Source: Escherichia coli (GTDB taxonomy: Bacteria; Pseudomonadota; Gammaproteobacteria; Enterobacterales; Enterobacteriaceae). Taken from it: a DNA stretch of 64,000 nt. The translations under genes were made by a program, and so were the position numbers. Below, in pieces: positions 1 through 64,000 of this stretch. Numbering within the stretch: the first letter of the stretch is position 1; each line of letters starts with the position of its first letter. The notes below the pieces were generated by a model that did not search any database, had not been told where the DNA came from, and worked only from the letters and a program-made list of their open reading frames with translations. Location: assembly GCF_003018255.1 (NCBI RefSeq), contig NZ_CP027440.1. One strand, given 5' to 3'.

Positions 1-394
1 AGTCCGCACGCAACTTCTCGGCAAAACCGCCGCGATTCAAAATCGTCGGCACCGCACCTTGCTCGCAGTTGATCTGATTACCGCTAATACAGGCGTCGCA
101 GTGACCACAGCTACGCGCCGTCCAGCCAATCCCGACACGCTGACCGACCTGCAAACCTTTATCCTGCGCGGCGCTACCCAATGCAACCACGCGCCCAATC
201 ACCTCATGCCCGGCAACCAGCGGATACTGTGAAAATCCCCATTCGTTGTCGATCATCGACAGATCGGAATGGCAGATCCCGCAGTAATCCACCTGAACTT
301 CAACATCTTGTGGCTTCAGTTCACCGGGATCGTACTCATAAACTTCCAGTTCGCCGCCAGCCTCTTTTGCGGCATAACTTTTTATCATCGACAT
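1..394 (-). CDS. ahr: Aldehyde reductase Ahr/YjgB (Zn-dependent alcohol dehydrogenase family), N-terminal part; gene continues past the left window edge
   Basis: Minus-strand translation from ATG (complement of 392-394) reads [54 protein letters not shown]...GHEVIG with no stop before position 1. Absent from the ORF track because it is open-ended. Confidence 0.85.
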
Positions 395-589
395 GTTTTT
401 ATCCTTCTCTGGTGTGGTCTGGGAAGTGTAGAGCATGGCAGGGCGGGGCGCCTGGAGTGTGACAAAGGTTACACATCGCGGTATGCAATGCTGAAAATTT
501 CAGCACTTAGCGAGGTGCGAGCAAGCTGGCGCTTGCATGGTGGCGTGCGACAGGTATAATCCACAACGTTTTCCGCATACCTCTTCAGT

Positions 590-674
590 GCCGAAGTGGC
601 GAAATCGGTAGACGCAGTTGATTCAAAATCAACCGTAGAAATACGTGCCGGTTCGAGTCCGGCCTTCGGCACCA
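590..674 (+). tRNA. leuX: tRNA-Leu, anticodon CAA
   Basis: 85-nt GCCGAAGTGGCGAAATCGGTAGACGCAGTTGATTCAAAATCAACCGTAGAAATACGTGCCGGTTCGAGTCCGGCCTTCGGCACCA with a CAA anticodon loop, long variable arm and 3' CCA. A P4-type integrase gene follows immediately downstream. Confidence 0.9.
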
Positions 675-716
675 AGTGATGCAATAATTAGCTACCTAAG
701 GGTGGCTTTTTTTGTG

Positions 717-749
717 TCCATTTCCGTCCAAATTCGTCCATATCCGTTT
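717..749 (+). promoter_or_regulatory. Direct repeats TCCAT(T/A)TCCGT between tRNA and integrase start; candidate integrase arm-type or operator sites
   Basis: tccatttccgtcc (717-729) and tccatatccgttt (737-749) seen directly; function inferred from position. Confidence 0.3.
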
Positions 750-896
750 GTAATTCAAAGGTAATTTATTTTTCCACAATAACCATATTTATTTTGTGGT
801 CTTTCCGTGTTGGTCATTTTTCATCCATTGACATCCACGCGATTTGGGGGCCAAATTGGGGGCTTAGACGTAGTTCGATAATAGTGAGGCCCCCAA

Positions 897-2573
897 ATGG
901 CACTAACAGATCGCGCTATAGTCCACGCCAAGCCTTGTGGCAAGCCGTATAAGCTCAGTGACTCGCATGGACTTTACCTGCTGGTTAACCCTAACGGTTC
1001 AAAACGCTGGTACATCAAGTACCGCTTTGTAAACAAAGAGAAAAAGCTCGCTTTAGGCCCTTATCCGCTTTTGACGCTTGCACAGGCAAGACGCATGCGT
1101 GAAGAGGCACAATTATTGCTGATTTCCGGCATCGATCCGAGTGCACGCCGAAAAGCAGAACGCCTTGCGATAACGCCGGAACATACGTTTGAGTCTGTGG
1201 CACGTGAATGGGTCACCAGTAACGTGAACTGGTCGGCGGAACATAAGAAGCGGGTGCTGCGTTATTTCGAGCTTTACGTATTCCCCACGAACGGCAGCTG
1301 TGACATCACCAAAATGAAGGTCAAAGATCTGCTGGTGCCCATCAAGGAAGTGGAGAAAGCGGGCAAACTGGATGTTGCTTCCCGGCTTCAGCAGCGCACT
1401 GCCTGCGTGATGCGCTACGCCGTCCAGAACGGCATTATCGATCATAACCCTGCATCAGATTTAACCGGCGCGGTCTCCACGCCCAAAGTACGGCATCACC
1501 CGGCGTTGGATCTGAATCTTATCCCTGATTTCCTGGAAAGAATCGACGATTACAAAGGCCGTCAACTGACTCAACTGGCGGTAAAACTGGCACTGCTGCT
1601 GTTTATCCGCTCCAGCGAACTGCGCTTTGCCCGCTGGGATGAAATTGATCTGCGTAACGCCATGTGGACCATCCCCGCTGAGCGTGAGCCGATCCCCGGC
1701 GTTAAATATTCAGCGCGTGGGGCGAAGATGCACTCCCCACACCTGGTCCCATTGTCACGTCAGGCCATCGAACTGCTGCACGAGGTGCGGCAGCATTGCC
1801 GACCGGGAACTGAACTGGTGTTCCCCGGCGATCACAATTACCGCAAGCCGATGAGTGAAAACACCATCAACAAAGCGCTGCGGGTGATGGGCTACGACAC
1901 CCAGAAAGATGTCTGTGGCCACGGTTTTCGCACTATGGCCTGTAGCGCGCTGGTGGAGTCGGGGCTGTGGTCAAGCGACGCGGTAGAGCGCCAGATGAGC
2001 CATCAGGAGCGCAAGCGCGTGCGTGCGGCGTATATCCACAAGGCGCAGCATCTCGAAGAACGTTGGGAGATGATGCAGTGGTGGGCGGATTATCTGGATG
2101 CAAACCGGTTCAGGCATGTTGTGCCGTATGGCTTCAAAAAGTCGCCGGGAGGCGCACTCGACCATATGAGTTTCCAGGAGCGCAATGACCGGCAGCTAGA
2201 GGAGCTGAAAGCCAGAATACTGGCTGACTCGGAATGGCTGACGGCGTCTGAATTATCCGCAAAAGCGGGCTTTCGTTCCGCCGATCCTGATGCTGGTCCG
2301 AAAGGCTGGAAAGCCGCCGGGAAGATATTCTCGCTGAAGGTCGATGGTGAGGATTTATACCCTGATTATGTTCTGGATGAGAAAATGCGGCCTCTCAAGG
2401 TTGTCCGTTTGATTCTTTCACTGTTTAAGGAGCGTAAAACACCGTGGGGGCTGGCTATCTGGTTTGGCTCGGCTAATCGCAGGTTGAGAGGTGGGAGGCC
2501 GAAAGACCTGCTGATTTCGAAGTCAGAGTTGGTTCTGATGGCGGCGCAGGAGGAGGTGGAGTCGGGGGAGTAG
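897..2573 (+). CDS. P4-type tyrosine integrase with an unusual ~140-aa C-terminal extension
   Basis: 558-aa ORF starting MALTDRAIVHAKPCGKPYKLSDSHGLYLLVNPNGSKRWYIKYRF, typical P4/CP4-57-type integrase N-terminus with catalytic-domain motifs (HGFR, RAAY). The ORF runs ~140 aa beyond the usual integrase end (...WADYLDANR). Confidence 0.85.
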   Translation: MALTDRAIVHAKPCGKPYKLSDSHGLYLLVNPNGSKRWYIKYRFVNKEKKLALGPYPLLTLAQARRMREEAQLLLISGIDPSARRKAERLAITPEHTFESVAREWVTSNVNWSAEHKKRVLRYFELYVFPTNGSCDITKMKVKDLLVPIKEVEKAGKLDVASRLQQRTACVMRYAVQNGIIDHNPASDLTGAVSTPKVRHHPALDLNLIPDFLERIDDYKGRQLTQLAVKLALLLFIRSSELRFARWDEIDLRNAMWTIPAEREPIPGVKYSARGAKMHSPHLVPLSRQAIELLHEVRQHCRPGTELVFPGDHNYRKPMSENTINKALRVMGYDTQKDVCGHGFRTMACSALVESGLWSSDAVERQMSHQERKRVRAAYIHKAQHLEERWEMMQWWADYLDANRFRHVVPYGFKKSPGGALDHMSFQERNDRQLEELKARILADSEWLTASELSAKAGFRSADPDAGPKGWKAAGKIFSLKVDGEDLYPDYVLDEKMRPLKVVRLILSLFKERKTPWGLAIWFGSANRRLRGGRPKDLLISKSELVLMAAQEEVESGE

Positions 2574-2735
2574 GAATGGTTACTCAACCCTGAAAGAATG
2601 CGTCCAACTACTCTTTACCCTTCTTTCTTTAATGGAAAATGACGTTTGGAAGGTTGAATAAGGCATCGCATTTCTGGCGGTCTTTTTTTGATCATTTACG
2701 TTGCTTCTTTCTTTATTTGTTCATAACATTGTTTT

Positions 2736-2752
2736 GTTCATGATTCATGAAC
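2736..2752 (+). promoter_or_regulatory. 17-bp palindrome GTTCATGATTCATGAAC upstream of the two-gene NTase cassette; candidate operator
   Basis: Palindrome seen directly, about 20 bp upstream of the start codon at 2757; a near-identical copy lies at 4582-4598. Confidence 0.45.
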
Positions 2753-2756
2753 AGTT

Positions 2757-3770
2757 ATGAGGTGTGAACAAATGAAGGAAGAACAGCTTTTGTCTGATGC
2801 GATAGAGAATCTGCCAAAAGGATTCCATTTGCAGTATGAACATAGCGGTAGACATGGTAAGCACGATGCCTGGGGTAAGCTAACAGGGCCGGATGGTGAG
2901 TCAGTGATATTTGCTCTGGAAGTAAAATTTATCCACCGTAAAGAGTCACTGATGGCTGTTCGCGAACAAATGGTTCGCTTTCCTGCGGATTTTCCTGTGC
3001 TGCTGGTGTGTAACCGCCTGACGTCTGCACTGGCGGAATATTGCGCCGACAGCCAGATCAACTTTATCGATACGGCAGGGAATGCCCGTATCCAGGTTCC
3101 AGGCTTGTATGTGCGGATCGAAGGCCGCTATGAAAAGAAACCCGTTTCCGCCAGCAGTCGTTTTGCTGAAGGGGTGATGAAGCTTCTTTTTGTTTTGCTG
3201 TCTAGCCCAGAGACCCTGAACGAGACTTACCGCAGTCTGGCCGGAAAGGCAGGTATCTCTCTGGGAATGGTCAGCAAGGCTTTTGATTATCTCGAAGCGC
3301 AACGCTATTTCCGCAAATCGAAGAAGGGGCGTCGCTTAATCAATGAAGGCGAGTTAGAGGCTTTGTGGCTGAAAGATTATGCTACAGCTTTGCGCCCTAA
3401 GCTGGATTCGCTTTCTTTATCCGCGCCTGTTTCATGGGATGAGTTGACGCTTGCGTCCGGGGAATACTGGAGCGGCGAGATTGCGGCGGCAAAGCTGAGC
3501 GGAGGATACCTGATACCAGAAAATGGCGTGATTTTTACATCCCATCCGTTGTTACAAAGGCGAAAGGAACTGGGACTAAAACCTGTTCCGGGGGGGAAAC
3601 TACAGCTGATCGCCGGTTTTTGGGGGAACTTTGTACTGAATCACAAAGCCGAGGCGATGCTATGCGTGGCTGAACTGCTGGCAAGCGGGGATGACAGAAA
3701 CTGGGAAACAGCAAGGATAATCAATGACAAATATCTTCACCTTAATGAATCCGATCTCTTCAGCTACTGA
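2757..3770 (+). CDS. Hypothetical protein, first gene of two-gene cassette; possible DNA-binding or antitoxin-like partner of the nucleotidyltransferase
   Basis: 337-aa ORF (alternative start 2772). N-terminal segment PDGESVIFALEVKF resembles a PD-(D/E)xK motif; central segment GISLGMVSKAFDYLEAQRYFRK looks like a helix-turn-helix. Overlaps the downstream gene. Confidence 0.55.
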   Translation: MRCEQMKEEQLLSDAIENLPKGFHLQYEHSGRHGKHDAWGKLTGPDGESVIFALEVKFIHRKESLMAVREQMVRFPADFPVLLVCNRLTSALAEYCADSQINFIDTAGNARIQVPGLYVRIEGRYEKKPVSASSRFAEGVMKLLFVLLSSPETLNETYRSLAGKAGISLGMVSKAFDYLEAQRYFRKSKKGRRLINEGELEALWLKDYATALRPKLDSLSLSAPVSWDELTLASGEYWSGEIAAAKLSGGYLIPENGVIFTSHPLLQRRKELGLKPVPGGKLQLIAGFWGNFVLNHKAEAMLCVAELLASGDDRNWETARIINDKYLHLNESDLFSY

Positions 3771-4533
3771 AACGTTACTGAGTCAGATCAACCGTATTTG
3801 CACCGCTCAGGGGATCCCGTTTTTTATTGCAGGTGCAACGGCTCGTGAAATTCTGCTCCATCATATACACAGCAGAAGTATTGGTCGCCGAACCCGTGAT
3901 ATTGATATTGCCGTCTTTGTGGATAGCTGGCCGAGATTTGATGCGCTTAAAAATGCTTTCCTTGCTGAAGGGGCAGAAGTTGTCCAAGGTAATGCCCATC
4001 GTATGATTGTCAAAGGGATCGAGCTAGATATTATTCCTTTTGGTGGTGTTGCTGAAGGAAATCAAATTGCCTGGCCACCAGAACGTGAGATCATAATGGC
4101 TGTGGATGGATTTGCCGAAGTCTTTTCTCATACCGTAGTTGTGCGGCTGGATAACAGCGAAAATATTCCGTTCTGCTCCTTGCCAGGACTGGCTCTGTTA
4201 AAACTTTTTGCATGGCGTGATCGTGGGCATGGGAGTACTAAAGACGCGACCGATCTCTTTAAGATTATCTGTGAATATGGTGTTATCGAGAATGAACGCA
4301 TCTATGAATCGCCCGTCGAAGGGGAACGCCTGAACTGGGATCCCATACGTATGGGCGCTTTTCTGTTGGGAAGCGATATAGCGACAATTAGTGAACACTC
4401 ATCCTTGCAGGATTTACTCCATCTTGATAAAGAACGCCTGATCGATGTGATAGTACGACAACATGACGTGGGTGATGCTGGGATTGAGCAGATCATCAAT
4501 GATTTCTGGGATGGTATGGCAAGTGATGGTTGA
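3724..4533 (+). CDS. Nucleotidyltransferase-fold protein (Pol-beta superfamily; AbiEii/DUF1814-like or MNT-like)
   Basis: 269-aa ORF with the minimal NTase signature AGATAREILL...RRTRDIDIAVFVD (Gly-rich loop followed by DxD) and a downstream acidic motif GIELDIIPFG. Start codon uncertain; overlaps the upstream gene. Confidence 0.6.
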   Translation: MTNIFTLMNPISSATETLLSQINRICTAQGIPFFIAGATAREILLHHIHSRSIGRRTRDIDIAVFVDSWPRFDALKNAFLAEGAEVVQGNAHRMIVKGIELDIIPFGGVAEGNQIAWPPEREIIMAVDGFAEVFSHTVVVRLDNSENIPFCSLPGLALLKLFAWRDRGHGSTKDATDLFKIICEYGVIENERIYESPVEGERLNWDPIRMGAFLLGSDIATISEHSSLQDLLHLDKERLIDVIVRQHDVGDAGIEQIINDFWDGMASDG

Positions 4534-4581
4534 GGATGTAGTTTTAGATGAAATGTTCACAACAGAGTTTTGTTCATGAAT

Positions 4582-4598
4582 CATGAACGGTATTATTG
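4582..4598 (+). promoter_or_regulatory. Second copy of palindrome GTTCATGAATCATGAAC, part of a ~45-bp direct repeat of the cassette leader
   Basis: 4563-4607 repeats 2721-2772 at roughly 85 percent identity, including the palindrome and a GTGAACAA-ATG start context. Confidence 0.45.
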
Positions 4599-4678
4599 TG
4601 AACAATGGCAGGGCGTAACGCCAACTGCCCGATTAAGATGCGCTTATGTTATCAATAATGCCAGCCCAGAGTCAGTCG

Positions 4679-4797
4679 CGACATCATCAAACTGAAGGTC
4701 AAAGGCTTGCTGGTTCCCATCAAAGATAGTGGAGAACGCAGGTAAACTTGATGTTCCACCTTCCACGGCGCACCGCACCTTCGGCATGATGCGCTAA
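4679..4797 (+). pseudogene. Fragment of a second P4-type integrase gene
   Basis: Nucleotide alignment to 1310-1420 of the intact integrase (gacatcatcaaactgaaggtcaaagg... versus gacatcaccaaaatgaaggtcaaaga...), roughly 75 percent identity with a 1-nt indel. Translates to DIIKLKVKGLLVPIKD then stop. Confidence 0.55.
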
Positions 4798-4840
4798 TAT
4801 TATGGCTATATAGGTATTGAAAAGATAAAATATTATCACT

Positions 4841-5329
4841 ATGGCTAAAAAAACGGCTCCCTTAGTTCCCGGTACTAATCAGTTGCTTGCTGAGTTTGGC
4901 GAACGGCTTAAGCTGGCGCGACTGCGACGTAAGCTCACAGCGAAGCGGGTTGCTGAGCGAGCCGGGATGTCGCCAATGACCTTGCGTTCTCTTGAATCAG
5001 GCGGGACGGGCGTGACAATCGGCGCTTATTTGTCAGTTATGCAGATTTTGGGTCTTGAAAAGGATCTGAACAAACTTGCCGCTGAGGATGAACAGGGACG
5101 CCAACTTCAGGATTCCCGGCTAATAAATAAAACGCGTGTTTCTCGTCCTGCTGCTATCTCTCACACAAACAGGCATACCGGAAACGTGATAAAAAACGAT
5201 GCCTTCGACAAGCAATTCTCGACATCACAAGAAAAATCAATCGATTCTGAAGTTAAAACAGAAGTCGTGACATCTGCATCTCTTGCTGCACTGCTAAAAC
5301 CAATAAAGAAACCCAGAAAAGGTAGCTGA
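4841..5329 (+). CDS. Xre-family helix-turn-helix transcriptional regulator with low-complexity C-terminal tail
   Basis: 162-aa ORF; HTH segment [23 protein letters not shown]; good start context. Confidence 0.6.
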
Positions 5330-5692
5330 CACGCTGGAATTTTTGTATTGAAACGAGGGACTATAGATTTCGATAGCAAAAAATAAAGCCTGCTGATGAT
5401 ATGTTTAAAAAATGCCAAAAAATGTACATATGGCGTTGATATGTCGATGCTGTAAACATATTTTGGCGTTATGTCGATAAAACTGGTTTTTTTAAACATA
5501 TCGTCATGCTTAATCCAACCGCTCAATCAGTCTTATATCTGTTATGGAAAATGCTTGTAAAATGGCGCGTTCTGCCATCTGGCAATGTTCATATTTACTG
5601 GCTCGAGGAATATCGTCCCCCCTTAATTTCCATGAAAAGTAATTTTAATTCATTTAGTTATTAATCTTTTCTCCGCTGAGAATATGAATTTT

Positions 5693-5710
5693 TATCCCCT
5701 ATAGGGGATA
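5693..5710 (+). promoter_or_regulatory. Perfect 18-bp palindrome TATCCCCTATAGGGGATA (TATCC-N8-GGATA, HipB-operator-like)
   Basis: Seen directly; it overlaps the first in-frame ATG of the downstream HTH gene, so the second ATG at 5740 is the likely start. Confidence 0.55.
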
Positions 5711-5739
5711 TGCTCAAAATATCTATCCTGGGGGATAAA

Positions 5740-6081
5740 ATGAACGTAACCTCACCCAAAATGTTGTCTCAGGCAATCAGGGATGCACGCAAGCAACGTA
5801 ACCTGACCCAGCGTGAAACTGCAGCAAGTATGGGCATGAAACAGTCAACGGTTTCAGAGTTTGAGAACCATCCTGAGGGGACCAGCCTGGATACGCTCTT
5901 TAAGCTGCTTGCCGCTCTGGACCTTAAGCTTCAGGTCGTAAGCTGGAGGGGTAAAAAAACTCTTCTGATGGCTGGGAGCAGGAGTGGTGATCTGTGGAAA
6001 TATGAACAAAAAGGCCATGGCGCTATCCGGACGGAACCACCATTTTCACTAGCGTACCATCTGGATTTCCAGAGCACATAA
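5740..6081 (+). CDS. HipB-like Xre-family HTH regulator (antitoxin-like), apparently without a HipA kinase partner
   Basis: TQRETAASMGMKQSTVSEFENHPEGTSLDTLFKLLAALDLKLQV resembles the HipB HTH core; GGGGGA ribosome-binding site before ATG 5740; no kinase-length ORF downstream. Confidence 0.6.
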   Translation: MNVTSPKMLSQAIRDARKQRNLTQRETAASMGMKQSTVSEFENHPEGTSLDTLFKLLAALDLKLQVVSWRGKKTLLMAGSRSGDLWKYEQKGHGAIRTEPPFSLAYHLDFQST

Positions 6082-6207
6082 GAGAAGCTATTTTTGCATC
6101 AGTCAGCGCGTATTCCGTAGCCATCTCGGCAGTAGTTGAAACAGTAAAAAATGCCCCTATTTCATGGCTAATTAACCGCTAAATTCCAGCCATGGAGGAA
6201 ACCACCG

Positions 6208-6474
6208 ATGTCACCTCGGACACACCGCCAGCTCGTAAGTGTTGAAGTGATGTGGCCTGCTCAGACGCTACCGCTTCCCCTACAACAGGTAGTCGAAGCA
6301 TTGAATCAGGGCGAAACGCCCGATCAGATTATTATCCGCATGAACCAACGGGGTCTGCTGGCGTGGCGTGAGGATGCATCCGCGCAGGATACACACGATA
6401 TCTTTCAGGTACGTCTGGACAACCAGAATGAGGCGCGATTTCTCTGCCGCTACGTTACGTTGCCGCTGCACTGA
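6208..6474 (+). CDS. Hypothetical small protein (88 aa)
   Basis: ORF preceded by a strong GGAGGA Shine-Dalgarno; no recognisable motif. Confidence 0.4.
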   Translation: MSPRTHRQLVSVEVMWPAQTLPLPLQQVVEALNQGETPDQIIIRMNQRGLLAWREDASAQDTHDIFQVRLDNQNEARFLCRYVTLPLH

Positions 6475-6585
6475 TGCCCCTATCCCGGTAACGCGAAATT
6501 GAAGAGTGCTGTTTATCACCGGATAAATTAATATGCTATAAAATAAAGAGTTAGCAAATGTCGTTTCAGGGATGATGAGTTGTAA

Positions 6586-7239
6586 ATGAAGAAGAAACTG
6601 CCAGACCAGCTTTCCAGGGAATGCATTATTGCGGCTATGCGTGCCTATGATGAAGGTGTACGCCACCAGTTCAGCGAGTCCCGGCTGTATGATGTGGTCT
6701 TTGAAGGGCGCAGTTATCCACCGAAAGCTATAGTCGGTATTGCTGCTTCAAATATGACTGGCGTTGAGTTTTCCCCTGAAGATTTTAGTGGTGGTATCAA
6801 GTCGAAATGCGTCAAGTTGCTTACCGATCAAGGGTTCCAGATCGTTGAGAAACATTTGGGTAACGAGCAGCCCGCCATCAGTATTTTTCCTGATGAACTG
6901 CCACCGCAGAGCGTATTTACTGAAGGTGCAGCTACGCAGGTAACGGTTAATCGCTATGAACGCGACCGTAAGGCCCGACAGGCCGCATTAGCCTGGCATG
7001 GTTGTCTGTGCAAAGTATGTGGTATTGATATGATGAAGGTGTATGGCGAGATAGCGAAAGGTTTTATCCATATACACCACCTGATTCCGCTATCAGACAT
7101 CAAAGAGAATTACTCTCTGGATCCCAAAAAAGATTTTATTCCCGTCTGCCCAAATTGCCACGCCATGTTGCATCGGCGTAATCCGCCTTTTTCGCCTGAA
7201 GAATTGAAATCAATTATTGAATATCATGCGGCTCTTTAG
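6586..7239 (+). CDS. HNH endonuclease with N-terminal domain of unknown function (possible modification-dependent restriction enzyme); paralog of 61354-62004
   Basis: C-terminal HNH motif CKVCGIDMMKVYGEIAKGFIHIHHLIPLSDIK...PVCPNCHAMLHRR; about 60 percent amino-acid identity to the ORF at 61354. Confidence 0.7.
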   Translation: MKKKLPDQLSRECIIAAMRAYDEGVRHQFSESRLYDVVFEGRSYPPKAIVGIAASNMTGVEFSPEDFSGGIKSKCVKLLTDQGFQIVEKHLGNEQPAISIFPDELPPQSVFTEGAATQVTVNRYERDRKARQAALAWHGCLCKVCGIDMMKVYGEIAKGFIHIHHLIPLSDIKENYSLDPKKDFIPVCPNCHAMLHRRNPPFSPEELKSIIEYHAAL

Positions 7240-7294
7240 GTATTAAAGCCCATTCGCTGTAGCTCGGTGGAAGAGAGTATTTTGATATAAATAG

Positions 7295-8884
7295 CTATTC
7301 GCGCAGCAACTTCAGCCACGGATTATTCACCGGCACTTTCTCCCCCAACACCTGCTTCGGATCTTCCATCAGAAACCCTTTCAACTGACTACTTTTCTTT
7401 TGTGGAACCCGAACCTCGCAGATCCAGATAAAACTGTCATCATTACAGCGCAGGGCCAGCCCTGACTCCTGAAACATTCGTTGCGCCAGTTTCCAGCCGT
7501 CGCCGCTATCGCCTGTGGTTTCTGCTGCGTATGTTTTAAAGATCCCCGGCGAAATCAAGAAAAGATGGTTTTCCACCACATGTACCTTGCCGTTCCGGGT
7601 ATTCACCGTGGCTGAAGGACTAGTGTGGTTCTTCAGCCACTGCAGGAAATTGTTATTGTCACCAAGCCTCGGATCGTCTGCTATCTCCGGTAACGGTTGA
7701 GTCGGTGCGCTAAGTTCAGGAGCGGGTTCGGCTTCAATTACCGGCGTTACATCACCATCGAAACAGGCCGGACGTTGATCATCCTGCCCCCAGATTACAG
7801 ACGGCGTCAGGCGCAGTAGCGTCAGCGGTTCAACGGGCGACCAGCCTTTATCCGATCGGATAATGCAGCGCCAAATCGCTTTATCTTCGTTGGCAACAAT
7901 AAGCTGATGCGTCAGCAGTTCGTCAAACAGGCGGTTATTGTTTTCCGGCACGCTGGAAACTCCATGCTGGAGCAGCCAGGCGCGAACCCGGTCGGCGGTG
8001 GTTTTGCTGATAAGCCACAGCGCATCCTCCGTCAGCCAGCCATCGGATCCGCATTCGGGATTATTGAGCCGGTACTCGTTCTGTACCAGCGACCGCAAGG
8101 CTGTAAGAAGTTGCTGGGGGAAGGAAGAGGGCTTTTGCGCCAGCGCGGTTTTGATATCGCCGCCGAGGTATCGGGCGACAGAGGCTTTATCGGCCTGCTG
8201 CACCAGTTCAGCCAGTGCGCCAGACCGTTCGTAGTGTCCGGTGAGCTGGTAAATCAGGGACGCAAAAGCCGCCGGGTATCCGGCCAGCCAGTCCAGTAAT
8301 GGCGAGGGTATCAACTGATTAATCAGCATTGCGGTAGCCGCCGGATGCAGATGATAGTCGCGACCGTGGCTCTGGTACTGCCAGCGATAAGGCTGTGCCA
8401 GATAACCCTGCCACGAATGCCAGCGGGTGCCATCACGTTGATGAATCTCCATATCCACGGCGATTTTTCCCGTATCGTGCAGTAATGCCACGCAGACCAC
8501 TGCGACCGTCCATGCGCTGGCCTGCCGGGCCTGTTCTTCCGCGCCCGCTTCCGGTGGTAGCAGATAACCCTGGCGCAGTCGGATGGCGTTGCAGGCAACC
8601 TCCAGCGAATGATCCAGCAACCCGCCGGGAGTGGAATGGTGATGACTTTGTGAGGCGGGAAGCAGTTGTACCAACGCGGCGAAGCGATGAATCGCCGCGA
8701 GGATCCAGCTATCAAACAGGGTATCCGGCAGCGGGGTCAGTTGCCGTAACTGGTGCAAACAGGACTGGCGTAACGGCGTCGCCAGCAATTGTTCTGCGGA
8801 TTGTGGCGCAAACCAGCCCTCCGGCAGCGTAGCGTCTGGCGTAGGTGGCTGGCTCTGGGATGGTCTTTTTAGCCACTTCAGCAT
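7295..8884 (-). CDS. ICE relaxase (MobH/TraI-like, HD-hydrolase motif)
   Basis: 529-aa ORF containing HHHSTPGGLLDHSLEVACNA and LLHDTGK, as in HD-domain relaxases of tRNA-inserting ICEs. Confidence 0.6.
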   Translation of the reverse strand: MLKWLKRPSQSQPPTPDATLPEGWFAPQSAEQLLATPLRQSCLHQLRQLTPLPDTLFDSWILAAIHRFAALVQLLPASQSHHHSTPGGLLDHSLEVACNAIRLRQGYLLPPEAGAEEQARQASAWTVAVVCVALLHDTGKIAVDMEIHQRDGTRWHSWQGYLAQPYRWQYQSHGRDYHLHPAATAMLINQLIPSPLLDWLAGYPAAFASLIYQLTGHYERSGALAELVQQADKASVARYLGGDIKTALAQKPSSFPQQLLTALRSLVQNEYRLNNPECGSDGWLTEDALWLISKTTADRVRAWLLQHGVSSVPENNNRLFDELLTHQLIVANEDKAIWRCIIRSDKGWSPVEPLTLLRLTPSVIWGQDDQRPACFDGDVTPVIEAEPAPELSAPTQPLPEIADDPRLGDNNNFLQWLKNHTSPSATVNTRNGKVHVVENHLFLISPGIFKTYAAETTGDSGDGWKLAQRMFQESGLALRCNDDSFIWICEVRVPQKKSSQLKGFLMEDPKQVLGEKVPVNNPWLKLLRE

Positions 8885-9057
8885 ATTTCCCCTTTCCGGG
8901 CAGGCCCCTTTGCCCTTGTCGCCCTTCCTTTGCAGTGTCTCCCTTTGGGCCTTTTACATTTTTATTAGTAAAAACGGTATGCTCTCATGTGTATATCTGG
9001 CGCTGTATTTCTGGCCGACGAGGCAAAGTGACCGACGTTTTGTCGGCCACTTTAATA

Positions 9058-9363
9058 CTACCACCAGGCATAAAACATCAGCCTGTCTCGCTCAAAATCA
9101 AACGTCTCCAGCGTCTCCTTCACCCAGAGAGTGACGGTGCGAACGTCTTTCCAGTAGTGTTCTCCATAATCGGTATAACCATAGAAAAAGCCGTCAATCG
9201 TCGGATAAACCGCGCCGCAGTTATCCGGCGTCAGGCTCTGCAGGTCGCTCAGAAGCGCCTGCAAATTTGCTTTGGTGACTTCTAACAGCACTTGGTTGCG
9301 CACCAGCCCAACGTGTTTATCCACCCATTTAAGCAGCGGATTCACCTTGCGGAAATAACCCAC
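9058..9363 (-). CDS. Hypothetical protein (101 aa)
   Basis: ORF only; sits between the relaxase and ArdC genes. Confidence 0.35.
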   Translation of the reverse strand: MGYFRKVNPLLKWVDKHVGLVRNQVLLEVTKANLQALLSDLQSLTPDNCGAVYPTIDGFFYGYTDYGEHYWKDVRTVTLWVKETLETFDFERDRLMFYAWW

Positions 9364-9442
9364 TCTGGCGTACTGGCTTTCATCGGGCGCGTTTTTTTTT
9401 CCGTTCGAAAAAGAAGAGATCGAGTCCCATACATTGATCCTC

Positions 9443-9481
9443 AGAAAAAGGGGAGCAACTTCCCGGCGGGGAAGGCTCCCC
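9443..9481 (-). terminator. Rho-independent terminator downstream of the ArdC-like gene
   Basis: GC-rich hairpin GGGGAGC...GCTCCCC (9450-9481) followed on the minus strand by a T-run (plus-strand aaaaag at 9445-9449). Confidence 0.45.
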
Positions 9482-9495
9482 GTGCGGGTGGGCTG

Positions 9496-10401
9496 TCAGG
9501 CGCTAAGCTGACAGGGTTGTGGTACAGCGTTGAGCAGCCATTCACTGGCGTGGCGCGCCATACCGCTGGCGCGGATCACCGCCCGCTTGTCCTGGCGCAG
9601 GATATCCAGCCAGTAGCCGATATAGCTGGCGTGCTGGAGCCTGCCCTGAATGCCGCAATGGGCGCACAGGAAGGCGCTACCCATCTCCTCCACTAACTCT
9701 TCAGCAGCGTAGAGTGCTTCGGTGCGTTCCGCTCCGGCAATACCGGGGCGGTTAAGGCGTGAAGCGTGTCCGGTAGCGTGCGTCAGTTCATGCAGCAGCG
9801 TGGCGTAGTACGCCTCGCTGCTTTCAAACTGTTGCGGGTGCGGCATCATCACCAGATCGGTCGCGGGTTTGTAATACGCTTTCGACTGGCGGCGATGGCG
9901 CAGCGTCACACCGCTATTCATCGTAATGGCTTCAGCCATCTCCACAGGCGTTGCGGGCCGGGTAAACGGCTCGGACAGCGCCTGCGGCAGGCCGTCGCAC
10001 TGCGACAGGTTAAACAGCCAAAATTCACGAATAATCCCGAAATGCCGCACCTTCGGCTCGCCGTCTTTATCCAGCAACGGCTGGCCGAGTGCGTCGGTCT
10101 CTTCCTGCGTGCGCGGCAGATACAACACCGCCAGAGAGGATTTCTCCCCCCGGCGCACCTGCCCGCCGAGCGCGCTGACCTGATGGAACGTCAGCCAGCG
10201 GTCGCTGGCGAAGCTCTGCCTGTCGGCGCTGTTCCACAGCAGCGGTACATTGATGCCGTGATACGGACGACCGGATAACGCATTGATCGGGAACGGCGGC
10301 TCGCCATCGCGCCACGGGCGGAGCCACGGCACATTGCCGTTTTCCAGCTCAGCGATAATCTGGTCGGTGACTTTCTGGTAGATATCGTTGCTTCTGTCCA
10401 T
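9496..10401 (-). CDS. ardC: ArdC-like antirestriction protein (DUF1738 ssDNA-binding N-domain plus zincin-like HExxH metalloprotease C-domain)
   Basis: N-terminal DIYQKVTDQIIAELENGNVPWLRPW and C-terminal LLHELTHATGH; start moved to MDRSND (10401) because it has a GAGGA ribosome-binding site. Confidence 0.75.
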   Translation of the reverse strand: MDRSNDIYQKVTDQIIAELENGNVPWLRPWRDGEPPFPINALSGRPYHGINVPLLWNSADRQSFASDRWLTFHQVSALGGQVRRGEKSSLAVLYLPRTQEETDALGQPLLDKDGEPKVRHFGIIREFWLFNLSQCDGLPQALSEPFTRPATPVEMAEAITMNSGVTLRHRRQSKAYYKPATDLVMMPHPQQFESSEAYYATLLHELTHATGHASRLNRPGIAGAERTEALYAAEELVEEMGSAFLCAHCGIQGRLQHASYIGYWLDILRQDKRAVIRASGMARHASEWLLNAVPQPCQLSA

Positions 10402-10466
10402 CGTGTGGTCCTCATGGAAAGAAGCCGGAGCCTCCTCCATCCGGAAGCGACTCCGGCGGGGAGAGG

Positions 10467-10757
10467 TTATGCCTGTTCAGCCATCGAGACCTGCACATAG
10501 TGGCCGTGATAGTTGAGCGATAGCGGTAATGCGACAGGGACTTTCATATCGCCCTGCGGCGGCTGGCAGTAGATCGTAAAGGTGACTTTCTTGCGGGATG
10601 TCCCGGCGGTGCGCAGGGTCAGCAGTACGACGAGCAACAGATTGCCCAGCCGTTCTTCCACCTGCTGCGGGTCGGCGGGAAATTCCACTGCGGATTGCCA
10701 GACATCAGGGGCGATAACCACCGGCATTAACGACGGTTTTTTATCGAAAAGCGACAT
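10467..10757 (-). CDS. Hypothetical ICE protein
   Basis: ORF with internal start MSLFDK preceded by AGGAGA; the track's longer N-terminal extension is unlikely. Confidence 0.4.
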   Translation of the reverse strand: MSLFDKKPSLMPVVIAPDVWQSAVEFPADPQQVEERLGNLLLVVLLTLRTAGTSRKKVTFTIYCQPPQGDMKVPVALPLSLNYHGHYVQVSMAEQA

Positions 10758-11048
10758 GGTGTTTCTCCTGTAAATGAGCAGGGAACACCCTTCGCAGGGC
10801 GTTTCCCTGCGGGATGGAATGGTACGGGTATCCTGCGCATCTGCGCCGTTCGCACCTTCCGGATACATGGCGAACTTACTGCATGGCTGGCGGTAGTGTT
10901 TTCTGCGCGGGTGATAAAAGGGAGGGGAAAATCATTACTGGGGCTGAAGAGTTTTGTCGTTCCTGAAATGTGAACACAGGTAGATTGATGCGCACGCATC
11001 GCTCAAAAAACGATCTTTTTCAGGCGGATACTGAAATCAGAAAAGCAT

Positions 11049-11291
11049 ATGACCTTGAACAGTAAACACAATGACTGGAGGGATATGCTAATGAACCGAC
11101 AAGATATAAACGCATTAAAGAATTTTGATTTTCTGGCGCGCAGTTTTGCCCGTATGCACGCCCTGGGCCAGCCAGTTGATATCGATGCCGTTACCGGCAA
11201 TATGAGTGATGAACAGCAAGCATGGTTCCGGGAGCGATACGACCACTACCGAAAGCAGGCTGAGCGGGCGAGAGTGATAGAACTGCGGTGA
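11049..11291 (+). CDS. Hypothetical small protein (80 aa)
   Basis: ORF followed directly by a rho-independent terminator. Confidence 0.35.
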
Positions 11292-11300
11292 TGTAACGAA

Positions 11301-11330
11301 CAACGGGCTTAACGGCCCGTTGCGTTTTTT
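11301..11330 (+). terminator. Rho-independent terminator
   Basis: Stem caacgggc / gcccgttg followed by TTTTTT (11325-11330). Confidence 0.5.
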
Positions 11331-11373
11331 CAGACTCCAGCTACCTACCACGAGATTGTCACTGACACGACAG

Positions 11374-11397
11374 TTTATGCGGTGCGCATAAACTCAG
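11374..11397 (+). repeat. Conserved inverted-repeat motif TTTATGCGGTGCGCATAAA(C)TCAG, copy 1 of 2
   Basis: Matches 49043-49066 (19/19 bp plus flanking TCAG) in the same orientation; both copies lie in intergenic DNA bounding ICE operons. Confidence 0.5.
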
Positions 11398-11435
11398 CTA
11401 CAAGCCCTGTTCATCACACCGTCAGTACGAAATCT

Positions 11436-12938
11436 TCAGGGAATGCGTGTTTTACTGACGATCATCTTCCCGACCTGTTCGCCAGCGCTGCGGATATCGC
11501 CGACCGCGCTGCCCATCCCCCCAGCGACTGCTGCGCCGATCCTGATGCCCGCCCACGTCAGCGCCCCCAGCCAGAATGCGGGTAACACCAGGAACATCAC
11601 GCCCATAATGATATTTACAATCAGATCGTCGGAGGTGTTTTGCAGGCCCCAGAGGTTGAAGTATGAGTGGGTATCGCTGTCGTACATCATCTGCATCAGC
11701 CAGTTATCCAGCCAGCGGGCCAGTTCCCACCAGAAGGTGAGAAAGAACAGGGCGAACTGCACAAAGCTCAGCGTGATGACCGTTTTAAGATCCCATGCCG
11801 AGAACAGCAGAATTACTGGAATACAAATCACCAGCGCCATTTCGAGGAACGCCTGCACCATCGGCAGCGCCTGGCGGACGTTATCAAACGCCGGAAACAG
11901 GGCGTAGCTCGAAAGCCCCGCGCCGATGATCCCGCCCACACGACTCAGCAACTGCGTCTGGCTGAGGTTATCCCCCGCACTCCCACCAAACCCGTTGTAC
12001 ACCAGTCCGCCCTGCGATACCTGCATATTGCGCGGGCTGACCAGCGAGCGCAGTACCGCTTCTTCATACTCCTCTTTAGACTGTCCCAGTTTTTGCAGTT
12101 GCTGCCAGAGCGTGGTATCGACCTGCTTCAGCAGGCGGTTTTTCAGCCCCGTATCGCCATCGGACCACCACTCCTTACACGCAGGATAGCCACCGCCACC
12201 CGTATCGCTCAGACCGTCGTCGCGGCTGGCGTCATAAGGCCAGGCGGCGCGGGGCGAACGGGAGTGATCGCGGTCGTAATAGCCTAGCGTGGCGAGGTAA
12301 AAAGACGATCCCACCCAGTCCACTTCCCGGCTTTGCTCCTCGCTAATATCGCTACTCAGCCGCTTGAGCCTTGCCCGCGACGGCCCGTAGCAGTCGTTAA
12401 CGAAATCCTGTAGCTCCTGCGCCAGTGCCGGATCGGCGAGCCGGGTGTGCTGCACCTCAAAGCGCAACTGGCGCAGGTCCGGCTTGCAGGGCAATACGGC
12501 GACGGCGGCGCTGGTGATGCCTTTGCCCAGTGCATGCGTGAAGTACCACCACACTGGAACGGAAGCGCTCTGGCCGCTGAGTTCATTAATCAAAGGTGCG
12601 TAGCCGGAATCGCCGGGCTGTACCACCGACCAGCCGCACTGCTTTGTGCGCTGGCTGTCGTAGGTGAGGGTGTTGATATCGACATTGAGGAACGGCACAC
12701 CCGCGAAGAAGATCACCAGCAGTGCGCTGTAGAGCGAGTGCTCCACCCAGACGACCAGCAGGCGGGCGACGTTGCCTTCATCGGCCCCCTGGCCGCGCGC
12801 TTTCAGCCACAGGGCAACCAGTTTTGCCAGCAGGGGCACGGCGAACAGCCCGGTGGCGGTCAGCGTCTGCCACACGCCGTTATTCACCAGCCAGCCGAGC
12901 AGGGTGAGCACGTACTCGAAATAGCTGTTGGCGGTCAT
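11436..12938 (-). CDS. ICE conjugative-transfer integral membrane protein (TraG N-terminal-domain-like)
   Basis: 500-aa hydrophobic multi-pass ORF in an operon with TraH-like and TraU-like genes. Confidence 0.5.
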   Translation of the reverse strand: MTANSYFEYVLTLLGWLVNNGVWQTLTATGLFAVPLLAKLVALWLKARGQGADEGNVARLLVVWVEHSLYSALLVIFFAGVPFLNVDINTLTYDSQRTKQCGWSVVQPGDSGYAPLINELSGQSASVPVWWYFTHALGKGITSAAVAVLPCKPDLRQLRFEVQHTRLADPALAQELQDFVNDCYGPSRARLKRLSSDISEEQSREVDWVGSSFYLATLGYYDRDHSRSPRAAWPYDASRDDGLSDTGGGGYPACKEWWSDGDTGLKNRLLKQVDTTLWQQLQKLGQSKEEYEEAVLRSLVSPRNMQVSQGGLVYNGFGGSAGDNLSQTQLLSRVGGIIGAGLSSYALFPAFDNVRQALPMVQAFLEMALVICIPVILLFSAWDLKTVITLSFVQFALFFLTFWWELARWLDNWLMQMMYDSDTHSYFNLWGLQNTSDDLIVNIIMGVMFLVLPAFWLGALTWAGIRIGAAVAGGMGSAVGDIRSAGEQVGKMIVSKTRIP

Positions 12939-14296
12939 CGCGGGCTGTCCGGCTGCGGGTTATTGAGGTTGTGCAGACGGCTGTCGCTGTCGTCCGGCAC
13001 CTCCACCACCTGTCCCTGAAGCTGGTCGCGCTGCTGTTTGCGTTGCAGGATCTGGCTGGCGGTATTGCGCGTCAGTGCCTGGCGGAAATCGAGTTCCAGC
13101 TTCAACTGGTTCAGCTCTTCATCCAGTTGGGCGGTGGTTTTGCCCAGGCTCTCCTGCGCCTCTTTGACGTTGGCGATATTGGGTTCACGCATACCTGCGA
13201 GCAGCGTACGCCGGGCCAGCAACGCCTGCTCGGTGACGCGGGCCAGCGCCAGTTCTCCCGCCAGCCGTTCGGTGAGGACGGCAACGTCCGGATCGTCGCG
13301 CAGCGCCTCGACCACGCCGCGGGTCAGTTGCATAGAACCGCCGGAAGCTTTCGCCAAATTGTCGAAGCCGGGTTTCTGACTGCCATTAACCAGATCTGTC
13401 AGGAGGGGCAGGATCTTCGCCTTTTCTTCGTCGATCAGCGGATGCAGGCCGATCCCCGCCTGCGCGCCGGAACGCGCATCCGGATCGTCGGTGACCTGCG
13501 CCACGCTGATGGTCTGCTCGCCAACGACGCGGGTCATCCACCCGGCGGCCTCTTCAGGGGATGTCCAGGTGCTACAAAGTTCCCCGTCGCATTCAGAGGA
13601 GCTAAGAGAAGTAGTGCTGGTGGCAGGCTGCTGGTTGAGGATATTCCATCCTGCGGCGGTGGCGTCATGGACTACCTTAATCGGCAGCTGGCCTTTGCCG
13701 CCGCGCTTTTCACCGCCCACCCAGCGTTTACCCTTTTCGGCGGCCTCTTTTGCCGCTTTCTGGTCGGTGCGGATGGCATCGTTATCGCTGGCGGCGAGGG
13801 ACTGGTAGTTCTCCGCTTTGGCTCCGGAAAACCAGGCGGAATCGGCCGCCAAATCGGTCATCTTCTCCGCCATTTTCTGGCAGTTCAGCAGAGACTTATC
13901 AAAATCCAGCCGCCCCTGCAGCACGCCGTTGGTCAGCAGATCATAAAGCTGCGGATTGGCGCGCTGGATAATCATCGCGGGCAGGCTGGCGACCGCCCCG
14001 GTGGCACTCTGGATAACGTTGCCCATCAGTTGCTGGAAGCCGTCGGTGATGCCGTTGAGCTGGTTGCGCACGGTGGTGTCGATGTCGAAATTGCCGCACA
14101 TCATATCGGCGTTCCAGCCAAGACCTAAGCTAAGCGGCGAGGGGCTACGGCGTACCGGAGGCGGCATGACCGCTTCACCGCCGCCAATCTGGTAGTAAAG
14201 CAGGTCGTCAACCGCGCCTCGCGTGCGGAAACTGTAGTCGTCTGCCGCCACGCAAACCCCGGCGAAAAACAATAAGACCAGGAAAAGGGCTCTCAT
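12935..14296 (-). CDS. ICE conjugative-transfer protein, TraH-like, secreted
   Basis: Signal peptide MRALFLVLLFFAGVCVA with GGAGG ribosome-binding site; 4-bp overlap with the downstream gene. Confidence 0.55.
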   Translation of the reverse strand: MRALFLVLLFFAGVCVAADDYSFRTRGAVDDLLYYQIGGGEAVMPPPVRRSPSPLSLGLGWNADMMCGNFDIDTTVRNQLNGITDGFQQLMGNVIQSATGAVASLPAMIIQRANPQLYDLLTNGVLQGRLDFDKSLLNCQKMAEKMTDLAADSAWFSGAKAENYQSLAASDNDAIRTDQKAAKEAAEKGKRWVGGEKRGGKGQLPIKVVHDATAAGWNILNQQPATSTTSLSSSECDGELCSTWTSPEEAAGWMTRVVGEQTISVAQVTDDPDARSGAQAGIGLHPLIDEEKAKILPLLTDLVNGSQKPGFDNLAKASGGSMQLTRGVVEALRDDPDVAVLTERLAGELALARVTEQALLARRTLLAGMREPNIANVKEAQESLGKTTAQLDEELNQLKLELDFRQALTRNTASQILQRKQQRDQLQGQVVEVPDDSDSRLHNLNNPQPDSPR

Positions 14297-14307
14297 CACC
14301 GCCTCCG

Positions 14308-15231
14308 TTAACCCGTACTGCCGAGAAAGGTTTGCCCCCGGCGCGGACAGCATTTATAGGGCCGCCACAGCGTCCAGGCGTACGCGCCATCCTCCGCCAG
14401 TTTGTTGGCGTAGGTGTCAGTGGCACTGCCATCCGGGAACACCGAACAGGCGGCGGATTTTTTCGGCGTGAGCATTTGCCAGCGATGGTTATCGCTGTCG
14501 CCTTCGATAACCGGGGAGGGCGGCCAGTACCCGGCGCGCGATGAGGCGGTCAGCGGCGTGTAGAGATGCGGTTGCCCGGTACGGGTCACCAGATCGGCCG
14601 CGCGCTGGGCGATAACGGCGGCGGCTTTATAGTCGTGCGTCTGGTTGATGGCTCCGGCTCGCGGGTAGATATTGCCCCACATATCGCCGTTCTGACCGAC
14701 TTCCCGCATGCCCGGCGTCAGCGCCTCCGGGTATGTCATTTCCGGCACACCGCTGCGCCACGCCAGCGTATCGGGTTGACTCAGAAAGTACGGTTGAAAA
14801 GGCTGCGATGAAGGTGAGCAGATATAGCCAAACTGGGTGAAAAATTTTGCCAGTTCATCACCCGCCGGGAAGCCGATGGCATCGGCATTCTTAAAGCGGA
14901 CCTTGCTGTGCTGGCTGGCAGAACGAGGATTCGTATCGCCGCCGCCTTCGGCAACACCGGGCAACGGTGGGCTGAGTAACGACATCTCCGCCCACGGATT
15001 CTGCCCGGTGTTGCTGTAAGCCGACACCACCAGATCCGGGCGGAAATGGCTGACCTTCACCGACGTGCGTACCGTACAGCCGAACGGCGTGCAGTACAGC
15101 CAGTAGCACAGGCCGACCACCCGGTATTTCACACAGTCCGGCGTAAGCGCAGAGGCTGCGATCTCCGGCGTAGTAATCGCCCTGAGGGGGAAAGCAGCGC
15201 ACAGCAGCAGAAGGATGTATTGGGCTCGCAT
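14308..15231 (-). CDS. ICE conjugative-transfer protein, TraU-like, secreted
   Basis: Signal peptide MRAQYILLLLCAAFPLRA; Cys-rich segment CVKYRVVGLCYWLYCTPFGC. Confidence 0.55.
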   Translation of the reverse strand: MRAQYILLLLCAAFPLRAITTPEIAASALTPDCVKYRVVGLCYWLYCTPFGCTVRTSVKVSHFRPDLVVSAYSNTGQNPWAEMSLLSPPLPGVAEGGGDTNPRSASQHSKVRFKNADAIGFPAGDELAKFFTQFGYICSPSSQPFQPYFLSQPDTLAWRSGVPEMTYPEALTPGMREVGQNGDMWGNIYPRAGAINQTHDYKAAAVIAQRAADLVTRTGQPHLYTPLTASSRAGYWPPSPVIEGDSDNHRWQMLTPKKSAACSVFPDGSATDTYANKLAEDGAYAWTLWRPYKCCPRRGQTFLGSTG

Positions 15232-15443
15232 CGCGCCTCCGACAGCAGATATTTCTTCTGTCGGGTGTACCGCAATATCTGTTCATCAACGGTATGAAAC
15301 TGGAAGCCGTTACAGAAAATTGTTGAGTTTTACATCATCACCAGACGTTGTTTCTGGTGGTATTCTCTGGTTCAGGCCTGGACTGTGAAGGCAGTTCTGG
15401 CCTGATTTTTTTTCATTTTTTATTTTGATAAGGAGCAAGGCTG

Positions 15444-16034
15444 ATGCCTGAAAAACGAAAGCATCTCACTCGTCATGAAGTGGGACAGATATTGCTTGCA
15501 GCAGACAGAGGGATCCATTTTGAGCGCGATTATTGCCTCATTCAGATGTGTTTTTTACACGGCCTGCGGGTCAGTGAACTGTGCGGGATGCGCCTGTCTG
15601 ATATCGATCTGATCGGGCGCTCGGTGTATGTCCGGCGGTTGAAAAACAGTCTCTCCACGCAGCATCCGCTGTTTGATAATGAACTGCCTGCGCTGATGCG
15701 CTGGCTGGCGGTACGCAACCGCTGGCGGGATGCGGATTCAGACTGGTTGTTCCTGTCGCAGAAGGGTGGTGCGCTGTCGCGCCATCAGGTTAGATTGTTA
15801 CTCAAACGTTACGGAGAACTGGCAGGTGTCAGCATTTCCGCTTATCCGCATATGCTGAGACACGGTTGCGGTTACGCGCTGGCAGATCTGGGGCGCGACA
15901 CCCGTCTGATACAGGATTATCTGGGGCACCGGAACATCCGGCATACGGTGATTTATACGGCGACAAATACGCAGAGGTTTATGAATGTCTGGGGAAACGT
16001 GAGAGAAAACCACACAATTAGTGCCAGAATGTAA
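15444..16034 (+). CDS. FimB/FimE-family tyrosine recombinase (fimbrial phase-switch recombinase)
   Basis: 196 aa; HPHMLRHGCGYALADLGRDTRLIQDYLGHRNIRHTVIYTA is close to the FimE C-terminal catalytic region (R-H-R-Y motifs). Confidence 0.85.
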   Translation: MPEKRKHLTRHEVGQILLAADRGIHFERDYCLIQMCFLHGLRVSELCGMRLSDIDLIGRSVYVRRLKNSLSTQHPLFDNELPALMRWLAVRNRWRDADSDWLFLSQKGGALSRHQVRLLLKRYGELAGVSISAYPHMLRHGCGYALADLGRDTRLIQDYLGHRNIRHTVIYTATNTQRFMNVWGNVRENHTISARM

Positions 16035-16160
16035 AGTAGTATCAGAAAAATTTAGCAAACTGTCAAAATTTTTCTGAGACCCCTTTTGGTAACGGACTAT
16101 CTTGTTGTTTTTAAAATAATATTTAATGTAACAAATATGTAGTCTCTCTCTGGTCCTGGC

Positions 16161-16197
16161 TGGCAACGTGCTTAAGTGGTTCACGTTGCCAGTTTTT
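16161..16197 (+). terminator. Hairpin plus T-run in the recombinase-to-fimbrial-subunit intergenic region
   Basis: tggcaacgtg...cacgttgcca stem followed by agttttta; could instead be part of a switch element. Confidence 0.35.
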
Positions 16198-16401
16198 ACT
16201 CACTCACCGCATTACGGTTTTATGCCATTTTGAAAGCCATACTTCACTTCCACTGACATTTTATTTTTCACCCCCTTCGTCCACCACATTTTCTCCTGAA
16301 CTCACCACTCTGGCACTAACGGGAAAGTCTTACGCGGGTTTTCTCGTCACCAGAGTGAATCAGGGTTGAGCCCTGAGTGATCTTTCATCAAGGAGAAACG
16401 T

Positions 16402-16914
16402 ATGAAAAAAACGATGTTAAGCGCGTGTTTTTTACTGGTGGCCGGGAATGCGGTCGCCAATGATGGCACCATCCATTTTACCGGCAGTATTACCGACCAG
16501 ACATGCACCGTGGACAGCGGTTCGCAAAACCTGAACGTCGATCTGGGCAATGTAGGGCAAACCGCACTGAACGGTGCGGCCGGGATGAAAGCCTCCCCGA
16601 CGCGCTTCACGCTCAACCTGAGTGGTTGCCCTGATACCGTTACCGGGGCGAACGTGAAGTTTGACGGGACGTCTGATGGCGTAAACCAGAACCTGCTGGC
16701 GCTGGACAGCGGTACCGGGATTGCGACCGGCGTTGGTATCGAAATCGCCGATAAAAATGGTGCAGTCATTCCTCTGCATACGGCCTCAATGGATTACCCC
16801 CTCGCGGCAGGCAGCAATACGCTGGACTTCGTCGCCCGCTATGTTTCCACCGGTACCGCGGTAACCACAGGTACAGCTAACGGTACCTCGCAGTTCACCA
16901 TTAACTACAAATAA
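16402..16914 (+). CDS. Major fimbrial subunit (type 1 / chaperone-usher pilin)
   Basis: Signal peptide, conserved Cys pair, C-terminal donor-strand-like TSQFTINYK. Confidence 0.85.
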   Translation: MKKTMLSACFLLVAGNAVANDGTIHFTGSITDQTCTVDSGSQNLNVDLGNVGQTALNGAAGMKASPTRFTLNLSGCPDTVTGANVKFDGTSDGVNQNLLALDSGTGIATGVGIEIADKNGAVIPLHTASMDYPLAAGSNTLDFVARYVSTGTAVTTGTANGTSQFTINYK

Positions 16915-17027
16915 CGCTGTGCCGTCGCGGGGTTCACCACCTCTCCCATCCTACCCGACCTGGTGTACCGCCGCATAACAGGGACTGTTTCGCAGGGATG
17001 CGTATTTTTCGTCCGGAGAACAAGAAG

Positions 17028-17708
17028 ATGAACAGGTATGCAGACGTGGTGCTGGCACTGTTGCTGGCTTTCCTGAGCGTACAGGCGCAGGCCGGGATCG
17101 TGATTGGCGGTACGCGCGTGATTTATGACGGGGATAAAAAAGAGACGGCCGCCTCGGTACGCAACCCGGAGAAATCCGGCGTCTACCTGGTGCAAAGCTG
17201 GGTAGACAGTGGCGAACAGGGGGGCAAAACGCCGTTTATCGTCACGCCACCGTTGTTTCGCATTAATCCCGGCGAAGAGAACATGCTGCGCATTGTGCGC
17301 ACCGGAGGCAACCTGCCGCAGGACAGGGAGTCGGTGTTCTGGCTGAACGTGAAATCGATCCCCGCTACCGACGACAGCCATTCGCGCACCAACGTGTTGC
17401 AGGTAGTGGTCAAGTCGCGGCTGAAACTGTTTTACCGTCCGGCAGGCCTGGAAGGGCAGCCGGAGAGTGCCTATCACCAGTTGAGCGTTGCCCACAGCGG
17501 TAACCATCTTACCGTCAGCAATCCCACACCGTATTACGTCACGCTGTTCACCCTGAAGGTCGACGGGCAGGAGATTAAAGAGGCGGATATGGTGCCGCCG
17601 AAAGGCAGTGTGAGTTTCACGCTACCGTCAGCGACTGCAAGCGCGGTGACCTGGCAGGCCATCAGCGACTATGGCGGTGTCAGCCAGACCGAAAGCCGTA
17701 AGCTGTGA
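17028..17708 (+). CDS. Periplasmic fimbrial chaperone (PapD/FimC family)
   Basis: Start MNRYADVV with GGAGAA ribosome-binding site; signal peptide; chaperone-fold motifs. Confidence 0.85.
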   Translation: MNRYADVVLALLLAFLSVQAQAGIVIGGTRVIYDGDKKETAASVRNPEKSGVYLVQSWVDSGEQGGKTPFIVTPPLFRINPGEENMLRIVRTGGNLPQDRESVFWLNVKSIPATDDSHSRTNVLQVVVKSRLKLFYRPAGLEGQPESAYHQLSVAHSGNHLTVSNPTPYYVTLFTLKVDGQEIKEADMVPPKGSVSFTLPSATASAVTWQAISDYGGVSQTESRKL

Positions 17709-17719
17709 AGGAGGACGTG

Positions 17720-20236
17720 ATGAATAACCCGACGCCACGTTTGATGATAATCCTGCTGACGCTGTTGTTGGCAATAGTGCTTTTGTCTGGCTATTTGCGT
17801 AATGCCGAGGCGCGTGAGGTGTTTAACCCCCACGCGCTGGAGATTGATAACCCCGGCCAGCCGGTGGCGGATTTATCCACCTTTGCGGAATCCGGTGGTC
17901 AGCTACCTGGTACCTACCGCGTAACGGTCTTCGTGAACGGTGAAAAGCAGAGCGACGCACAGGATATTGCTTTTATTGACGGAGCCAAAAAGAAACTCAG
18001 CCCGCAGATAACGCCTGCGATGCTGAAAGCCTGGGGCGTCAAAACGGACGTCTTCCCGGCACTGGCAGCACTGCCGCCGGATCAACCACTGGATGATATT
18101 GGCCGCTATATCCCGATGGCCAACACTGAACTGCGCTTCAGTAAATTGCAGTTGAACGTCAGTATTCCCCAGGCGGCAATGAATGCCAGCGCCAGAGGAT
18201 ACGTGGATCCGTCCGAATGGGACGAAGGTGTCCCCGCCGCACTGCTGAACTACAACCTCAGCGGCAGCAACACCTGGCGCGATGGACAAAACGGTTCGGA
18301 TGATAACTACTACGCGAACCTGCAAAGCGGTATCAACCTCGGCGCGTGGCGGCTACGCAACTACTCGACCTGGAATTATGACGAAGATAATGGTAGCCAC
18401 TGGGATTCAGTAAACACGTACCTGCAACGGGATATCCAGCGCCTGAAGGGACAACTGACGCTCGGCGACAGCTACACGCCGTCGGACATCTTCGACAGCG
18501 TCCAGTTTCGCGGCGCGCAGTTGGCATCTGACGACAACATGCTGCCGGACAGCCTGCGCGGGTTCGCCCCGGTGATCCGCGGTATCGCCCAGTCTAACGC
18601 TCAGGTGACCATTAAGCAGAACGGCTACATCATCTACCAGAGCTACGTCGCGCCGGGTGCGTTTACCATCACCGATCTGTATCCGACCTCGGGCAGCGGT
18701 GACCTGGAAGTGACCATCAAAGAGGCCGACGGCAGCGAGCGCACCTTCGTCCAGCCGTTCTCGGCGGTGCCGATTATGCAACGTGAAGGCCGCCTGAAAT
18801 ATGCCCTGACCGCCGGGAAATACCGCAGCGGCAATGAGGACAGCGACGAGCCGCAGTTCGGCCAGGTCACTGCGATTTACGGTCTGCCGCATGCTATCAC
18901 CGTCTATGGCGGCACGCTGTACTCGGACGATTATCAGTCTGGCGCCGCAGGGCTCGGTTTTGGCCTCGGTGAACTCGGTTCGCTGTCAGCCGATATCACC
19001 GCCGCCCATACCACGCTCAATAACGATGAAACCCACAACGGGCAGTCGTACCGGGTGCAGTATTCGAAGGATTTTCAGACCACCGACACCAGCTTCACGC
19101 TGGCGGCATATCGCTACTCCACCGCCGGATTTTACACCTTCCAGGAAGCCAACGACCTGAGGGCTGATGATGATAACGGCTGGCAGATGACGTACAACAA
19201 ACGCCAGCGCCTCCAGTTAGATCTCAGTCAGAGTATCGGTAGCTATGGCTCGTTTTTTATCTCCGGCTACCAGCAGGATTACTGGCAGGAGGACGGCTAC
19301 GAACGCACGTTGAGCGCGGGCTGGAACGGGAATATCGACGGTATCAGCTACAGCGTTACCTGGAGTTACAGCGACTACCCGGAGAGCACGCAGCCTGCCG
19401 ACCAGCAACTGGCGTTCAACATCCAGGTGCCGCTCAGCCGCTTTATGCCGAACGCCTGGGCGAGCTACAGCGTCAACACCGCGAAACACGGCGATACCCG
19501 CCAGCAGGTAGGGCTGAACGGTACGGCGCTTGCCGACAACAACCTGAGCTACAGCCTCCAGCAGAGCTACACCAACCATGGTGTGGGCGGCTCCGGCAAT
19601 ATCAACGCCGACTATAAAGGCGGGCAGGGGGAAATCACCGGAGGCTACAACTATGACGACGACACGCAGCAGGTTAACTACGGGCTGAAGGGCGGTATTG
19701 TCGCGCATCCGCATGGCATCACGCTTTCGCAGCCGCTCGGCCAGTCGCTGGCGATCGTGAAAGCGCCCGGTGCGGATGATACGAAGGTACAGAACAACAC
19801 CGGGGTTTACACCGACTGGCGCGGTTATGCGGTAGTGCCGTATGTGAACCCGTACAAGAAAAACCGTATTGCGCTCGACACCAGCACGCTTGGCGACGAA
19901 GTGGATACCGACACTGCCGTACAGACCGTGACCCCCACGCAGGGTGCCGTGGTGATGGCGGATTTTAACACCCGTGTCGGGCGGCGTGTGCTCATGACGC
20001 TGCTGTACCGTGGGCTGCCAGTCCCCTTTGGCGCAGAGGCGAAGCTGAAAGAGGGCGGCAGCGGTATTGTCGGCGATGATGGCCAGGTCTATCTGACTGG
20101 CGTGCCGGAGGAAGGCGATATTGCGGTTAACTGGAACGGAGCACAACAGTGCGTGGTGCATTACCGTTTACCGGAACAGGAAAACCAGCCGTCAGTGATC
20201 CTGGTGAACCAGGAATGCAGGGAGGTGGCAAAATGA
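17720..20236 (+). CDS. Outer-membrane fimbrial usher (FimD/PapC family)
   Basis: About 840 aa, signal peptide, usher length and composition; AGGAGG ribosome-binding site before ATG 17720. Confidence 0.9.
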   Translation: MNNPTPRLMIILLTLLLAIVLLSGYLRNAEAREVFNPHALEIDNPGQPVADLSTFAESGGQLPGTYRVTVFVNGEKQSDAQDIAFIDGAKKKLSPQITPAMLKAWGVKTDVFPALAALPPDQPLDDIGRYIPMANTELRFSKLQLNVSIPQAAMNASARGYVDPSEWDEGVPAALLNYNLSGSNTWRDGQNGSDDNYYANLQSGINLGAWRLRNYSTWNYDEDNGSHWDSVNTYLQRDIQRLKGQLTLGDSYTPSDIFDSVQFRGAQLASDDNMLPDSLRGFAPVIRGIAQSNAQVTIKQNGYIIYQSYVAPGAFTITDLYPTSGSGDLEVTIKEADGSERTFVQPFSAVPIMQREGRLKYALTAGKYRSGNEDSDEPQFGQVTAIYGLPHAITVYGGTLYSDDYQSGAAGLGFGLGELGSLSADITAAHTTLNNDETHNGQSYRVQYSKDFQTTDTSFTLAAYRYSTAGFYTFQEANDLRADDDNGWQMTYNKRQRLQLDLSQSIGSYGSFFISGYQQDYWQEDGYERTLSAGWNGNIDGISYSVTWSYSDYPESTQPADQQLAFNIQVPLSRFMPNAWASYSVNTAKHGDTRQQVGLNGTALADNNLSYSLQQSYTNHGVGGSGNINADYKGGQGEITGGYNYDDDTQQVNYGLKGGIVAHPHGITLSQPLGQSLAIVKAPGADDTKVQNNTGVYTDWRGYAVVPYVNPYKKNRIALDTSTLGDEVDTDTAVQTVTPTQGAVVMADFNTRVGRRVLMTLLYRGLPVPFGAEAKLKEGGSGIVGDDGQVYLTGVPEEGDIAVNWNGAQQCVVHYRLPEQENQPSVILVNQECREVAK

Positions 20237-21237
20237 GAGTATGGCGCGGGATGATTCTGCTGGCGGGGATCCTGTTCTGCCAGGCGTCGTGGGCGTTTTG
20301 CACGTCTTCGGTGAGTTTCTCCATCAGCCCCGGTACGGTGGTGGTCCAGCGGGATGCTGTGGTGGGGGAACCCATTAGCGACTGGCTGGTGTCGAACCAG
20401 GGGATGGCCTATCAGGACTGCAATTATGATGCAACGCCACAATACGTCATCAATGCAGGCATCAAAAACACGGGCTCCCGCGCCAGCGTCACCTGGAATG
20501 GTGAGGCGGTGTTTAACAGTAATGTCGCAGGTGTGGGATTTGTGTTTGAAGGCCGCTCCTCGGTCGACAGCAATCCGTTACCGGAAAACTGGATCGGTAT
20601 CGCCAGCGGGCAGTCGCAGGTATTCACGCTCCAGATAAGCCACAGCGTTGGCTACCATCCCTCCATTAACGATCAGGCGCGGATCCGGCTGATAAAAACC
20701 GGCGACATTACGCCCGGTACGCTGAGCGGCAACCTGGGGCGTTTTATCGCGGGGACAAGGGAGAACGGGCAGTGGTCGACTGAAATTCCCATTACATTTT
20801 CCGGTGGGCAAATCACCACCATCGCCTGCTCAGTGACCACGCCTGATGTCAATGTGCCGCTGGGGCAGCATCAAAAAGCGGAGTTCTCCGGGCCGGGAAC
20901 GGGAACCGGCTGGCAGGCGTTTAACATCGGGCTGGACTGCGATAAAAGTGCCCGTATCAACGTTCAGATAGATGCCGTACAGGATCCGTCCAACGTGGCT
21001 GGCGTGATGAAGCTGGACAGCGCGCCCGGAGACATGGCGGCTACGGGCATCGGTGTCCAGTTGTTCTTTGCACCGGATAACAGCGCCGTACAGTTTGGTC
21101 AGTCACGCTATTACTATACCTCTCCCAATGGCGGTACTGAGACAGTGCAGCTTAAGGCGCGGTATTACCAGACCGCAGCCACGATTACTGCAGGTGTTGC
21201 CAATGCCACGGCGACCTTCACGCTGACCTATAAATGA
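20233..21237 (+). CDS. Fimbrial minor subunit / adhesin-like protein 1
   Basis: Start MRVWRGMILLAGILFCQASWA overlaps the usher stop by 4 bp (ATGA); pilin-type C-terminus ATFTLTYK. Confidence 0.7.
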   Translation: MRVWRGMILLAGILFCQASWAFCTSSVSFSISPGTVVVQRDAVVGEPISDWLVSNQGMAYQDCNYDATPQYVINAGIKNTGSRASVTWNGEAVFNSNVAGVGFVFEGRSSVDSNPLPENWIGIASGQSQVFTLQISHSVGYHPSINDQARIRLIKTGDITPGTLSGNLGRFIAGTRENGQWSTEIPITFSGGQITTIACSVTTPDVNVPLGQHQKAEFSGPGTGTGWQAFNIGLDCDKSARINVQIDAVQDPSNVAGVMKLDSAPGDMAATGIGVQLFFAPDNSAVQFGQSRYYYTSPNGGTETVQLKARYYQTAATITAGVANATATFTLTYK

Positions 21238-21255
21238 CGTCGCCGGAGTGTTGAG

Positions 21256-22203
21256 ATGAGAAAAATTCTTTTCTTCCTGCTGTTGATGATAGCCGTCCTG
21301 CCGGAGGTTCAGGCCACCTGTTCGTTCTACGGTGGTGTGACATCAGAAGTATCGGGTTACCTGAATTTCGGCAACGTGGTTATCCAGCGGGATGCACAGG
21401 TCGGCAGCACGATTGCCACTGCCATTACAGGGGCATACAACAATGGCGACGGCATTGCCGGGTGTAAGCGGGAGGCCTGGACCGCCCGCTGGGAACTGAC
21501 GCAATGGGGGACGCTGAGTGGCTATGGGAATGGTGTCTACAACACCAACCTGCCAGGGGTAGGATTACGTCTGAGTGCGGCCTCGACAGGTAAAACATTG
21601 CCCTATGAAACCAGCTACGCCTACAACGCTGGCGGCACCTGGGTATCCATTCCCGGTGATGGCATCAAGGGCGAGCTTATCAAAACCGGGGATATCACCA
21701 GCGGTACATTAACGGACGGTGTGCTGGCGCGCGCTTCGGTAGTGAATCAGTTTTATTTTGCCAACGTCACGTTGAACGGGATGAACACAGTGAAATCAGA
21801 AGCTTGTACTGTGACCACGCCCTCTGTTGATGTCCCGATGGGGGATCACGATAAAAGCGAATTCAGTGGTGCGGGATCTTCAACCGACTGGGTGAGCTTT
21901 GATATTGGTTTGAGCTGCGATGTCGGGGCGAGAATAAACGTACGTATCGATGCCACTGCGGATGCTTCCGCCGGTTCGCAAGGCGTCATGCTGATTGATA
22001 GCGGCGGGGCGTCTGGCGTGGGGATACAACTTCATTACCGCCCGGATGATGCCGCTGTCCAGTACGGTCAGGAACGGTTTTACTGGCAGTCGGTATATGG
22101 TGACGAGATCGTGCAGCTTAAGGCGCGATATTACCAGACTGCAGGCTCGATCACGCCAGGTGCGGCAAACGGTACGGCGACGTTTACGATGAGTTATAAA
22201 TAG
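21256..22203 (+). CDS. Fimbrial minor subunit / adhesin-like protein 2 (paralog of previous)
   Basis: Signal peptide MRKILFFLLLMIAVLPEVQA; C-terminal pilin domain ATFTMSYK matching the previous gene. Confidence 0.7.
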   Translation: MRKILFFLLLMIAVLPEVQATCSFYGGVTSEVSGYLNFGNVVIQRDAQVGSTIATAITGAYNNGDGIAGCKREAWTARWELTQWGTLSGYGNGVYNTNLPGVGLRLSAASTGKTLPYETSYAYNAGGTWVSIPGDGIKGELIKTGDITSGTLTDGVLARASVVNQFYFANVTLNGMNTVKSEACTVTTPSVDVPMGDHDKSEFSGAGSSTDWVSFDIGLSCDVGARINVRIDATADASAGSQGVMLIDSGGASGVGIQLHYRPDDAAVQYGQERFYWQSVYGDEIVQLKARYYQTAGSITPGAANGTATFTMSYK

Positions 22204-22214
22204 CGCGTAATCAT

Positions 22215-23762
22215 ATGGAATATTCTATGTCGGATATTGTCGCCGGGAACAGGATTGCTGCTCAATATTTAAGAATGTCTACCGAGCATCAGAAATATTC
22301 GCCGGAGAACCAGCGGGAATATATCGAGAAGTATGCAAAAGAACACTGTATTACCATTAAATATACCTATGACGACGCTGGCCGAAGTGGGCTGAGCCTG
22401 GATAACAGGCCTGGCCTGCGTTCGCTGTTATATGATGTTGAAAACGGAATAATAAAAGTCTCGTTAATTCTTGTTTACGATGTCAGTCGGTTTGGTCGTT
22501 TTCAGGATATTGAAGAGGCTGCTCATTACTCGTGGCTACTGAAGCGTAATGGTGTGCGCATTATTTATTGCGCGGAGCCTTTCTCGGAAGAACAGACCGA
22601 ATTGTTTATGCTGGGATTATCTTACTCCCGCTATGGCGCCGCAACTTACAGTAAAAACCTTTCACAAAAAGTTTTTCTTGGCCAGGCAAACCTCGTTCGG
22701 CGGGGTTATTATCAAGGTGGTATGCCTGGCTATGGCATTCGGAGATTATTAATTGATGAACATACTAATCCGAAAGGCATGCTTCTGCCGGGGCAAAGGA
22801 AAAGCCTGCAAACTGACAGAGTAATATTGATCCCGGGGCCCGCGGAAGAGGTGGTAATAGTCAATAAAATCTATGACATGTTTATTGATGAGGGCAAGCC
22901 TGAGTTTGTTATTGCTTCAGAACTGAACCGGAAGAACATCCCCGCCGAGAATGGGCTCCAGTGGAGCCGATGTAAAATTCATCAGATACTGACCAATGAA
23001 AAATATATTGGCAATAATGTTTATAACAGAACCTCCGGACGATTGAAGACCCGAAGTGTCAGGAATCCTCAGGATCAGTGGATCAGATGTGACGGCGCGT
23101 GGGACCCTGTGGTATCAGTAGAGAAATTTGAGGCGGCTAAAAGGATTATTGAAGCCAGGGCCGTTCAGTACAGTGATGATGAACTGCTGGATAAACTACG
23201 CCATCTGCTGAAGCTTCGTGGCAGATTATCCGGGATTGTGATTGATGAAGAGGAACTGTTTCCATCGAGCAGCATTTTTCGTTCACGGTTTGGTGGGTTA
23301 GTCAGGGCTTACACCCTTATTGGTTATCACCCGCGCCATGATTACTCTTATCTTGAAATAAAAAAGCAGATTGCAGAATGCCATCTCACTTTCATGGATA
23401 ATTTGGTGCAGGATATATACCGATATGGCGGTTGGGCAGAGATGCATCAGGATGGTTCATTATATATTAATGATGAGTTTTTTGTTTCCGCTAATCTGGT
23501 TCGCTGCCAACGTTTGTCGTCAGGTAAGCTTCGTTGGAAGATAAAATTTAATGTATCCCATTATTGTGATGTCATGATCTTTCCACGGTTGGATAGCACA
23601 AATAACTCCGTGGTTGATTACTTTATGTTTCCGGCTATTGATGTGTTGTATAACGATTTAACGCTTCATGAGAACAATGGTTTTATCCTCGAACTATATC
23701 GATTTGATGATTTGTCATGTCTGGAAAATCTTGTAAAACGAACTGGTCTGGAGAGTAAATAA
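22215..23762 (+). CDS. Large serine recombinase (resolvase/invertase catalytic domain plus recombinase domain)
   Basis: N-terminal AAQYLRMSTEHQ...YDDAGRSGLSLDNRPGLRSLL...YDVSRFGR matches the serine-recombinase catalytic domain; 515 aa; starts 11 bp after the fimbrial operon. Confidence 0.8.
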   Translation: MEYSMSDIVAGNRIAAQYLRMSTEHQKYSPENQREYIEKYAKEHCITIKYTYDDAGRSGLSLDNRPGLRSLLYDVENGIIKVSLILVYDVSRFGRFQDIEEAAHYSWLLKRNGVRIIYCAEPFSEEQTELFMLGLSYSRYGAATYSKNLSQKVFLGQANLVRRGYYQGGMPGYGIRRLLIDEHTNPKGMLLPGQRKSLQTDRVILIPGPAEEVVIVNKIYDMFIDEGKPEFVIASELNRKNIPAENGLQWSRCKIHQILTNEKYIGNNVYNRTSGRLKTRSVRNPQDQWIRCDGAWDPVVSVEKFEAAKRIIEARAVQYSDDELLDKLRHLLKLRGRLSGIVIDEEELFPSSSIFRSRFGGLVRAYTLIGYHPRHDYSYLEIKKQIAECHLTFMDNLVQDIYRYGGWAEMHQDGSLYINDEFFVSANLVRCQRLSSGKLRWKIKFNVSHYCDVMIFPRLDSTNNSVVDYFMFPAIDVLYNDLTLHENNGFILELYRFDDLSCLENLVKRTGLESK

Positions 23763-24649
23763 TGAAATCTTTTGATGAACAGATAGAACTTGTCGATATC
23801 AGTGATATTTATATCGCAAATCCACGGAAAAGGAATAAATTCATTCATAATGAAATAAAAGAGAACATAAAAACCATTGGTCTGAAACGGCCTGTTAGCG
23901 TGCGCCCAGTGAATAATGAAAACTATAAATATGCCCTGATTTGTGGTCAGGGACGACTTGAAGCGTATATTGAGTATGGTGAAACGAAAATTCCTGCAAT
24001 CATCAAGCAGGTTGATGAAGAGACAGCGCACCTGATGAGCCTGGCTGAAAACATCGCAAGACGTAATCCCCGGGCGGCAGAGCTAATGGAAGATATCAGA
24101 AGAATGAAGACCAGTGGCCTGACCGATCGTGAAATAGGCTTGCGGCTTGGGTATAATTCGAGTTGGGTAAATGGGGTGATCACTCTGTTGTCATCCGGAG
24201 AGAAGCATCTTTTGCGGGCATTTGAGACTGGCGATATTCCCTTGTATCTTGCTGTGGAAATATCCCGGTCAGGAGATGAGGAAACTCAGGAACTGCTGAC
24301 GGTCGCCCTGAAAGAAGGACATATCAAGGGTGGGCAAATTAATAAGATCAGGCGCATACTTGAACAACGTAAGAAAGGCGATAAAGGTACGATTAGTACG
24401 GCTTTTTTTCCTGGGAAAAAACAGAAAAAACTGACCCCGGAAGAACTGGCTAATGTCTACCAGGAAAACATTAATGAGCAAAAAGCCATTCTGCTGAAAT
24501 CCACAATGGTTAAAGAGAAAATTCTGGCAGTAAAGCAAATATTTGGTTATTTACTTAAAGATAATGATTTTGTTACATTGCTGCACAGTAATAATATCCA
24601 CGATATTCCTTCTTTACTGGATGGCAGTGATGTATCGGGGGAGAAATAA
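23762..24649 (+). CDS. ParB/Srx-fold (ParB N-terminal-domain-like) protein 1
   Basis: Motifs ELVDISDIYIANPRKRN, GLKRPVSVRP, ICGQGRLEA (arginine-finger-like) and an HTH-like GLTDREIGLRLG; TAATG overlap with the recombinase stop. Confidence 0.65.
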   Translation: MKSFDEQIELVDISDIYIANPRKRNKFIHNEIKENIKTIGLKRPVSVRPVNNENYKYALICGQGRLEAYIEYGETKIPAIIKQVDEETAHLMSLAENIARRNPRAAELMEDIRRMKTSGLTDREIGLRLGYNSSWVNGVITLLSSGEKHLLRAFETGDIPLYLAVEISRSGDEETQELLTVALKEGHIKGGQINKIRRILEQRKKGDKGTISTAFFPGKKQKKLTPEELANVYQENINEQKAILLKSTMVKEKILAVKQIFGYLLKDNDFVTLLHSNNIHDIPSLLDGSDVSGEK

Positions 24650-24650
24650 G

Positions 24651-25541
24651 ATGATTTCACAATGTTTTGACTCCCGATTTTATACCTTTAAGGTGGAATC
24701 ACTGGTGTATGCCAGAACGCTGCCGGTTAATGTTAAATTCAGTACGAAGTACAAACAAATTAAAGCCTCTGTCGATGAAATTGGGTTAATTGAACCCATT
24801 GTGGTTTATATCAATGACGCCAATGATAAAGTCATTCTGGATGGACATCTTCGCGTTGAAGTTTTGAAAGAACTCGGAATAACTACTGCTCATTGTCTGA
24901 TATCCCCTGTGGAGGATACATATTCATATAACAAACGTGTTAGTCGCCTTACCATTGTGCAGGCCCAAAACATGCTGCTTAAAGCGGTTGAATCTGGCGT
25001 TTCAGTTGAAAAACTATGCGCCGTACTGGGTGTCACGCCAGATACGCTGATTGGTAAACTGAAAATTTCTGATGGCATTGCCCCTGAAGTCATGGCGTTA
25101 CTGGCAGAAAAAAATGTACCGCAGACCATTTTCTCTGTGTTGAAAAAACTAAAGTTCTATAAGCAGATAGAAATGGTTAACACCATGATCAGTATTAATA
25201 ATTTCACCCGCAAATTTGCGATGTCGATGCTGCATGCCGTTGCCCCTGAACATCTTGTAGCGCCTAAAAAAGATGCCAGCAGAGAAACAGATATCAGAAA
25301 AAATCTCGAAAGACTGGAAAAAGAAATGGCTTCCGTTCAGGTGGAAACGCAGCATCTTCAGGATGAATATGCTGAGAATAACCTTCGGCTGGTTATCATT
25401 AAAAATCACATTGAACGTCTGCTGGCGAACGGTCAGGTACTTAACTGGCTTTATGATAACCATCAGGAGTACCTTTCTGTGCTCAAGCAAATCTCGGGGC
25501 TGGATGATTTGAATAAGCTTGGCCAGACAATTGAGGAATGA
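24651..25541 (+). CDS. ParB/Srx-fold protein 2
   Basis: IEPIVVYINDANDKVILDGHLRVEVLKELG is ParB-box-like; start 2 bp after the previous stop. Confidence 0.6.
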   Translation: MISQCFDSRFYTFKVESLVYARTLPVNVKFSTKYKQIKASVDEIGLIEPIVVYINDANDKVILDGHLRVEVLKELGITTAHCLISPVEDTYSYNKRVSRLTIVQAQNMLLKAVESGVSVEKLCAVLGVTPDTLIGKLKISDGIAPEVMALLAEKNVPQTIFSVLKKLKFYKQIEMVNTMISINNFTRKFAMSMLHAVAPEHLVAPKKDASRETDIRKNLERLEKEMASVQVETQHLQDEYAENNLRLVIIKNHIERLLANGQVLNWLYDNHQEYLSVLKQISGLDDLNKLGQTIEE

Positions 25542-25740
25542 CACATTTTTAAAGCAAGGACTGCTGTTTTACAGATTGCCACTATGATGGGATGCACTGA
25601 GAGAGGAGGGCGTGCTGGTGGTTGACGTGATTCAACTGGTGCGGAAAATCTTGCTCAAAGGACGATGGCTTAAAATCAAGTTGCTGTTTCAAAAATGAAA
25701 AAGTAGATTTACATCCACTTTTCTTACTGAGGTAAAAATA

Positions 25741-26199
25741 GTGCATATAGATGCGGATTTCATAAGCTTGAGCACATTGGTGGCTAATCAACAAGCTGCA
25801 AAATGGGCGGGGGTTGCTGCTATTGCTGCCTGTTTGACGTTTGTTGTGACAACGATAGGTTTACTACTTGCTTGGCGGTCGTTGCATCAGTGGAAGCCTC
25901 AATACAAAGAAAACTCTAGACTTCTCCTAATCGAAGCTTTAATCGCATTTCAGAAATGTTTAATAACTATACCAAAAAATCTCGATAACGATCCCACCTA
26001 TCAAAGCCGAAAGGAATTTTTGAAGGCAAGTACTGAAGTTGAGCTAAGAGGACAAATATATCTTAAGCAACACAGCAACGAAAAATTAAAAGATGAATTA
26101 GCAAATCTCAGGAGTAAATGTGCAGAATTTGTTGGTGGTAAGGTGACTAAACCTGAACTGTCATTCATCTCAGCAATAATATTACTCATTGAAGTATAA
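25741..26199 (+). CDS. Hypothetical membrane-anchored protein (GTG start)
   Basis: One transmembrane segment AAIAACLTFVVTTIGLLLAW; AT-rich; possibly a fourth gene of the recombinase module. Confidence 0.35.
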   Translation: MHIDADFISLSTLVANQQAAKWAGVAAIAACLTFVVTTIGLLLAWRSLHQWKPQYKENSRLLLIEALIAFQKCLITIPKNLDNDPTYQSRKEFLKASTEVELRGQIYLKQHSNEKLKDELANLRSKCAEFVGGKVTKPELSFISAIILLIEV

Positions 26200-26222
26200 T
26201 AGATTCTGGGCTAACACCAATC

Positions 26223-26256
26223 GGTTACCCGGTTGGGATATCGCTTCCGGGTAACC
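26223..26256. repeat. Perfect 10-bp inverted repeat GGTTACCCGG-N14-CCGGGTAACC, followed by a second hairpin (about 26256-26283)
   Basis: Seen directly; lies at the boundary between the AT-rich recombinase module and the creatininase gene. Confidence 0.4.
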
Positions 26257-26301
26257 TGTGGAAAGGCAAAAGCCACTCCACAGGTTGCCCGAGCATATCG
26301 A

Positions 26302-27093
26302 TTACATGTTTGCGTCTTTATTTAACGCATATTGCCAGTTAGCTGCATCCAGCTTTCTCAGCAACGCGCAAAGCACATCCACCAGACAGGCGAGGATCCG
26401 CTGGCCTTTTTCCGCCGTGGCGCAGCGCGGATCGCCGGTTGCTCCGGTGGCGCTGATTTCCCCGATATCCCAGATCCGGTTCACGCCATAATCAGCGAAC
26501 ACCTCCACCGGGATCTGTTTCTGCGCATATTTCAGTTCCACCAGCTCCGGAATCAGCGCCATCATGACGGACGTTTCGCCCTCGCCGCCGTGTCCTAGTC
26601 CGGTGTTATCCCATGAGTCGAAAAATCCCTTCCCGAGATGATGTCCCACCAGATCCCACCACGCCGGAACCACGACAATCGCTGCCTGCGTATGTCGGGC
26701 CTTCACATTGCGGGCGGCGATTTCAATCGCCGGAATATTACCGTCATGGCCGTTAATCACCAGGATCCGGCGAATACCGTGGTGCAGCAGGCTGATGAAG
26801 ATATCTTCCGCCAGCGCGATATTGGTCTCGTAGCGTAGGGTGACCGCCAGTGGATAGGCATTGTAGTGAACGGATGTGCCGAACGGCGTGCAGGGCAGCA
26901 CAAGGGTATTATCCACCCGCTGCGCCACCCGGCAGGCGACGATTTCGGGTACAAACATATCGGGGCCGAGTGGCAGGTGATCGGCGTGGTTCTCACAACT
27001 GCCGAAGTTGACGATAGCAGTGAGTTCCTTACCAGACTGCAACAGCTCGCGGATTTCCCGGCCAGTCAGTTCATTGAGCATGACTTTTTTCAT
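26302..27093 (-). CDS. Creatininase-family amidohydrolase
   Basis: Family motif TAIVNFGSCENHADHLPLGPD and LVINGHDGN; start MKKVM with AGGAGG ribosome-binding site. Confidence 0.7.
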   Translation of the reverse strand: MKKVMLNELTGREIRELLQSGKELTAIVNFGSCENHADHLPLGPDMFVPEIVACRVAQRVDNTLVLPCTPFGTSVHYNAYPLAVTLRYETNIALAEDIFISLLHHGIRRILVINGHDGNIPAIEIAARNVKARHTQAAIVVVPAWWDLVGHHLGKGFFDSWDNTGLGHGGEGETSVMMALIPELVELKYAQKQIPVEVFADYGVNRIWDIGEISATGATGDPRCATAEKGQRILACLVDVLCALLRKLDAANWQYALNKDANM

Positions 27094-28429
27094 CGGACAG
27101 CCTCCTGTTTTTTCGGACGACAAAGATGTAGTACGCGCTGGCGAGGGCCAGCCAGATCAGGACGGTAACCAGGGTAATGCCGCCGCCGTCGGTGAAAAAT
27201 TGCCCGGCCATGATCAGCGCAATCAGCCCCACGGTGAGTGGCTGGATGTAGCGGGCGGCCGGAGCCTTGTATTTCAGCGTTCCGTCGTGCAGGGCTATTC
27301 GGTGCAGGGTGGGCTGGCTTAAGGCAATCATCAGCCAGGTGAACAGAAAGCCGAATCCGGAAATCCCGGCGAGGATGACATACGCATCTGGCGAGAGAAT
27401 GGCGATGATGACGCCGGTAAACAGCACCAGGCTGCTGGCAAGAATGGCGTTATCCGGTGTTTTATGTGCCGGGTGCAGGCGGGCAAACCAGGCCGGGAAA
27501 TAGCCGTCAGACGCCATGGCGTGCAGCATCCGCGAGGTGGCGTAAACCCCGGTATCGATGCAGGAGAGCGCGGCGGTCAGCACCACAAAGTTCATGATAT
27601 GCCGCGCCATATGGCCACCGAGAATGCCGGAAGCTTCGACATACGGGCTGCTGCTGACACCTGCCTGCTGCCAGGGGAGAACGAGCAGCAGAACGGTCAA
27701 TGAGCCGACATACAGCAACAGGATCCGCACCACGGTGCCACGCAGCGTACGAGGAATATCACGCTGTGGGTTCTCGCTTTCACCCGCGGCGGTGCCGATG
27801 GCCTCTGTCCCGCCGAAAGAGAAAATCACCATTAACATCGCGCCGAGAAATCCGGGCAGCCCGCCAGCAAAAAAGCTGCCGCTGTCGGTCGGATGACTGA
27901 TGCTGGCGGGTGAGGCGTTATCCAGTCCCAGGCTGTAGCAGCCCGCGACGATAAAGGCCAGCAGCGCCACGACTTTCACCAGGCTCAGCCAGAACTCCAC
28001 TTCACCGAAAAAATGAACGCCGACCATGTTGATGGCAGTCAGCGACGAAGCGATCACCAGGCAAAACAGCCAGACGGGGACTCCGGGAAACCACAGGTTC
28101 AGGAAGGTGCCTGCAGCGATGGCCTCCGACGCCGGGCCAATCAGGAAGGCCAGCCAGTAGGTCCACCCGGTGATAAAGCCACACCATGGGCCAAAGGCGG
28201 TGCGGGCATAGGATTCAAAGGAACCGGAGACGGGCCTGGCGACCGCCATTTCGGCAAGCAACAGCATAATGAACAGGGTGATGACACCGCCGATAAGGTA
28301 GGCCAGCACCACCGACGGCCCGGTACGGGCAATGGCCGCGCCTGCGCCGAGGAAAAATCCGGCACCAATCACGCCTCCCACGGAAATCATCGTCAGGTGA
28401 CGGGCTTTCAGACTTCTGTTGAGTTCCAT
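27071..28429 (-). CDS. Amino-acid permease (APC superfamily)
   Basis: 452 aa with about 12 transmembrane segments; N-terminal LTMISVGGVIGAGFFLGAG is a typical APC signature. Confidence 0.8.
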   Translation of the reverse strand: MELNRSLKARHLTMISVGGVIGAGFFLGAGAAIARTGPSVVLAYLIGGVITLFIMLLLAEMAVARPVSGSFESYARTAFGPWCGFITGWTYWLAFLIGPASEAIAAGTFLNLWFPGVPVWLFCLVIASSLTAINMVGVHFFGEVEFWLSLVKVVALLAFIVAGCYSLGLDNASPASISHPTDSGSFFAGGLPGFLGAMLMVIFSFGGTEAIGTAAGESENPQRDIPRTLRGTVVRILLLYVGSLTVLLLVLPWQQAGVSSSPYVEASGILGGHMARHIMNFVVLTAALSCIDTGVYATSRMLHAMASDGYFPAWFARLHPAHKTPDNAILASSLVLFTGVIIAILSPDAYVILAGISGFGFLFTWLMIALSQPTLHRIALHDGTLKYKAPAARYIQPLTVGLIALIMAGQFFTDGGGITLVTVLIWLALASAYYIFVVRKNRRLSDEKSHAQ

Positions 28430-28472
28430 AATGTCTTCTCTTTTGTTGTTGTGGATGGATTCAAGGCAGCGC

Positions 28473-28847
28473 TTATGGCCGTCCCTCCTCAATCAGCAGT
28501 TCACCGTACAGGTCGTGAAGTTTAGGGATTGGGCCGGAGAGATGAACGGCTCCCGAATGGCAGGCATTCAGGCTGCCGTTAAACACCATGGTCAGGTGGC
28601 CAAGTTCAAACAAAGACTGCTGTGCCTCTTTACCCACGGCGGTCACCAGGTAGTCATGGCTCGCCAGCAGCAGCCGATCGCCGGGCAGGATCAGCAGGTC
28701 GTCTTCGCGGAATGAGGGTTCCAGCGACAGGGAATAGTCCAGGCAGTCTTTCGGTCCGTTGCTGTCAAAGGTGATAAGCGTCCTGTCTGCCAGTCCGTCG
28801 GCGACAAACAGCCCGATAGCAACGATGCGTGCGCAGTAGGTCATCAT
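28473..28847 (-). CDS. Hypothetical protein (124 aa)
   Basis: ORF only; adjacent to the permease. Confidence 0.3.
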   Translation of the reverse strand: MMTYCARIVAIGLFVADGLADRTLITFDSNGPKDCLDYSLSLEPSFREDDLLILPGDRLLLASHDYLVTAVGKEAQQSLFELGHLTMVFNGSLNACHSGAVHLSGPIPKLHDLYGELLIEEGRP

Positions 28848-29065
28848 GGCTCGTTCTCCCGTTTGTCGGGCATGAGAGTACGGCCTGGTGTAGGTGAGCA
28901 GGCATGTAGCCTGAATAGGTGAATAAAGCCTTCAGTCCGGGAGGCCGGGTGAAGGTGGCCTCCGGTTGTAAGAGCGATGGAGCAAGGGTGTGGTTCGGTG
29001 TGCATAAACAACTCTCCTGTCAGGTGTCGTTGATTAATGCGTCCTGCCACTCACAGCGCGGGTCG

Positions 29066-29341
29066 TTATGTCCCGGAGTTTTCTGTTGTTGTCATGAGGT
29101 GAAGCGGTTTACGGGGTTCACGTTTATTTCCCGTATTGAGGTAACGTTCCGGCCAGATTTCTGACGGATGCTTTCCCAGCGCAATGGCAATCAGCCACTC
29201 ACCTTTCGGCCACGGTCGGTTCAGGGCATTCGCCAGCGTTGACGAGGCCAGTCCCGCTTCCCGCGAGAGTTTCGCCAGACTGGTGCCGCGCTTGTGTAAG
29301 GCGGCAATGATATCGGCGGGGTGCCAGTCTTTTTTAGTCAT
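29066..29341 (-). CDS. Nlp/Ner-family DNA-binding protein
   Basis: WHPADIIAALHKRGTSLAKLSREAGLASSTLANALNRPWPKGE closely resembles Nlp/Ner. Confidence 0.75.
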   Translation of the reverse strand: MTKKDWHPADIIAALHKRGTSLAKLSREAGLASSTLANALNRPWPKGEWLIAIALGKHPSEIWPERYLNTGNKREPRKPLHLMTTTENSGT

Positions 29342-29359
29342 TCCGTTTACCTCTATTGT

Positions 29360-29410
29360 TGACTATGAGTCACGAATGTATGCTAGCACGCTTTTTATGT
29401 GACTCATAGT
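29360..29410 (+). promoter_or_regulatory. Inverted pair of 13-bp sites GACTATGAGTCAC (29360-29372) and GTGACTCATAGTC (29398-29410) in a divergent promoter region
   Basis: Seen directly between the Nlp-like gene and the first Xre gene. Confidence 0.5.
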
Positions 29411-29448
29411 CCGTGGACTGATAATCAACGAAGATTGATGCTGGCTAG

Positions 29449-29712
29449 ATGGAAAAGACGGGATCAATCAAAAAGGTACTGGGTAAAAGAATCAGGGCTC
29501 TACGCCGTGAGATGGACCTATCCCAGGAAGCTTTAGCCGACAAATGCGGTATCGATCGCACCTATATGAGTGGAATTGAGCGAGGAGTAAGGAACCCCAC
29601 GCTTGTTGTCATTTGTGCAATCTCGGACGGTCTGGGGATGGATCTTAGCCATTTATTTATGTTTGACGATGGCGCAGAAAAGGACGCCGAATCAACGAAG
29701 TGTGACTCATAG
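29449..29712 (+). CDS. Xre-family HTH regulator (paralog A)
   Basis: LSQEALADKCGIDRTYMSGIERGVRNPTL helix-turn-helix. Confidence 0.7.
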   Translation: MEKTGSIKKVLGKRIRALRREMDLSQEALADKCGIDRTYMSGIERGVRNPTLVVICAISDGLGMDLSHLFMFDDGAEKDAESTKCDS

Positions 29713-29714
29713 TC
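29702..29714 (+). promoter_or_regulatory. Third copy of operator-like site GTGACTCATAGTC, overlapping the stop of Xre paralog A
   Basis: gtgactcatagtccgtgg(a/t)ctgata is repeated at 29398 and 29702. Confidence 0.5.
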
Positions 29715-29751
29715 CGTGGTCTGATAGACAACGTAAGTTCATTTTATCTGG

Positions 29752-29976
29752 ATGAAAAATACATCCAGTATTCAGGCGCAGTTTGGCGCACATCTCAAAA
29801 AACTCAGACTCCAGTCGGGCCTGTCTCAGGAAGCATTCGCGGATAAGTGTGGTCTCGATCGTACTTATGTGAGCGGTATTGAGCGGGGAGTAAGGAATCC
29901 AACCCTTGAGGTGATAAGTGTTTTAGGAAAAGGGTTGGACATGGACATCAAAGAATTATTCAACTTTGAAAGATAG
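29752..29976 (+). CDS. Xre-family HTH regulator (paralog B)
   Basis: LSQEAFADKCGLDRTYVSGIERGVRNPTL; tandem paralog of the previous gene. Confidence 0.7.
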   Translation: MKNTSSIQAQFGAHLKKLRLQSGLSQEAFADKCGLDRTYVSGIERGVRNPTLEVISVLGKGLDMDIKELFNFER

Positions 29977-29978
29977 GT

Positions 29979-30899
29979 TTATCTATTAGTAGCAACTCTA
30001 TCCGCAGCAGTACGGGTAACTTGATTTCCAACATCCCAGCCGTTTTCATCTGGGAGTGACATCCCATCCATTGGCATTAGGATAAAACCACCAATAGTTG
30101 GTCCAAATGACTCAGTAGTGTTAATTCCTGCATAGCTTGTTCTGATAATATTTTCATTCAAATTGGTCAAAAATGATATTCGAGTACCAAGTGGGTGCGC
30201 GGTTACCATTTGGATGTATCCACCAATAGTATTGACTGTTTCTTGGTTAATCCAATTATTCAAAGCAATAAACGGGGTACGCCACCAATTTATTGTGTTA
30301 GGAGTAAATTGTTGCCTGGTATTCTCTATAAACTCATTAAGTTCATGCAAGTTATCACCTAATAAAACAGGTCTGCCTGTTGATAAATTTTGAATATCTT
30401 CAATCTGGAGGTTGGCTGGGTGCTCAATAGAGTTATTGAGTTTTATAATTTTGTAGGTTTGTGTTCTCCAGCAAAAACCAAAAATTATCATCTGTATTCT
30501 TACTGCTTGGGGAAAGGATTGGCCGATATCAGACATATATTGCTCGGCAATATTTTTTGCTAATGAAGCTATTTCATTAAGACTTGGGAATGCTTCGGTC
30601 GATATTTGTTGTTCTGGATTATTGTTCGCAATCTCATGAAGTCTTGCTAATGATACTGCAAGCATTTCTTTGACATTAATTCCAATCATTGTACTTCCTG
30701 CAAATCCGAAGCCAAATTCGAATATTTTTTGCGGGTGAATTCGATAAACGTCCGAAGAGCGAATAACTGATACGGGGATTGAGAATAATTTCGGACAATG
30801 GTCAGTTAGTCTGCTATTTTGCTGAGTGATTCTTGAGTCGCTGACTGCCCAAATACTATCGCTTTCCTCTCTATTAAACCAACATGCAATTGCGGTCAT
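29979..30899 (-). CDS. Candidate N-terminal-nucleophile hydrolase with proteasome-beta/HslV-like N-terminal region and ~130-aa C-terminal extension
   Basis: From the internal start, M-TAIACWFNREESDSIWAVSDSRIT...FGFGFAGS echoes HslV TTIVSV...VIAGDGQAT...AGFAGG; AT-rich. Confidence 0.45.
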   Translation of the reverse strand: MTAIACWFNREESDSIWAVSDSRITQQNSRLTDHCPKLFSIPVSVIRSSDVYRIHPQKIFEFGFGFAGSTMIGINVKEMLAVSLARLHEIANNNPEQQISTEAFPSLNEIASLAKNIAEQYMSDIGQSFPQAVRIQMIIFGFCWRTQTYKIIKLNNSIEHPANLQIEDIQNLSTGRPVLLGDNLHELNEFIENTRQQFTPNTINWWRTPFIALNNWINQETVNTIGGYIQMVTAHPLGTRISFLTNLNENIIRTSYAGINTTESFGPTIGGFILMPMDGMSLPDENGWDVGNQVTRTAADRVATNR

Positions 30900-30947
30900 A
30901 AGGTTTTTCCAGTTATTTAACATTAATGCGAATAGCTTAGCATATTT

Positions 30948-33590
30948 TTATTGCGAGATTACCGAGCTTAGGGTTATCGCCGCCTCCACTTCACTACACC
31001 CTGTCTCCTTCATAATCCGCATCCTATCGGCCTTTTCATGTTTCTCTGTCATCGCCAGCGCCAGATAGAGCGCTGGCGGCACCACCCGAAACAGTGCCTC
31101 TATACGCGGTGAAAGCACCACGCCCTCGGTATACTGCCCCGGTGATTTTACCGCTGAGCGCAGCAGTTGGCTCTGTTCTTCCGTAAGCGCTTTAAACCGG
31201 CAGACCTGCTCGATCTCTTCCGGCGGCATCACCAGTAGTTCCCACCATTCGATCATATTGAGCAGCTTCTTCGCCTCATCAGGAAAATCCGCCAGGTTCT
31301 GGGTGGCGAGCCACAGCCAGATACCGAGCTTGCGCCACATCTTCGAGCCTTTGGTGAGAAAGCGCGCCAATAAGGGATTAACAGTGATGATATGCGCCTC
31401 ATCGGTGATATTGACGATAGGCCTCGCCAGATGCTGGGCGCGCTCGCCGAGGTTATTGATATGGTTAATCAGCGAGATATAGCTGATGGCAAGCTGCGCT
31501 TCATAGCCTTCGCGGGCAAAGGTGGCGAGATCCACTAGGGTGATATCCGCCTCCGGCCACATCTGGCCTTCACGGTTAAACAGTTCGCCTTCAAACCCGG
31601 CGCAGAACAGGTTGATGGATTCCGCCATTTCATACGCCCTCTGGCGGCGGGCTTCCGGCAGACTGTTGTCGCGGGAAAGGGCGAACAGTGCGTCACGGAT
31701 ATCCTGGGTCAGCGTCTGTCGTTTTTCCTCGTAGCAGGTGTGCGCGGCAGCGATAATCGCCTGGCGGATCATCGCCCGATCCGGCCGGGTGAGGCGCGCA
31801 TCCTCTTTCGCTTCACCACCGGTAATCATCAACCGGGCGGTGATCTCCATTTCACCCAGCACGTCGCGCTGGTCATCGCCGTCGCTCTCTTCGTCCTCTG
31901 GCGGTTCGGCGTCGGTAACTGCCTGTTCCACCAGTCGCCACGCATCGGCGAACAGGGGCAGGGTGACGCCAGAACCGGGGCGCAGGCTGATTTTATTCAC
32001 CGTCAGGCCGTGGGCGGCGGCGTAGTCGGCCATCAGGCCAAATGAGTTTCCGGCCTCGATGATAAACAGGCGCGGACGATGTAGCGCCATCAGTTGCGCG
32101 ATTTTCGCGTTGAGGGTGGCGGATTTGCCCGCTCCGGTTGGCCCAAGAAGTAAAAGGTGTCCGTTCTGGGCACGATCCAGCTTGTTCAGCGGATCGAAGC
32201 ACAGCGGCGTGCCGCCCCGGTTGAAGTAGCTGATCCCCGGATGCCCGGTGCCGGTTTCCCGTCCGTACAGCGGCAGCAGCCCGGCGATATGCTGCACAAA
32301 GTTGAGCCGGGTATACAGCCCGCGCGGGTCGCGCAGGGGATCGAAGCACATCGGCAGCCAGCGCAGCCAGTGGCTTAAGGGGGCGACTTCGTGCTGCTCC
32401 TGCACCGGAACCAGCCCGGCGTTGAGCAGCAGGCTCTGTAGCTGACGCTGCTGGCGGAACAGGATATCGGTGTCCGGCGCGCTGAGATAAAACGCCAGCG
32501 TGCTGCGGTAGAGTTTATGGCCGTCCTTCAGGAAGCTTCGCACCTCGCTGCAGTCGCGGCGGGTGTATTCCGAATCGGTATTGTCGCCAATCGCCCGGTC
32601 GGCCAGGCGGCTGATGTGTTGCTCCAGCTTGTCCTGCGGATACACCACCACGGTCAGGTTCATGATGGTTCCGCCAGGCAGCAGGTCGACCAGGGCGTTA
32701 ATGCCGTCTCCGCGCGCGGTTTCCCCGGTCAGCAGGCCGGGCGGCGGCGCTTTGCGCAGGCGGTCAACCACCACCACTTTATGCGGGCGGTTATCCAGCC
32801 ACCAGACGCCGTTTGCCGCATCCGAACGGGGTTCACTCGCCAGCAGGCGTTCGGCGAAATCGGCCAGGACCGGCAGCGGTTCAGTTTCCGGCAGGTCAAG
32901 CTGCTGCCAGAAGGCTTTTTTGTCCTCAGCAGGCGGCGCGGGATTAAACCAGCGCACCAGCCAGCGGTGAATGTCCTGCTCATTCTGGCGGATAGCGCTG
33001 ATACCCGCCGCTTTTAGCCCGGCGGTAAGGCGTTCGCAGATATTATTCAGCGTCTCTTCCGGCGACGGTTCATCCGGTGAAAGTCCAGGAAGCCATCGGT
33101 ACACCACCATCCGCGTGCGCCGCCACGTCGCCCGCCAGCGGGTACGGGTGACGGTGTTATCGAGAAACAGTCCCTCGTCGCGGGTGAGATTCACCATATG
33201 GTTTGCCATCTGTGTGAGCCACTCGCGGGTAAAGGCGGAGTCGCGGATTTCCGGTGCGGCGTAAGAGGCAAGTGATGCCAGCCACGCCTCGCTGTCGTCC
33301 TCATCCTGACAGAAAAACTGTACCACCCACGGTGCGCGCTCATGCTCATCAAACGCATCCTGTAAGGCATCGGTGACGGTATCGCGGACCTGTTCCAGAA
33401 ACGCCGTTGAGCGGCCTTCGGTGCCAACGGGATATAGCTCAAATACGGCACCTACCGAGCGGCCATCTTCCAGCAGCAGCGTCTGCGACTCCGGCAAAAA
33501 CTCCACCCACGGCAGCCAGTCGACAAATGACGGGCCCTTGCGGTAGCTGGTATTCAGCGCCTGTTCAGTCAGGCCGCGCCGTTCATTCAT
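30948..33590 (-). CDS. Conjugative-transfer ATPase (TraC/VirB4-like)
   Basis: 880 aa; Walker A LLLLGPTGAGKSATL. Confidence 0.85.
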   Translation of the reverse strand: MNERRGLTEQALNTSYRKGPSFVDWLPWVEFLPESQTLLLEDGRSVGAVFELYPVGTEGRSTAFLEQVRDTVTDALQDAFDEHERAPWVVQFFCQDEDDSEAWLASLASYAAPEIRDSAFTREWLTQMANHMVNLTRDEGLFLDNTVTRTRWRATWRRTRMVVYRWLPGLSPDEPSPEETLNNICERLTAGLKAAGISAIRQNEQDIHRWLVRWFNPAPPAEDKKAFWQQLDLPETEPLPVLADFAERLLASEPRSDAANGVWWLDNRPHKVVVVDRLRKAPPPGLLTGETARGDGINALVDLLPGGTIMNLTVVVYPQDKLEQHISRLADRAIGDNTDSEYTRRDCSEVRSFLKDGHKLYRSTLAFYLSAPDTDILFRQQRQLQSLLLNAGLVPVQEQHEVAPLSHWLRWLPMCFDPLRDPRGLYTRLNFVQHIAGLLPLYGRETGTGHPGISYFNRGGTPLCFDPLNKLDRAQNGHLLLLGPTGAGKSATLNAKIAQLMALHRPRLFIIEAGNSFGLMADYAAAHGLTVNKISLRPGSGVTLPLFADAWRLVEQAVTDAEPPEDEESDGDDQRDVLGEMEITARLMITGGEAKEDARLTRPDRAMIRQAIIAAAHTCYEEKRQTLTQDIRDALFALSRDNSLPEARRQRAYEMAESINLFCAGFEGELFNREGQMWPEADITLVDLATFAREGYEAQLAISYISLINHINNLGERAQHLARPIVNITDEAHIITVNPLLARFLTKGSKMWRKLGIWLWLATQNLADFPDEAKKLLNMIEWWELLVMPPEEIEQVCRFKALTEEQSQLLRSAVKSPGQYTEGVVLSPRIEALFRVVPPALYLALAMTEKHEKADRMRIMKETGCSEVEAAITLSSVISQ

Positions 33591-33946
33591 GGCGGCGTCA
33601 GGCGTTCGCCCGGCAACGCATACTGCGGACGGGTATAGAAGGGGAAAACGGTGCTGTAGCCGGGTACCGGCGTGTTGCTGTTGAGGTGCTGGAAGACGTA
33701 AAGCACCATATCCGGGTTGGGCAGGCGCGGAAACTGGCTGCGGATAGTGTCTGCCTCAGGCTGCGCCACCGGACCATCTGGCGGGCGGCGTAGCTGGGCG
33801 CGGGCATCCAGCAGAGCCGCGTTGCCGCCGCTTTGCTGCTGCCACAGCGTCAGCATGCTGGCATTGGGGTCGACAGGCATCAGTTCCTCCTGCGAGGTGC
33901 TGCATCCGGCCAGTAACAACAGAAGTATAAGGATGGTAAATTTCAT
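33587..33946 (-). CDS. ICE T4SS-associated lipoprotein
   Basis: Lipobox LLLLLAGCSTS. Confidence 0.5.
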   Translation of the reverse strand: MKFTILILLLLLAGCSTSQEELMPVDPNASMLTLWQQQSGGNAALLDARAQLRRPPDGPVAQPEADTIRSQFPRLPNPDMVLYVFQHLNSNTPVPGYSTVFPFYTRPQYALPGERLTPP

Positions 33947-35238
33947 TCCAGACCTCCCGGTGTGCTGGCCTGCTGGTATTTCACCTGACGGCCTTCCGGC
34001 TCGTAGTCGATAGACAGCGCTTCGGTGAGATGCACCGCCACCTTGTGGCCCGGCGGCACGTACACGGCGTCGAACATCTGGCCGTAGTGCTGTTTCATCC
34101 AGTCGGCGGTCTCTTTCAGCCCGCCGCCAATAGCCTGGCCGAGCACGTACTGACCGTTGTTGCCCGTCACTGCGCTGGTGATGCTGCCGTCCTCGACCAC
34201 TGTGGTGCTTTCGCCATTGGCGAAGGCCTGCGCCGCCGCACCGGAACCCGCCAGCAGGAACTGCGAGGTCAGGTACTCCTTCGCATTGCTTTTACGCTCG
34301 CCGGGAATACATGGCAGCCCCTGGTTATCCGAAAGCCAGCCGATCTCCTGCTGTTTGTTGCCGGATTTGCCGCCCTGCGGGACGGTGCGGATGATGCCGT
34401 CGTGAAACACAAAGGTCATCGAGGTGATTTGCCCGCGCACACAGGAGAGCGTCCAGTCTCCCGAGGCGATGCCGGAGACCACCGCGCCCGCCACGTCCGG
34501 CAGCTCAACGCCATTGGCGGTGAGGTTGTCCTCGCCAATCAGAAGTTTAAACGGGTAGGGATCGCTGACGGTGCCGTTAAGCGGCACGCGGCCAATCAGC
34601 GCCGTCATCGCCACCGATCCGGTCAGCGTGGCGTTCTGCGGCAGGGTGTAGACCTTCACGTCAGGTTTCGGCGGTGGTTTGTCGGCCGCTTTCAGAGGGA
34701 CGCGCAGCAGCTTTTCATCCACAGGTGGAGGCGCATCCAGCGGCTCCAGCCAGCGGATATCGGGTTGAACGTCGGCAGGTAGTTCGCCGGGCGTCAGCCC
34801 CAGACCGGGCGGGATATCGTCCGGGCGCTTGGCCATCAGACGGTCGAGCTTATCCAGCAGCCCGCGCTGGCTTTTCACCAGTTCATCGCGCATCTGGTCC
34901 TGCTGGCGGCGCATGTCTTCCCGAAGCTGAGAGGCCAGCGTGGCCTGCTGTGCGTTAAGCCGTTTTTCGCGCGCCTGCTGGCTTTCGTTGTTTGTCTGGA
35001 TTGCCTGAAGTTCGCGGCGGTACTGTTTCATCTGGCCGACCAGCGTGGCGACGGTGTCGGCGGGCGTGTCGCCGTCGATGCCCAGATCGCGCAGTTCCTG
35101 CGGCGTTAAGGCCGCCACGGTGCGGGACAGGGAAGTCTCCTGCGTGTTTTTGCTGGCCGGGCGCAGCAGCAGCCATACCGTTACCAGTACGATGAGCGGC
35201 AGCAGGATTTTCAGCAGCAGGCTCTGGCGCGGCATCAT
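33943..35238 (-). CDS. ICE T4SS protein, VirB10/TraB-like
   Basis: N-terminal transmembrane anchor, coiled-coil, Pro-rich linker and C-terminal beta-rich domain. Confidence 0.5.
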   Translation of the reverse strand: MMPRQSLLLKILLPLIVLVTVWLLLRPASKNTQETSLSRTVAALTPQELRDLGIDGDTPADTVATLVGQMKQYRRELQAIQTNNESQQAREKRLNAQQATLASQLREDMRRQQDQMRDELVKSQRGLLDKLDRLMAKRPDDIPPGLGLTPGELPADVQPDIRWLEPLDAPPPVDEKLLRVPLKAADKPPPKPDVKVYTLPQNATLTGSVAMTALIGRVPLNGTVSDPYPFKLLIGEDNLTANGVELPDVAGAVVSGIASGDWTLSCVRGQITSMTFVFHDGIIRTVPQGGKSGNKQQEIGWLSDNQGLPCIPGERKSNAKEYLTSQFLLAGSGAAAQAFANGESTTVVEDGSITSAVTGNNGQYVLGQAIGGGLKETADWMKQHYGQMFDAVYVPPGHKVAVHLTEALSIDYEPEGRQVKYQQASTPGGLE

Positions 35239-36002
35239 GGTTTGGGCTCCGGCAGCAGGGCGCGGGAAACCGGACCTTCCGTCACCAGGTACGCCACGGT
35301 GGTATCTTCTGCCAGACCACGCGGGCCGAGCCAGTCATGCTGGAACGCGGCAGCGGTGAACTGCCCCTGAAGCTCGCGCGGATCGAGCGTGATGCGCTGT
35401 CCGCTGTGATTTTGCAGGCGGATGGCGGTGACGGTGGTGGCGTTGACCTGCCATGACGCCAGCGGGGTGGCGGTAACCGGCTGCTGCGGCAGTAAAGTGG
35501 TGATGCGTTTCGCCAGCCGGACGGGCGCAGGTGTGACGCCGGGCAGGGCTTCGACGGTGCGCAGCGGCGCATACAGATTTTGCGCGGCGTAGCGCACCAG
35601 CAAGACGGGCAGAGGTTCTGTTGATGCTGTCACCGGGACGGATGTTTTTGCTGTGGCAGGCGTCTGCGGCGTATAGCTAATTTGCATTGGTTCAAGTGTC
35701 GAAGTGCCCTGGGTGGCATGAATATCCAGCAGGATCAGCTCACCGTTGCCGGTATCACGTAACTGGATGCGGGTGGCCGGGAACGCCGTGTTCGCCAGCA
35801 GGAAGACCTTGCCGCCTGCGCTTTGCAGACGCACTTTGCCTTCCAGCGTGGCGGGATAGCCAATGCGCACCGGTTTACCCACGTCAACAATTCGCTCCTG
35901 CCCGACATGCAGCGTGACGGGCAGCGGGATGTTTTCCCACTGCACCACTTCCGTGGCGAAGGCGGGGAAACTGAACAATAAAGTAAAGAGGACTGGCTTC
36001 AT
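35235..36002 (-). CDS. ICE T4SS protein, VirB9-like, secreted
   Basis: Signal peptide MKPVLFTLLFSFPAFA. Start has a 1-bp uncertainty: my base count and the ORF track disagree by one here. Confidence 0.45.
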   Translation of the reverse strand: MKPVLFTLLFSFPAFATEVVQWENIPLPVTLHVGQERIVDVGKPVRIGYPATLEGKVRLQSAGGKVFLLANTAFPATRIQLRDTGNGELILLDIHATQGTSTLEPMQISYTPQTPATAKTSVPVTASTEPLPVLLVRYAAQNLYAPLRTVEALPGVTPAPVRLAKRITTLLPQQPVTATPLASWQVNATTVTAIRLQNHSGQRITLDPRELQGQFTAAAFQHDWLGPRGLAEDTTVAYLVTEGPVSRALLPEPKP

Positions 36003-36658
36003 GGTTTCTCCTCCGCCACCAGACGCTGCGGCGCGGCATCGGTACAGTCGATCGCCAGTCCCCACGGATTTTTCTCCGCATCGATGGCGTAGCGCACCAC
36101 CTGCAACGGGTAGCGCACCAGCGCTTTTTTCACCGGCTCGTTCTGGTAGTACTCTTCCACCGCCACATCCAGCGTTACCCGCCATGAATCCCGGCTCAGC
36201 GCCTCCACGCGCGGGAAGGGGCGCTTCTCGCCCTCATGCACCAGGCTGCTGTAGCCGTGGCCGGGCAGTTCATAGACGCCGCGCGTGCGGTCGCGCAGTT
36301 CACCGCCGTTGCGACGCACCTGAAAATCGTGCTCCAGCCGGGTGTAACAGGCGGGCGTCAGGTAGGCACGCAGCGAACGAAGATTACGGGAATAGTCCTC
36401 CTCGCCGTTATCCGGCCAGCGGTTAAGCTGCTGGAAGATATAAAAGGTGAAGGCGTAGACGCTGGCGGGAGGCACTTCCCACCACGGGCGGGTGCTGCCG
36501 CTGCGCAGATCCGGCGGGAACCAGAGGGTGAGCTTTTGCGGCGCGCTGTACCAGCCGTAGCCGACGCCCGCCAGACACAGGCACAGCAGAACAATCACCG
36601 CCCGCAGCGTCAGGATATGGTTATCGCGCTCAGCCAGCGCATGGCGAAAGCGGCTCAT
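35999..36658 (-). CDS. ICE T4SS protein, VirB8-like
   Basis: Single N-terminal transmembrane segment; start at MSRFRH. Confidence 0.4.
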   Translation of the reverse strand: MSRFRHALAERDNHILTLRAVIVLLCLCLAGVGYGWYSAPQKLTLWFPPDLRSGSTRPWWEVPPASVYAFTFYIFQQLNRWPDNGEEDYSRNLRSLRAYLTPACYTRLEHDFQVRRNGGELRDRTRGVYELPGHGYSSLVHEGEKRPFPRVEALSRDSWRVTLDVAVEEYYQNEPVKKALVRYPLQVVRYAIDAEKNPWGLAIDCTDAAPQRLVAEEKP

Positions 36659-37008
36659 CGTGGACTCCTGCGCACCACCCACACGGCGCTGTGCTGGATC
36701 AGTTGTGCGCCGCGAAGATGATGACGCTCCAGCCAGGCGAGGAGCGCCTGCGGCAGCCAGGTGTCGGGCTTACCGCGTTTTGCGCGGGCCAGAATCCGCC
36801 CACCACCCTGAATCAGTAATGCCGCGCCAGCAAGTGCCGAACCGGGGATCAACGGCCAGTAGTGGGTTATCAGGGCCAGCAGAATGCCGAACGCACAGCC
36901 GCCGCCAAGACCGAGAGCCAGCGCCAGAAACAGTTCGCTGGTGGTGAGGCCGCGCCAGACCACGGGCTCGCGGTTGAGGCGGTCGGGGAGAAAGGGGATG
37001 GTTGCCAT
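36655..37008 (-). CDS. ICE T4SS small membrane protein
   Basis: Hydrophobic ORF; start MATIPF. Confidence 0.4.
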   Translation of the reverse strand: MATIPFLPDRLNREPVVWRGLTTSELFLALALGLGGGCAFGILLALITHYWPLIPGSALAGAALLIQGGGRILARAKRGKPDTWLPQALLAWLERHHLRGAQLIQHSAVWVVRRSPR

Positions 37009-37009
37009 A

Positions 37010-37327
37010 TCACAGGACGTCCGAAGCCTGGTTGAGCAGCCAGATGATGACCACCAGAAGAATGCTGCCGACGCCTGCCATCGAGCCCAGATCTTTCCAC
37101 TGCTTGCGTCCGCTCTGGATCTCCGAATAGGTAGCAATACAGTTGTTCGCCACTACCAGAAAACCGACGGCACAGATGGCCAGCGCCAGCAGCACCACGA
37201 TGTCAAAACCGTAGTTTTGCAGCGTCTCCATAATGCCCTTGCCCTGACCGCGTGACGGATCTTCCATCGTCGGCAGGTCGGCGAGGGCGTTAAATGTGGC
37301 GAACAGCAGTAACAGAAACCAGCGCAT
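37010..37327 (-). CDS. ICE T4SS membrane protein, pilin-like (VirB2-like)
   Basis: Signal peptide plus two hydrophobic helices, 105 aa. Confidence 0.4.
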   Translation of the reverse strand: MRWFLLLLFATFNALADLPTMEDPSRGQGKGIMETLQNYGFDIVVLLALAICAVGFLVVANNCIATYSEIQSGRKQWKDLGSMAGVGSILLVVIIWLLNQASDVL

Positions 37328-37336
37328 GATGCCTCC

Positions 37337-37570
37337 TCAGCTCAGTACCAGCCAGAAGCTGACTAGCACCAGTAACAGTGAATGGGCCGCCACCGCGCCA
37401 AAGCTCTGCCAGCTCAGACGCTGGCGGCAGACGCCCTGCCAGGCGACCATTAGCGTCCAGGCACACCACAGCAGCAGGACGCTGGTAAACAGGCCGAGCA
37501 CCAGCAGGCTGACGGTCTCCGGTTTGCTCAGGCTGGCGGCCTGAAAGGCGGCGAGTTGCGAGTCAGTCAT
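37337..37570 (-). CDS. ICE small membrane protein
   Basis: Two transmembrane segments, 77 aa. Confidence 0.4.
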   Translation of the reverse strand: MTDSQLAAFQAASLSKPETVSLLVLGLFTSVLLLWCAWTLMVAWQGVCRQRLSWQSFGAVAAHSLLLVLVSFWLVLS

Positions 37571-37871
37571 CGGGATTCTCCTGCTGGTAGTTGGCGCTCA
37601 GGGGCTGAATAGCACGCGGCTGTGCTCTAGCCGGGGCAAGATAGCGGCGAATGCCTTGTTCAACGACAGAGATGTCCTGCTGCGCCTGTAAGTAGTCGAA
37701 GAAGTAGCGCGCCTGCGGATCGTTGCTGGCGCTGGTCCGGGCGTGCTCCAGCGAGGTTTTAACGCCGTCGAGTTGCTTCAGCGCGAGGGCGAGCTGGGTG
37801 GATTCCGGGGAGGCGATTACCAGTACCGGGAAAGGTATTATTAACAGTAATAGTGCTGTCTGGGACTGCAT
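37563..37871 (-). CDS. RAQPRD-family ICE protein
   Basis: Contains ARAQPRAIQP plus a signal peptide. Confidence 0.55.
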   Translation of the reverse strand: MQSQTALLLLIIPFPVLVIASPESTQLALALKQLDGVKTSLEHARTSASNDPQARYFFDYLQAQQDISVVEQGIRRYLAPARAQPRAIQPLSANYQQENPDD

Positions 37872-37938
37872 TTGAAGCTCTCCTTATACTCAATGATTAG
37901 CAAAGTAGGAGAGCTTCAGAGGTGAAGCAGCTAAAAAA

Positions 37939-39180
37939 TCATTTCACTACATGAAGAATTTTTAGCATAGAGTTGTCAATGGTCTGTTTGATTTTCTCGT
38001 AATAAATTGGTTCAGATAATGGCGAGTCCCAGGTATGTATATCATTTTTATCAAAGGGAATACATTTCATCGCTGTCTTTTTTAGTTTTTTCCCTTTTTG
38101 TTCGTACTCGTCAATGTCATTTACAGTGAATTTCAAACTTTCTATTCTTGCTTTGACTATTGCTGTTGGGCAGATGAGTTTTATATTCCCTAAAGTAAAT
38201 GTGTTAACTCCAGTAATGAAGAATCTATCAGGGATGTTTTTATAGTATCGAGTATTCCATATTTTACCATTAAACATACCTGCTGGGTGAGTTGCTCTTT
38301 CAATATAGTATTCATGGGTTCTCTGGTCACTAATCCCTGAAAGATTCATTGTCATATTAGCTATCATGTTGGGAATAGGTCTGTACCAAACGCTAAGTGC
38401 AGCGGTTGCGACAGGTATAAATATTAAAACAACAATAATTCCTGTCATTTTATTGCCGTTTTGCCGTTCATTAATATGTATGATACCAGGCAGAATGCCA
38501 ATTGTAACAATAACTACAGTTATGGCAATGAGTATGCTCATCTCATACCAGTCACTAGTACCCTCACTGAAATTAAGTTGGTTAAACAGAAACATCATTG
38601 GTAATATTTGTACTACTCCAGGTATTATAAGTTGTAAGGATAACCAGAAGTTGAATCCTTTCTTTCTGGATAGTTTTTCGTATCGCACTGTATTATTTAA
38701 GCGAGATTTTTGTTTTCTAAATAGCCGAATCGCACATGTAACATAGCTGTGAATAAATATGGAAATAATACTAAAGGCTGTAATTATGTAGCCATTCCAT
38801 TTTGTCATGTAATAAATGTAATAAGCAATGATTAGCAGGCAGCATATAAATAAGCTATTCTGATAGCAAACAGTAGAAATCCGATGGGTGATGCTAGAAT
38901 ATACCTTTAACTTGTTTTCATATCCAGAGTAAATAAGTATTAAAATAAAAGATGAGATGAAAATTATTAGGCTGAATCCTGATATCGATAATAAAATAAA
39001 AAAGAATATAATCCCTAAGGTTGAACTGAGGTTTACAGCATCGAAAAAAATATCTAATCTATCAATGTTTGATAGGTAAAACCATATAACTGCTATCGTG
39101 AATCCAGTGATGAAGGTAGATGAGGTTACTACTGAAATAATGAATTTTTTGTTTATGATATTAAAAATAGGTTTGTCCAT
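37939..39180 (-). CDS. AT-rich polytopic membrane protein of unknown function inserted within the T4SS operon
   Basis: 413 aa; about 7 N-terminal transmembrane helices plus a C-terminal soluble domain; codon usage unlike the flanking GC-rich genes. Confidence 0.6.
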   Translation of the reverse strand: MDKPIFNIINKKFIISVVTSSTFITGFTIAVIWFYLSNIDRLDIFFDAVNLSSTLGIIFFFILLSISGFSLIIFISSFILILIYSGYENKLKVYSSITHRISTVCYQNSLFICCLLIIAYYIYYMTKWNGYIITAFSIISIFIHSYVTCAIRLFRKQKSRLNNTVRYEKLSRKKGFNFWLSLQLIIPGVVQILPMMFLFNQLNFSEGTSDWYEMSILIAITVVIVTIGILPGIIHINERQNGNKMTGIIVVLIFIPVATAALSVWYRPIPNMIANMTMNLSGISDQRTHEYYIERATHPAGMFNGKIWNTRYYKNIPDRFFITGVNTFTLGNIKLICPTAIVKARIESLKFTVNDIDEYEQKGKKLKKTAMKCIPFDKNDIHTWDSPLSEPIYYEKIKQTIDNSMLKILHVVK

Positions 39181-39225
39181 GGTTTGAATTCCATCTCTAA
39201 AAAATTTCTTGTCTTGTGTTTTTTA

Positions 39226-39510
39226 TCACCAATTTACAGGTAAGCGCCGATGGGTATGAAACACGCGTAAAACCTGAATTATATTATTTCGTACTCGATA
39301 GGGAATGATATAAGGGTAATTATGAAGAATGAGCTCACGTGTTTCAGGTACCCTTCCTTCCCGGCCCATAGCGGGTTGCTCTTTGAGCAGTTGCGTAAGT
39401 CGCCAGACTTCGTTCACAAACCGTTCCGCAGCCTGCGGATCGTCTTCAGCAATATACCGGAACTCAGCTTCGAGATTGGCAATGGCTTTACGTAGCCACT
39501 TAATTTCCAT
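39226..39510 (-). CDS. ParE/RelE-family type II toxin
   Basis: 94 aa; ...ILHNYPYIIPYRVRNNIIQVLRVFH. Confidence 0.75.
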   Translation of the reverse strand: MEIKWLRKAIANLEAEFRYIAEDDPQAAERFVNEVWRLTQLLKEQPAMGREGRVPETRELILHNYPYIIPYRVRNNIIQVLRVFHTHRRLPVNW

Positions 39511-39745
39511 CTGGCTTTACTCCCAGACGTTGAAACAGCTTATCCACCTCATCTGAAGTGGCAAAATCACCGGCATCAGCTTCCTGAATGGCCTGCTCAA
39601 TCTCTGCAACTTGCCAGGCCTCCCGGGCAACATAATCTTCAATTGCCTGATTTGCCAGCCAGGACTTTGAGCGTCCGGTCGCTTTTGATAATGCTTCCAG
39701 TTGCGTGGAAAGATTGTTGTTTAAACGGACTGACATTACGCCCAT
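39500..39745 (-). CDS. Ribbon-helix-helix antitoxin (ParD/CopG-like)
   Basis: Start MGVMSVRLN with GAGG ribosome-binding site; overlaps the toxin start. Confidence 0.65.
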   Translation of the reverse strand: MGVMSVRLNNNLSTQLEALSKATGRSKSWLANQAIEDYVAREAWQVAEIEQAIQEADAGDFATSDEVDKLFQRLGVKPDGN

Positions 39746-39810
39746 ATTGGTGGCCTCATACACATGTACACATTGTATACATTGTAGTGAGGTGCGATTT
39801 TTTGAGCAAC

Positions 39811-40458
39811 TTATAACCAACGTTTAAAGCTTCCTGCTGCCATCCATACCGCTATCCCGGACCATAAGGCGGCAGGAAGTAAAACCAGCATCGCGGGCAG
39901 AGAAAATGGCTGCGCCAGATAAACCACCCAAAGCGTGGTGGTGACTGAACTGCCGCACCTGATGACATAACGGTGGAGAAAAATGGATTCCAGCCCGGAG
40001 CCAAACCGTCTTAAATCCCGGTGTACCAGGCCTTCTGTCAGCCCGGTTACAGCACTGAGGCACAGCAGTGGCAACATGATAACCAGCCACGTCAGGCGCA
40101 GCGCAAAGCTGATCATGGTATAAGCCAGGACGGTAACGGGTTCGTGGAACAACCGACTCACGGCCTTATGTCTGACATCATTAACGCGGGTTATTCCATG
40201 CTCCAGCAGTACTCGTATCTCTTTCCCCAAAGGATGTGGCTGTACCGCAATAATCAGTTCCACCTTCTCCTGCCTCATCACCTGAAAAACATGCCTGCTC
40301 CCTTCCTGCGGCCACCAGAAATATAGCCCCACTAGTTCCAGCACCACTCGCAGCACCAGCGTACCGATAACCAGCCCAATAATCCGTCCGGCCAGTGACA
40401 ATAGCCAGCCAATCGGTCCCTGTGGTGGGCGTGACGGAGGCGGTCGCAGCTCACTCAT
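39811..40458 (-). CDS. ICE integral membrane protein
   Basis: Start MSELRPPP; 4-bp overlap with the TraD stop; multiple transmembrane segments. Confidence 0.5.
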   Translation of the reverse strand: MSELRPPPSRPPQGPIGWLLSLAGRIIGLVIGTLVLRVVLELVGLYFWWPQEGSRHVFQVMRQEKVELIIAVQPHPLGKEIRVLLEHGITRVNDVRHKAVSRLFHEPVTVLAYTMISFALRLTWLVIMLPLLCLSAVTGLTEGLVHRDLRRFGSGLESIFLHRYVIRCGSSVTTTLWVVYLAQPFSLPAMLVLLPAALWSGIAVWMAAGSFKRWL

Positions 40459-42473
40459 TCCGTTAGCCCCTGCTGGCGCGCCTGCATCCACGCCGCCAGT
40501 TGCGCGACAGAATCTGGTAGTGGGCATTGCTTATCCGCTACGGGCAGCGGCAGACGAATTTTCCACAACTGCCCGCCTTCCAGCAGGGCAAAAGCCTGGC
40601 CTTTGGGGAGCTGGATCAGCGCGGCGGTATCCAGCAGCGGTACATTGCGGGTGGTCACCTGCTCGCAGGTGTTGCTGGTAAAGCCGTTGATGCCGCCCGG
40701 CGTGTCGGTGACACCTGAACTGACCTGGCGGCTGCGCACTTCCACCTGTGGCAGTTGCTTCGTCAGCAGTTCGGCGGTGGCGGTTTCGCGTACCCGCAGC
40801 ATAATCAGGTTGTTGAAGTTACCCACCACCTGGCCTGTCTTTGGTGCGCTGCCGATACGGGCCTGAATATCACTCAACGTCTGCGTGTAGGCGGTGACCT
40901 GAATGCCCGCACCGCCGCCCTTGTTGACCAGGGGAATAAACTCCTCGCCCATCAGTTCATTAAACTCATCGCAGTGCAGATTGATAGGCGGCGGTTTTTC
41001 GCTATTGCCGGGCAGTCCATCATTGAGGCCAAATTTATACAGATGCCCGGCGACGCTCACCAGATCGGCAAACATCGAATTGCCGACGGCGGCAGCGACC
41101 ACCGAATCGGAGAGCGCGTCCAACCCGACATAGACTACCGCCTTCTGGCGGATCGCCTGTTGCCAGTCGAGGATCGGACGCGCGTCGTCCAGATCGTGGT
41201 AATCCGGGGCCAGCAGGGCGGCAAGCGTGCCGGTGGTCAGCTTTTCCAGCAGTGGCAGCAGTGAGGCGACAATCTTGTCGAAATAGGTTTTGTCATAGCG
41301 CACCGCCGAGAGCAGGCCATCGAGGATCGGATCGTATAATTTTTCCGCGTTGAGGTACTGCTCCAGCGCCACCACGTGAGGATCGCGGCCCAGCATGTGG
41401 CGCGGCGTGTTTTTGTCGTTAACGCGCTCCGCCAGTTGCACCACCACTTCCCATGACCGCGTGTTGTGGCGCGGCAGCACGATGCGGGCATAGTCGATAA
41501 ACAGGGCGTCGATATTGACGACGTGGCGGGAAATTAACTGATAGTCGGGGCGCTGGCCGAGCGCCACCAGGGCGCGGGCGATGATGTTGACAAAGCGCCA
41601 GGCGAACTCGCGAAAGGCCGCCGAGTTGCCTTCGCCGGAAAGCTGACCAGTGAGGCGAGACGCCACCTCCGAAATGCGGCCAAATCGCCCGATAGCGTTG
41701 TAGCGGGCGGAGAACTCCGGGTACGCCAGATGGAACAGGATAAAGCGGTCGCCGCGTCCGGCGCGCTGCGCTTCTTTCCACATACGCTTCAGCAGATCCG
41801 CGTCGCCTTTCGGATCAAAAACGATCACCACCTCGCCACGGCGGATGTCCTGAGTGGCAAGCAGTTCCGCCAGCCGGGTTTTGCCAACGCGGGTGGTGCC
41901 GAGCACCAGCGTATGGCCGGGGCGTTCACTGAGCGGCAGAGTGACGTCGCACTCTTTTAGTTCCACCCCATGCAACCACGGATTGCCGCCTACGGGTGGC
42001 AGCGGACGTACTGGGTTCAGCCAGCGATCGGCGCTGAGCAGTCGGGCAAGGCCGGGCAGGGTATGCTCGCTGCGTTTTTCGATGTGTCTTGCCAGGCGGT
42101 AACACCATCCGGGGCGCAGCCAGCGTGCGGCTTCCGGTTGCAGGCAGTCGTACAGACGCTGTGTGTGGATGGGCTGCCAGCGAAAGCCTTTACCGAGAAA
42201 CAGCCTCTGGCGGCTGACGGGGATTTTCCGGCTGGTGAGCGCGTAGCGCGGCAGGCGCAGGAGGTTACGCTGGTAGCGTACGATTTGCCATCCCTGCCAG
42301 CCGCGCCGCAGGGCCAGAAGCATCAGGGCACTGGCCATCATGCGGGCCTGCCACGGCGTCAGCATCAGCAGCGGGGCCTGCGTCAGGCAGATTAATGCGC
42401 CACAGCCAGCGATGACGGTGCTGTAAAACTCCACGGGTGGGCGCAGCAGCGCCTCCAGCGCGTAGCGGCTCAT
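40455..42473 (-). CDS. Conjugative coupling protein TraD (VirD4-type ATPase)
   Basis: 672 aa; N-terminal transmembrane segments; Walker A LVLGTTRVGKT. Confidence 0.8.
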   Translation of the reverse strand: MSRYALEALLRPPVEFYSTVIAGCGALICLTQAPLLMLTPWQARMMASALMLLALRRGWQGWQIVRYQRNLLRLPRYALTSRKIPVSRQRLFLGKGFRWQPIHTQRLYDCLQPEAARWLRPGWCYRLARHIEKRSEHTLPGLARLLSADRWLNPVRPLPPVGGNPWLHGVELKECDVTLPLSERPGHTLVLGTTRVGKTRLAELLATQDIRRGEVVIVFDPKGDADLLKRMWKEAQRAGRGDRFILFHLAYPEFSARYNAIGRFGRISEVASRLTGQLSGEGNSAAFREFAWRFVNIIARALVALGQRPDYQLISRHVVNIDALFIDYARIVLPRHNTRSWEVVVQLAERVNDKNTPRHMLGRDPHVVALEQYLNAEKLYDPILDGLLSAVRYDKTYFDKIVASLLPLLEKLTTGTLAALLAPDYHDLDDARPILDWQQAIRQKAVVYVGLDALSDSVVAAAVGNSMFADLVSVAGHLYKFGLNDGLPGNSEKPPPINLHCDEFNELMGEEFIPLVNKGGGAGIQVTAYTQTLSDIQARIGSAPKTGQVVGNFNNLIMLRVRETATAELLTKQLPQVEVRSRQVSSGVTDTPGGINGFTSNTCEQVTTRNVPLLDTAALIQLPKGQAFALLEGGQLWKIRLPLPVADKQCPLPDSVAQLAAWMQARQQGLTE

Positions 42474-42988
42474 GGCGGTGAGGCCTGTTGCAGATGGCGG
42501 CTGACCAGCTTGCGGTATCGCGCGGCAGGCGCGCCGCCAGCGGGACGATGATAGCGGGCGGCGGCATTGAGCCAGCTTCCGGGACGTTCATCGTAGCGCT
42601 GACGCAGCAGTTGCGCGGTGAGCGACAGGTTTTGAAGGGGATACAGGGCGTCGCAGGGAGAGTCAAAATATGCCTGGTGCCAGCCGATGTTGATTTGCCC
42701 GAGTCCCACGTCAATGCGCTTTGGGCTGGTGCGGCGGATGGCAACCAGCAGCGCCTGGCAGGCCTGCTCCCGGCTGGCATAGCGGTAGCCGGTCCCGCTG
42801 ATATTGAGCGTCCACGGCCACGGAAGATGTCTGCCGCTCAGGTTCGTGCCGCTTTCGGTTTGTGTGACGGCCCACAGCAGCTCCGGCGGCACGCGGAAAT
42901 GCTCCGCGGTGCGCAGGTACGCTTCTGGCAGCGGCTGTGCCAGCGCCAGACAGGGTAGCAGCAGGATCAGGGCAGGACCTCGCGCCAT
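42470..42988 (-). CDS. Lytic transglycosylase (SLT domain)
   Basis: Signal peptide; catalytic-region motif LWAVTQTESG. Confidence 0.6.
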   Translation of the reverse strand: MARGPALILLLPCLALAQPLPEAYLRTAEHFRVPPELLWAVTQTESGTNLSGRHLPWPWTLNISGTGYRYASREQACQALLVAIRRTSPKRIDVGLGQINIGWHQAYFDSPCDALYPLQNLSLTAQLLRQRYDERPGSWLNAAARYHRPAGGAPAARYRKLVSRHLQQASPP

Positions 42989-43641
42989 TGCTCCCCCTTA
43001 CGTTCCAGCGCCACCGGGATTTTGCTCTGCCCCAACAGGAGCCAGCGGCCCGCGTCGTGGTTAAGCGTGATGCTGTGTTCACCCACCAGTTTTGCGTCGA
43101 TGCCATGCGCCATCGCCCATCGGCGCACCCGGTTATCATCGCCTTCACTCCCAACCAGCCAGATATCCAGCGGGCGCTGTTGCGCCAGCAGGGTACGCAG
43201 CAGGCTGTCGCAGGGCGGGCAGTCATCTTTAACAAATAGCGAAACGCGGGAAGTACTGGCAGAGGTGGTTTTCAGCGGCGTCAGGCCCGGATACAGGCGC
43301 TGCCAGGCGGCATCATAAGCACGCTGGAAGGCGAGTTCTTTCTCCAGCCGCTGGTACTCCTGCCTGACCAGCAGTTCGGCAAAGCGCTGGCGTTCGTGGT
43401 CAGTGTCGGCTTCTACGCCGAGTGTGGTCAGTGGATCGAGCCCCGGCGACCAGACGCCGCGCGCCTGCTGTTTCAGCGTGAGATAGCGCTGCCACTCCTC
43501 TGGCGTGATGCCCCAGACGGTGGCCTGCTGCTGCGTGGTCAGTGGTTGCAGGGCTGAACCCACGTTCTGGCTGGTCTGCACCTGAAGCGGTTGCGCCCAC
43601 GTGCTGGCGGTGAACAGTAACAGGAGAATCAGGCGTTTCAT
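42967..43641 (-). CDS. ICE periplasmic protein with thioredoxin-like CxxC
   Basis: Signal peptide; DCPPCD motif. Confidence 0.5.
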   Translation of the reverse strand: MKRLILLLLFTASTWAQPLQVQTSQNVGSALQPLTTQQQATVWGITPEEWQRYLTLKQQARGVWSPGLDPLTTLGVEADTDHERQRFAELLVRQEYQRLEKELAFQRAYDAAWQRLYPGLTPLKTTSASTSRVSLFVKDDCPPCDSLLRTLLAQQRPLDIWLVGSEGDDNRVRRWAMAHGIDAKLVGEHSITLNHDAGRWLLLGQSKIPVALERKGEQWREVLP

Positions 43642-43644
43642 CGC

Positions 43645-44301
43645 TTACTCCGGTACTTTCAGCGTCAGCTGGCGTTTACCGTGGCGGAATACCGCCCGGC
43701 GCTCATCAAACCGCGCCAGCCGCCAGCCGTGCCACTGCTCCCCGATACGCAGCCACACTACCTGATGGAGATAAAGGGCCTCCGGCGGCACGATCACTGC
43801 CAGTCGGATATCGCCGCGCTGTACGGTTCCGGCGAGAAAAAACGGGGCCGTTAACGGCCCCAAAGGGTGGAGGGACACGGGATGACGGTAAGCCACCGTC
43901 TGGGGGAGGGAATGGTCGCTGGTAAAACAGACTTCACGGCGGTTTTCGTCTGCGGTCATTCGCCATGCCGGGCCTGCCAGCAGTTGCAGGGCGGCCTTCA
44001 GGCGCAGCGGGCCGGTGTGGTACTGGTTCAACGGTAACGGGAGGCCATAAAGCTGCGCCCGGCGCGCATCGGAGAGACACAAAGACCAGCCGCTGTCGCG
44101 CAGCAGGTACTGCAATGCTTCACCGACTGTCGGGTGAAAACCGGGCGGAACGGACAGGGTGGTAAGCTGTTCGAGTGGCGGTTGTTGCGGTGACGTGCTG
44201 ACCAGCAGATAGCGGTCGTAGCGGACGACTTCTGGCGTTGCAGGGGAGGCGGCCACGCCGTTGAAAATAAACAGGAGCAGAGCTGTCAGCAGTCGTTTCA
44301 T
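43645..44301 (-). CDS. ICE secreted protein
   Basis: Signal peptide MKRLLTALLLFIFNGVAA. Confidence 0.45.
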   Translation of the reverse strand: MKRLLTALLLFIFNGVAASPATPEVVRYDRYLLVSTSPQQPPLEQLTTLSVPPGFHPTVGEALQYLLRDSGWSLCLSDARRAQLYGLPLPLNQYHTGPLRLKAALQLLAGPAWRMTADENRREVCFTSDHSLPQTVAYRHPVSLHPLGPLTAPFFLAGTVQRGDIRLAVIVPPEALYLHQVVWLRIGEQWHGWRLARFDERRAVFRHGKRQLTLKVPE

Positions 44302-44414
44302 CGCATCCTCCACAGTGCTTTTACAGGAGCGTGCCGGATGAGAGGGCTGGGGACTACCGACAACTGTTTGCTGCGTCAAAAAATAGCGCCCGTTATTCCG
44401 GGCGCAAAATCAGA

Positions 44415-44795
44415 TCAGTAAGGGAATCTTTCCCCCATCAGCCCCAGCGTGGCGGCGATGGGGATGCCTTGCTCAGAAAAATGAACGCGTAACGTCAATC
44501 TGACGGTTTGCTGCTGCGTGCTGCCGTTGGTTTTTTGCGTCAGCACCGAGCGGTAATCGATACGAATGGTGCGCTGCGGCGGTTGGTGGGAGATAAAGGC
44601 CACTACCGCTGCCATTTCAACACCTTTCAGCAAGTCCCTGATGGCGTTGTCATTCCGGTCTTCAAGACAGTGCTTGTGGGCCGGAAGGGTAATGGCCAGA
44701 TCCAGTGGCAAGCCAGCGTCCAGCGCCTCGTCATCAAGGTTAATCAGTTTGCCCCGGTCAAGGGCTTCTTCGCGTGAGTTCAATACGGTATTCAT
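44415..44795 (-). CDS. ICE hypothetical protein
   Basis: ORF in operon context. Confidence 0.4.
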   Translation of the reverse strand: MNTVLNSREEALDRGKLINLDDEALDAGLPLDLAITLPAHKHCLEDRNDNAIRDLLKGVEMAAVVAFISHQPPQRTIRIDYRSVLTQKTNGSTQQQTVRLTLRVHFSEQGIPIAATLGLMGERFPY

Positions 44796-44868
44796 CGTGC
44801 GTCTCTCCGGTAAAAGGCCAGGGAAACGCCCCGACGGGGAATTTCCCCGGCAGGGTGAATGCTGTGCG

Positions 44869-45312
44869 TCAGAACTGCGCTACAGGCTCTGCTGGCAGTG
44901 CGGCTGGCGCTGGCTGAGGTTCAGCTTCGCGCTCTGCCCGGTAAACCTCTTCACCGTCAATTTTGATGAGCCCGATGTGCAGCAGATGGGCCTTCAGGCT
45001 GACGCCGGTTTCGCCTTTACGGTCGCCTTTGCTGTAGACAAAGGTGTCGGCGTACAGATCGCCGAGGCGGAACTGGATCAGCACCTTGCGTTTCTGCTCG
45101 CAGGCGTCGATACAGCGGCGCACCAGTTTCTGCGCTTCCTTGCCGCTGACGCGGCAGTCGAACCAGGTGTGCTCCGCGTTGCTGGCTTCGCCCCGTAGTG
45201 CGGCAATGTCGCAACACAGGAACGGTTCGCCTTTTTTCGGGGTCACTTCCCGGATCCGGTTGAGGTAGCCCAGACCGCTGGTGTACAGGTTGAAGTAGTG
45301 GGTATCGTTCAT
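44869..45312 (-). CDS. ICE hypothetical protein
   Basis: 147-aa ORF next to the topB gene. Confidence 0.4.
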   Translation of the reverse strand: MNDTHYFNLYTSGLGYLNRIREVTPKKGEPFLCCDIAALRGEASNAEHTWFDCRVSGKEAQKLVRRCIDACEQKRKVLIQFRLGDLYADTFVYSKGDRKGETGVSLKAHLLHIGLIKIDGEEVYRAEREAEPQPAPAALPAEPVAQF

Positions 45313-45595
45313 GGTGGTATCTCCGTGTTGAAGGTGCGGAGCGCCCCATGCGCGGGAACGCCCCGCTTCGGGTTTGGCTCATTGGCTGCAAGGCCTCTGA
45401 GTTACTGGCAGTACGGGCATTCCGCGCTGTGCGCCTCCGCGTTTCAGGAATGCATGGCGGGTTTTGGGGTTGACCTGTTTAGTTGAATCTTCGGTAGGGA
45501 GAAACGAAAGGTGGAATTGTTTTTACGGCGTGAAAGTTGGAAGTACAGAATGCAAAAAGGCCTTAATAACTAAGGCCCTGAAAGTTAGCTAAATA

Positions 45596-45778
45596 TTATT
45601 TCCGGCGGTCATCGACTTCTTTGGCGACACCTTTAAAGGGAGTGCCGTCCTGCTTCTGGTCGATAAAGCGACCTGTCGTTGTATCGCGTTTGGTGTAGTT
45701 GCCATTCTGCGGATTCTGAACCTGTGTGCGGTCTGTAACAGAGCCCTTGCGATAACCGTCTCCGGTATTCTTGGCCAT
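45596..45778 (-). CDS. Small basic hypothetical protein (60 aa)
   Basis: GGAG ribosome-binding site; 14-bp palindrome GAGGAATATTCCTC at 45797-45810 just upstream; hairpin downstream. Confidence 0.4.
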   Translation of the reverse strand: MAKNTGDGYRKGSVTDRTQVQNPQNGNYTKRDTTTGRFIDQKQDGTPFKGVAKEVDDRRK

Positions 45779-45885
45779 CTTAACACTCCGAAAAATGAGG
45801 AATATTCCTCAGAGAGGATCATCAGACTGCCAATTTGAACGAGCAATCAGGGAAAAGTAAAAGTGTGATGCAGGAAACAGGTTAT

Positions 45886-64000: not shown

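What the first reader, a model, noticed from the sequence alone, without database searches (positions are those of the whole stretch)
29357..29976. Tandem Xre-family paralogs, each preceded by the same GTGACTCATAGTC operator-like site, opposite an Nlp/Ner-like gene
Two small HTH genes with nearly identical HTH cores lie in tandem. The motif GTGACTCATAGTCCGTGG(A/T)CTGATA precedes each gene (29398, 29702), and an inverted copy (29360-29372) faces the divergently transcribed Nlp/Ner-like gene. This looks like a compact autoregulatory switch, possibly controlling ICE transfer or the adjacent proteasome-like gene.
Basis: seen in the sequence. Interest (0 to 1): 0.4.

Follow-up and report, generated by a model that had tools for sequence, protein, structure and literature searches.

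The report
Tandem C-protein switch without restriction genes
The two small regulator genes are duplicated copies of the 'controller' switch that normally times restriction-enzyme expression, but here there is no restriction system; the pair sits with a Ner-like partner gene beside a slot in a conjugative element where different cargo genes, several of them defence-related, are swapped in.

Summary
GTGACTCATAGTC occurs exactly three times, at 29399-29411 (+), 29702-29714 (+) and inverted at 29361-29373. It is not a generic Xre operator. It is the left half of a canonical C-box, GACT-N3-AGTC-CGTG-GACT-N3-AGTC, the operator of restriction-modification controller (C) proteins. Both genes (87 aa and 74 aa) match C.AhdI, C.BclI and C.Esp1396I best. 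Both carry the DRTY recognition helix that goes with a CGTG spacer. Both start 17 nt after the 35-bp operator, the spacing typical of leaderless C genes. No restriction-modification genes are linked. The Ner-like gene, the lone palindrome, the C-box and the C gene recur together in 69 species-representative loci of Enterobacterales and related taxa. All 96 C genes there have the operator 48-49 nt before the ATG, 59 of 69 loci have a divergent Ner-like gene, and 13 of 69 have tandem C genes. In this family of conjugative elements the module borders a variable slot ending at the traC-like stop codon. Here the slot holds a convergent proteasome-fold gene. Relatives hold RES, Mrr, McrBC or 8xMP genes there, and related C genes at other loci are followed by Dsr1, Hachiman or PD-T4-6 genes. 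The most likely function is an autoregulated activation/repression switch that also shuts off the ner-like promoter. Control of element transfer is unsupported. The closest precedent is QseC/QseC2. I rate it a new variant of a known kind, of moderate interest.

The parts
29066..29341 (-). Ner/Nlp-like gene (91 aa), the conserved divergent partner of the C genes
   Evidence: PF13693 HTH_35, E 8e-36. A divergent Ner-like gene lies next to a C gene in 59 of 69 species loci. dN/dS is 0.09-0.17.
29361..29371 (.). Distal lone operator: the perfect palindrome GACTATGAGTC, conserved with flanks as TGT(T/G)GACTAT(A/G)AGTCAC. It is a single-dimer site 20 bp upstream of the ner-like ATG and lies 40 bp, start to start, from OL1.
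   Evidence: It is invariant in alignment A2. Fifty related C genes have a perfect palindrome 39-42 bp (or 32 bp) upstream of OL. The analogue is the lone symmetric OM site of C.Esp1396I, its highest-affinity site (PMC3488213).
29375..29403 (-). Putative ner-like promoter (inferred): -35 GTCACA (29403-29398, overlapping the OL1 flank), a 17-nt spacer, then -10 TACATT (29380-29375) abutting the distal palindrome.
   Evidence: Read from the sequence. The same geometry is seen with TATGAT in Cedecea and TATCAT in Brenneria (alignment A2). The consensus scan did not call it. This is inference only.
29397..29431 (+). C-box 1, a 35-bp operator: OL1 GACTCATAGTC (29401-29411), spacer CGTG (29412-29415), OR1 GACTGATAATC (29416-29426).
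   Evidence: It has 1 mismatch to the 16 specified bases of GACT-N3-AGTC-N4-GACT-N3-AGTC, with 0.13 matches expected by chance. The consensus and the pairing of CGTG with a DR(T/S)Y helix come from PMC2175313. OL is invariant and OR is variable in relatives.
29414..29442 (+). Putative C-dependent promoter of C1 (inferred): -35 TGGACT (29414-29419, inside OR1), a 17-nt spacer, then the -10-like GATGCT (29437-29442), which ends 6 nt before the A of the ATG. This implies a leaderless mRNA.
   Evidence: The core ATGCT of the hexamer is invariant in 7 diverged loci and the first base is G or A (A2). There is no Shine-Dalgarno sequence. The 17 nt between the 35-bp motif and the ATG match the 17-18 nt peak for leaderless C genes (PMC2632904).
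29449..29712 (+). C1, an 87-aa C-protein paralog. Its stop codon lies inside OL2.
   Evidence: PDB best hits are C.AhdI (E 3.6e-10), C.BclI and C.Esp1396I. It keeps equivalents of Q24, E25, R35, T36, R46, N47 and T49. dN/dS is 0.06-0.15.
29700..29734 (+). C-box 2, a 35-bp operator: OL2 GACTCATAGTC (29704-29714), spacer CGTG (29715-29718), OR2 GTCTGATAGAC (29719-29729). The -10-like CATTTT is at 29740-29745.
   Evidence: It has 2 mismatches to the C-box consensus. TGTGACT..GTCCGTGGTCTGA is invariant in alignment A3. There are 17 nt between the motif and the C2 ATG.
29752..29976 (+). C2, a 74-aa C-protein paralog and the more conserved of the two.
   Evidence: PDB best hits are C.AhdI (E 1.7e-12), C.Esp1396I and C.BclI. 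It has 1380 homologues at E<=1e-8, and the top 120 are all Enterobacterales. dN/dS is 0.04-0.10.
29977..30975 (.). Variable cargo slot between the C2 stop and the traC-like 3' end. Here it holds one convergent gene (29979-30923, minus strand; 314 aa, or 306 aa from the second Met) with a proteasome beta/Anbu-like fold.
   Evidence: Homology between ICE variants stops at about 29957-29971 and resumes at about 30976. Alternative contents are RES, 8xMP, Mrr and McrBC genes. For the fold.

Best explanation
C1 and C2 are paralogous members of the restriction-modification controller (C) protein family, in the PvuII/AhdI/Esp1396I-like group with a DRTY recognition helix and a CGTG spacer. The ancestral unit of C-box plus leaderless C gene was duplicated in tandem as a 303-bp unit.

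Proposed mechanism, inferred by analogy with characterised C proteins. A dimer binding the strong, perfectly palindromic OL activates the weak promoter whose -35 lies in OR. At higher concentration a second dimer binds the degenerate OR cooperatively and represses. Because both paralogs share the recognition helix and both operators share OL, each protein should act on both promoters. This would give a coupled two-gene autoregulatory loop.

Occupancy of OL1, which overlaps the putative -35 of the ner-like promoter, and of the lone distal palindrome, which covers its start region, would shut off the divergent ner-like gene and the genes behind it. That would make a Ner-ON/C-ON toggle or an establishment timer.

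The module is not part of a restriction-modification system. It is a conserved, portable regulatory cassette. In this ICE family it forms the fixed left border of a variable cargo slot next to the traC-like gene. In this window the slot gene is convergent, so the direct targets here are most likely C1, C2 and the ner-like operon.

Shown: family assignment, operator architecture, geometry, conservation and context. Inferred: binding, activation and repression, leaderless starts, repression of ner, and any effect on cargo.
For: Family. The top PDB sequence hits for both proteins are C.AhdI, C.BclI and C.Esp1396I (E 1e-10 to 1e-12), well ahead of other Xre proteins such as SinR. The closest plasmid homologues, about 48% identical, sit in C-R-M loci.

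Operator. Both sites fit GACT-N3-AGTC-N4-GACT-N3-AGTC with 1 and 2 mismatches, against 0.13 matches expected. The spacer is CGTG, as reported for C proteins with a DR(T/S)Y helix (PMC2175313). The 35-bp site resembles the C.Esp1396I operator ATGTGACTTATAGTCCGTGTGATTATAGTCAACAT (PMC2504287).

Residues. Equivalents of Q24, E25, R35, T36, R46, N47 and T49 are kept in both paralogs (PMC2504287; PMC3488213).

Geometry. There are 17 nt from motif to ATG for both genes, which matches the 17-18 nt peak for leaderless C genes (PMC2632904). In relatives, 96 of 96 C genes have OL 48-49 nt before the ATG, and 95 of 96 have a CGTG spacer. A -10-like hexamer ending 6 nt before the C1 ATG has an invariant ATGCT core.

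Strong OL and weak OR.

Three-site precedent. C.Esp1396I binds a lone symmetric OM (KD 0.61 nM), OL (5.6 nM) and OR (120 nM, cooperative).

Selection. dN/dS is 0.04-0.17 with synonymous sites saturated, yet the operators are unchanged.

Local regulon. There is no other C-box in the window. In 5426 E. coli genomes the full C-box occurs only in this module, at two places per genome.
Against: There are no binding, transcription-start or expression data. The sigma-70 consensus scan found no promoter in either intergenic region. That is expected for weak C-dependent promoters, but it is still an absence of evidence.

No gene is co-transcribed downstream of C2 in this window, so the classic purpose of a C circuit, delaying a toxic downstream gene, has no obvious object here.

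What the Ner-like protein binds or does is unknown. The proposed ner promoter rests on hexamers matching 4 of 6 positions. Whether C1 and C2 are redundant, form heterodimers or have distinct roles is untested.
Confidence: 0.72

Rival explanations
1. A QseC/QseC2-type epigenetic switch that sets the frequency of ICE excision and transfer. The tandem C proteins would toggle a divergent regulator, here the Ner-like protein, that in turn controls conjugation genes.
For: There is a direct precedent. On ICEMlSymR7A the tandem C-protein genes qseC and qseC2, with OL/OR operators and a leaderless qseC, form a bistable switch controlling the divergent qseM and hence quorum sensing and transfer (PMC8789080). 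The module here lies inside the T4SS gene cluster of an ICE.
Against: The divergent partner is a Ner-like HTH_35 protein, not a DUF2285 antiactivator. Both paralogs share one specificity, whereas QseC and QseC2 belong to different motif classes. No C-box lies near any transfer, excision or replication gene in the 64 kb. The same module occurs in 69 species loci with no TraC-like gene in the DNA fetched, up to 7 kb either side, including a conserved chromosomal site in Xenorhabdus. Ner-like targets are unknown, so an indirect link cannot be excluded.
Confidence: 0.12
2. Orphan C proteins that act in trans on other elements. A resident C would switch on the endonuclease of an incoming C-controlled restriction-modification system with the same C-box class too early, killing the invaded cell (mutual exclusion). 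It could also over-repress a resident system of that class.
For: Pre-expressed C blocks establishment of the cognate system, and related C proteins cross-complement, which gives mutual exclusion (PMC12707154). OL here has the same 11-bp core as the symmetrised PvuII box, GACTCATAGTC, and differs by one base from the C.Esp1396I OL, so cross-talk is plausible. No restriction-modification genes are linked.
Against: This does not explain the conserved Ner-like partner and the lone distal site (59 of 69 loci), nor the fixed position next to variable cargo. No enterobacterial plasmid in PLSDB carries a near-identical C-box. The idea is compatible with the main explanation as a side effect.
Confidence: 0.12
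3. A decaying remnant of a former C-dependent restriction-modification system that has no function now.
For: Only about 25% of computationally identified C genes are linked to restriction-modification genes, and vestiges were proposed as one reason (PMC2632904).
Against: ORFs are intact in every locus examined. Purifying selection is strong (dN/dS 0.04-0.17). Operator geometry is exact in 96 of 96 genes across many genera. The partner gene is conserved.
Confidence: 0.03
4. Xre-type antitoxins or generic repressors of the adjacent cargo, for example an Xre-RES toxin-antitoxin pair.
For: In E. coli C11 a co-oriented RES-domain gene follows C2.
Against: C1 and C2 are single HTH domains without the Xre/MbcA/ParS toxin-binding domain. 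The RES protein scores far below the ParT-toxin cut-off (19 bits against 110). The cargo differs from strain to strain while C2 stays the same.
Confidence: 0.03

Closest known systems
Restriction-modification controller proteins C.Esp1396I, C.AhdI and C.PvuII with their C-boxes
   Same: They share the single-domain Xre fold family and are the best sequence matches. The DRTY helix, the residues equivalent to Q24, E25, R35, T36 and R46, and the 35-bp operator with a strong OL, a CGTG spacer and a weak OR are all the same. So is the 17-nt distance to a probably leaderless start. Like Esp1396I, there is also a third, lone symmetric site at another promoter.
   Different: No endonuclease or methyltransferase gene is linked. 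The C gene is duplicated in tandem, each copy with its own C-box. The divergent gene is a Ner-like DNA-binding protein, not a methyltransferase. In this window nothing is co-transcribed downstream.
QseC / QseC2 / QseM switch of ICEMlSymR7A (Mesorhizobium)
   Same: C-protein-like genes not linked to restriction-modification lie in tandem on an ICE. Each is preceded by a pair of operators, and the second pair sits at the 3' end of the first gene. There is a divergent small partner gene whose promoter overlaps the operators. The first C gene is leaderless and self-activating.
   Different: QseC (motif 4) and QseC2 (motif 7) belong to different families with different operators. Here the two are recent paralogs with the same operator. 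The partner there is the DUF2285 antiactivator QseM; here it is Ner-like HTH_35. That ICE is alphaproteobacterial and regulated by quorum sensing; this one is of the PFGI-1/SPI-7 class in E. coli. No link to transfer is shown here.
Paired C-protein genes listed by Sorokin, Severinov and Gelfand (2009)
   Same: Their Table 3 lists pairs of C-like genes within 3 kb, four of the seven pairs with the same motif class in both genes (the text counts eight loci, six same-motif), and they speculated that such pairs run higher-order circuits. Most new C genes lay in mobile-element contexts rather than restriction-modification contexts.
   Different: None of the listed pairs is this enterobacterial ICE module. 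The Ner-like partner, the lone distal site and the association with a variable cargo slot were not described there.
Divergent repressor toggles of temperate phages (Mu c/Ner, lambda CI/Cro)
   Same: Two small DNA-binding proteins are transcribed divergently from overlapping promoter and operator regions. One partner is a homologue of Mu Ner (PF13693).
   Different: There are no phage genes nearby. The other partner is a C protein rather than a c/CI repressor. Binding of the Ner-like protein in this intergenic region is not shown.

Membership tests
R-M controller (C) protein family, PvuII-like group | Small (about 70-100 aa) single-domain Xre-type HTH protein whose nearest characterised relatives are C proteins | tested here: met
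   PF01381 is the only domain type. The top PDB hits are C.AhdI, C.BclI and C.Esp1396I, E 1e-10 to 1e-12.
R-M controller (C) protein family, PvuII-like group | Recognition helix DR(T/S)Y or HRTY, with conserved DNA-contact and cooperativity residues (C.Esp1396I E25, R35, T36, R46) | tested here: met
   Both paralogs read SQE...DRTY...VRNPT. The residue roles come from PMC2504287 and PMC3488213.
R-M controller (C) protein family, PvuII-like group | [quoted passage not shown] | tested here: met
   29401-29426 has 1 mismatch and 29704-29729 has 2. Both spacers are CGTG. 0.13 matches are expected by chance. The rule is from PMC2175313.
R-M controller (C) protein family, PvuII-like group | A promoter-distal operator close to consensus and a degenerate promoter-proximal operator | tested here: met
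   OL is perfect and invariant; OR varies, with 25 variants among 96 genes.
R-M controller (C) protein family, PvuII-like group | About 17-18 nt between the 35-bp motif and the start codon (leaderless mRNA) | tested here: met
   The distance is 17 nt for both genes. OL starts 48-49 nt before the ATG in 96 of 96 relatives. The criterion is from PMC2632904. The transcription start itself was not mapped.
R-M controller (C) protein family, PvuII-like group | Genetic linkage to, and control of, a restriction endonuclease and methyltransferase | tested here: not met
   The neighbours are a ner-like gene, a PTS IIA-like gene, a permease, a proteasome-fold gene and the traC-like gene. The only restriction-modification-like genes (M 58280-59419, putative R 57271-58344, vsr 59645-60100) are 28 kb away and have no C-box.
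R-M controller (C) protein family, PvuII-like group | Concentration-dependent activation and then repression of its own promoter | not testable with these tools
   This needs EMSA or reporter titration.
QseC/QseC2-type ICE transfer switch | C-protein-like gene with OL/OR between it and a divergently transcribed partner gene, on an ICE | tested here: met
   The description of QseC is in PMC8789080.
QseC/QseC2-type ICE transfer switch | The partner is the DUF2285 antiactivator QseM acting on TraR/FseA | tested here: not met
   The partner is PF13693 HTH_35, Ner-like.
QseC/QseC2-type ICE transfer switch | The second tandem C gene is of a different motif class with its own distinct operators, repressing an antisense promoter | tested here: not met
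   C1 and C2 share the recognition helix, and OL1 equals OL2. An antisense promoter was not examined experimentally.
QseC/QseC2-type ICE transfer switch | Controls ICE excision and conjugative transfer | not testable with these tools
   Circumstantial evidence is against an ICE-specific role. No C-box lies elsewhere in the ICE, and the module is common outside ICEs.
Xre-RES / ParST-type antitoxin | An Xre HTH fused to a C-terminal toxin-binding domain (Xre/MbcA/ParS), paired with a RES toxin | tested here: not met
   There is no such domain. A RES gene is present only in a variant strain and is atypical.

The most novel reading that the evidence does not exclude
The Ner-like gene, the distal site, the C-box and the C gene, single or duplicated, together form a portable establishment timer or bistable gate that bacteria and mobile elements place in front of very different toxic defence effectors, not only restriction enzymes. 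Examples seen here are Dsr1/SIR2, Hachiman HamAB, a PD-T4-6 kinase, a STAND NTPase and a RES protein. The conserved C gene would also serve as the homologous anchor that lets defence cassettes be swapped into the slot next to the traC-like gene of PFGI-1/SPI-7-class ICEs. On this reading, C-protein logic (express the safe side first, the dangerous side later) is a general solution for transferring defence genes horizontally.
Probability: 0.35. Interest if true: 0.65.

Novelty: new variant of a known kind. Interest (0 to 1): 0.45.

Why it matters
C-protein switches are the textbook way a restriction-modification system enters a new cell without killing it. Sorokin et al. (2009) asked whether C genes found away from restriction-modification systems control other toxic genes, and that question is still open. 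This locus, with its 69 relatives, offers a concrete and highly conserved test case. It has one operator class, exact geometry and a constant Ner-like partner. In relatives, recognised defence systems (Dsr1, Hachiman, PD-T4-6, Mrr, McrBC) sit immediately downstream. It also marks a precisely bounded cargo slot in a widespread family of enterobacterial ICEs. All three regulator genes carry only generic helix-turn-helix names in RefSeq, so the link to C proteins cannot be seen from current annotation.

Tried and rejected
1. I looked for a linked restriction-modification system. None lies within about 28 kb. The distal Dcm-type M, putative R and Vsr cluster has no C-box in its control region.

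2. I tested whether the 314-aa ORF is an inverted copy of the RES gene seen in strain C11. There is no similarity.

3. I scanned the 314-aa ORF against Pfam, NCBIfam and PADLOC and found no hit. Only structure prediction was informative.

4. The sigma-70 consensus scan found no promoter in the two control regions. The promoter proposals therefore rest on conserved geometry, not on that scan.

5. I searched PLSDB plasmids with the 40-nt C-box to find restriction-modification systems with the same operator. Only weak Photobacterium hits without restriction-modification context came back.

6. The E. coli IH5 hit is a patchwork of gene fragments and I ignored it.

7. Literature searches for orphan C proteins, for C proteins linked to Hachiman or defence systems, and for Ner-like plus Xre on ICEs found no description of this module. 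The library is limited to open-access papers and bioRxiv preprints, so absence there is not proof of novelty.

8. The 11-mer AATCAACGAAG occurs just after OR1 (29423) and again just before OL2 (29690) (D4). It is probably a scar of the duplication, but I could not explain it.
Full report
OBSERVATION. GTGACTCATAGTC occurs exactly at 29399-29411 and 29702-29714 on the plus strand, and as a reverse complement at 29361-29373. Allowing two mismatches gives 4 matches in the window against 0.72 expected, and none of 100 shuffles reached 4. The two direct copies head a 303-bp tandem duplication. Its 62-nt upstream block and its 104-nt coding core are each 77% identical between copies. Two ORFs follow, at 29449-29712 (87 aa, here C1) and 29752-29976 (74 aa, here C2). 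Both are single HTH_3 domains. They are 57% identical overall and nearly identical through the helix-turn-helix. The divergent gene at 29066-29341 is Ner/Nlp-like (PF13693, E 8e-36).

WHAT THE PROTEINS AND SITES ARE. Searched against all PDB sequences, both proteins hit the restriction-modification controller proteins first: C.AhdI, C.BclI and C.Esp1396I, at E 1e-10 to 1e-12. Other Xre proteins such as SinR score near 1e-5.

The published consensus is GACT-N3-AGTC-N4-GACT-N3-AGTC. The central spacer is predominantly CGTG when the recognition helix reads DR(T/S)Y, and TGTA when it reads HRTY (PMC2175313; PMC2504287). The window has GACTcatAGTC-cgtg-GACTgatAATC at 29401-29426, with 1 mismatch in 16 specified bases. 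It has GACTcatAGTC-cgtg-GTCTgatAGAC at 29704-29729, with 2 mismatches. Chance expectation is 0.13. Both proteins read DRTY, so the spacer is the one the rule predicts.

Both paralogs keep the C.Esp1396I residues that contact DNA or mediate cooperativity and activation: Q24, E25, R35, T36, R46, N47 and T49.

Sorokin et al. defined the full site as 35 bp and found a sharp peak of 17-18 nt between it and the start codon, which they read as leaderless translation (PMC2632904). Here the 35-bp sites are 29397-29431 and 29700-29734, and each is followed by exactly 17 nt before the ATG. Neither gene has a Shine-Dalgarno sequence.

The third, inverted copy is a lone perfect palindrome (GACTATGAGTC, 29361-29371), that is, a site for one dimer. 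C.Esp1396I has the same three-operator layout. It binds a lone symmetric OM at another promoter (KD 0.61 nM), OL (5.6 nM) and a weak cooperative OR (120 nM) (PMC3488213).

CONTEXT IN THE WINDOW. The 2-kb region around the finding is 100% identical to the E. coli JNE23-011 chromosome. In that record's annotation the window lies in a PFGI-1/SPI-7-class integrative conjugative element next to a tRNA-Leu gene. The element has a MobH relaxase, TraD, a TraG-N-domain protein, TIGR037xx ICE proteins and PilL2. RefSeq names all three regulators only 'helix-turn-helix domain-containing protein'.

No restriction-modification genes adjoin the C genes. The only methyltransferase, putative endonuclease and vsr cluster lies at 57.3-60.1 kb and has no C-box. 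No further C-box exists in the 64 kb. In 5426 complete E. coli genomes the full C-box is found only inside this module, at two places per genome. The directly recognisable regulon is therefore local.

CONSERVATION. C2 has 1380 homologues at E<=1e-8, and the 120 best are all from Enterobacterales. In ICEs of Klebsiella, Salmonella and E. coli the order is constant. A sugar-PTS or permease operon is followed by the ner-like gene on one strand, then C1 and C2 on the other, then a variable segment, then the traC-like ATPase gene.

A scan of one genome per species returned 79 loci, of which 69 are from Enterobacterales and related taxa. I counted features in those 69:
- All 96 C genes have an OL with at most one mismatch, starting 48 nt (89 genes) or 49 nt (7 genes) before the ATG.
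- 95 of the 96 have a CGTG spacer.
- 59 of the 69 loci have a divergent Ner-like gene next to a C gene.
- 50 C genes have a perfect lone palindrome 39-42 bp (47 genes) or 32 bp (3 genes) upstream of OL.
- 13 of the 69 loci have tandem C genes.

Alignments of diverged loci show three invariant islands in otherwise drifting DNA: the lone palindrome, OL plus CGTGG, and the core ATGCT of a -10-like hexamer (G/A)ATGCT that ends 6 nt before the C1 ATG. All three genes are under purifying selection (dN/dS 0.04-0.17), and synonymous sites are saturated between distant pairs. C1 orthologues group together, and so do C2 orthologues, so the duplication is old. This disposes of both the 'chance' and the 'decayed remnant' readings.

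THE SLOT NEXT DOOR. Between ICE variants, homology runs to the C2 stop (about 29957-29971) and resumes at about 30976, just inside the 3' end of the traC-like gene. The 1-kb segment between them varies from strain to strain.

In this window the slot holds a convergent gene of 314 aa, or 306 aa from the second Met. E. coli C11 has a co-oriented RES-domain gene. K. pneumoniae has an 8xMP gene. K. oxytoca has an Mrr-type nuclease, which PADLOC matches to its type IV methyl-directed restriction enzyme model mREase_IV. Salmonella has unknown genes together with McrBC.

Other species loci carry this C subfamily without a TraC-like gene in the DNA fetched. There the co-oriented downstream genes include the following:
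- Dsr1, a SIR2-domain protein (PADLOC E 1.5e-108).
- HamA (E 4.5e-118) with HamB.
- A PD-T4-6-type kinase.
- A STAND NTPase.
- A type II methyltransferase.
- In an E. coli dusC island, a HamB-like helicase gene preceded by a 244-aa ORF with no family match.

The cargo is not always defence-related. In Xenorhabdus it is a TauE-family membrane protein, or nothing at all.

HOW IT MOST LIKELY WORKS. By analogy with PvuII, AhdI and Esp1396I, low C would bind OL and activate the weak promoter whose -35 lies in OR: TGGACT 29414-19, a 17-nt spacer, GATGCT 29437-42, start near 29449. The same geometry holds for C2. High C would fill OR cooperatively and repress. Because C1 and C2 share the recognition helix and OL1 equals OL2, each should act on both promoters, which couples the two loops.

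On the minus strand a plausible ner-like promoter has its -35 (GTCACA, 29403-29398) overlapping the OL1 flank. Its -10 (TACATT, 29380-29375) abuts the lone palindrome. Cedecea (TATGAT) and Brenneria (TATCAT) keep this geometry. C occupancy would therefore shut off the ner-like gene.

The result would be a toggle or delay: the Ner side on first, then the C side on. This is the same logic as methyltransferase first and endonuclease later. These steps are inferences. What is shown is family, operator architecture, geometry, conservation and context. In this window nothing is co-transcribed after C2. The two convergent genes end 2 bp apart and only a weak terminator-like hairpin lies between them. 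Any effect on the proteasome-fold gene would therefore have to come from convergent transcription, which is speculative.

COMPARISON WITH WHAT IS KNOWN. By sequence and operator the proteins are members of the C-protein family. The one defining feature they fail is linkage to restriction and modification genes.

C-like genes outside restriction-modification systems were noted in 2009, when only about 25% of new C genes were linked to such systems. That paper reported loci with paired C genes and speculated that they run higher-order circuits (PMC2632904).

The closest worked example is QseC/QseC2 on ICEMlSymR7A. These are tandem C-type genes, each with its own operator pair, a leaderless self-activating qseC, and a divergent partner, qseM. 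Together they form an epigenetic switch for quorum sensing and transfer (PMC8789080). The differences here are:
- The two paralogs share one specificity.
- The partner is Ner-like rather than DUF2285.
- A lone third site is present.
- The ICE family is different.
- The module is mostly found outside ICEs.

I found no description of this enterobacterial module in the searchable literature. That library covers only open-access papers and bioRxiv preprints.

VERDICT. I rate it a new variant of a known kind, of moderate interest. Its value lies in offering a clean, conserved test case for whether C-protein timing logic has been reused for defence genes other than restriction enzymes.

Noticed in passing
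window 29979-30923 (-): The slot gene belongs to a tiny family of 27 clusters, all annotated hypothetical, from Enterobacterales plus Photobacterium and Cupriavidus. It has no Pfam, NCBIfam or PADLOC hit. The AF2 model (pLDDT 81.5, pTM 0.83) matches proteasome beta subunits and Anbu (Foldseek E about 2e-7, TM 0.6-0.7 normalised to the target). D21 and K37 are invariant and T2 nearly invariant (306-aa numbering), which resembles the Thr1/Asp17/Lys33 triad of N-terminal-nucleophile hydrolases. It could be an uncharacterised standalone HslV/Anbu-like peptidase sitting in a slot that holds defence genes in other strains.
   Followed up: partly
window 29977-30975; L009, L010, L014, L018, L021: A precisely bounded variable slot lies between the C2 stop and the stop of the traC-like gene in this ICE family. 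Its alternative contents include RES, 8xMP, Mrr-like and McrBC genes and several unknown genes of 384-520 aa.
   Followed up: partly
window 29449 vs 29512: In the identical RefSeq record, PGAP starts C1 at an internal Met (66 aa, MDLSQ...). The 87-aa start at 29449 is supported by the 17-nt operator spacing, by conservation, and by the annotation of strain C11.
   Followed up: yes
window 29423-29433 and 29690-29700: The 11-mer AATCAACGAAG occurs just after OR1 and again immediately before OL2, out of register with the 303-bp duplication. It may be a scar of how the duplication arose, but it remains unexplained.
   Followed up: partly
L008 5990-9856 (E. coli LR-29-1, island in dusC): A single C gene of the same subfamily, with a lone palindrome and a C-box, lies upstream of a 244-aa gene and a HamB-like helicase gene (PADLOC E 2e-58). 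It sits beside an anti-phage dCTP deaminase gene and two recombinase genes.
   Followed up: partly
L042, L092, L057, L052, L093-L095: Members of the same C subfamily sit directly upstream of, and co-oriented with, Dsr1 (SIR2), HamA/HamB, a PD-T4-6-type kinase, a STAND NTPase, a type II methyltransferase and a HATPase_c_3 protein in Serratia, Brenneria, Dickeya and Citrobacter.
   Followed up: partly
window 53211-60100: A second defence cluster lies near the right end of the ICE: DUF262 (648 aa), DUF3696 (383 aa), a 307-aa ORF, and then a putative endonuclease, a C5-cytosine methyltransferase and Vsr. No C-box is associated with it.
   Followed up: no
window 2757-4533; about 39.2-39.8 kb; about 45.9-47.7 kb: The RefSeq annotation shows an AbiEi/AbiEii pair near the integrase end, a RelE/ParE-CopG toxin-antitoxin pair inside the T4SS region, and a topoisomerase III gene with an internal stop. 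The integrase next to tRNA-Leu is annotated as truncated.
   Followed up: no
window 15444-22203: A tyrosine-type DNA invertase gene precedes a chaperone-usher fimbrial operon carried as ICE cargo, which suggests a fim-like invertible switch. I did not examine it.
   Followed up: no
L045-L096 (Xenorhabdus, Photorhabdus): The Ner-like/C module sits at a conserved chromosomal position in many Xenorhabdus species, next to IU_nuc_hydro and DAO genes, with an optional TauE-family gene after C. Photorhabdus species carry two C genes 0.5-3 kb apart, which matches the Plu191/Plu192 pair listed by Sorokin et al.
   Followed up: partly

What the first reader, a model, noticed from the sequence alone, without database searches (positions are those of the whole stretch)
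37939..39180. AT-rich polytopic membrane protein inserted in the middle of the GC-rich T4SS operon
This 413-aa multi-pass membrane protein has codon usage strikingly different from its neighbours and sits beside a ParE/RHH toxin-antitoxin pair (39226-39745). Its position and composition suggest a later insertion; candidate roles are entry exclusion, abortive infection or another membrane-acting defence function.
Basis: partly seen in the sequence, partly recalled or inferred. Interest (0 to 1): 0.45.

Follow-up and report, generated by a model that had tools for sequence, protein, structure and literature searches.

The report
Unknown membrane protein in ICE defence hotspot
An AT-rich gene for a seven-helix membrane protein of an uncharacterised family sits in a known anti-phage cargo slot inside the transfer operon of an E. 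coli integrative conjugative element (ICE), which makes it a plausible but untested new envelope-acting defence gene.

Summary
ORF 37939-39180 (-) encodes 413 aa at GC 0.32, against about 0.62 in the flanking type IV secretion genes. A ParE/RHH toxin-antitoxin pair lies beside it.

The gene is cargo, not a core transfer gene. It lies between traD/DUF4400 and the RAQPRD gene of a PFGI-1-class ICE at tRNA-Leu, the slot published as "GI-Hotspot 8". Related E. coli ICEs carry a dCTP deaminase, a TIR+DUF4231 pair or DUF1848 genes there instead. A Salmonella ICE carries the gene without the toxin-antitoxin pair, so that pair is a separate 572-bp cassette.

The protein belongs to an unnamed family of about 295 clusters, mostly Enterobacterales, including a relative on more than 1,200 plasmids. 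No Pfam, NCBIfam, PADLOC, PHROGs or PDB match was found. The predicted architecture is seven transmembrane helices, N-terminus in, with a periplasmic C-terminal domain of about 145 aa carrying two invariant cysteines. dN/dS is 0.11-0.33.

Most of the 18 contexts sampled are mobile elements, and about half lie near restriction or defence genes.

Best guess (about 0.4): a stand-alone, envelope-acting anti-phage protein. Conjugative entry exclusion is unlikely. Function is untested.

The parts
37939..39180 (-). Cargo gene for a 413-aa protein of an uncharacterised family. Predicted seven transmembrane helices (about 14-32, 53-86, 101-126, 131-154, 180-202, 216-234, 246-267), N-terminus cytoplasmic, C-terminal domain 268-413 periplasmic. 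C337 and C373 are invariant; the SGISD..H motif is at residues 280-289.
   Evidence: ORF; RefSeq CDS; GC 0.32; topology; AlphaFold2 model with pLDDT 80.7; conservation; dN/dS 0.11-0.33; no family match
37819..39810 (.). Variable cargo region of the traD/DUF4400 | RAQPRD slot (GI-Hotspot 8). It is not alignable to related E. coli ICEs that carry other cargo.
   Evidence: blastn breakpoints; alternative cargo in L002, L003 and L004; hotspot definition in PMC12629846
39208..39779 (.). 572-bp toxin-antitoxin cassette, present here but absent from the Salmonella ICE that has the membrane gene in the same slot.
   Evidence: blastn junction, window 39207/39780 against L013 7973/7971; L013 gene map
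39226..39510 (-). ParE/RelE-family toxin, 94 aa.
   Evidence: PF05016, E = 1.3e-17; RefSeq annotation
39500..39745 (-). RHH (CopG/RelB-like) antitoxin, 81 aa from the RefSeq start. It overlaps the toxin gene by 11 nt.
   Evidence: RHH_1 and RelB-like hits; RefSeq CDS
39770..39785 (.). Palindrome ACATTGTATACATTGT about 25 nt upstream of the antitoxin start. Probably the operator of the toxin-antitoxin promoter (inference).
   Evidence: inverted repeat I13; sequence
39811..40458 (-). DUF4400/TIGR03747 (DtrJ-like) ICE membrane protein; the upstream boundary gene of the slot. Its 3' part is itself variable between ICEs.
   Evidence: Pfam and NCBIfam; breakpoints at 39811, 40268 and 40441; aa identity to Salmonella 73%, against 94-99% for other backbone genes
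40455..42473 (-). TraD coupling protein; the named boundary of GI-Hotspot 8.
   Evidence: TIGR03754, 1012 bits
37563..37871 (-). RAQPRD-family ICE protein; the downstream boundary gene of the slot.
   Evidence: PF09686 and TIGR01690
37873..37918 (-). Perfect 12-nt inverted repeat with a 22-nt loop, between the cargo gene's stop codon and the RAQPRD start codon. It overlaps the RAQPRD ribosome-binding site. Role unknown.
   Evidence: inverted repeat I7; sequence

Best explanation
Shown: the gene is horizontally acquired cargo in the variable slot between traD/DUF4400 and the RAQPRD gene (published as GI-Hotspot 8) of a PFGI-1/ICEclc-class integrative conjugative element at tRNA-Leu in E. coli. 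It is co-oriented with the transfer operon, and no terminator lies between them on that strand. It is under purifying selection. It moves independently both of the ICE backbone and of the neighbouring ParE/RHH cassette.

Predicted: it encodes a stand-alone inner-membrane protein of an unnamed family. The protein has seven transmembrane helices with the N-terminus in the cytoplasm, and a periplasmic C-terminal domain of about 145 aa (a small beta-barrel plus helices) held by a conserved cysteine pair. There is no cytoplasmic output domain and no strictly conserved catalytic-type residues.

Inferred (most likely function): the protein protects its host and element at the envelope against incoming phage. 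The periplasmic domain would meet a phage component at the inner-membrane face, such as the tail tip, an ejection protein or a transglycosylase. The seven-helix bundle would then either block genome translocation (superinfection-exclusion type) or perturb the membrane (abortive type). With no partner gene and no cytoplasmic domain, I favour direct exclusion over abortive killing.
For: The slot is a defence hotspot:
- 29.3% of more than 40,000 instances carry known defence systems, none carries anti-defence, AMR or virulence modules, and many proteins there are uncharacterised (PMC12629846).
- Related E. coli ICEs hold an anti-phage dCTP deaminase or a TIR+DUF4231 pair in exactly this place.

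The gene behaves as mobile cargo:
- Only 2 of 43 related ICEs carry it.
- dS is 1.42 against 0.19-0.44 for the backbone genes.
- The Salmonella ICE allele is closer to the alleles in E. coli CP4-like islands (dS 0.26-0.29) than to the window allele.

Homologues sit next to restriction or defence genes:
- Serratia: type I R-M and McrB.
- Photorhabdus: between SIR2/HerA-like and RT+ATPase genes.
- K. pneumoniae: McrBC and HNH/ScoMcrA.
- Brenneria: McrBC and a CdiI/RNase pair.
- Pectobacterium: ICE cargo with ArdC and CHAT.
- Pantoea plasmid: an 869-aa SIR2 protein.
- Enterobacter: SymE, HNH and Mrr.
- One relative lies at a prophage end, after the tail genes.

It always occurs as a single gene with no conserved partner.

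Topology and the cysteine pair are conserved family-wide, and the gene is under purifying selection.

The same ICE carries other defence cargo: AbiE, DUF262-DUF3696 and a Dcm/Vsr cluster.
Against: - There is no experimental evidence, and no homology or fold match to any known defence, exclusion or abortive-infection protein.
- About 70% of GI-Hotspot 8 instances carry no recognised defence system.
- Several family members are not in defence contexts. The common E. coli copy sits next to a gentisate-catabolism cluster. P0051 sits by an IclR regulator and a type I secretion system. Distant Pseudomonas and Pantoea agglomerans members are in the core chromosome.
- The family is essentially absent from sequenced phages: 0 of 50,697 records, and 1 IMG/VR contig. 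That is atypical for classical superinfection-exclusion genes.
- The context tally covers 18 hand-picked loci with no background control.
- The topology comes from hydropathy and charge bias only, not from a dedicated predictor or an experiment.
Confidence: 0.4

Rival explanations
1. Neutral or niche-adaptive membrane cargo unrelated to conflict. It could be a transporter, a receptor or an envelope-remodelling protein that hitch-hikes on mobile elements and happens to occupy the hotspot.
For: About 70% of hotspot instances have no known defence system. The commonest E. coli allele lies beside a gentisate/3-hydroxybenzoate catabolic cluster. The Pseudomonas member lies beside OprD/DUF4198/HGSNAT genes. 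The Pantoea agglomerans member is in a conserved core-chromosome position.
Against: There is no similarity to any transporter or enzyme family or fold. No charged or polar residue is invariant within the transmembrane helices; the invariant residues are W33, F74, S77, P194, P231 and P270. No conserved metabolic neighbour recurs across the contexts sampled.
Confidence: 0.2
2. Envelope immunity against non-phage attack. The protein would be an orphan immunity or protection factor against a periplasm- or membrane-acting bacteriocin, CDI toxin or T6SS effector.
For: It has a periplasmic, apparently disulfide-bonded domain on a membrane anchor. Some neighbours are inter-bacterial conflict genes: CdiI_2/RNAse_A_bac in Brenneria, and T6SS remnants with Tox-REase-5/Imm52 in E. 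coli BA92. A relative is widespread on IncFIB plasmids; from my own knowledge, that plasmid type often carries colicin genes.
Against: No cognate toxin gene is adjacent in any context sampled. From my own knowledge, known immunity proteins are much smaller. PMC12629846 reports no antibacterial modules in GI-Hotspot 8.
Confidence: 0.15
3. A function that benefits the element itself. The protein might modulate the host envelope for ICE or plasmid transfer or maintenance, for example mating-pair stabilisation, recipient-surface alteration, or inhibition of competing conjugative elements.
For: It is co-oriented within the transfer operon with no intervening terminator. Relatives are found on more than 1,200 plasmids, 946 of them typed as conjugative, and beside replication and recombinase genes.
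Against: It is absent from 41 of 43 related E. coli ICEs, so it is dispensable for transfer. It is present in non-conjugative islands and in core chromosomes.
Confidence: 0.1
4. Conjugative entry or surface exclusion protein of this ICE. An inner-membrane protein in the recipient would block redundant transfer of the same element.
For: It is an inner-membrane protein encoded inside the T4SS operon. From my own knowledge, it is AT-rich and divergent in the way F-plasmid TraS is.
Against: Closely related ICEs with the same T4SS lack it and carry cytoplasmic enzymes in the slot instead. Homologues occur without any T4SS. On IncF plasmids the relative sits beside RepFIB, not in the tra region. From my own knowledge, at 413 aa it is far larger than TraS or Eex, which are about 140-170 aa.
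Confidence: 0.06
5. Spurious or decaying ORF in AT-rich junk DNA.
For: It is AT-rich, and every source annotates it only as hypothetical. The ICE has a partial integrase gene and a topoisomerase III gene with an internal stop.
Against: dN/dS is 0.11-0.33. There are 295 clusters of conserved length (375-430 aa) and conserved architecture. The AlphaFold2 model is confident.
Confidence: 0.01

Closest known systems
Cargo of GI-Hotspot 8, the traD | RAQPRD variable region of PAGI-2/PAGI-3/LESGI-3 (ICEclc-like) islands (PMC12629846)
   Same: It has the same flanking genes (traD with DUF4400 on one side, the RAQPRD family gene on the other). Content varies in the same way between otherwise collinear elements. 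Known defence genes occupy the same slot in sister ICEs.
   Different: The published survey centres on Pseudomonas, where CBASS type III dominates. Here the host is E. coli, and the cargo is a toxin-antitoxin cassette plus a protein that no defence catalogue recognises.
Inner-membrane superinfection-exclusion proteins of phages, such as T4 Imm, P22 SieA and HK97 gp15 (from my own knowledge)
   Same: It is a single-gene, membrane-embedded protein with no enzymatic domain, carried by a mobile element. In one case it sits at a prophage end, in the 'moron' position.
   Different: There is no sequence or fold similarity. It is much larger, with seven helices and a 145-aa periplasmic domain. It is essentially absent from phage genomes and is carried by ICEs, plasmids and islands.
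Membrane components of anti-phage systems, such as KwaA of Kiwa, ZorA of Zorya and RexB (from my own knowledge)
   Same: It is a polytopic inner-membrane protein found in defence islands.
   Different: Those proteins work with partner proteins, and this gene has no conserved partner. Foldseek matches to ZorA are insignificant (E about 1, TM-score 0.11-0.12). There is no PADLOC hit.
Conjugative entry-exclusion proteins, TraS of F and Eex of SXT/R391 (from my own knowledge)
   Same: It is an inner-membrane protein encoded within a transfer operon, and it is divergent and AT-rich.
   Different: It is not conserved among ICEs that share the T4SS. It is present in elements without a T4SS. It is about 2.5 times larger than those proteins.
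Polytopic serotype-converting or O-antigen enzymes, such as GtrC, Oac, Wzy and WaaL (from my own knowledge)
   Same: It is an AT-rich, poorly conserved polytopic membrane protein carried near integrases. The first periplasmic loop has conserved acidic residues (the RLD motif).

Membership tests
GI-Hotspot 8 cargo (traD | RAQPRD slot of ICEclc/PFGI-1-class ICEs) | The region is bounded by traD on one side and a RAQPRD-family ICE gene on the other. | tested here: met
   TraD at 40455-42473 (TIGR03754, 1012 bits), DUF4400 at 39811-40458 and RAQPRD at 37563-37871 (TIGR01690); the definition is in PMC12629846.
GI-Hotspot 8 cargo (traD | RAQPRD slot of ICEclc/PFGI-1-class ICEs) | The content varies between otherwise collinear elements and often includes defence systems. 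| tested here: met
   The slot holds a dCTP deaminase (L002), TIR+DUF4231 (L003), a hypothetical gene plus DUF1848 (L004), or the 7TM gene alone (Salmonella, L013). Breakpoints were mapped.
Core component of the GI-type (MPF_G) T4SS | The gene is conserved in related ICEs and matches a TIGR037xx/ICE family model. | tested here: not met
   Only 2 of 43 related E. coli ICE loci carry it. It has no NCBIfam or Pfam hit. Its dS is 3-7 times that of the backbone genes.
Known anti-phage defence families (PADLOC-DB v2.0.0) | A significant match to a defence-protein HMM. | tested here: not met
   The query has no hit at E <= 1. Among 39 family members there are only three sporadic single-member hits, with E = 0.0024-0.025. 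Distant relatives have none.
Anti-phage defence gene (functional class) | The gene confers phage resistance when expressed in a naive host. | not testable with these tools
   This needs a wet-lab phage challenge. Only contextual association is available.
Conjugative entry exclusion (TraS/Eex type) | The gene is encoded by every element of an exclusion group and is tied to its T4SS. | tested here: not met
   It is absent from 41 of 43 related ICEs. Homologues occur without any T4SS.
Conjugative entry exclusion (TraS/Eex type) | The gene reduces acquisition of the cognate element when expressed in recipients. | not testable with these tools
   This needs a mating assay.
Phage superinfection-exclusion proteins | The gene is carried by (pro)phages. 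| tested here: not met
   There are no tblastn hits in 50,697 phage records and no PHROGs family. One IMG/VR contig has a copy on the contig edge, after the tail genes.
Type II toxin-antitoxin ParE/RelE-RHH (the neighbouring pair) | A toxin with the ParE/RelE fold, preceded by an overlapping RHH antitoxin gene. | tested here: met
   PF05016, E = 1.3e-17; RHH_1 and RelB-like hits; 11-nt overlap.
Three-gene module (TA pair plus 7TM protein) | The toxin-antitoxin pair and the membrane gene co-occur across loci. | tested here: not met
   The Salmonella ICE has the gene without the pair, and the junction is exact. No other context has this pair. The ParE next to the pIP1206 relative is only 32% identical and lies on the opposite strand.
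GT-C glycosyltransferase / Wzy / O-antigen ligase / acyltransferase-3 (serotype conversion) | Sequence or fold similarity to these polytopic enzymes. | tested here: not met

The most novel reading that the evidence does not exclude
The protein is the founding member of a new class of single-protein anti-phage immunity. In this reading, a seven-helix inner-membrane protein uses a disulfide-bonded periplasmic domain to recognise the phage ejection machinery and blocks genome entry, or else collapses the membrane. The class would be spread on ICEs, genomic islands and more than a thousand IncF-type plasmids of Enterobacterales, and would have been missed by all current defence catalogues.
Probability: 0.3. 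Interest if true: 0.7.

Novelty: new variant of a known kind. Interest (0 to 1): 0.45.

Why it matters
If the defence reading holds, this would add an envelope-level, single-gene system with a new fold to the anti-phage repertoire. It would show that the traD-RAQPRD hotspot described in Pseudomonas works the same way in E. coli and Salmonella ICEs.

It would also assign a function to a conserved 'hypothetical' gene carried by more than 1,200 plasmids in the PLSDB collection, 946 of them typed as conjugative, many from clinical isolates. That is relevant to phage therapy and to how plasmids and ICEs shape phage susceptibility.

If the reading fails, the gene remains a well-delimited example of cassette turnover inside a conjugation operon.

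Tried and rejected
- Family libraries: Pfam, NCBIfam, PADLOC and PHROGs scans of the query, of 39 family members and of distant relatives gave nothing significant. The single PDC-M03B hit (E = 0.005, 1 of 39 members) was rejected as chance.
- Solved structures by sequence: a profile search of PDB sequences gave only weak hits in transmembrane segments to opsins and GPCRs.
- Catalytic Asp/His idea for the SGISD..H motif: rejected, because some distant members have His->Tyr or Asp->Asn at those positions.
- TA pair plus membrane gene as a three-gene system: rejected.
- Flanking direct repeats or att-like sites around the cassette: none found.
- Promoter scan: the excess of matches is expected in AT-rich DNA and was not interpreted. 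No minus-strand terminator was found.
- Literature: searches by RefSeq accession and by concept found nothing on the family.
Full report
OBSERVATION

The ORF at 37939-39180 (minus strand, ATG start, 413 aa) is real. It is identical to the RefSeq CDS WP_178379332.1, annotated 'hypothetical protein', in E. coli JNE23-011. The window matches that genome at 100% identity, and RefSeq coordinates map one-to-one onto the window.

Its GC is 0.324 and its GC3 is 0.326. The flanking transfer genes have GC3 of 0.69-0.78, and the window mean GC is 0.52.

The ParE/RelE toxin (39226-39510) and RHH antitoxin (39500-39745) next to it are confirmed. The surrounding genes are the hallmark set of a PFGI-1/ICEclc-class ICE with a genomic-island-type T4SS: TraD, DUF4400/TIGR03747, RAQPRD, TIGR03758, TIGR03745, TIGR03750, PFL_4703, and PilL2 further along. 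The element sits at tRNA-Leu.

IT IS CARGO IN A KNOWN HOTSPOT

Forty-three complete E. coli genomes carry a related ICE segment, but only two have this gene in the slot. Between DUF4400 and RAQPRD the others carry:
- an 'anti-phage dCTP deaminase' plus a 62-aa ORF (strain C11, L002);
- a TIR protein plus a DUF4231 protein (HD12481, L003);
- a 265-aa hypothetical protein plus a DUF1848 protein (D7 type, the commonest, L004).

Homology to these ICEs stops at 37805-37818, inside the 5' end of the RAQPRD gene. On the other side it stops at 39811, 40268 or 40441, inside DUF4400.

A Salmonella ICE (L013) has a 73%-identical copy of the gene in the same slot but no toxin-antitoxin pair. Relative to it, the window has an exact 572-bp insertion at 39208-39779. 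The pair is therefore a separate cassette. It has its own palindromic putative operator at 39770-39785.

[quoted passage not shown] The paper reports that:
- 29.3% of more than 40,000 instances carry a known defence system;
- no anti-defence, AMR, virulence or antibacterial modules were found;
- many proteins there are uncharacterised;
- the hotspot also occurs in Serratia, Salmonella and Klebsiella.

THE CARGO TURNS OVER INDEPENDENTLY OF THE BACKBONE

Between the window ICE and the Salmonella ICE, backbone genes have dS of 0.19-0.44. The cargo gene has dS of 1.42. The two boundary genes are unusually diverged: DUF4400 is 73% and RAQPRD 79% identical at the protein level, against 94-99% for the other backbone genes.

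The Salmonella ICE allele is much closer to alleles in E. coli CP4-57-like chromosomal islands (dS 0.26-0.29) than to the window allele. dN/dS is 0.11-0.33 throughout, so the gene is functional. Low GC (0.32-0.36) is a property of the family, and holds even in Serratia.

THE PROTEIN

Hydropathy and the positive-inside rule give seven transmembrane helices with the N-terminus in and the C-terminus out. This holds for the query and when averaged over 42 family members:
- The N-terminus, loop 4 and loop 6 are net positive (+2.5, +4.0, +2.0).
- Loops 1 and 5 are net negative (-0.8, -2.2).
- The C-terminal domain of about 145 aa carries exactly two cysteines on average, the invariant C337 and C373. 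This fits a periplasmic disulfide, which is an inference.

AlphaFold2 gives a confident model (pLDDT 80.7, pTM 0.72) with the same helices and a beta-rich C-terminal domain. The domain modelled alone has pLDDT 77.7.

Residues invariant across the broad family are W33, F74, S77, P194, P231, P270, G282, F303, W308, C337, P338 and C373. D285 and H289 of the SGISD..H motif are replaced by Asn or Tyr in some members. There is therefore no convincing catalytic signature. There is also no cytoplasmic output domain.

NO KNOWN RELATIVE

There is no hit in Pfam, NCBIfam, PADLOC or PHROGs for the query, for 39 close relatives or for distant relatives. A profile search of PDB sequences gave nothing meaningful.

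FAMILY SIZE AND RANGE

- 54 clusters at 90% identity among close relatives, all in Enterobacterales.
- 83 clusters with a profile search.
- 295 clusters at 50% identity in an exhaustive HMM search, nearly all 375-430 aa. These reach Pseudomonas and Kushneria.

Every source annotates these proteins as hypothetical.

A 383-392-aa relative occurs on 1,249 plasmid records, of which 1,069 are Escherichia and 946 are typed as conjugative. It is 20-26% identical overall and about 30% identical in the C-terminal domain, and it shares the same architecture and invariant residues. On IncFIB plasmids it lies beside RepFIB and a tyrosine recombinase.

94 of 5,426 complete E. coli genomes carry a chromosomal homologue.

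CONTEXTS (18 LOCI INSPECTED)

On mobile elements or islands, with restriction or defence genes nearby:
- the two ICE hotspot copies;
- Serratia: type I R-M and McrB, in an island with integrase and AlpA;
- Photorhabdus: between SIR2/HerA-like and RT+ATPase genes, next to integrases;
- K. pneumoniae: McrBC and HNH/ScoMcrA in a CP4-like island;
- Brenneria: McrBC and CdiI/RNase;
- Pectobacterium: ICE cargo with ArdC, CcdAB and CHAT;
- Pantoea plasmid: an 869-aa SIR2 protein;
- Enterobacter: SymE, HNH and Mrr within 8 kb;
- E. coli BA92: a restriction enzyme and T6SS toxin/immunity remnants.

On mobile elements without obvious defence neighbours:
- K. quasipneumoniae: first gene after an integrase;
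- E. coli CP4-like islands, beside a gentisate cluster;
- IncFIB plasmids;
- E. coli P0051;
- one prophage end, after the tail genes.

In the core chromosome:
- distant Pseudomonas and Pantoea agglomerans members.

No partner gene is conserved across these contexts. Phage genomes lack the family.

INTERPRETATION

Firmly shown: this is an accessory, independently mobile, selectively maintained cargo gene in a documented defence hotspot. It is not a T4SS component, and it is not functionally tied to the adjacent toxin-antitoxin pair.

Inferred, at about 0.4 confidence: it is a stand-alone, envelope-acting anti-phage protein. With a periplasmic domain, no cytoplasmic domain and no partner, I favour blocking genome entry at the inner membrane over an abortive mechanism.

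Rival readings:
- conflict-unrelated membrane cargo (0.2);
- immunity to envelope-acting bacteriocins or effectors (0.15);
- a function that benefits transfer or maintenance of the element (0.1);
- conjugative entry exclusion (0.06), disfavoured by the gene's distribution;
- a spurious ORF (0.01), refuted by conservation.

LIMITS

- The context sample is small and was not compared with a background.
- The topology and the disulfide are predictions.
- No experiment bears on function.

VERDICT

This is a reasonable candidate for a new membrane-acting defence gene of unknown fold, placed in a hotspot that is already published. Interest is moderate.

Noticed in passing
window 591-2145 and 45886-47691: The ICE sits next to tRNA-Leu (591-675). 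Its integrase is annotated as partial (898-2145), and its topoisomerase III gene has an internal stop codon. The element may no longer be able to move on its own.
   Followed up: no
window 2773-4534: An AbiEi/AbiEii (type IV toxin-antitoxin / abortive infection) pair lies near the left end of the ICE. An HNH endonuclease (6587-7240) and an ArdC anti-restriction gene (9496-10401) follow.
   Followed up: no
window 53212-60101: A large AT-rich block (GC 0.32-0.35) lies at the right end of the ICE. It holds DUF262 and DUF3696 proteins, two hypothetical proteins, a DNA cytosine methyltransferase and a Vsr endonuclease. This looks like a second defence or restriction-modification cargo region.
   Followed up: no
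window 29979-30899: Another AT-rich gene (GC about 0.38) encodes a 306-aa hypothetical protein directly beside the conjugative transfer ATPase gene (30948-33590). It may mark a second cargo slot inside the transfer region.
   Followed up: no
window 15444-22203: A chaperone-usher fimbrial operon, preceded by a tyrosine-type DNA invertase gene, is carried as ICE cargo between transfer genes.
   Followed up: no
window 39811-40458: The DUF4400/TIGR03747 boundary gene is itself mosaic. Its GC is lower (0.54). Its NCBIfam score of 126.8 falls below the 138.5 cutoff, with only the C-terminal half matching well. Homology breakpoints to other ICEs fall inside it, and its dN/dS is raised (0.25).
   Followed up: partly
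window 37873-37918: A perfect 12-nt inverted repeat with a 22-nt loop overlaps the ribosome-binding site of the RAQPRD gene, just downstream of the cargo gene. It might couple or limit translation after read-through from the cargo.
   Followed up: no
L017 2670-3839; L018 5212-6381; L014 6269-7420: A distant relative of 383-389 aa (WP_001072358, WP_013087235) is part of the RepFIB/tyrosine-recombinase neighbourhood on more than a thousand IncF-type plasmids. It is annotated only as hypothetical.
   Followed up: partly
L004 7514-9243: The commonest cargo in this slot in E. coli ICEs (D7 type) is a 265-aa protein with no Pfam match plus a DUF1848 protein, both on the opposite strand. This is another uncharacterised pair in the defence hotspot.
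   Followed up: partly
L013 16712-17242: The Salmonella ICE carries a reverse-transcriptase (RVT_1) gene just after its TraC-like ATPase gene. This suggests a retron- or DRT-type cargo in another slot of the same ICE family.
   Followed up: no

Follow-up and report, generated by a model that had tools for sequence, protein, structure and literature searches.

A ParDE-type toxin-antitoxin operon resident in the traD-RAQPRD cargo hotspot of an Escherichia coli ICE, a candidate addiction module

Introduction

What a pair of small toxin and antitoxin genes does between two blocks of conjugation genes, and why it stays there, is the question raised by a locus in a 64,000-nucleotide stretch of Escherichia coli DNA, hereafter referred to as the window. 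The window, whose sequence recurs with 100% identity in the E. coli JNE23-011 chromosome, harbors an island of the ICEclc/PFGI-1 type, recognizable by its TIGR037xx gene set, a MobH relaxase and TraD. The island is integrated beside a tRNA-Leu gene (591-675), which together with a tyrosine integrase gene (897-2573), both on the plus strand, marks its integrase end. A sequence-only reading of the window had noted an overlapping toxin-antitoxin (TA) pair within the transfer genes and proposed that it stabilizes the island as an addiction module.

Identity of the toxin-antitoxin pair

Both genes of the pair reside on the minus strand, with the antitoxin gene first in order. The parD-like antitoxin gene (39500..39745) encodes a protein of 81 amino acids with an N-terminal CopG-type ribbon-helix-helix (RHH) domain, while the parE-like toxin gene (39226..39510) encodes 94 amino acids, and the start of the toxin gene overlaps the stop of the antitoxin gene by 11 nt (ATGGAAATTAA). 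The toxin matches the Pfam family PF05016 (ParE_toxin) with an E-value of 1.3e-17 and 64.5 bits (cut-off 23), and the antitoxin matches both PF01402 (RHH_1), with 22.6 bits (cut-off 20.5), and RHH_3, with 22.1 bits (cut-off 21.6); the Pfam matches of both proteins lie far above chance level. With its antitoxin gene at the 5' side, the overlap, the small products and a promoter-like region of its own that contains a palindrome, the pair displays the layout of a type II TA operon. The overlapping ParE/RHH type II pair of the sequence-only reading is thereby borne out, since both open reading frames are found where that reading had placed them and score above the Pfam cut-offs.

Judged from its sequence, the antitoxin is a CopG-type RHH ParD, as are ParD of Pseudomonas aeruginosa and CopA_SO of Shewanella, and its C-terminal part probably binds the toxin. 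It reaches 45.7 bits against the NCBIfam equivalog NF048017 (RelB-like antitoxin), under the cut-off of 50; it is related to this equivalog group but no member of it. Automated annotation had already named the pair correctly: in E. coli JNE23-011, PGAP designates the identical toxin gene 'type II toxin-antitoxin system RelE/ParE family toxin' and the identical antitoxin gene 'CopG family ribbon-helix-helix protein'. The locus accordingly represents an uncharacterized ParDE pair in a very large family.

Placement of the toxin within the RelE/ParE superfamily

In a search of all PDB sequences, the best matches of the two partners are two chains of one and the same complex, the P. aeruginosa ParDE structure 6XRW: the toxin matches 6XRW_A with an E-value of 1.2e-9, and residues 3-70 of the antitoxin align with 6XRW_B (ParD) with an E-value of 4.1e-8. 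The antitoxin additionally matches CopA_SO (7ETR_A/6IYA; E 3e-4), and further toxin matches are ParE2 of E. coli O157 and a Mesorhizobium ParE. A toxin profile built from 27 family members retrieved ParE-type structures only from the PDB, namely 6XRW, 5CW7, 6X0A, 7ETR_C, 5CEG, 8C24, 3KXE and 8C26, while no RelE, YoeB, HigB or YafQ was matched in this profile search. The AlphaFold (AF2) model of the toxin, with a pLDDT of 90.9, consists of a long N-terminal alpha-hairpin (helices 7-23 and 25-41) packed on a three-stranded sheet. In a Foldseek search with this model, ranks 1-23 are all of the ParE type, with TM scores of 0.76-0.88, and RelE, YoeB and YafQ follow at 0.45-0.64. Moreover, the C-terminal FH..RR.P motif, which is invariant in the toxin family, is intact in the window toxin.

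Because PDB sequence matches, profile matches and fold ranking are all ParE-type, the toxin is filed as ParE, and both sequence and model place it, as far as such comparisons reach, in the ParE branch of the RelE/ParE superfamily. The sequence-only reading had called it 'ParE/RelE type'; the first half of that label stands, as all top fold matches are ParE, whereas the RelE half falls away on lower TM scores and the lack of a PDB profile match. It could still be argued that the toxin acts as a ribosome-dependent mRNA interferase like RelE instead of as a ParE-type gyrase poison, which would leave the pair a type II TA system. PF05016 spans the whole RelE/ParE superfamily, the generic PGAP name covers both branches, and there is a weak match to the NCBIfam RelE/StbE family (TIGR02385) at 26.5 bits. 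That score lies below the cut-off of 27.9, however, and neither the profile search, nor the wide gap between the two ranges of TM scores, nor the N-terminal alpha-hairpin of the model, which is specific to ParE, agrees with such an assignment. Hence, a RelE-type toxin was judged very unlikely.

Putative promoter and operator

The 65-bp spacer between the stop codon of the preceding DUF4400 gene and the antitoxin gene (39746..39810, minus strand) contains a putative promoter/operator of the TA operon, delineated from sequence and conservation. Manual reading of the minus strand yields a -35 element, TTGCTC, at 39809-39804, which is separated by a 17-nt spacer from a -10 element, TACAAT, at 39786-39781, and a Shine-Dalgarno (SD) motif, GAGG, is located at 39757-39754, 8 nt before the antitoxin ATG. 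Two TGTA(C/T)ACAT repeats, 9 nt apart, overlap the promoter-like region, and a 16-bp imperfect palindrome (39770-39785) overlaps the -10 element. A consensus promoter scan gave no call at the proposed promoter, which is attributable to the weak -35 element, matching at 3/6 positions only. The TTGC...TACAATGTATACAA core is kept 5' of the homologous pairs in the ICE relatives L096 and L098 as well as 5' of a chromosomal pair of Dickeya, and within the 64-kb window the TTGC...CACTACAATGTATACAA core is unique. In its arrangement, the upstream region resembles an autoregulated RHH operator and may well serve as one. The idea that the antitoxin also regulates transfer genes was dropped, as no further copies of the operator-like motif were found elsewhere in the ICE.

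With regard to transcription beyond the pair, a scan predicted no minus-strand terminator across the insert, so that read-through into the RAQPRD and T4SS genes is not obviously blocked. A small hairpin, GCTTCA-CCTC-TGAAGC, is present at 37913-37928 (minus strand) between the stop codon of the adjacent membrane protein gene and the Shine-Dalgarno sequence of the RAQPRD gene; it was not called a terminator because no T-run follows it. An Rfam scan of positions 36500-41000 returned a chance-level match only (E 0.81).

The traD/DUF4400-RAQPRD junction as a cargo hotspot

Upstream of the pair lies the gene for a DUF4400/DtrJ-like ICE membrane protein (TIGR03747; 39811..40458, minus strand), which is translationally coupled with traD (TIGR03754; 40455-42473, minus strand) and forms one flank of the site. 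The other flank, downstream, is the gene for a RAQPRD-family ICE protein (TIGR01690; 37563..37871, minus strand), with which the next T4SS block begins. Homology to other E. coli ICEs ends exactly at the DUF4400 stop codon (39811-39813) and restarts about 18 codons inside the RAQPRD gene, near 37818, and these breakpoints delimit a variable cargo segment of about 2 kb (37819..39810) that holds the TA pair and an AT-rich membrane protein gene. The segment is set apart by its composition as well, the GC content being about 0.62 in the ICE, about 0.47 in the TA genes and about 0.32 in the membrane ORF. The codons for the RAQPRD signal peptide fall inside the variable segment.

In three E. coli ICEs with 93-95% identical TraD, three different cargos occupy exactly the same junction: a hypothetical gene plus a DUF1848 gene in one, an AAA ATPase plus an HNH endonuclease (a Septu-like pair) in another, and an anti-phage dCTP deaminase in the third. 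A wider survey, in which the DUF4400 alignment was run against representative genomes, yielded 80 loci from Halomonas, Pseudomonas, Citrobacter, Salmonella, Pantoea and others. Both flanks are present in 61 of these loci, among which 33 show an empty junction of 112-470 bp only, while the remaining 28 carry cargo of 0.67-9.2 kb, with a GC content nearly always below that of the flanks. The cargo ORFs include GajB-like UvrD (Gabija-like) helicases, AbiEi/AbiEii, HipA (HipBA), SIR2 and SRAP proteins, and further arsenic-resistance genes, a beta-lactamase-fold protein and an IS110 transposase. No homologues of ParE, the RHH antitoxin or the membrane protein were encountered in the 80 loci, and small overlapping ORF pairs in two of the hotspots (L049 and L042), considered as TA candidates, were discarded for want of a Pfam match.

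[quoted passage not shown] According to that study, known defense systems occupy 29% of its instances, and TA systems in such hotspots could be either defense or addiction modules. It has the flanks of the present site, with a RAQPRD-family gene at one end and the traD side at the other, and its cargo is likewise variable and often defense-related; the same combination of conserved flanks with content that varies or is lacking between relatives is seen here. On the other hand, GI-Hotspot 8 was reported from Pseudomonas, with CBASS III as its predominant content, and the section devoted to it mentions no cassette of ParDE and a membrane protein, nor does E. coli appear among the other genera listed there (PMC12629846). 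The present data thus show the traD-RAQPRD hotspot, previously described in Pseudomonas islands, operating in enterobacterial ICEs. The view that the pair and the AT-rich membrane gene split the T4SS block proves accurate, with traD and DUF4400 upstream and RAQPRD and the T4SS genes downstream. The wording that the pair sits inside the transfer operon is correct in so far as it lies between T4SS genes, yet the insertion is not an arbitrary operon break, the site being a recurrent cargo hotspot that is empty in about half of the related ICEs.

Other parts of the island carry cargo as well. AbiEi/AbiEii, annotated by PGAP near the integrase end (window ~2773-4534, plus strand), constitutes a second TA/abortive-infection module, and AbiE modules also occur in the traD-RAQPRD hotspot of other ICEs. 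A second and much larger cargo block (window ~15444-30900) interrupts the T4SS genes, lying between TIGR03756 and the conjugative ATPase, and comprises genes for a DNA invertase, a chaperone-usher fimbrial operon, a serine recombinase and ParB/RepB, together with creatininase, amino-acid permease, PTS IIA and HTH genes. The right end of the island (window ~53212-62000) is rich in defense-like genes. A DUF262 gene is paired there with a DUF3696 gene, and genes for Dcm methyltransferase and Vsr accompany a hypothetical gene in an R-M-like group; a gene fragment for a phosphorothioated-DNA restriction endonuclease and an HNH endonuclease gene are present as well.

Residence and divergence of the pair

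The exact toxin sequence is found in 1371 assembly blocks, and the context was the same in 25/25 contigs inspected. A search for closer DNA relatives in E. coli returned only the two identical genomes among 5426. Diverged ICE relatives were reached via toxin homologues, named by their sources as Klebsiella or Citrobacter proteins, and comprise Logan/ENA contigs and a Klebsiella variicola chromosome. The gene order DtrJ-RHH-ParE-membrane ORF-RAQPRD is kept in these relatives; the pair thus occupies one and the same place in E. coli, Klebsiella and Citrobacter-type contigs, while other cargo there turns over. Relative to the window, amino acid identities amount to 93-96% for TraD and 96-99% for TIGR03745 in the backbone, 93-99% for the antitoxin and 89-94% for the toxin, 76-79% for DUF4400 and 81-84% for RAQPRD at the hotspot flanks, and 53-54% for the membrane protein.

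Comparison with the relatives L096 and L098 shows both genes to be under purifying selection: dN/dS is 0.07-0.12 in the toxin gene and 0.16-0.20 in the antitoxin gene, and the overall range of 0.07-0.20 holds over dS values of up to ~1.0. The dS of the TA genes (0.13-0.50) is in the range of that of the ICE backbone (0.23-0.25). Hence, the pair has co-diverged with the backbone and is an old resident of the ICE, despite its unameliorated GC content of 0.47, and it offers a case of long TA persistence at a site of cargo turnover. The hotspot flanks behave differently: between the ICE relatives, DUF4400 and RAQPRD are 76-88% and 81-86% identical, respectively, versus 93-99% for TraD/TIGR03745, which suggests either recombination breakpoints or diversifying selection at the edges of the hotspot.

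Homologues of the pair also occur apart from this ICE clade. The closest plasmid homologues, 55-60% identical at the amino acid level and accompanied by a CopG gene, are located on plasmids of 5-15 kb in Aeromonas, Shewanella and Vibrio, and ParDE homologues of 74-77% identity reside in Dickeya chromosomes outside any ICE. One Dickeya contig (L099) carries two paralogous ParDE pairs, at 1645-2182 and 5820-6285, about 4 kb apart, whose toxins share 77% and 74% identity with that of the window; one pair lies near a Fic-domain gene, and the conserved operator is kept by the first pair only.

The neighboring membrane protein

Downstream of the TA pair, the second cargo gene (37939..39180, minus strand; GC 0.32) encodes an AT-rich polytopic membrane protein of 413 amino acids that matched no Pfam, NCBIfam or PADLOC model and belongs to an orphan family of Enterobacterales. 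A C-terminal domain of about 140 amino acids is conserved and contains two invariant cysteines. The AF2 model attains a pLDDT of 74, and its fold search against the PDB returned nothing better than an E-value of 0.2. The gene follows the TA pair in every ICE relative examined and occurs in two alleles that are 53% identical, with synonymous sites saturated between the window and L096. Among the relatives L096, L103 and L104, by contrast, the protein is 93-97% identical, and since it is only 53-54% identical to that of the window, the window lineage has swapped the allele and retained the TA pair. This exchange of the neighbor while the pair stayed in place makes the ICE clade usable as a natural experiment on whether TA systems in hotspots serve addiction or defense.

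Enterobacter hormaechei, E. coli and Serratia have solitary homologues of the membrane protein, the one in Serratia being adjacent to a type I R-M system. An obligate unit of TA pair and membrane protein was rejected, since small plasmids and Dickeya carry the pair alone, and the membrane protein is encountered elsewhere on its own. The membrane protein is hence not demonstrably part of the TA system, and it is this orphan, more than the TA pair, that constitutes the puzzling item of the locus.

Proposed role of the pair and competing explanations

Taking site, conservation and homology together, we regard it as reasonably probable that the locus is an intact parDE-type TA operon which, as long-standing hotspot cargo of an ICE of the ICEclc/PFGI-1 family, acts as an addiction device. 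In the mechanism proposed, an RHH antitoxin dimer would repress the operon by binding to the TGTATACA-centred repeats overlapping the -10 element, while the C-terminal part of the antitoxin would wrap around the ParE toxin and neutralize it. The antitoxin would be labile, and loss of the whole ICE by excision, or of the segment by deletion, would therefore leave free and stable ParE in the cell. Free ParE would most probably poison DNA gyrase and growth would stop, so that the module would keep the ICE and itself in the lineage by penalizing loss. The gyrase target, adopted from the family, is uncertain because ParE2 of E. coli, one of the two solved homologues nearest to the toxin, is reported not to inhibit gyrase (PMC8706911).

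For an addiction role, which is plausible, there are direct precedents: ParE_SO/CopA_SO maintains the excised prophage CP4So in Shewanella oneidensis (PMC8706911), sgiAT maintains SGI1 (PMC5006074), and HipAB maintains the Shewanella genomic island CGI48 (PMC8978831). An addiction module would be expected to persist as the pair does amid the turnover of other hotspot cargo, and this persistence supports the reading, as do the plasmid-borne relatives. Against it count the homologous pairs in Dickeya chromosomes outside any ICE and the defense-rich content of the hotspot in relatives, which by association favors a role in defense. A further point against it is the state of the ICE itself. PGAP flags the island integrase as a pseudogene (C-terminally incomplete), as well as the ICE topoisomerase III (record 469305-471110, window ~45886-47691; internal stop), although an uninterrupted ORF of 558 amino acids covers the flagged integrase. 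Mobility of this ICE copy is uncertain, and if it cannot excise, there would be little segregational loss to punish.

The main rival to addiction is defense: alone or with the membrane protein, the TA pair could be anti-phage cargo from which infection frees ParE, thereby aborting the infection and protecting clonemates that carry the ICE. We consider this unlikely, and the same applies to the suggested trigger, a shut-off of host transcription by the phage or loss of the antitoxin. What speaks for it is the company the pair keeps, as the junction in relatives carries a dCTP deaminase, an AAA ATPase with HNH, GajB-like helicases, AbiEi/AbiEii, SIR2 and HipA, a solitary homologue of the membrane protein adjoins a type I R-M system in Serratia, and the GI-Hotspot 8 study both reports known defense systems in 29% of instances and names hotspot TAs as possible defense or addiction modules (PMC12629846). 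Yet this argument is one of guilt by association, drawn from location only; toxin, antitoxin and membrane ORF all lack a match to a PADLOC model, a literature search found no demonstrated case of phage defense by ParDE, and persistence of the pair amid cargo turnover is seen more typically in addiction modules than in arms-race cargo.

Many chromosomal TA systems have no phenotype, and the pair could also be a selfish or decaying passenger, inactive or permanently repressed, that is retained because it is not easily lost. The pseudogene flags on integrase and topoisomerase III fit this explanation, as does the GC content of the TA genes, which at 0.47 is still unlike the 0.62 of the ICE. A passenger in decay, however, would hardly account for two intact, full-length ORFs with the C-terminal FH..RR.P motif kept, for a dN/dS of 0.07-0.20 over dS values of up to ~1.0, for a conserved promoter/operator region or for the presence of the exact toxin sequence in 1371 assembly blocks, and we hold it to be distinctly unlikely. 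Slightly less credence still is given to a three-gene cassette in which RHH antitoxin, ParE and the rapidly swapped membrane protein (413/414 amino acids) together serve phage defense or exclusion, conjugative entry exclusion or recipient discrimination, and in which the membrane protein may be the variable specificity or effector component. Its basis is the order of the trio, constant in every ICE relative examined despite replacement by a 53%-identical allele, and, if true, it would make the membrane protein the founder of a new functional family.

Relation to known systems

ParDE of RK2/RP4 is the archetypal addiction system of plasmids, composed of an RHH ParD and a gyrase-poisoning ParE. 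The window pair differs from it in that the RK2 pair is absent among the matches and the antitoxin leaves the Pfam family of RK2-type ParD unmatched, matching the CopG/RHH_1 type only. On integrative elements, mosAT of SXT is a TA system that reduces element loss. The same is true of sgiAT on SGI1 (PMC5006074) and of HipAB on CGI48 (PMC8978831), and all three, mosAT, sgiAT and HipAB, differ from the pair described here in belonging to unrelated toxin families and occupying other positions in their elements.

By sequence, the P. aeruginosa ParDE system (6XRW; PMC6368863) is the best match for both partners, and there, too, the ParE toxin is partnered by a CopG-type RHH antitoxin, with gene order and toxin fold (TM 0.81-0.83) in common. 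Toxin identity is only ~33%, however, and the P. aeruginosa pair is chromosomal and lies outside an ICE hotspot; moreover, its inhibition of gyrase was shown experimentally (PMC6368863), whereas the window toxin is known from sequence and a model. The toxin fold closest by TM score (0.87-0.88, at 34-35% identity) is that of PaaA2-ParE2 from E. coli O157 (5CW7/5CZE/5CZF), which differs in that its antitoxin PaaA2 lacks an RHH DNA-binding domain and in that its toxin is the one reported not to inhibit gyrase (PMC8706911). ParE_SO-CopA_SO (7ETR/6IYA; PMC8706911) is only distantly similar in sequence, belongs to a prophage instead of an ICE and has another operator sequence. Nevertheless, it likewise couples a CopG-type RHH antitoxin to a ParE-like toxin (toxin fold TM 0.74), it resides on an element that excises, and its antitoxin binds inverted repeats in its own promoter (PMC8706911), which makes it the closest functional precedent for the pair in the E. 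coli ICE.

What the first reader, a model, noticed from the sequence alone, without database searches (positions are those of the whole stretch)
45797..45810. Perfect 14-bp palindrome GAGGAATATTCCTC in the promoter of a 60-aa basic protein gene
An operator-like site lies immediately upstream of the ribosome-binding site of a small, highly basic ORF located between the ICE hypothetical genes and topB; a possible small regulatory or stress protein under tight control.
Basis: seen in the sequence. Interest (0 to 1): 0.25.

Follow-up and report, generated by a model that had tools for sequence, protein, structure and literature searches.

The report
Conserved palindrome leading a small gene
A 16-base palindrome sits just ahead of a real, very widely conserved 60-amino-acid gene carried as a small self-contained cassette in an E. 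coli conjugative element; its two arms are kept in related enterobacterial copies, most likely as a short RNA hairpin at the start of the message, but a repressor binding site is not excluded and the finding is of modest interest.

Summary
The palindrome is 16 bp (TGAGGAATATTCCTCA, 45796-45811). It lies 6 nt upstream of a GGAG ribosome-binding site and 17 nt upstream of the ATG of a 60-aa ORF on the minus strand, between topB and an STY4534-family gene of a PFGI-1/SPI-7-class ICE. Length alone proves nothing: the window holds 7 perfect palindromes of 14 bp or more, against 4.9 expected.

Conservation carries the case. The ORF is under strong purifying selection. It belongs to a family of about 1,270 clusters across bacteria and methanogens, with no Pfam or NCBIfam model. 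It matches the untested PADLOC defence candidate PDC-S38.

Gene, 109-nt upstream region and terminator form a 336-bp cassette found in three unrelated enterobacterial contexts. In all three the arms TGAGG/CCTCA are kept while the 6-nt centre and the flanks diverge. A conserved TTG-17-nAnnAT promoter-like pattern ends 5-6 nt before the repeat.

My best reading (about 0.4) is a stem-loop at the 5' end of the gene's own mRNA. An operator over the transcription start (about 0.25) cannot be excluded, because no compensatory changes were seen. "Tight control" and a regulatory role for the protein are unsupported. Distant homologues lack the repeat.

The parts
45796..45811 (-). 16-bp perfect inverted repeat TGAGGAATATTCCTCA. 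As RNA it is a 6-bp stem with an AUAU loop.
   Evidence: for sequence and position. RNA hairpin energy is -6.7 kcal/mol, z = -3.6 for the 16-mer alone. Arms TGAGG/CCTCA are identical in the ICE, L095 and Cronobacter lineages.
45786..45789 (-). Shine-Dalgarno GGAG, 7 nt before the ATG and 6 nt after the repeat.
   Evidence: Sequence. The leader from the repeat to the ATG differs from L095 at only 2 of 33 positions.
45596..45778 (-). 60-aa protein gene (WP_001561310.1, annotated 'hypothetical protein'), a member of a very large uncharacterised family.
   Evidence: for the ORF and its annotation. Purifying selection. Family breadth. Match to PADLOC PDC-S38, E 3.8e-29, and to phrog_12550, E 6e-21. 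No Pfam or NCBIfam hit.
45557..45579 (-). Intrinsic-terminator-like hairpin of the small gene (10-bp stem followed by TTTTT).
   Evidence: It is conserved in Res13, L095 and the other ICE copies.
45841..45846 (-). -35-like hexamer TTGCTC (inferred, weak).
   Evidence: TTG is kept in all five lineage variants at a fixed 17-bp distance from the -10-like hexamer. It is below the threshold of the promoter scan, which found 0 sites.
45818..45823 (-). -10-like hexamer GATGAT (inferred). It ends 6 nt before the repeat.
   Evidence: The variants GATGAT, AAAAAT, AAATAT and GATTAT all fit nAnnAT at the same position, although the surrounding 29 nt differ from L095 at 17 positions.
45864..45868 (-). Conserved TCACA block 17 nt upstream of the -35-like hexamer. 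Its role is unknown.
   Evidence: Invariant in all eight aligned upstream regions. Coordinates.
45552..45887 (-). The portable cassette: upstream region, repeat, gene and terminator (336 bp).
   Evidence: 81% identical over its whole length to L095 2892-3226, which lies in an unrelated genomic context. In both places it begins right after the stop codon of the upstream gene.
45467..45910 (.). Variable slot of the ICE backbone that holds the cassette.
   Evidence: Homology to the Hsp20-type ICE of E. coli EC9 stops at 45466 and resumes at 45911. Most related E. coli ICEs carry an Hsp20 gene in this slot instead.

Best explanation
The palindrome is the DNA image of a short stem-loop (UGAGGA-AUAU-UCCUCA, about -7 kcal/mol) at or within a base or two of the 5' end of the small gene's own mRNA.

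The gene travels as a 336-bp cassette with this layout: a weak sigma-70-type promoter (TTGCTC, 17 bp, GATGAT), 6 nt, the stem-loop, a U-rich linker, GGAG, 7 nt, ATG, a 60-codon ORF, and a strong terminator.

A base-paired 5' end would shield the transcript from 5'-end-dependent decay by RppH and RNase E. It would also set the structure of a very short 35-nt leader without occluding the ribosome-binding site. Expression would then be largely independent of the genomic context in which the cassette lands.

Shown:
- the repeat and its position;
- the reality and breadth of the gene;
- the cassette boundaries;
- conservation of the arms and of the leader well above the synonymous-site rate.

Inferred:
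- the promoter and therefore the transcription start;
- that the element acts as RNA;
- that its effect is stabilisation.
For: 1. Conservation of the arms. TGAGG/CCTCA is identical in three lineages whose flanks are nearly unalignable, while the 6-nt centre varies freely: AATATT, GATATT, AATTTA, ACTCCC. Ten of ten identical arm bases between the ICE and Cronobacter copies would have p of about 1e-4 at the identity seen at third codon positions.
2. Conservation of the leader. Window against L095 shows 2 differences in the 33 nt from the repeat to the ATG. The comparison values are 23 of 60 at third codon positions and 17 of 29 in the stretch just upstream; binomial p = 2.7e-5. BLAST homology to Cronobacter L118 begins exactly at the first base of the repeat. 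That is what a transcribed-region boundary would look like.
3. Stable hairpin energy. The predicted hairpin has nearly the same stability in five of six variants (-6.4 to -7.3 kcal/mol). In Cronobacter the stem shifts outward by one pair when the inner pair is lost. In L095 an A-to-G change gives a G.U pair.
4. Promoter-like pattern. TTG, 17 bp, nAnnAT is kept in all variants and ends 5-6 nt before the repeat. In Cronobacter the upstream gene is divergent, so a promoter must lie in that 183-bp gap.
5. Portability. The cassette works in unrelated contexts (ICE, hipA/relB island, mrr/Fe-ADH locus) with no linked regulator, which favours a self-contained RNA element.
6. Precedent. Stabilising 5'-terminal stem-loops are an established mechanism in E. 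coli. Emory, Bouvet and Belasco 1992, Bouvet and Belasco 1992, and Arnold et al. 1998 are cited in the review PMC3997798.
Against: - No compensatory (double-sided) change supports the stem. There are 0 such pairs, and the covariation score is no better than shuffles. Sequence-invariant arms are what a protein site would show.
- The hairpin is weak, and in its 36-nt leader context it is not unusual (z = -1.3; 21 of 200 shuffles fold as well).
- The Klebsiella ICE variant breaks a central pair and drops to -3.7 kcal/mol, yet it persists.
- Perfect symmetry of the central ATAT cannot be explained by RNA pairing, because the loop needs at least 3 nt.
- The promoter is inferred only. The consensus scan found none in 45300-46100, and no transcription-start data were available.
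- The feature is not family-wide. Distant homologues show no excess of leader hairpins over control genes (p = 0.74 on energy, p = 0.16 on z-score).
Confidence: 0.4

Rival explanations
1. DNA operator. A dimeric host transcription factor binds the half-sites TGAGG-N6-CCTCA, which are 11 bp (one helical turn) apart centre to centre. The site overlaps the transcription start, so the factor represses the small gene by occlusion or roadblock. The nearest named candidate is the enterobacterial envelope-stress regulator RcsB, whose box TN(G/A)GAN4TC(T/C)NA resembles the inner 14-mer.
For: - Both arms are invariant in sequence across three lineages with a free centre, which is the signature of a two-half-site protein site. 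No compensatory change was seen.
- The ICE copy is a perfect 16-bp palindrome including the central ATAT, which RNA pairing cannot use.
- The repeat is restricted to the Enterobacterales copies of the gene, as expected for a clade-specific host regulator.
- The inner 14-mer GAGGAATATTCCTC meets the RcsB core RGA-N4-TCY. RcsB boxes downstream of a TSS are associated with repression (PMC7913699).
Against: - No regulator gene travels with the cassette.
- No second copy of the site exists in the 64-kb window, and none occurs elsewhere in the 121 loci held at the time.
- For RcsB specifically, the outer T and A of the box are missing. The variants change exactly the RcsB core positions: A5 to G in L095, C11 to A in Klebsiella, T10 to A or C in Cronobacter. 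The outer arms, which are conserved, have N6 spacing rather than N4.
- Matches to the RcsB box with 2 or fewer mismatches are commonplace: 466 in the window against 619 expected.
Confidence: 0.25
2. Weak intrinsic terminator or insulator. On the topB strand the hairpin is followed by TTTTT, so it may stop or dampen read-through from topB or the ICE operon before the small gene, or attenuate the gene's own transcript.
For: - The terminator scan flags 45811-45796 on the minus strand: 6 pairs, 3 G-C, tail TTTTTCGGAG.
- It is the only terminator-like site between the topB stop and the small gene.
- The T-run is kept in all ICE copies and in L095.
- The Hsp20-type ICEs have a strong terminator right after topB.
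Against: - It only just reaches the scan's minimum. Two sites were found in the region against 1.0 +/- 1.2 expected.
- At -6.7 kcal/mol with five U's it is far weaker than the gene's own terminator.
- In Cronobacter the arms are conserved but the tail is TAAAAGG, and the upstream gene there is divergent, so nothing needs terminating.
- It lies downstream of the conserved promoter-like pattern.
Confidence: 0.1
3. Translational control through the leader. Two GGA motifs, one in the 5' arm of the hairpin and one in the Shine-Dalgarno sequence, lie about 18-19 nt apart. They could form a CsrA-type dual binding site, or the hairpin could be the target of another RNA-binding protein, conceivably the small basic protein itself.
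For: - Both GGA motifs and their spacing are kept in the ICE, L095 and Cronobacter leaders.
- The whole leader is more conserved than synonymous sites.
- The CsrA mode of action (GGA sites, one overlapping the SD) comes from my own knowledge and was not tested here.
Against: - The upstream GGA is in the stem, not in a loop where high-affinity CsrA sites usually present it.
- A GGA in a Shine-Dalgarno sequence is uninformative.
- Distant homologues lack the hairpin, which argues against autoregulation by so conserved a protein.
- No direct test was possible.
Confidence: 0.08
4. No function. This would be a chance palindrome that has simply been inherited along with a recently spread cassette.
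For: - Palindromes of this size are expected by chance in 64 kb.
- The ICE copies are nearly identical overall, so their agreement carries little weight.
- The Klebsiella and L111 variants tolerate broken pairs.
- There is no family-wide signal.
Against: - The arms survive between lineages whose synonymous sites are 38-60% diverged and whose flanks are scrambled.
- The motif TGAGG-N6-CCTCA occurs only at this position among the 121 loci held at the time.
Confidence: 0.12

Closest known systems
5'-terminal stabilising stem-loops of E. coli mRNAs (ompA and papA type; Emory, Bouvet and Belasco 1992; Arnold et al. 1998, cited in PMC3997798)
   Same: A short hairpin sits at the inferred extreme 5' end of a short leader. 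It is followed by an A/U-rich single-stranded stretch and the ribosome-binding site. The element is self-contained and portable.
   Different: The 5' end is inferred here, not mapped. The stem is shorter and weaker than ompA hp1. No half-life data exist, and there is no covariation.
RcsB / RcsAB box, TN(G/A)GAN4TC(T/C)NA (PMC7913699, PMC5829831)
   Same: Both are AT-centred pseudo-palindromes restricted to Enterobacterales. The inner 14-mer meets the core RGA-N4-TCY. The position downstream of the TSS parallels the repressive flhDC box.
   Different: The outer T and A are absent. The conserved arms have N6 spacing, not N4. Natural variants hit the core positions. Matches of this quality are abundant by chance.
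Rho-independent terminators
   Same: A hairpin followed by a T-run on the coding strand, downstream of topB.
   Different: The stem is minimal and the T-run is short. The tail is not conserved where the arms are. The site lies after a promoter-like pattern.
PADLOC phage-defence candidate PDC-S38 (for the protein)
   Same: Full-length HMM match, E 3.8e-29. The non-ICE homologues whose neighbours were examined sit beside restriction-modification, Mrr, toxin-antitoxin or resolvase genes.
   Different: PDC entries are candidates nominated by genomic context. To my knowledge this one has not been tested, and no paper in the searched library mentions it.

Membership tests
5'-terminal stabilising mRNA stem-loop | The sequence folds into a stable hairpin as RNA. 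| tested here: met
   -6.7 kcal/mol for the 16-mer (z = -3.6). Five of six natural variants fold at -6.4 to -7.3; the Klebsiella variant folds at -3.7.
5'-terminal stabilising mRNA stem-loop | The hairpin begins within a few nucleotides of the transcript's 5' end. | not testable with these tools
   The start is inferred only, from a conserved TTG-17-nAnnAT pattern ending 5-6 nt before the repeat. The promoter scan found no site.
5'-terminal stabilising mRNA stem-loop | Pairing, rather than sequence, is what is conserved (compensatory changes). | tested here: inconclusive
   There are 0 double-sided changes and one A-U to G-U change, with 81% of cells paired. This is no better than shuffles.
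5'-terminal stabilising mRNA stem-loop | Removing the hairpin shortens mRNA half-life. | not testable with these tools
   Needs a rifampicin chase on wild-type and arm-mutant constructs.
RcsB box | Match to TN(G/A)GAN4TC(T/C)NA. | tested here: not met
   In the inner register the core RGA-N4-TCY is met but T1 and A14 are G and C. In the outer register the half-sites are 6 nt apart, not 4.
RcsB box | Core positions are conserved among orthologous sites. | tested here: not met
   L095, Klebsiella and both Cronobacter variants each change a core base, while the outer arms stay fixed.
Rho-independent terminator | G+C-rich stem followed by a U-tract. | tested here: inconclusive
   Flagged at the scan's minimum: 6 pairs, 3 G-C, 5 T. 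The T-run is replaced by TAAAAGG in Cronobacter.
Sigma-70 promoter upstream of the repeat | Two hexamers close to TTGACA and TATAAT, spaced 16-18 bp. | tested here: inconclusive
   TTGCTC, 17 bp, GATGAT fails the scan's 9-of-12 rule. However, TTG and nAnnAT are kept at fixed spacing in five diverged variants.
PADLOC PDC-S38 | Full-length match to the family HMM. | tested here: met
   E 3.8e-29, residues 1-54 on profile positions 1-56 of 57.
PADLOC PDC-S38 | Protects against phage. | not testable with these tools
   No experimental report was found. Context is suggestive only.
Pfam Hva1_TUDOR (PF11160) | Score above the Pfam gathering threshold. | tested here: not met
   No hit for the window protein. 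Two of 27 homologues reach only E 0.047.
Beta-trefoil subdomain assembling as a trimer | Three copies fold confidently into a trefoil. | tested here: not met
   The family profile hits designed Symfoil trefoils (E 5.7e-7). However, AlphaFold2 on a triple fusion gave pLDDT 34.7 and pTM 0.27. The monomer model finds no significant PDB fold match.

The most novel reading that the evidence does not exclude
The 60-aa protein would be a near-universal single-gene stress or phage-defence effector (bacteria and methanogens; PADLOC PDC-S38) that spreads as a 336-bp plug-in cassette. In enterobacteria the palindrome would be the switch that keeps it silent: a roadblock site for an envelope-stress regulator such as RcsB, or an RNA element opened on infection.
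Probability: 0.08. Interest if true: 0.6.

Novelty: new member of a known kind. Interest (0 to 1): 0.25.

Why it matters
The palindrome by itself is an ordinary cis element, either a leader hairpin or an operator. Neither outcome would surprise a specialist.

The gene behind it adds some value. It is a 55-60-aa protein kept at 60-85% identity from E. coli to Desulfovibrio, cyanobacteria, Firmicutes and methanogens. It has no Pfam or NCBIfam model, no recognisable fold match and no published function. It moves as a tiny promoter-to-terminator cassette into ICE cargo slots and defence or toxin-antitoxin islands.

Knowing how the enterobacterial copy is expressed would give a practical handle for the first functional experiments on that family. 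The useful pieces are the mapped start, the hairpin-or-operator question and the conditions of expression.

Tried and rejected
1. Family-wide palindrome. The 80 nt upstream of the gene in 80 distant homologue loci share no motif. Perfect palindromes with arms of 6 or more occur in 7 of 80, against 8 of 201 control upstream regions, and the difference vanishes once loops are allowed.
2. Family-wide leader hairpin. The best hairpin between -55 and -10 is no more stable than in control genes (Mann-Whitney p = 0.74 on energy, 0.16 on z-score). The striking GACTCATATGAGTC just after a consensus promoter in the spirochaete locus L064 is therefore treated as an anecdote.
3. A regulon inside the ICE. 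TGAGG-N6-CCTCA occurs once in the window. One-mismatch hits number 3 against 1.6 expected.
4. Known RNA families. Nothing credible in Rfam for 45300-46100.
5. Collecting more leader variants. The metagenome scan for the leader returned only one further related copy, identical in the repeat. The exact 16-mer in viral contigs gave 15 unrelated AT-rich chance hits.
6. RcsB box. Rejected as a member (see the membership test).
7. A CRP site using the conserved TCACA. The left half-site is not conserved in any other lineage (my reading of the sequences).
8. Sigma-54, sigma-E and sigma-32 motifs, checked by eye. None is conserved across the variants.
9. The protein as a trefoil 'monofoil'. The triple-fusion AlphaFold2 model has very low confidence.
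10. Foldseek of the monomer model against the PDB. Nothing at E of 0.001 or better. The afdb50 library was unavailable.
11. Literature searches for WP_001561310 and for PDC-S38 returned no paper.

Full report
**What is there**

The 14-mer GAGGAATATTCCTC is at 45797-45810 and is unique in the window even with two mismatches allowed. It is the core of a 16-bp perfect palindrome, TGAGGAATATTCCTCA, at 45796-45811.

All relevant genes are on the minus strand. Reading that strand, the order is:
- topB, with its stop codon at 45886-45888;
- 74 nt;
- the palindrome;
- TTTTTC;
- GGAG (45786-45789);
- 7 nt;
- ATG (45776-45778);
- a 60-codon ORF ending at 45596;
- a strong terminator-like hairpin at 45579-45557.

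The neighbours identify a PFGI-1/SPI-7-class integrative conjugative element. They include an STY4534-family replication protein, PilL2, a TIGR03759 protein, TraD, DUF3158 and a PFL_4669/AcaB-type regulator. The window is 100% identical to the chromosome of E. coli JNE23-011 over the region compared.

**Is it more than chance?**

Not by length. The window contains 7 perfect palindromes of 14 bp or more (4.9 +/- 2.4 expected) and 4 of 16 bp or more (1.1 expected). Three quarters of simulated windows contain at least one 16-bp palindrome. Any claim of function therefore has to rest on comparison with related loci.

**The gene is real and remarkably widespread**

- Evidence of selection on the ORF:
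  - Against the closest non-ICE copy (L095) the ORF differs at 25 nucleotides, 23 of them at third codon positions. That gives 21 synonymous and 3 non-synonymous codon changes.
  - The same pattern holds out to Desulfovibrio and Zoogloea.
- Breadth of the family:
  - The word-indexed search returned 289 relatives at 70-100% identity.
  - A genome scan found 540 encoding stretches. They come from Proteobacteria, Desulfobacterota, Armatimonadota, Chloroflexota, Cyanobacteria, Bacteroidota, Firmicutes, Actinomycetota, a spirochaete and three methanogen lineages.
  - An exhaustive profile search found 1,269 clusters at 50% identity.
- What the databases say:
  - There is no Pfam or NCBIfam model. 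Only a sub-threshold Hva1_TUDOR hit appears, in 2 of 27 members.
  - The protein matches phrog_12550, of unknown function.
  - It matches the PADLOC model PDC-S38 over its full length, E 3.8e-29.
  - PDC entries are context-nominated 'phage defence candidates' (usage seen in PMC11514479). I found no paper on this one.
- Structure:
  - AlphaFold2 with an 83-sequence alignment predicts a three- to four-stranded beta-meander, pLDDT 73.
  - That model has no significant PDB fold match.
  - The family profile has a curious sequence match to designed Symfoil beta-trefoils, E 5.7e-7. A triple-fusion model built to test a trimeric trefoil was very poor, pLDDT 35.
- Charge: 13 K+R against 8 D+E, pI 9.9, so moderately basic.

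**The gene is a portable cassette in a variable ICE slot**

Only 4 of 5,426 complete E. coli genomes carry it. The other related ICEs listed carry an Hsp20 gene on the opposite strand at the same place. Homology between the two ICE types breaks at 45466 and 45911.

The stretch 45552-45887 (336 bp) recurs at 81% identity in L095, next to hipA, relB and lamB. In both places it starts directly after the stop codon of the preceding gene. Cronobacter species carry a more diverged chromosomal copy between a divergent mrr gene and an Fe-ADH gene.

Other homologues lie beside N6/N4 methyltransferases, ResIII helicases, Zeta-toxin-like kinases, resolvases and RadC/DUF2787 islands.

**What happens to the palindrome in relatives**

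- ICE copies from E. coli, Salmonella and Cronobacter sakazakii keep all 16 bp.
- One ICE copy (L111) loses the outermost pair.
- The Klebsiella ICE copies have TGAGGAATATTACTCA, which breaks a central pair.
- L095 has TGAGGGATATTCCTCA, a G.T mismatch in DNA that is a G.U pair in RNA.
- Cronobacter has ATGAGG-AATTTA-CCTCAT and ATGAGG-ACTCCC-CCTCAT.

The arms TGAGG/CCTCA are therefore constant, while the six central bases are free.

Quantitatively, window against L095 shows:
- 2 differences in the 33 nt from the repeat to the ATG;
- 17 of 29 in the stretch just upstream;
- 23 of 60 at third codon positions (binomial p = 2.7e-5 for the leader).

Between the ICE and Cronobacter copies, where third positions are 60% different, the arms are 10 of 10 identical. 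Among the 121 loci held at the time, the motif TGAGG-N6-CCTCA occurs only at this position, upstream of this gene.

Outside this enterobacterial clade the upstream regions are unrelated. Neither palindromes nor leader hairpins are enriched relative to control genes.

**Promoter inference**

All five diverged variants keep the same pattern:
- TTG (within TTGCTC, TTGTTT or TTGCAT);
- a 17-bp spacer of free sequence;
- a hexamer fitting nAnnAT (GATGAT, AAAAAT, AAATAT or GATTAT);
- 5-6 nt;
- the repeat.

A TCACA block sits 17 nt further upstream in all of them.

By the usual geometry the transcript would start at the first or second base of the repeat. This is inference. The hexamers are weak, the consensus scan reports no promoter, and I had no transcription-start data. 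In Cronobacter the upstream gene is divergent, so a promoter must exist in that 183-bp gap.

**Mechanism**

Two readings fit the conserved-arms, free-centre pattern, and I could not separate them.

As RNA:
- The repeat forms a 6-bp hairpin of -6.4 to -7.3 kcal/mol in five of six variants. Cronobacter compensates for a lost inner pair with a new outer pair.
- It would sit at the very 5' end of a 35-nt leader and leave the ribosome-binding site free.
- This is the architecture of the classical 5'-terminal stabilising stem-loops (references in PMC3997798).
- It suits a cassette that must work wherever it lands.

As DNA:
- Two 5-bp half-sites one helical turn apart over the transcription start are a textbook repressor site.
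- The absence of any compensatory change and the perfect central symmetry in the ICE copy point this way.
- The nearest named site is the RcsB box, TN(G/A)GAN4TC(T/C)NA (PMC7913699). The inner 14-mer meets its core.
- Against that, the outer T and A are missing, the natural variants hit exactly the core positions, the conserved arms have the wrong spacing, and matches of this quality are commoner than once per 200 bp.

A third reading is a weak terminator for topB, since a hairpin plus T5 is flagged. It fails in Cronobacter, where the arms persist without a T-run and without an upstream co-directional gene.

I put the RNA stem-loop at about 0.4, an operator at about 0.25, and the remainder on the terminator or insulator, CsrA-type leader control, and no function.

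**Verdict**

There is a conserved cis element, but 'operator', 'tight control' and 'regulatory protein' are not shown.

The element is a new instance of a known kind. The more interesting object is the uncharacterised, almost universal small protein and its 336-bp cassette.

Noticed in passing
window 46294-46296 (minus strand, within topB 45886-47691): topB is interrupted by an in-frame TAG. RefSeq marks it as a pseudogene ('internal stop') in the identical E. coli JNE23-011 genome. The gene is intact in E. coli Res13 and A34 and in Salmonella ICE copies.
   Followed up: partly
window 45467-45910: This is a polymorphic cargo slot of the ICE backbone. Four E. coli genomes carry the small-gene cassette here. 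The other related E. coli ICEs listed carry an Hsp20-family gene on the opposite strand, with a strong bidirectional terminator after topB.
   Followed up: partly
window 45552-45887; L095 2892-3226: The 336-bp promoter-to-terminator cassette recurs at 81% identity in an unrelated context (hipA/relB/lamB neighbourhood). In both places it begins exactly after the stop codon of a co-directional upstream gene, which hints at a specific insertion or recombination mode.
   Followed up: partly
window 5693-5710, 7848-7863, 43844-43861: Three further perfect palindromes of 16-18 bp: TATCCCCTATAGGGGATA, TTATCCGATCGGATAA and GGGGCCGTTAACGGCCCC. With the one studied, that makes 4 with arms of 8 or more, against 1.1 expected.
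   Followed up: no
window 45864-45868 (minus strand): A TCACA block 17 nt upstream of the -35-like hexamer is invariant in the ICE, L095 and Cronobacter upstream regions. A CRP-like left half-site is present only in the ICE copy.
   Followed up: partly
window 45596-45778 and loci L010-L089: The 60-aa protein family is kept at 58-85% identity across about a dozen bacterial phyla and methanogenic archaea (1,269 clusters at 50% identity). It has no Pfam or NCBIfam model. The family profile matches designed Symfoil beta-trefoil repeats (E 5.7e-7), but a trimeric-trefoil model was not supported.
   Followed up: partly
L033 and L067, 80 nt upstream of the gene; L064 likewise: Other lineages have their own upstream palindromes of different sequence. 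These are TTGCTA..TAGCAA in two betaproteobacterial copies, and GACTCATATGAGTC starting 7 nt after a near-consensus promoter in the spirochaete Rectinema. They are not statistically enriched over control genes.
   Followed up: yes
L090-L092, 2342-2524 (L090 coordinates): In one metagenomic lineage the small gene is preceded by a second, unrelated 60-aa ORF and a Zeta-toxin/AAA_33 kinase gene. It is followed by an N6/N4 methyltransferase-ResIII-endonuclease set, which is a defence-island-like arrangement.
   Followed up: no
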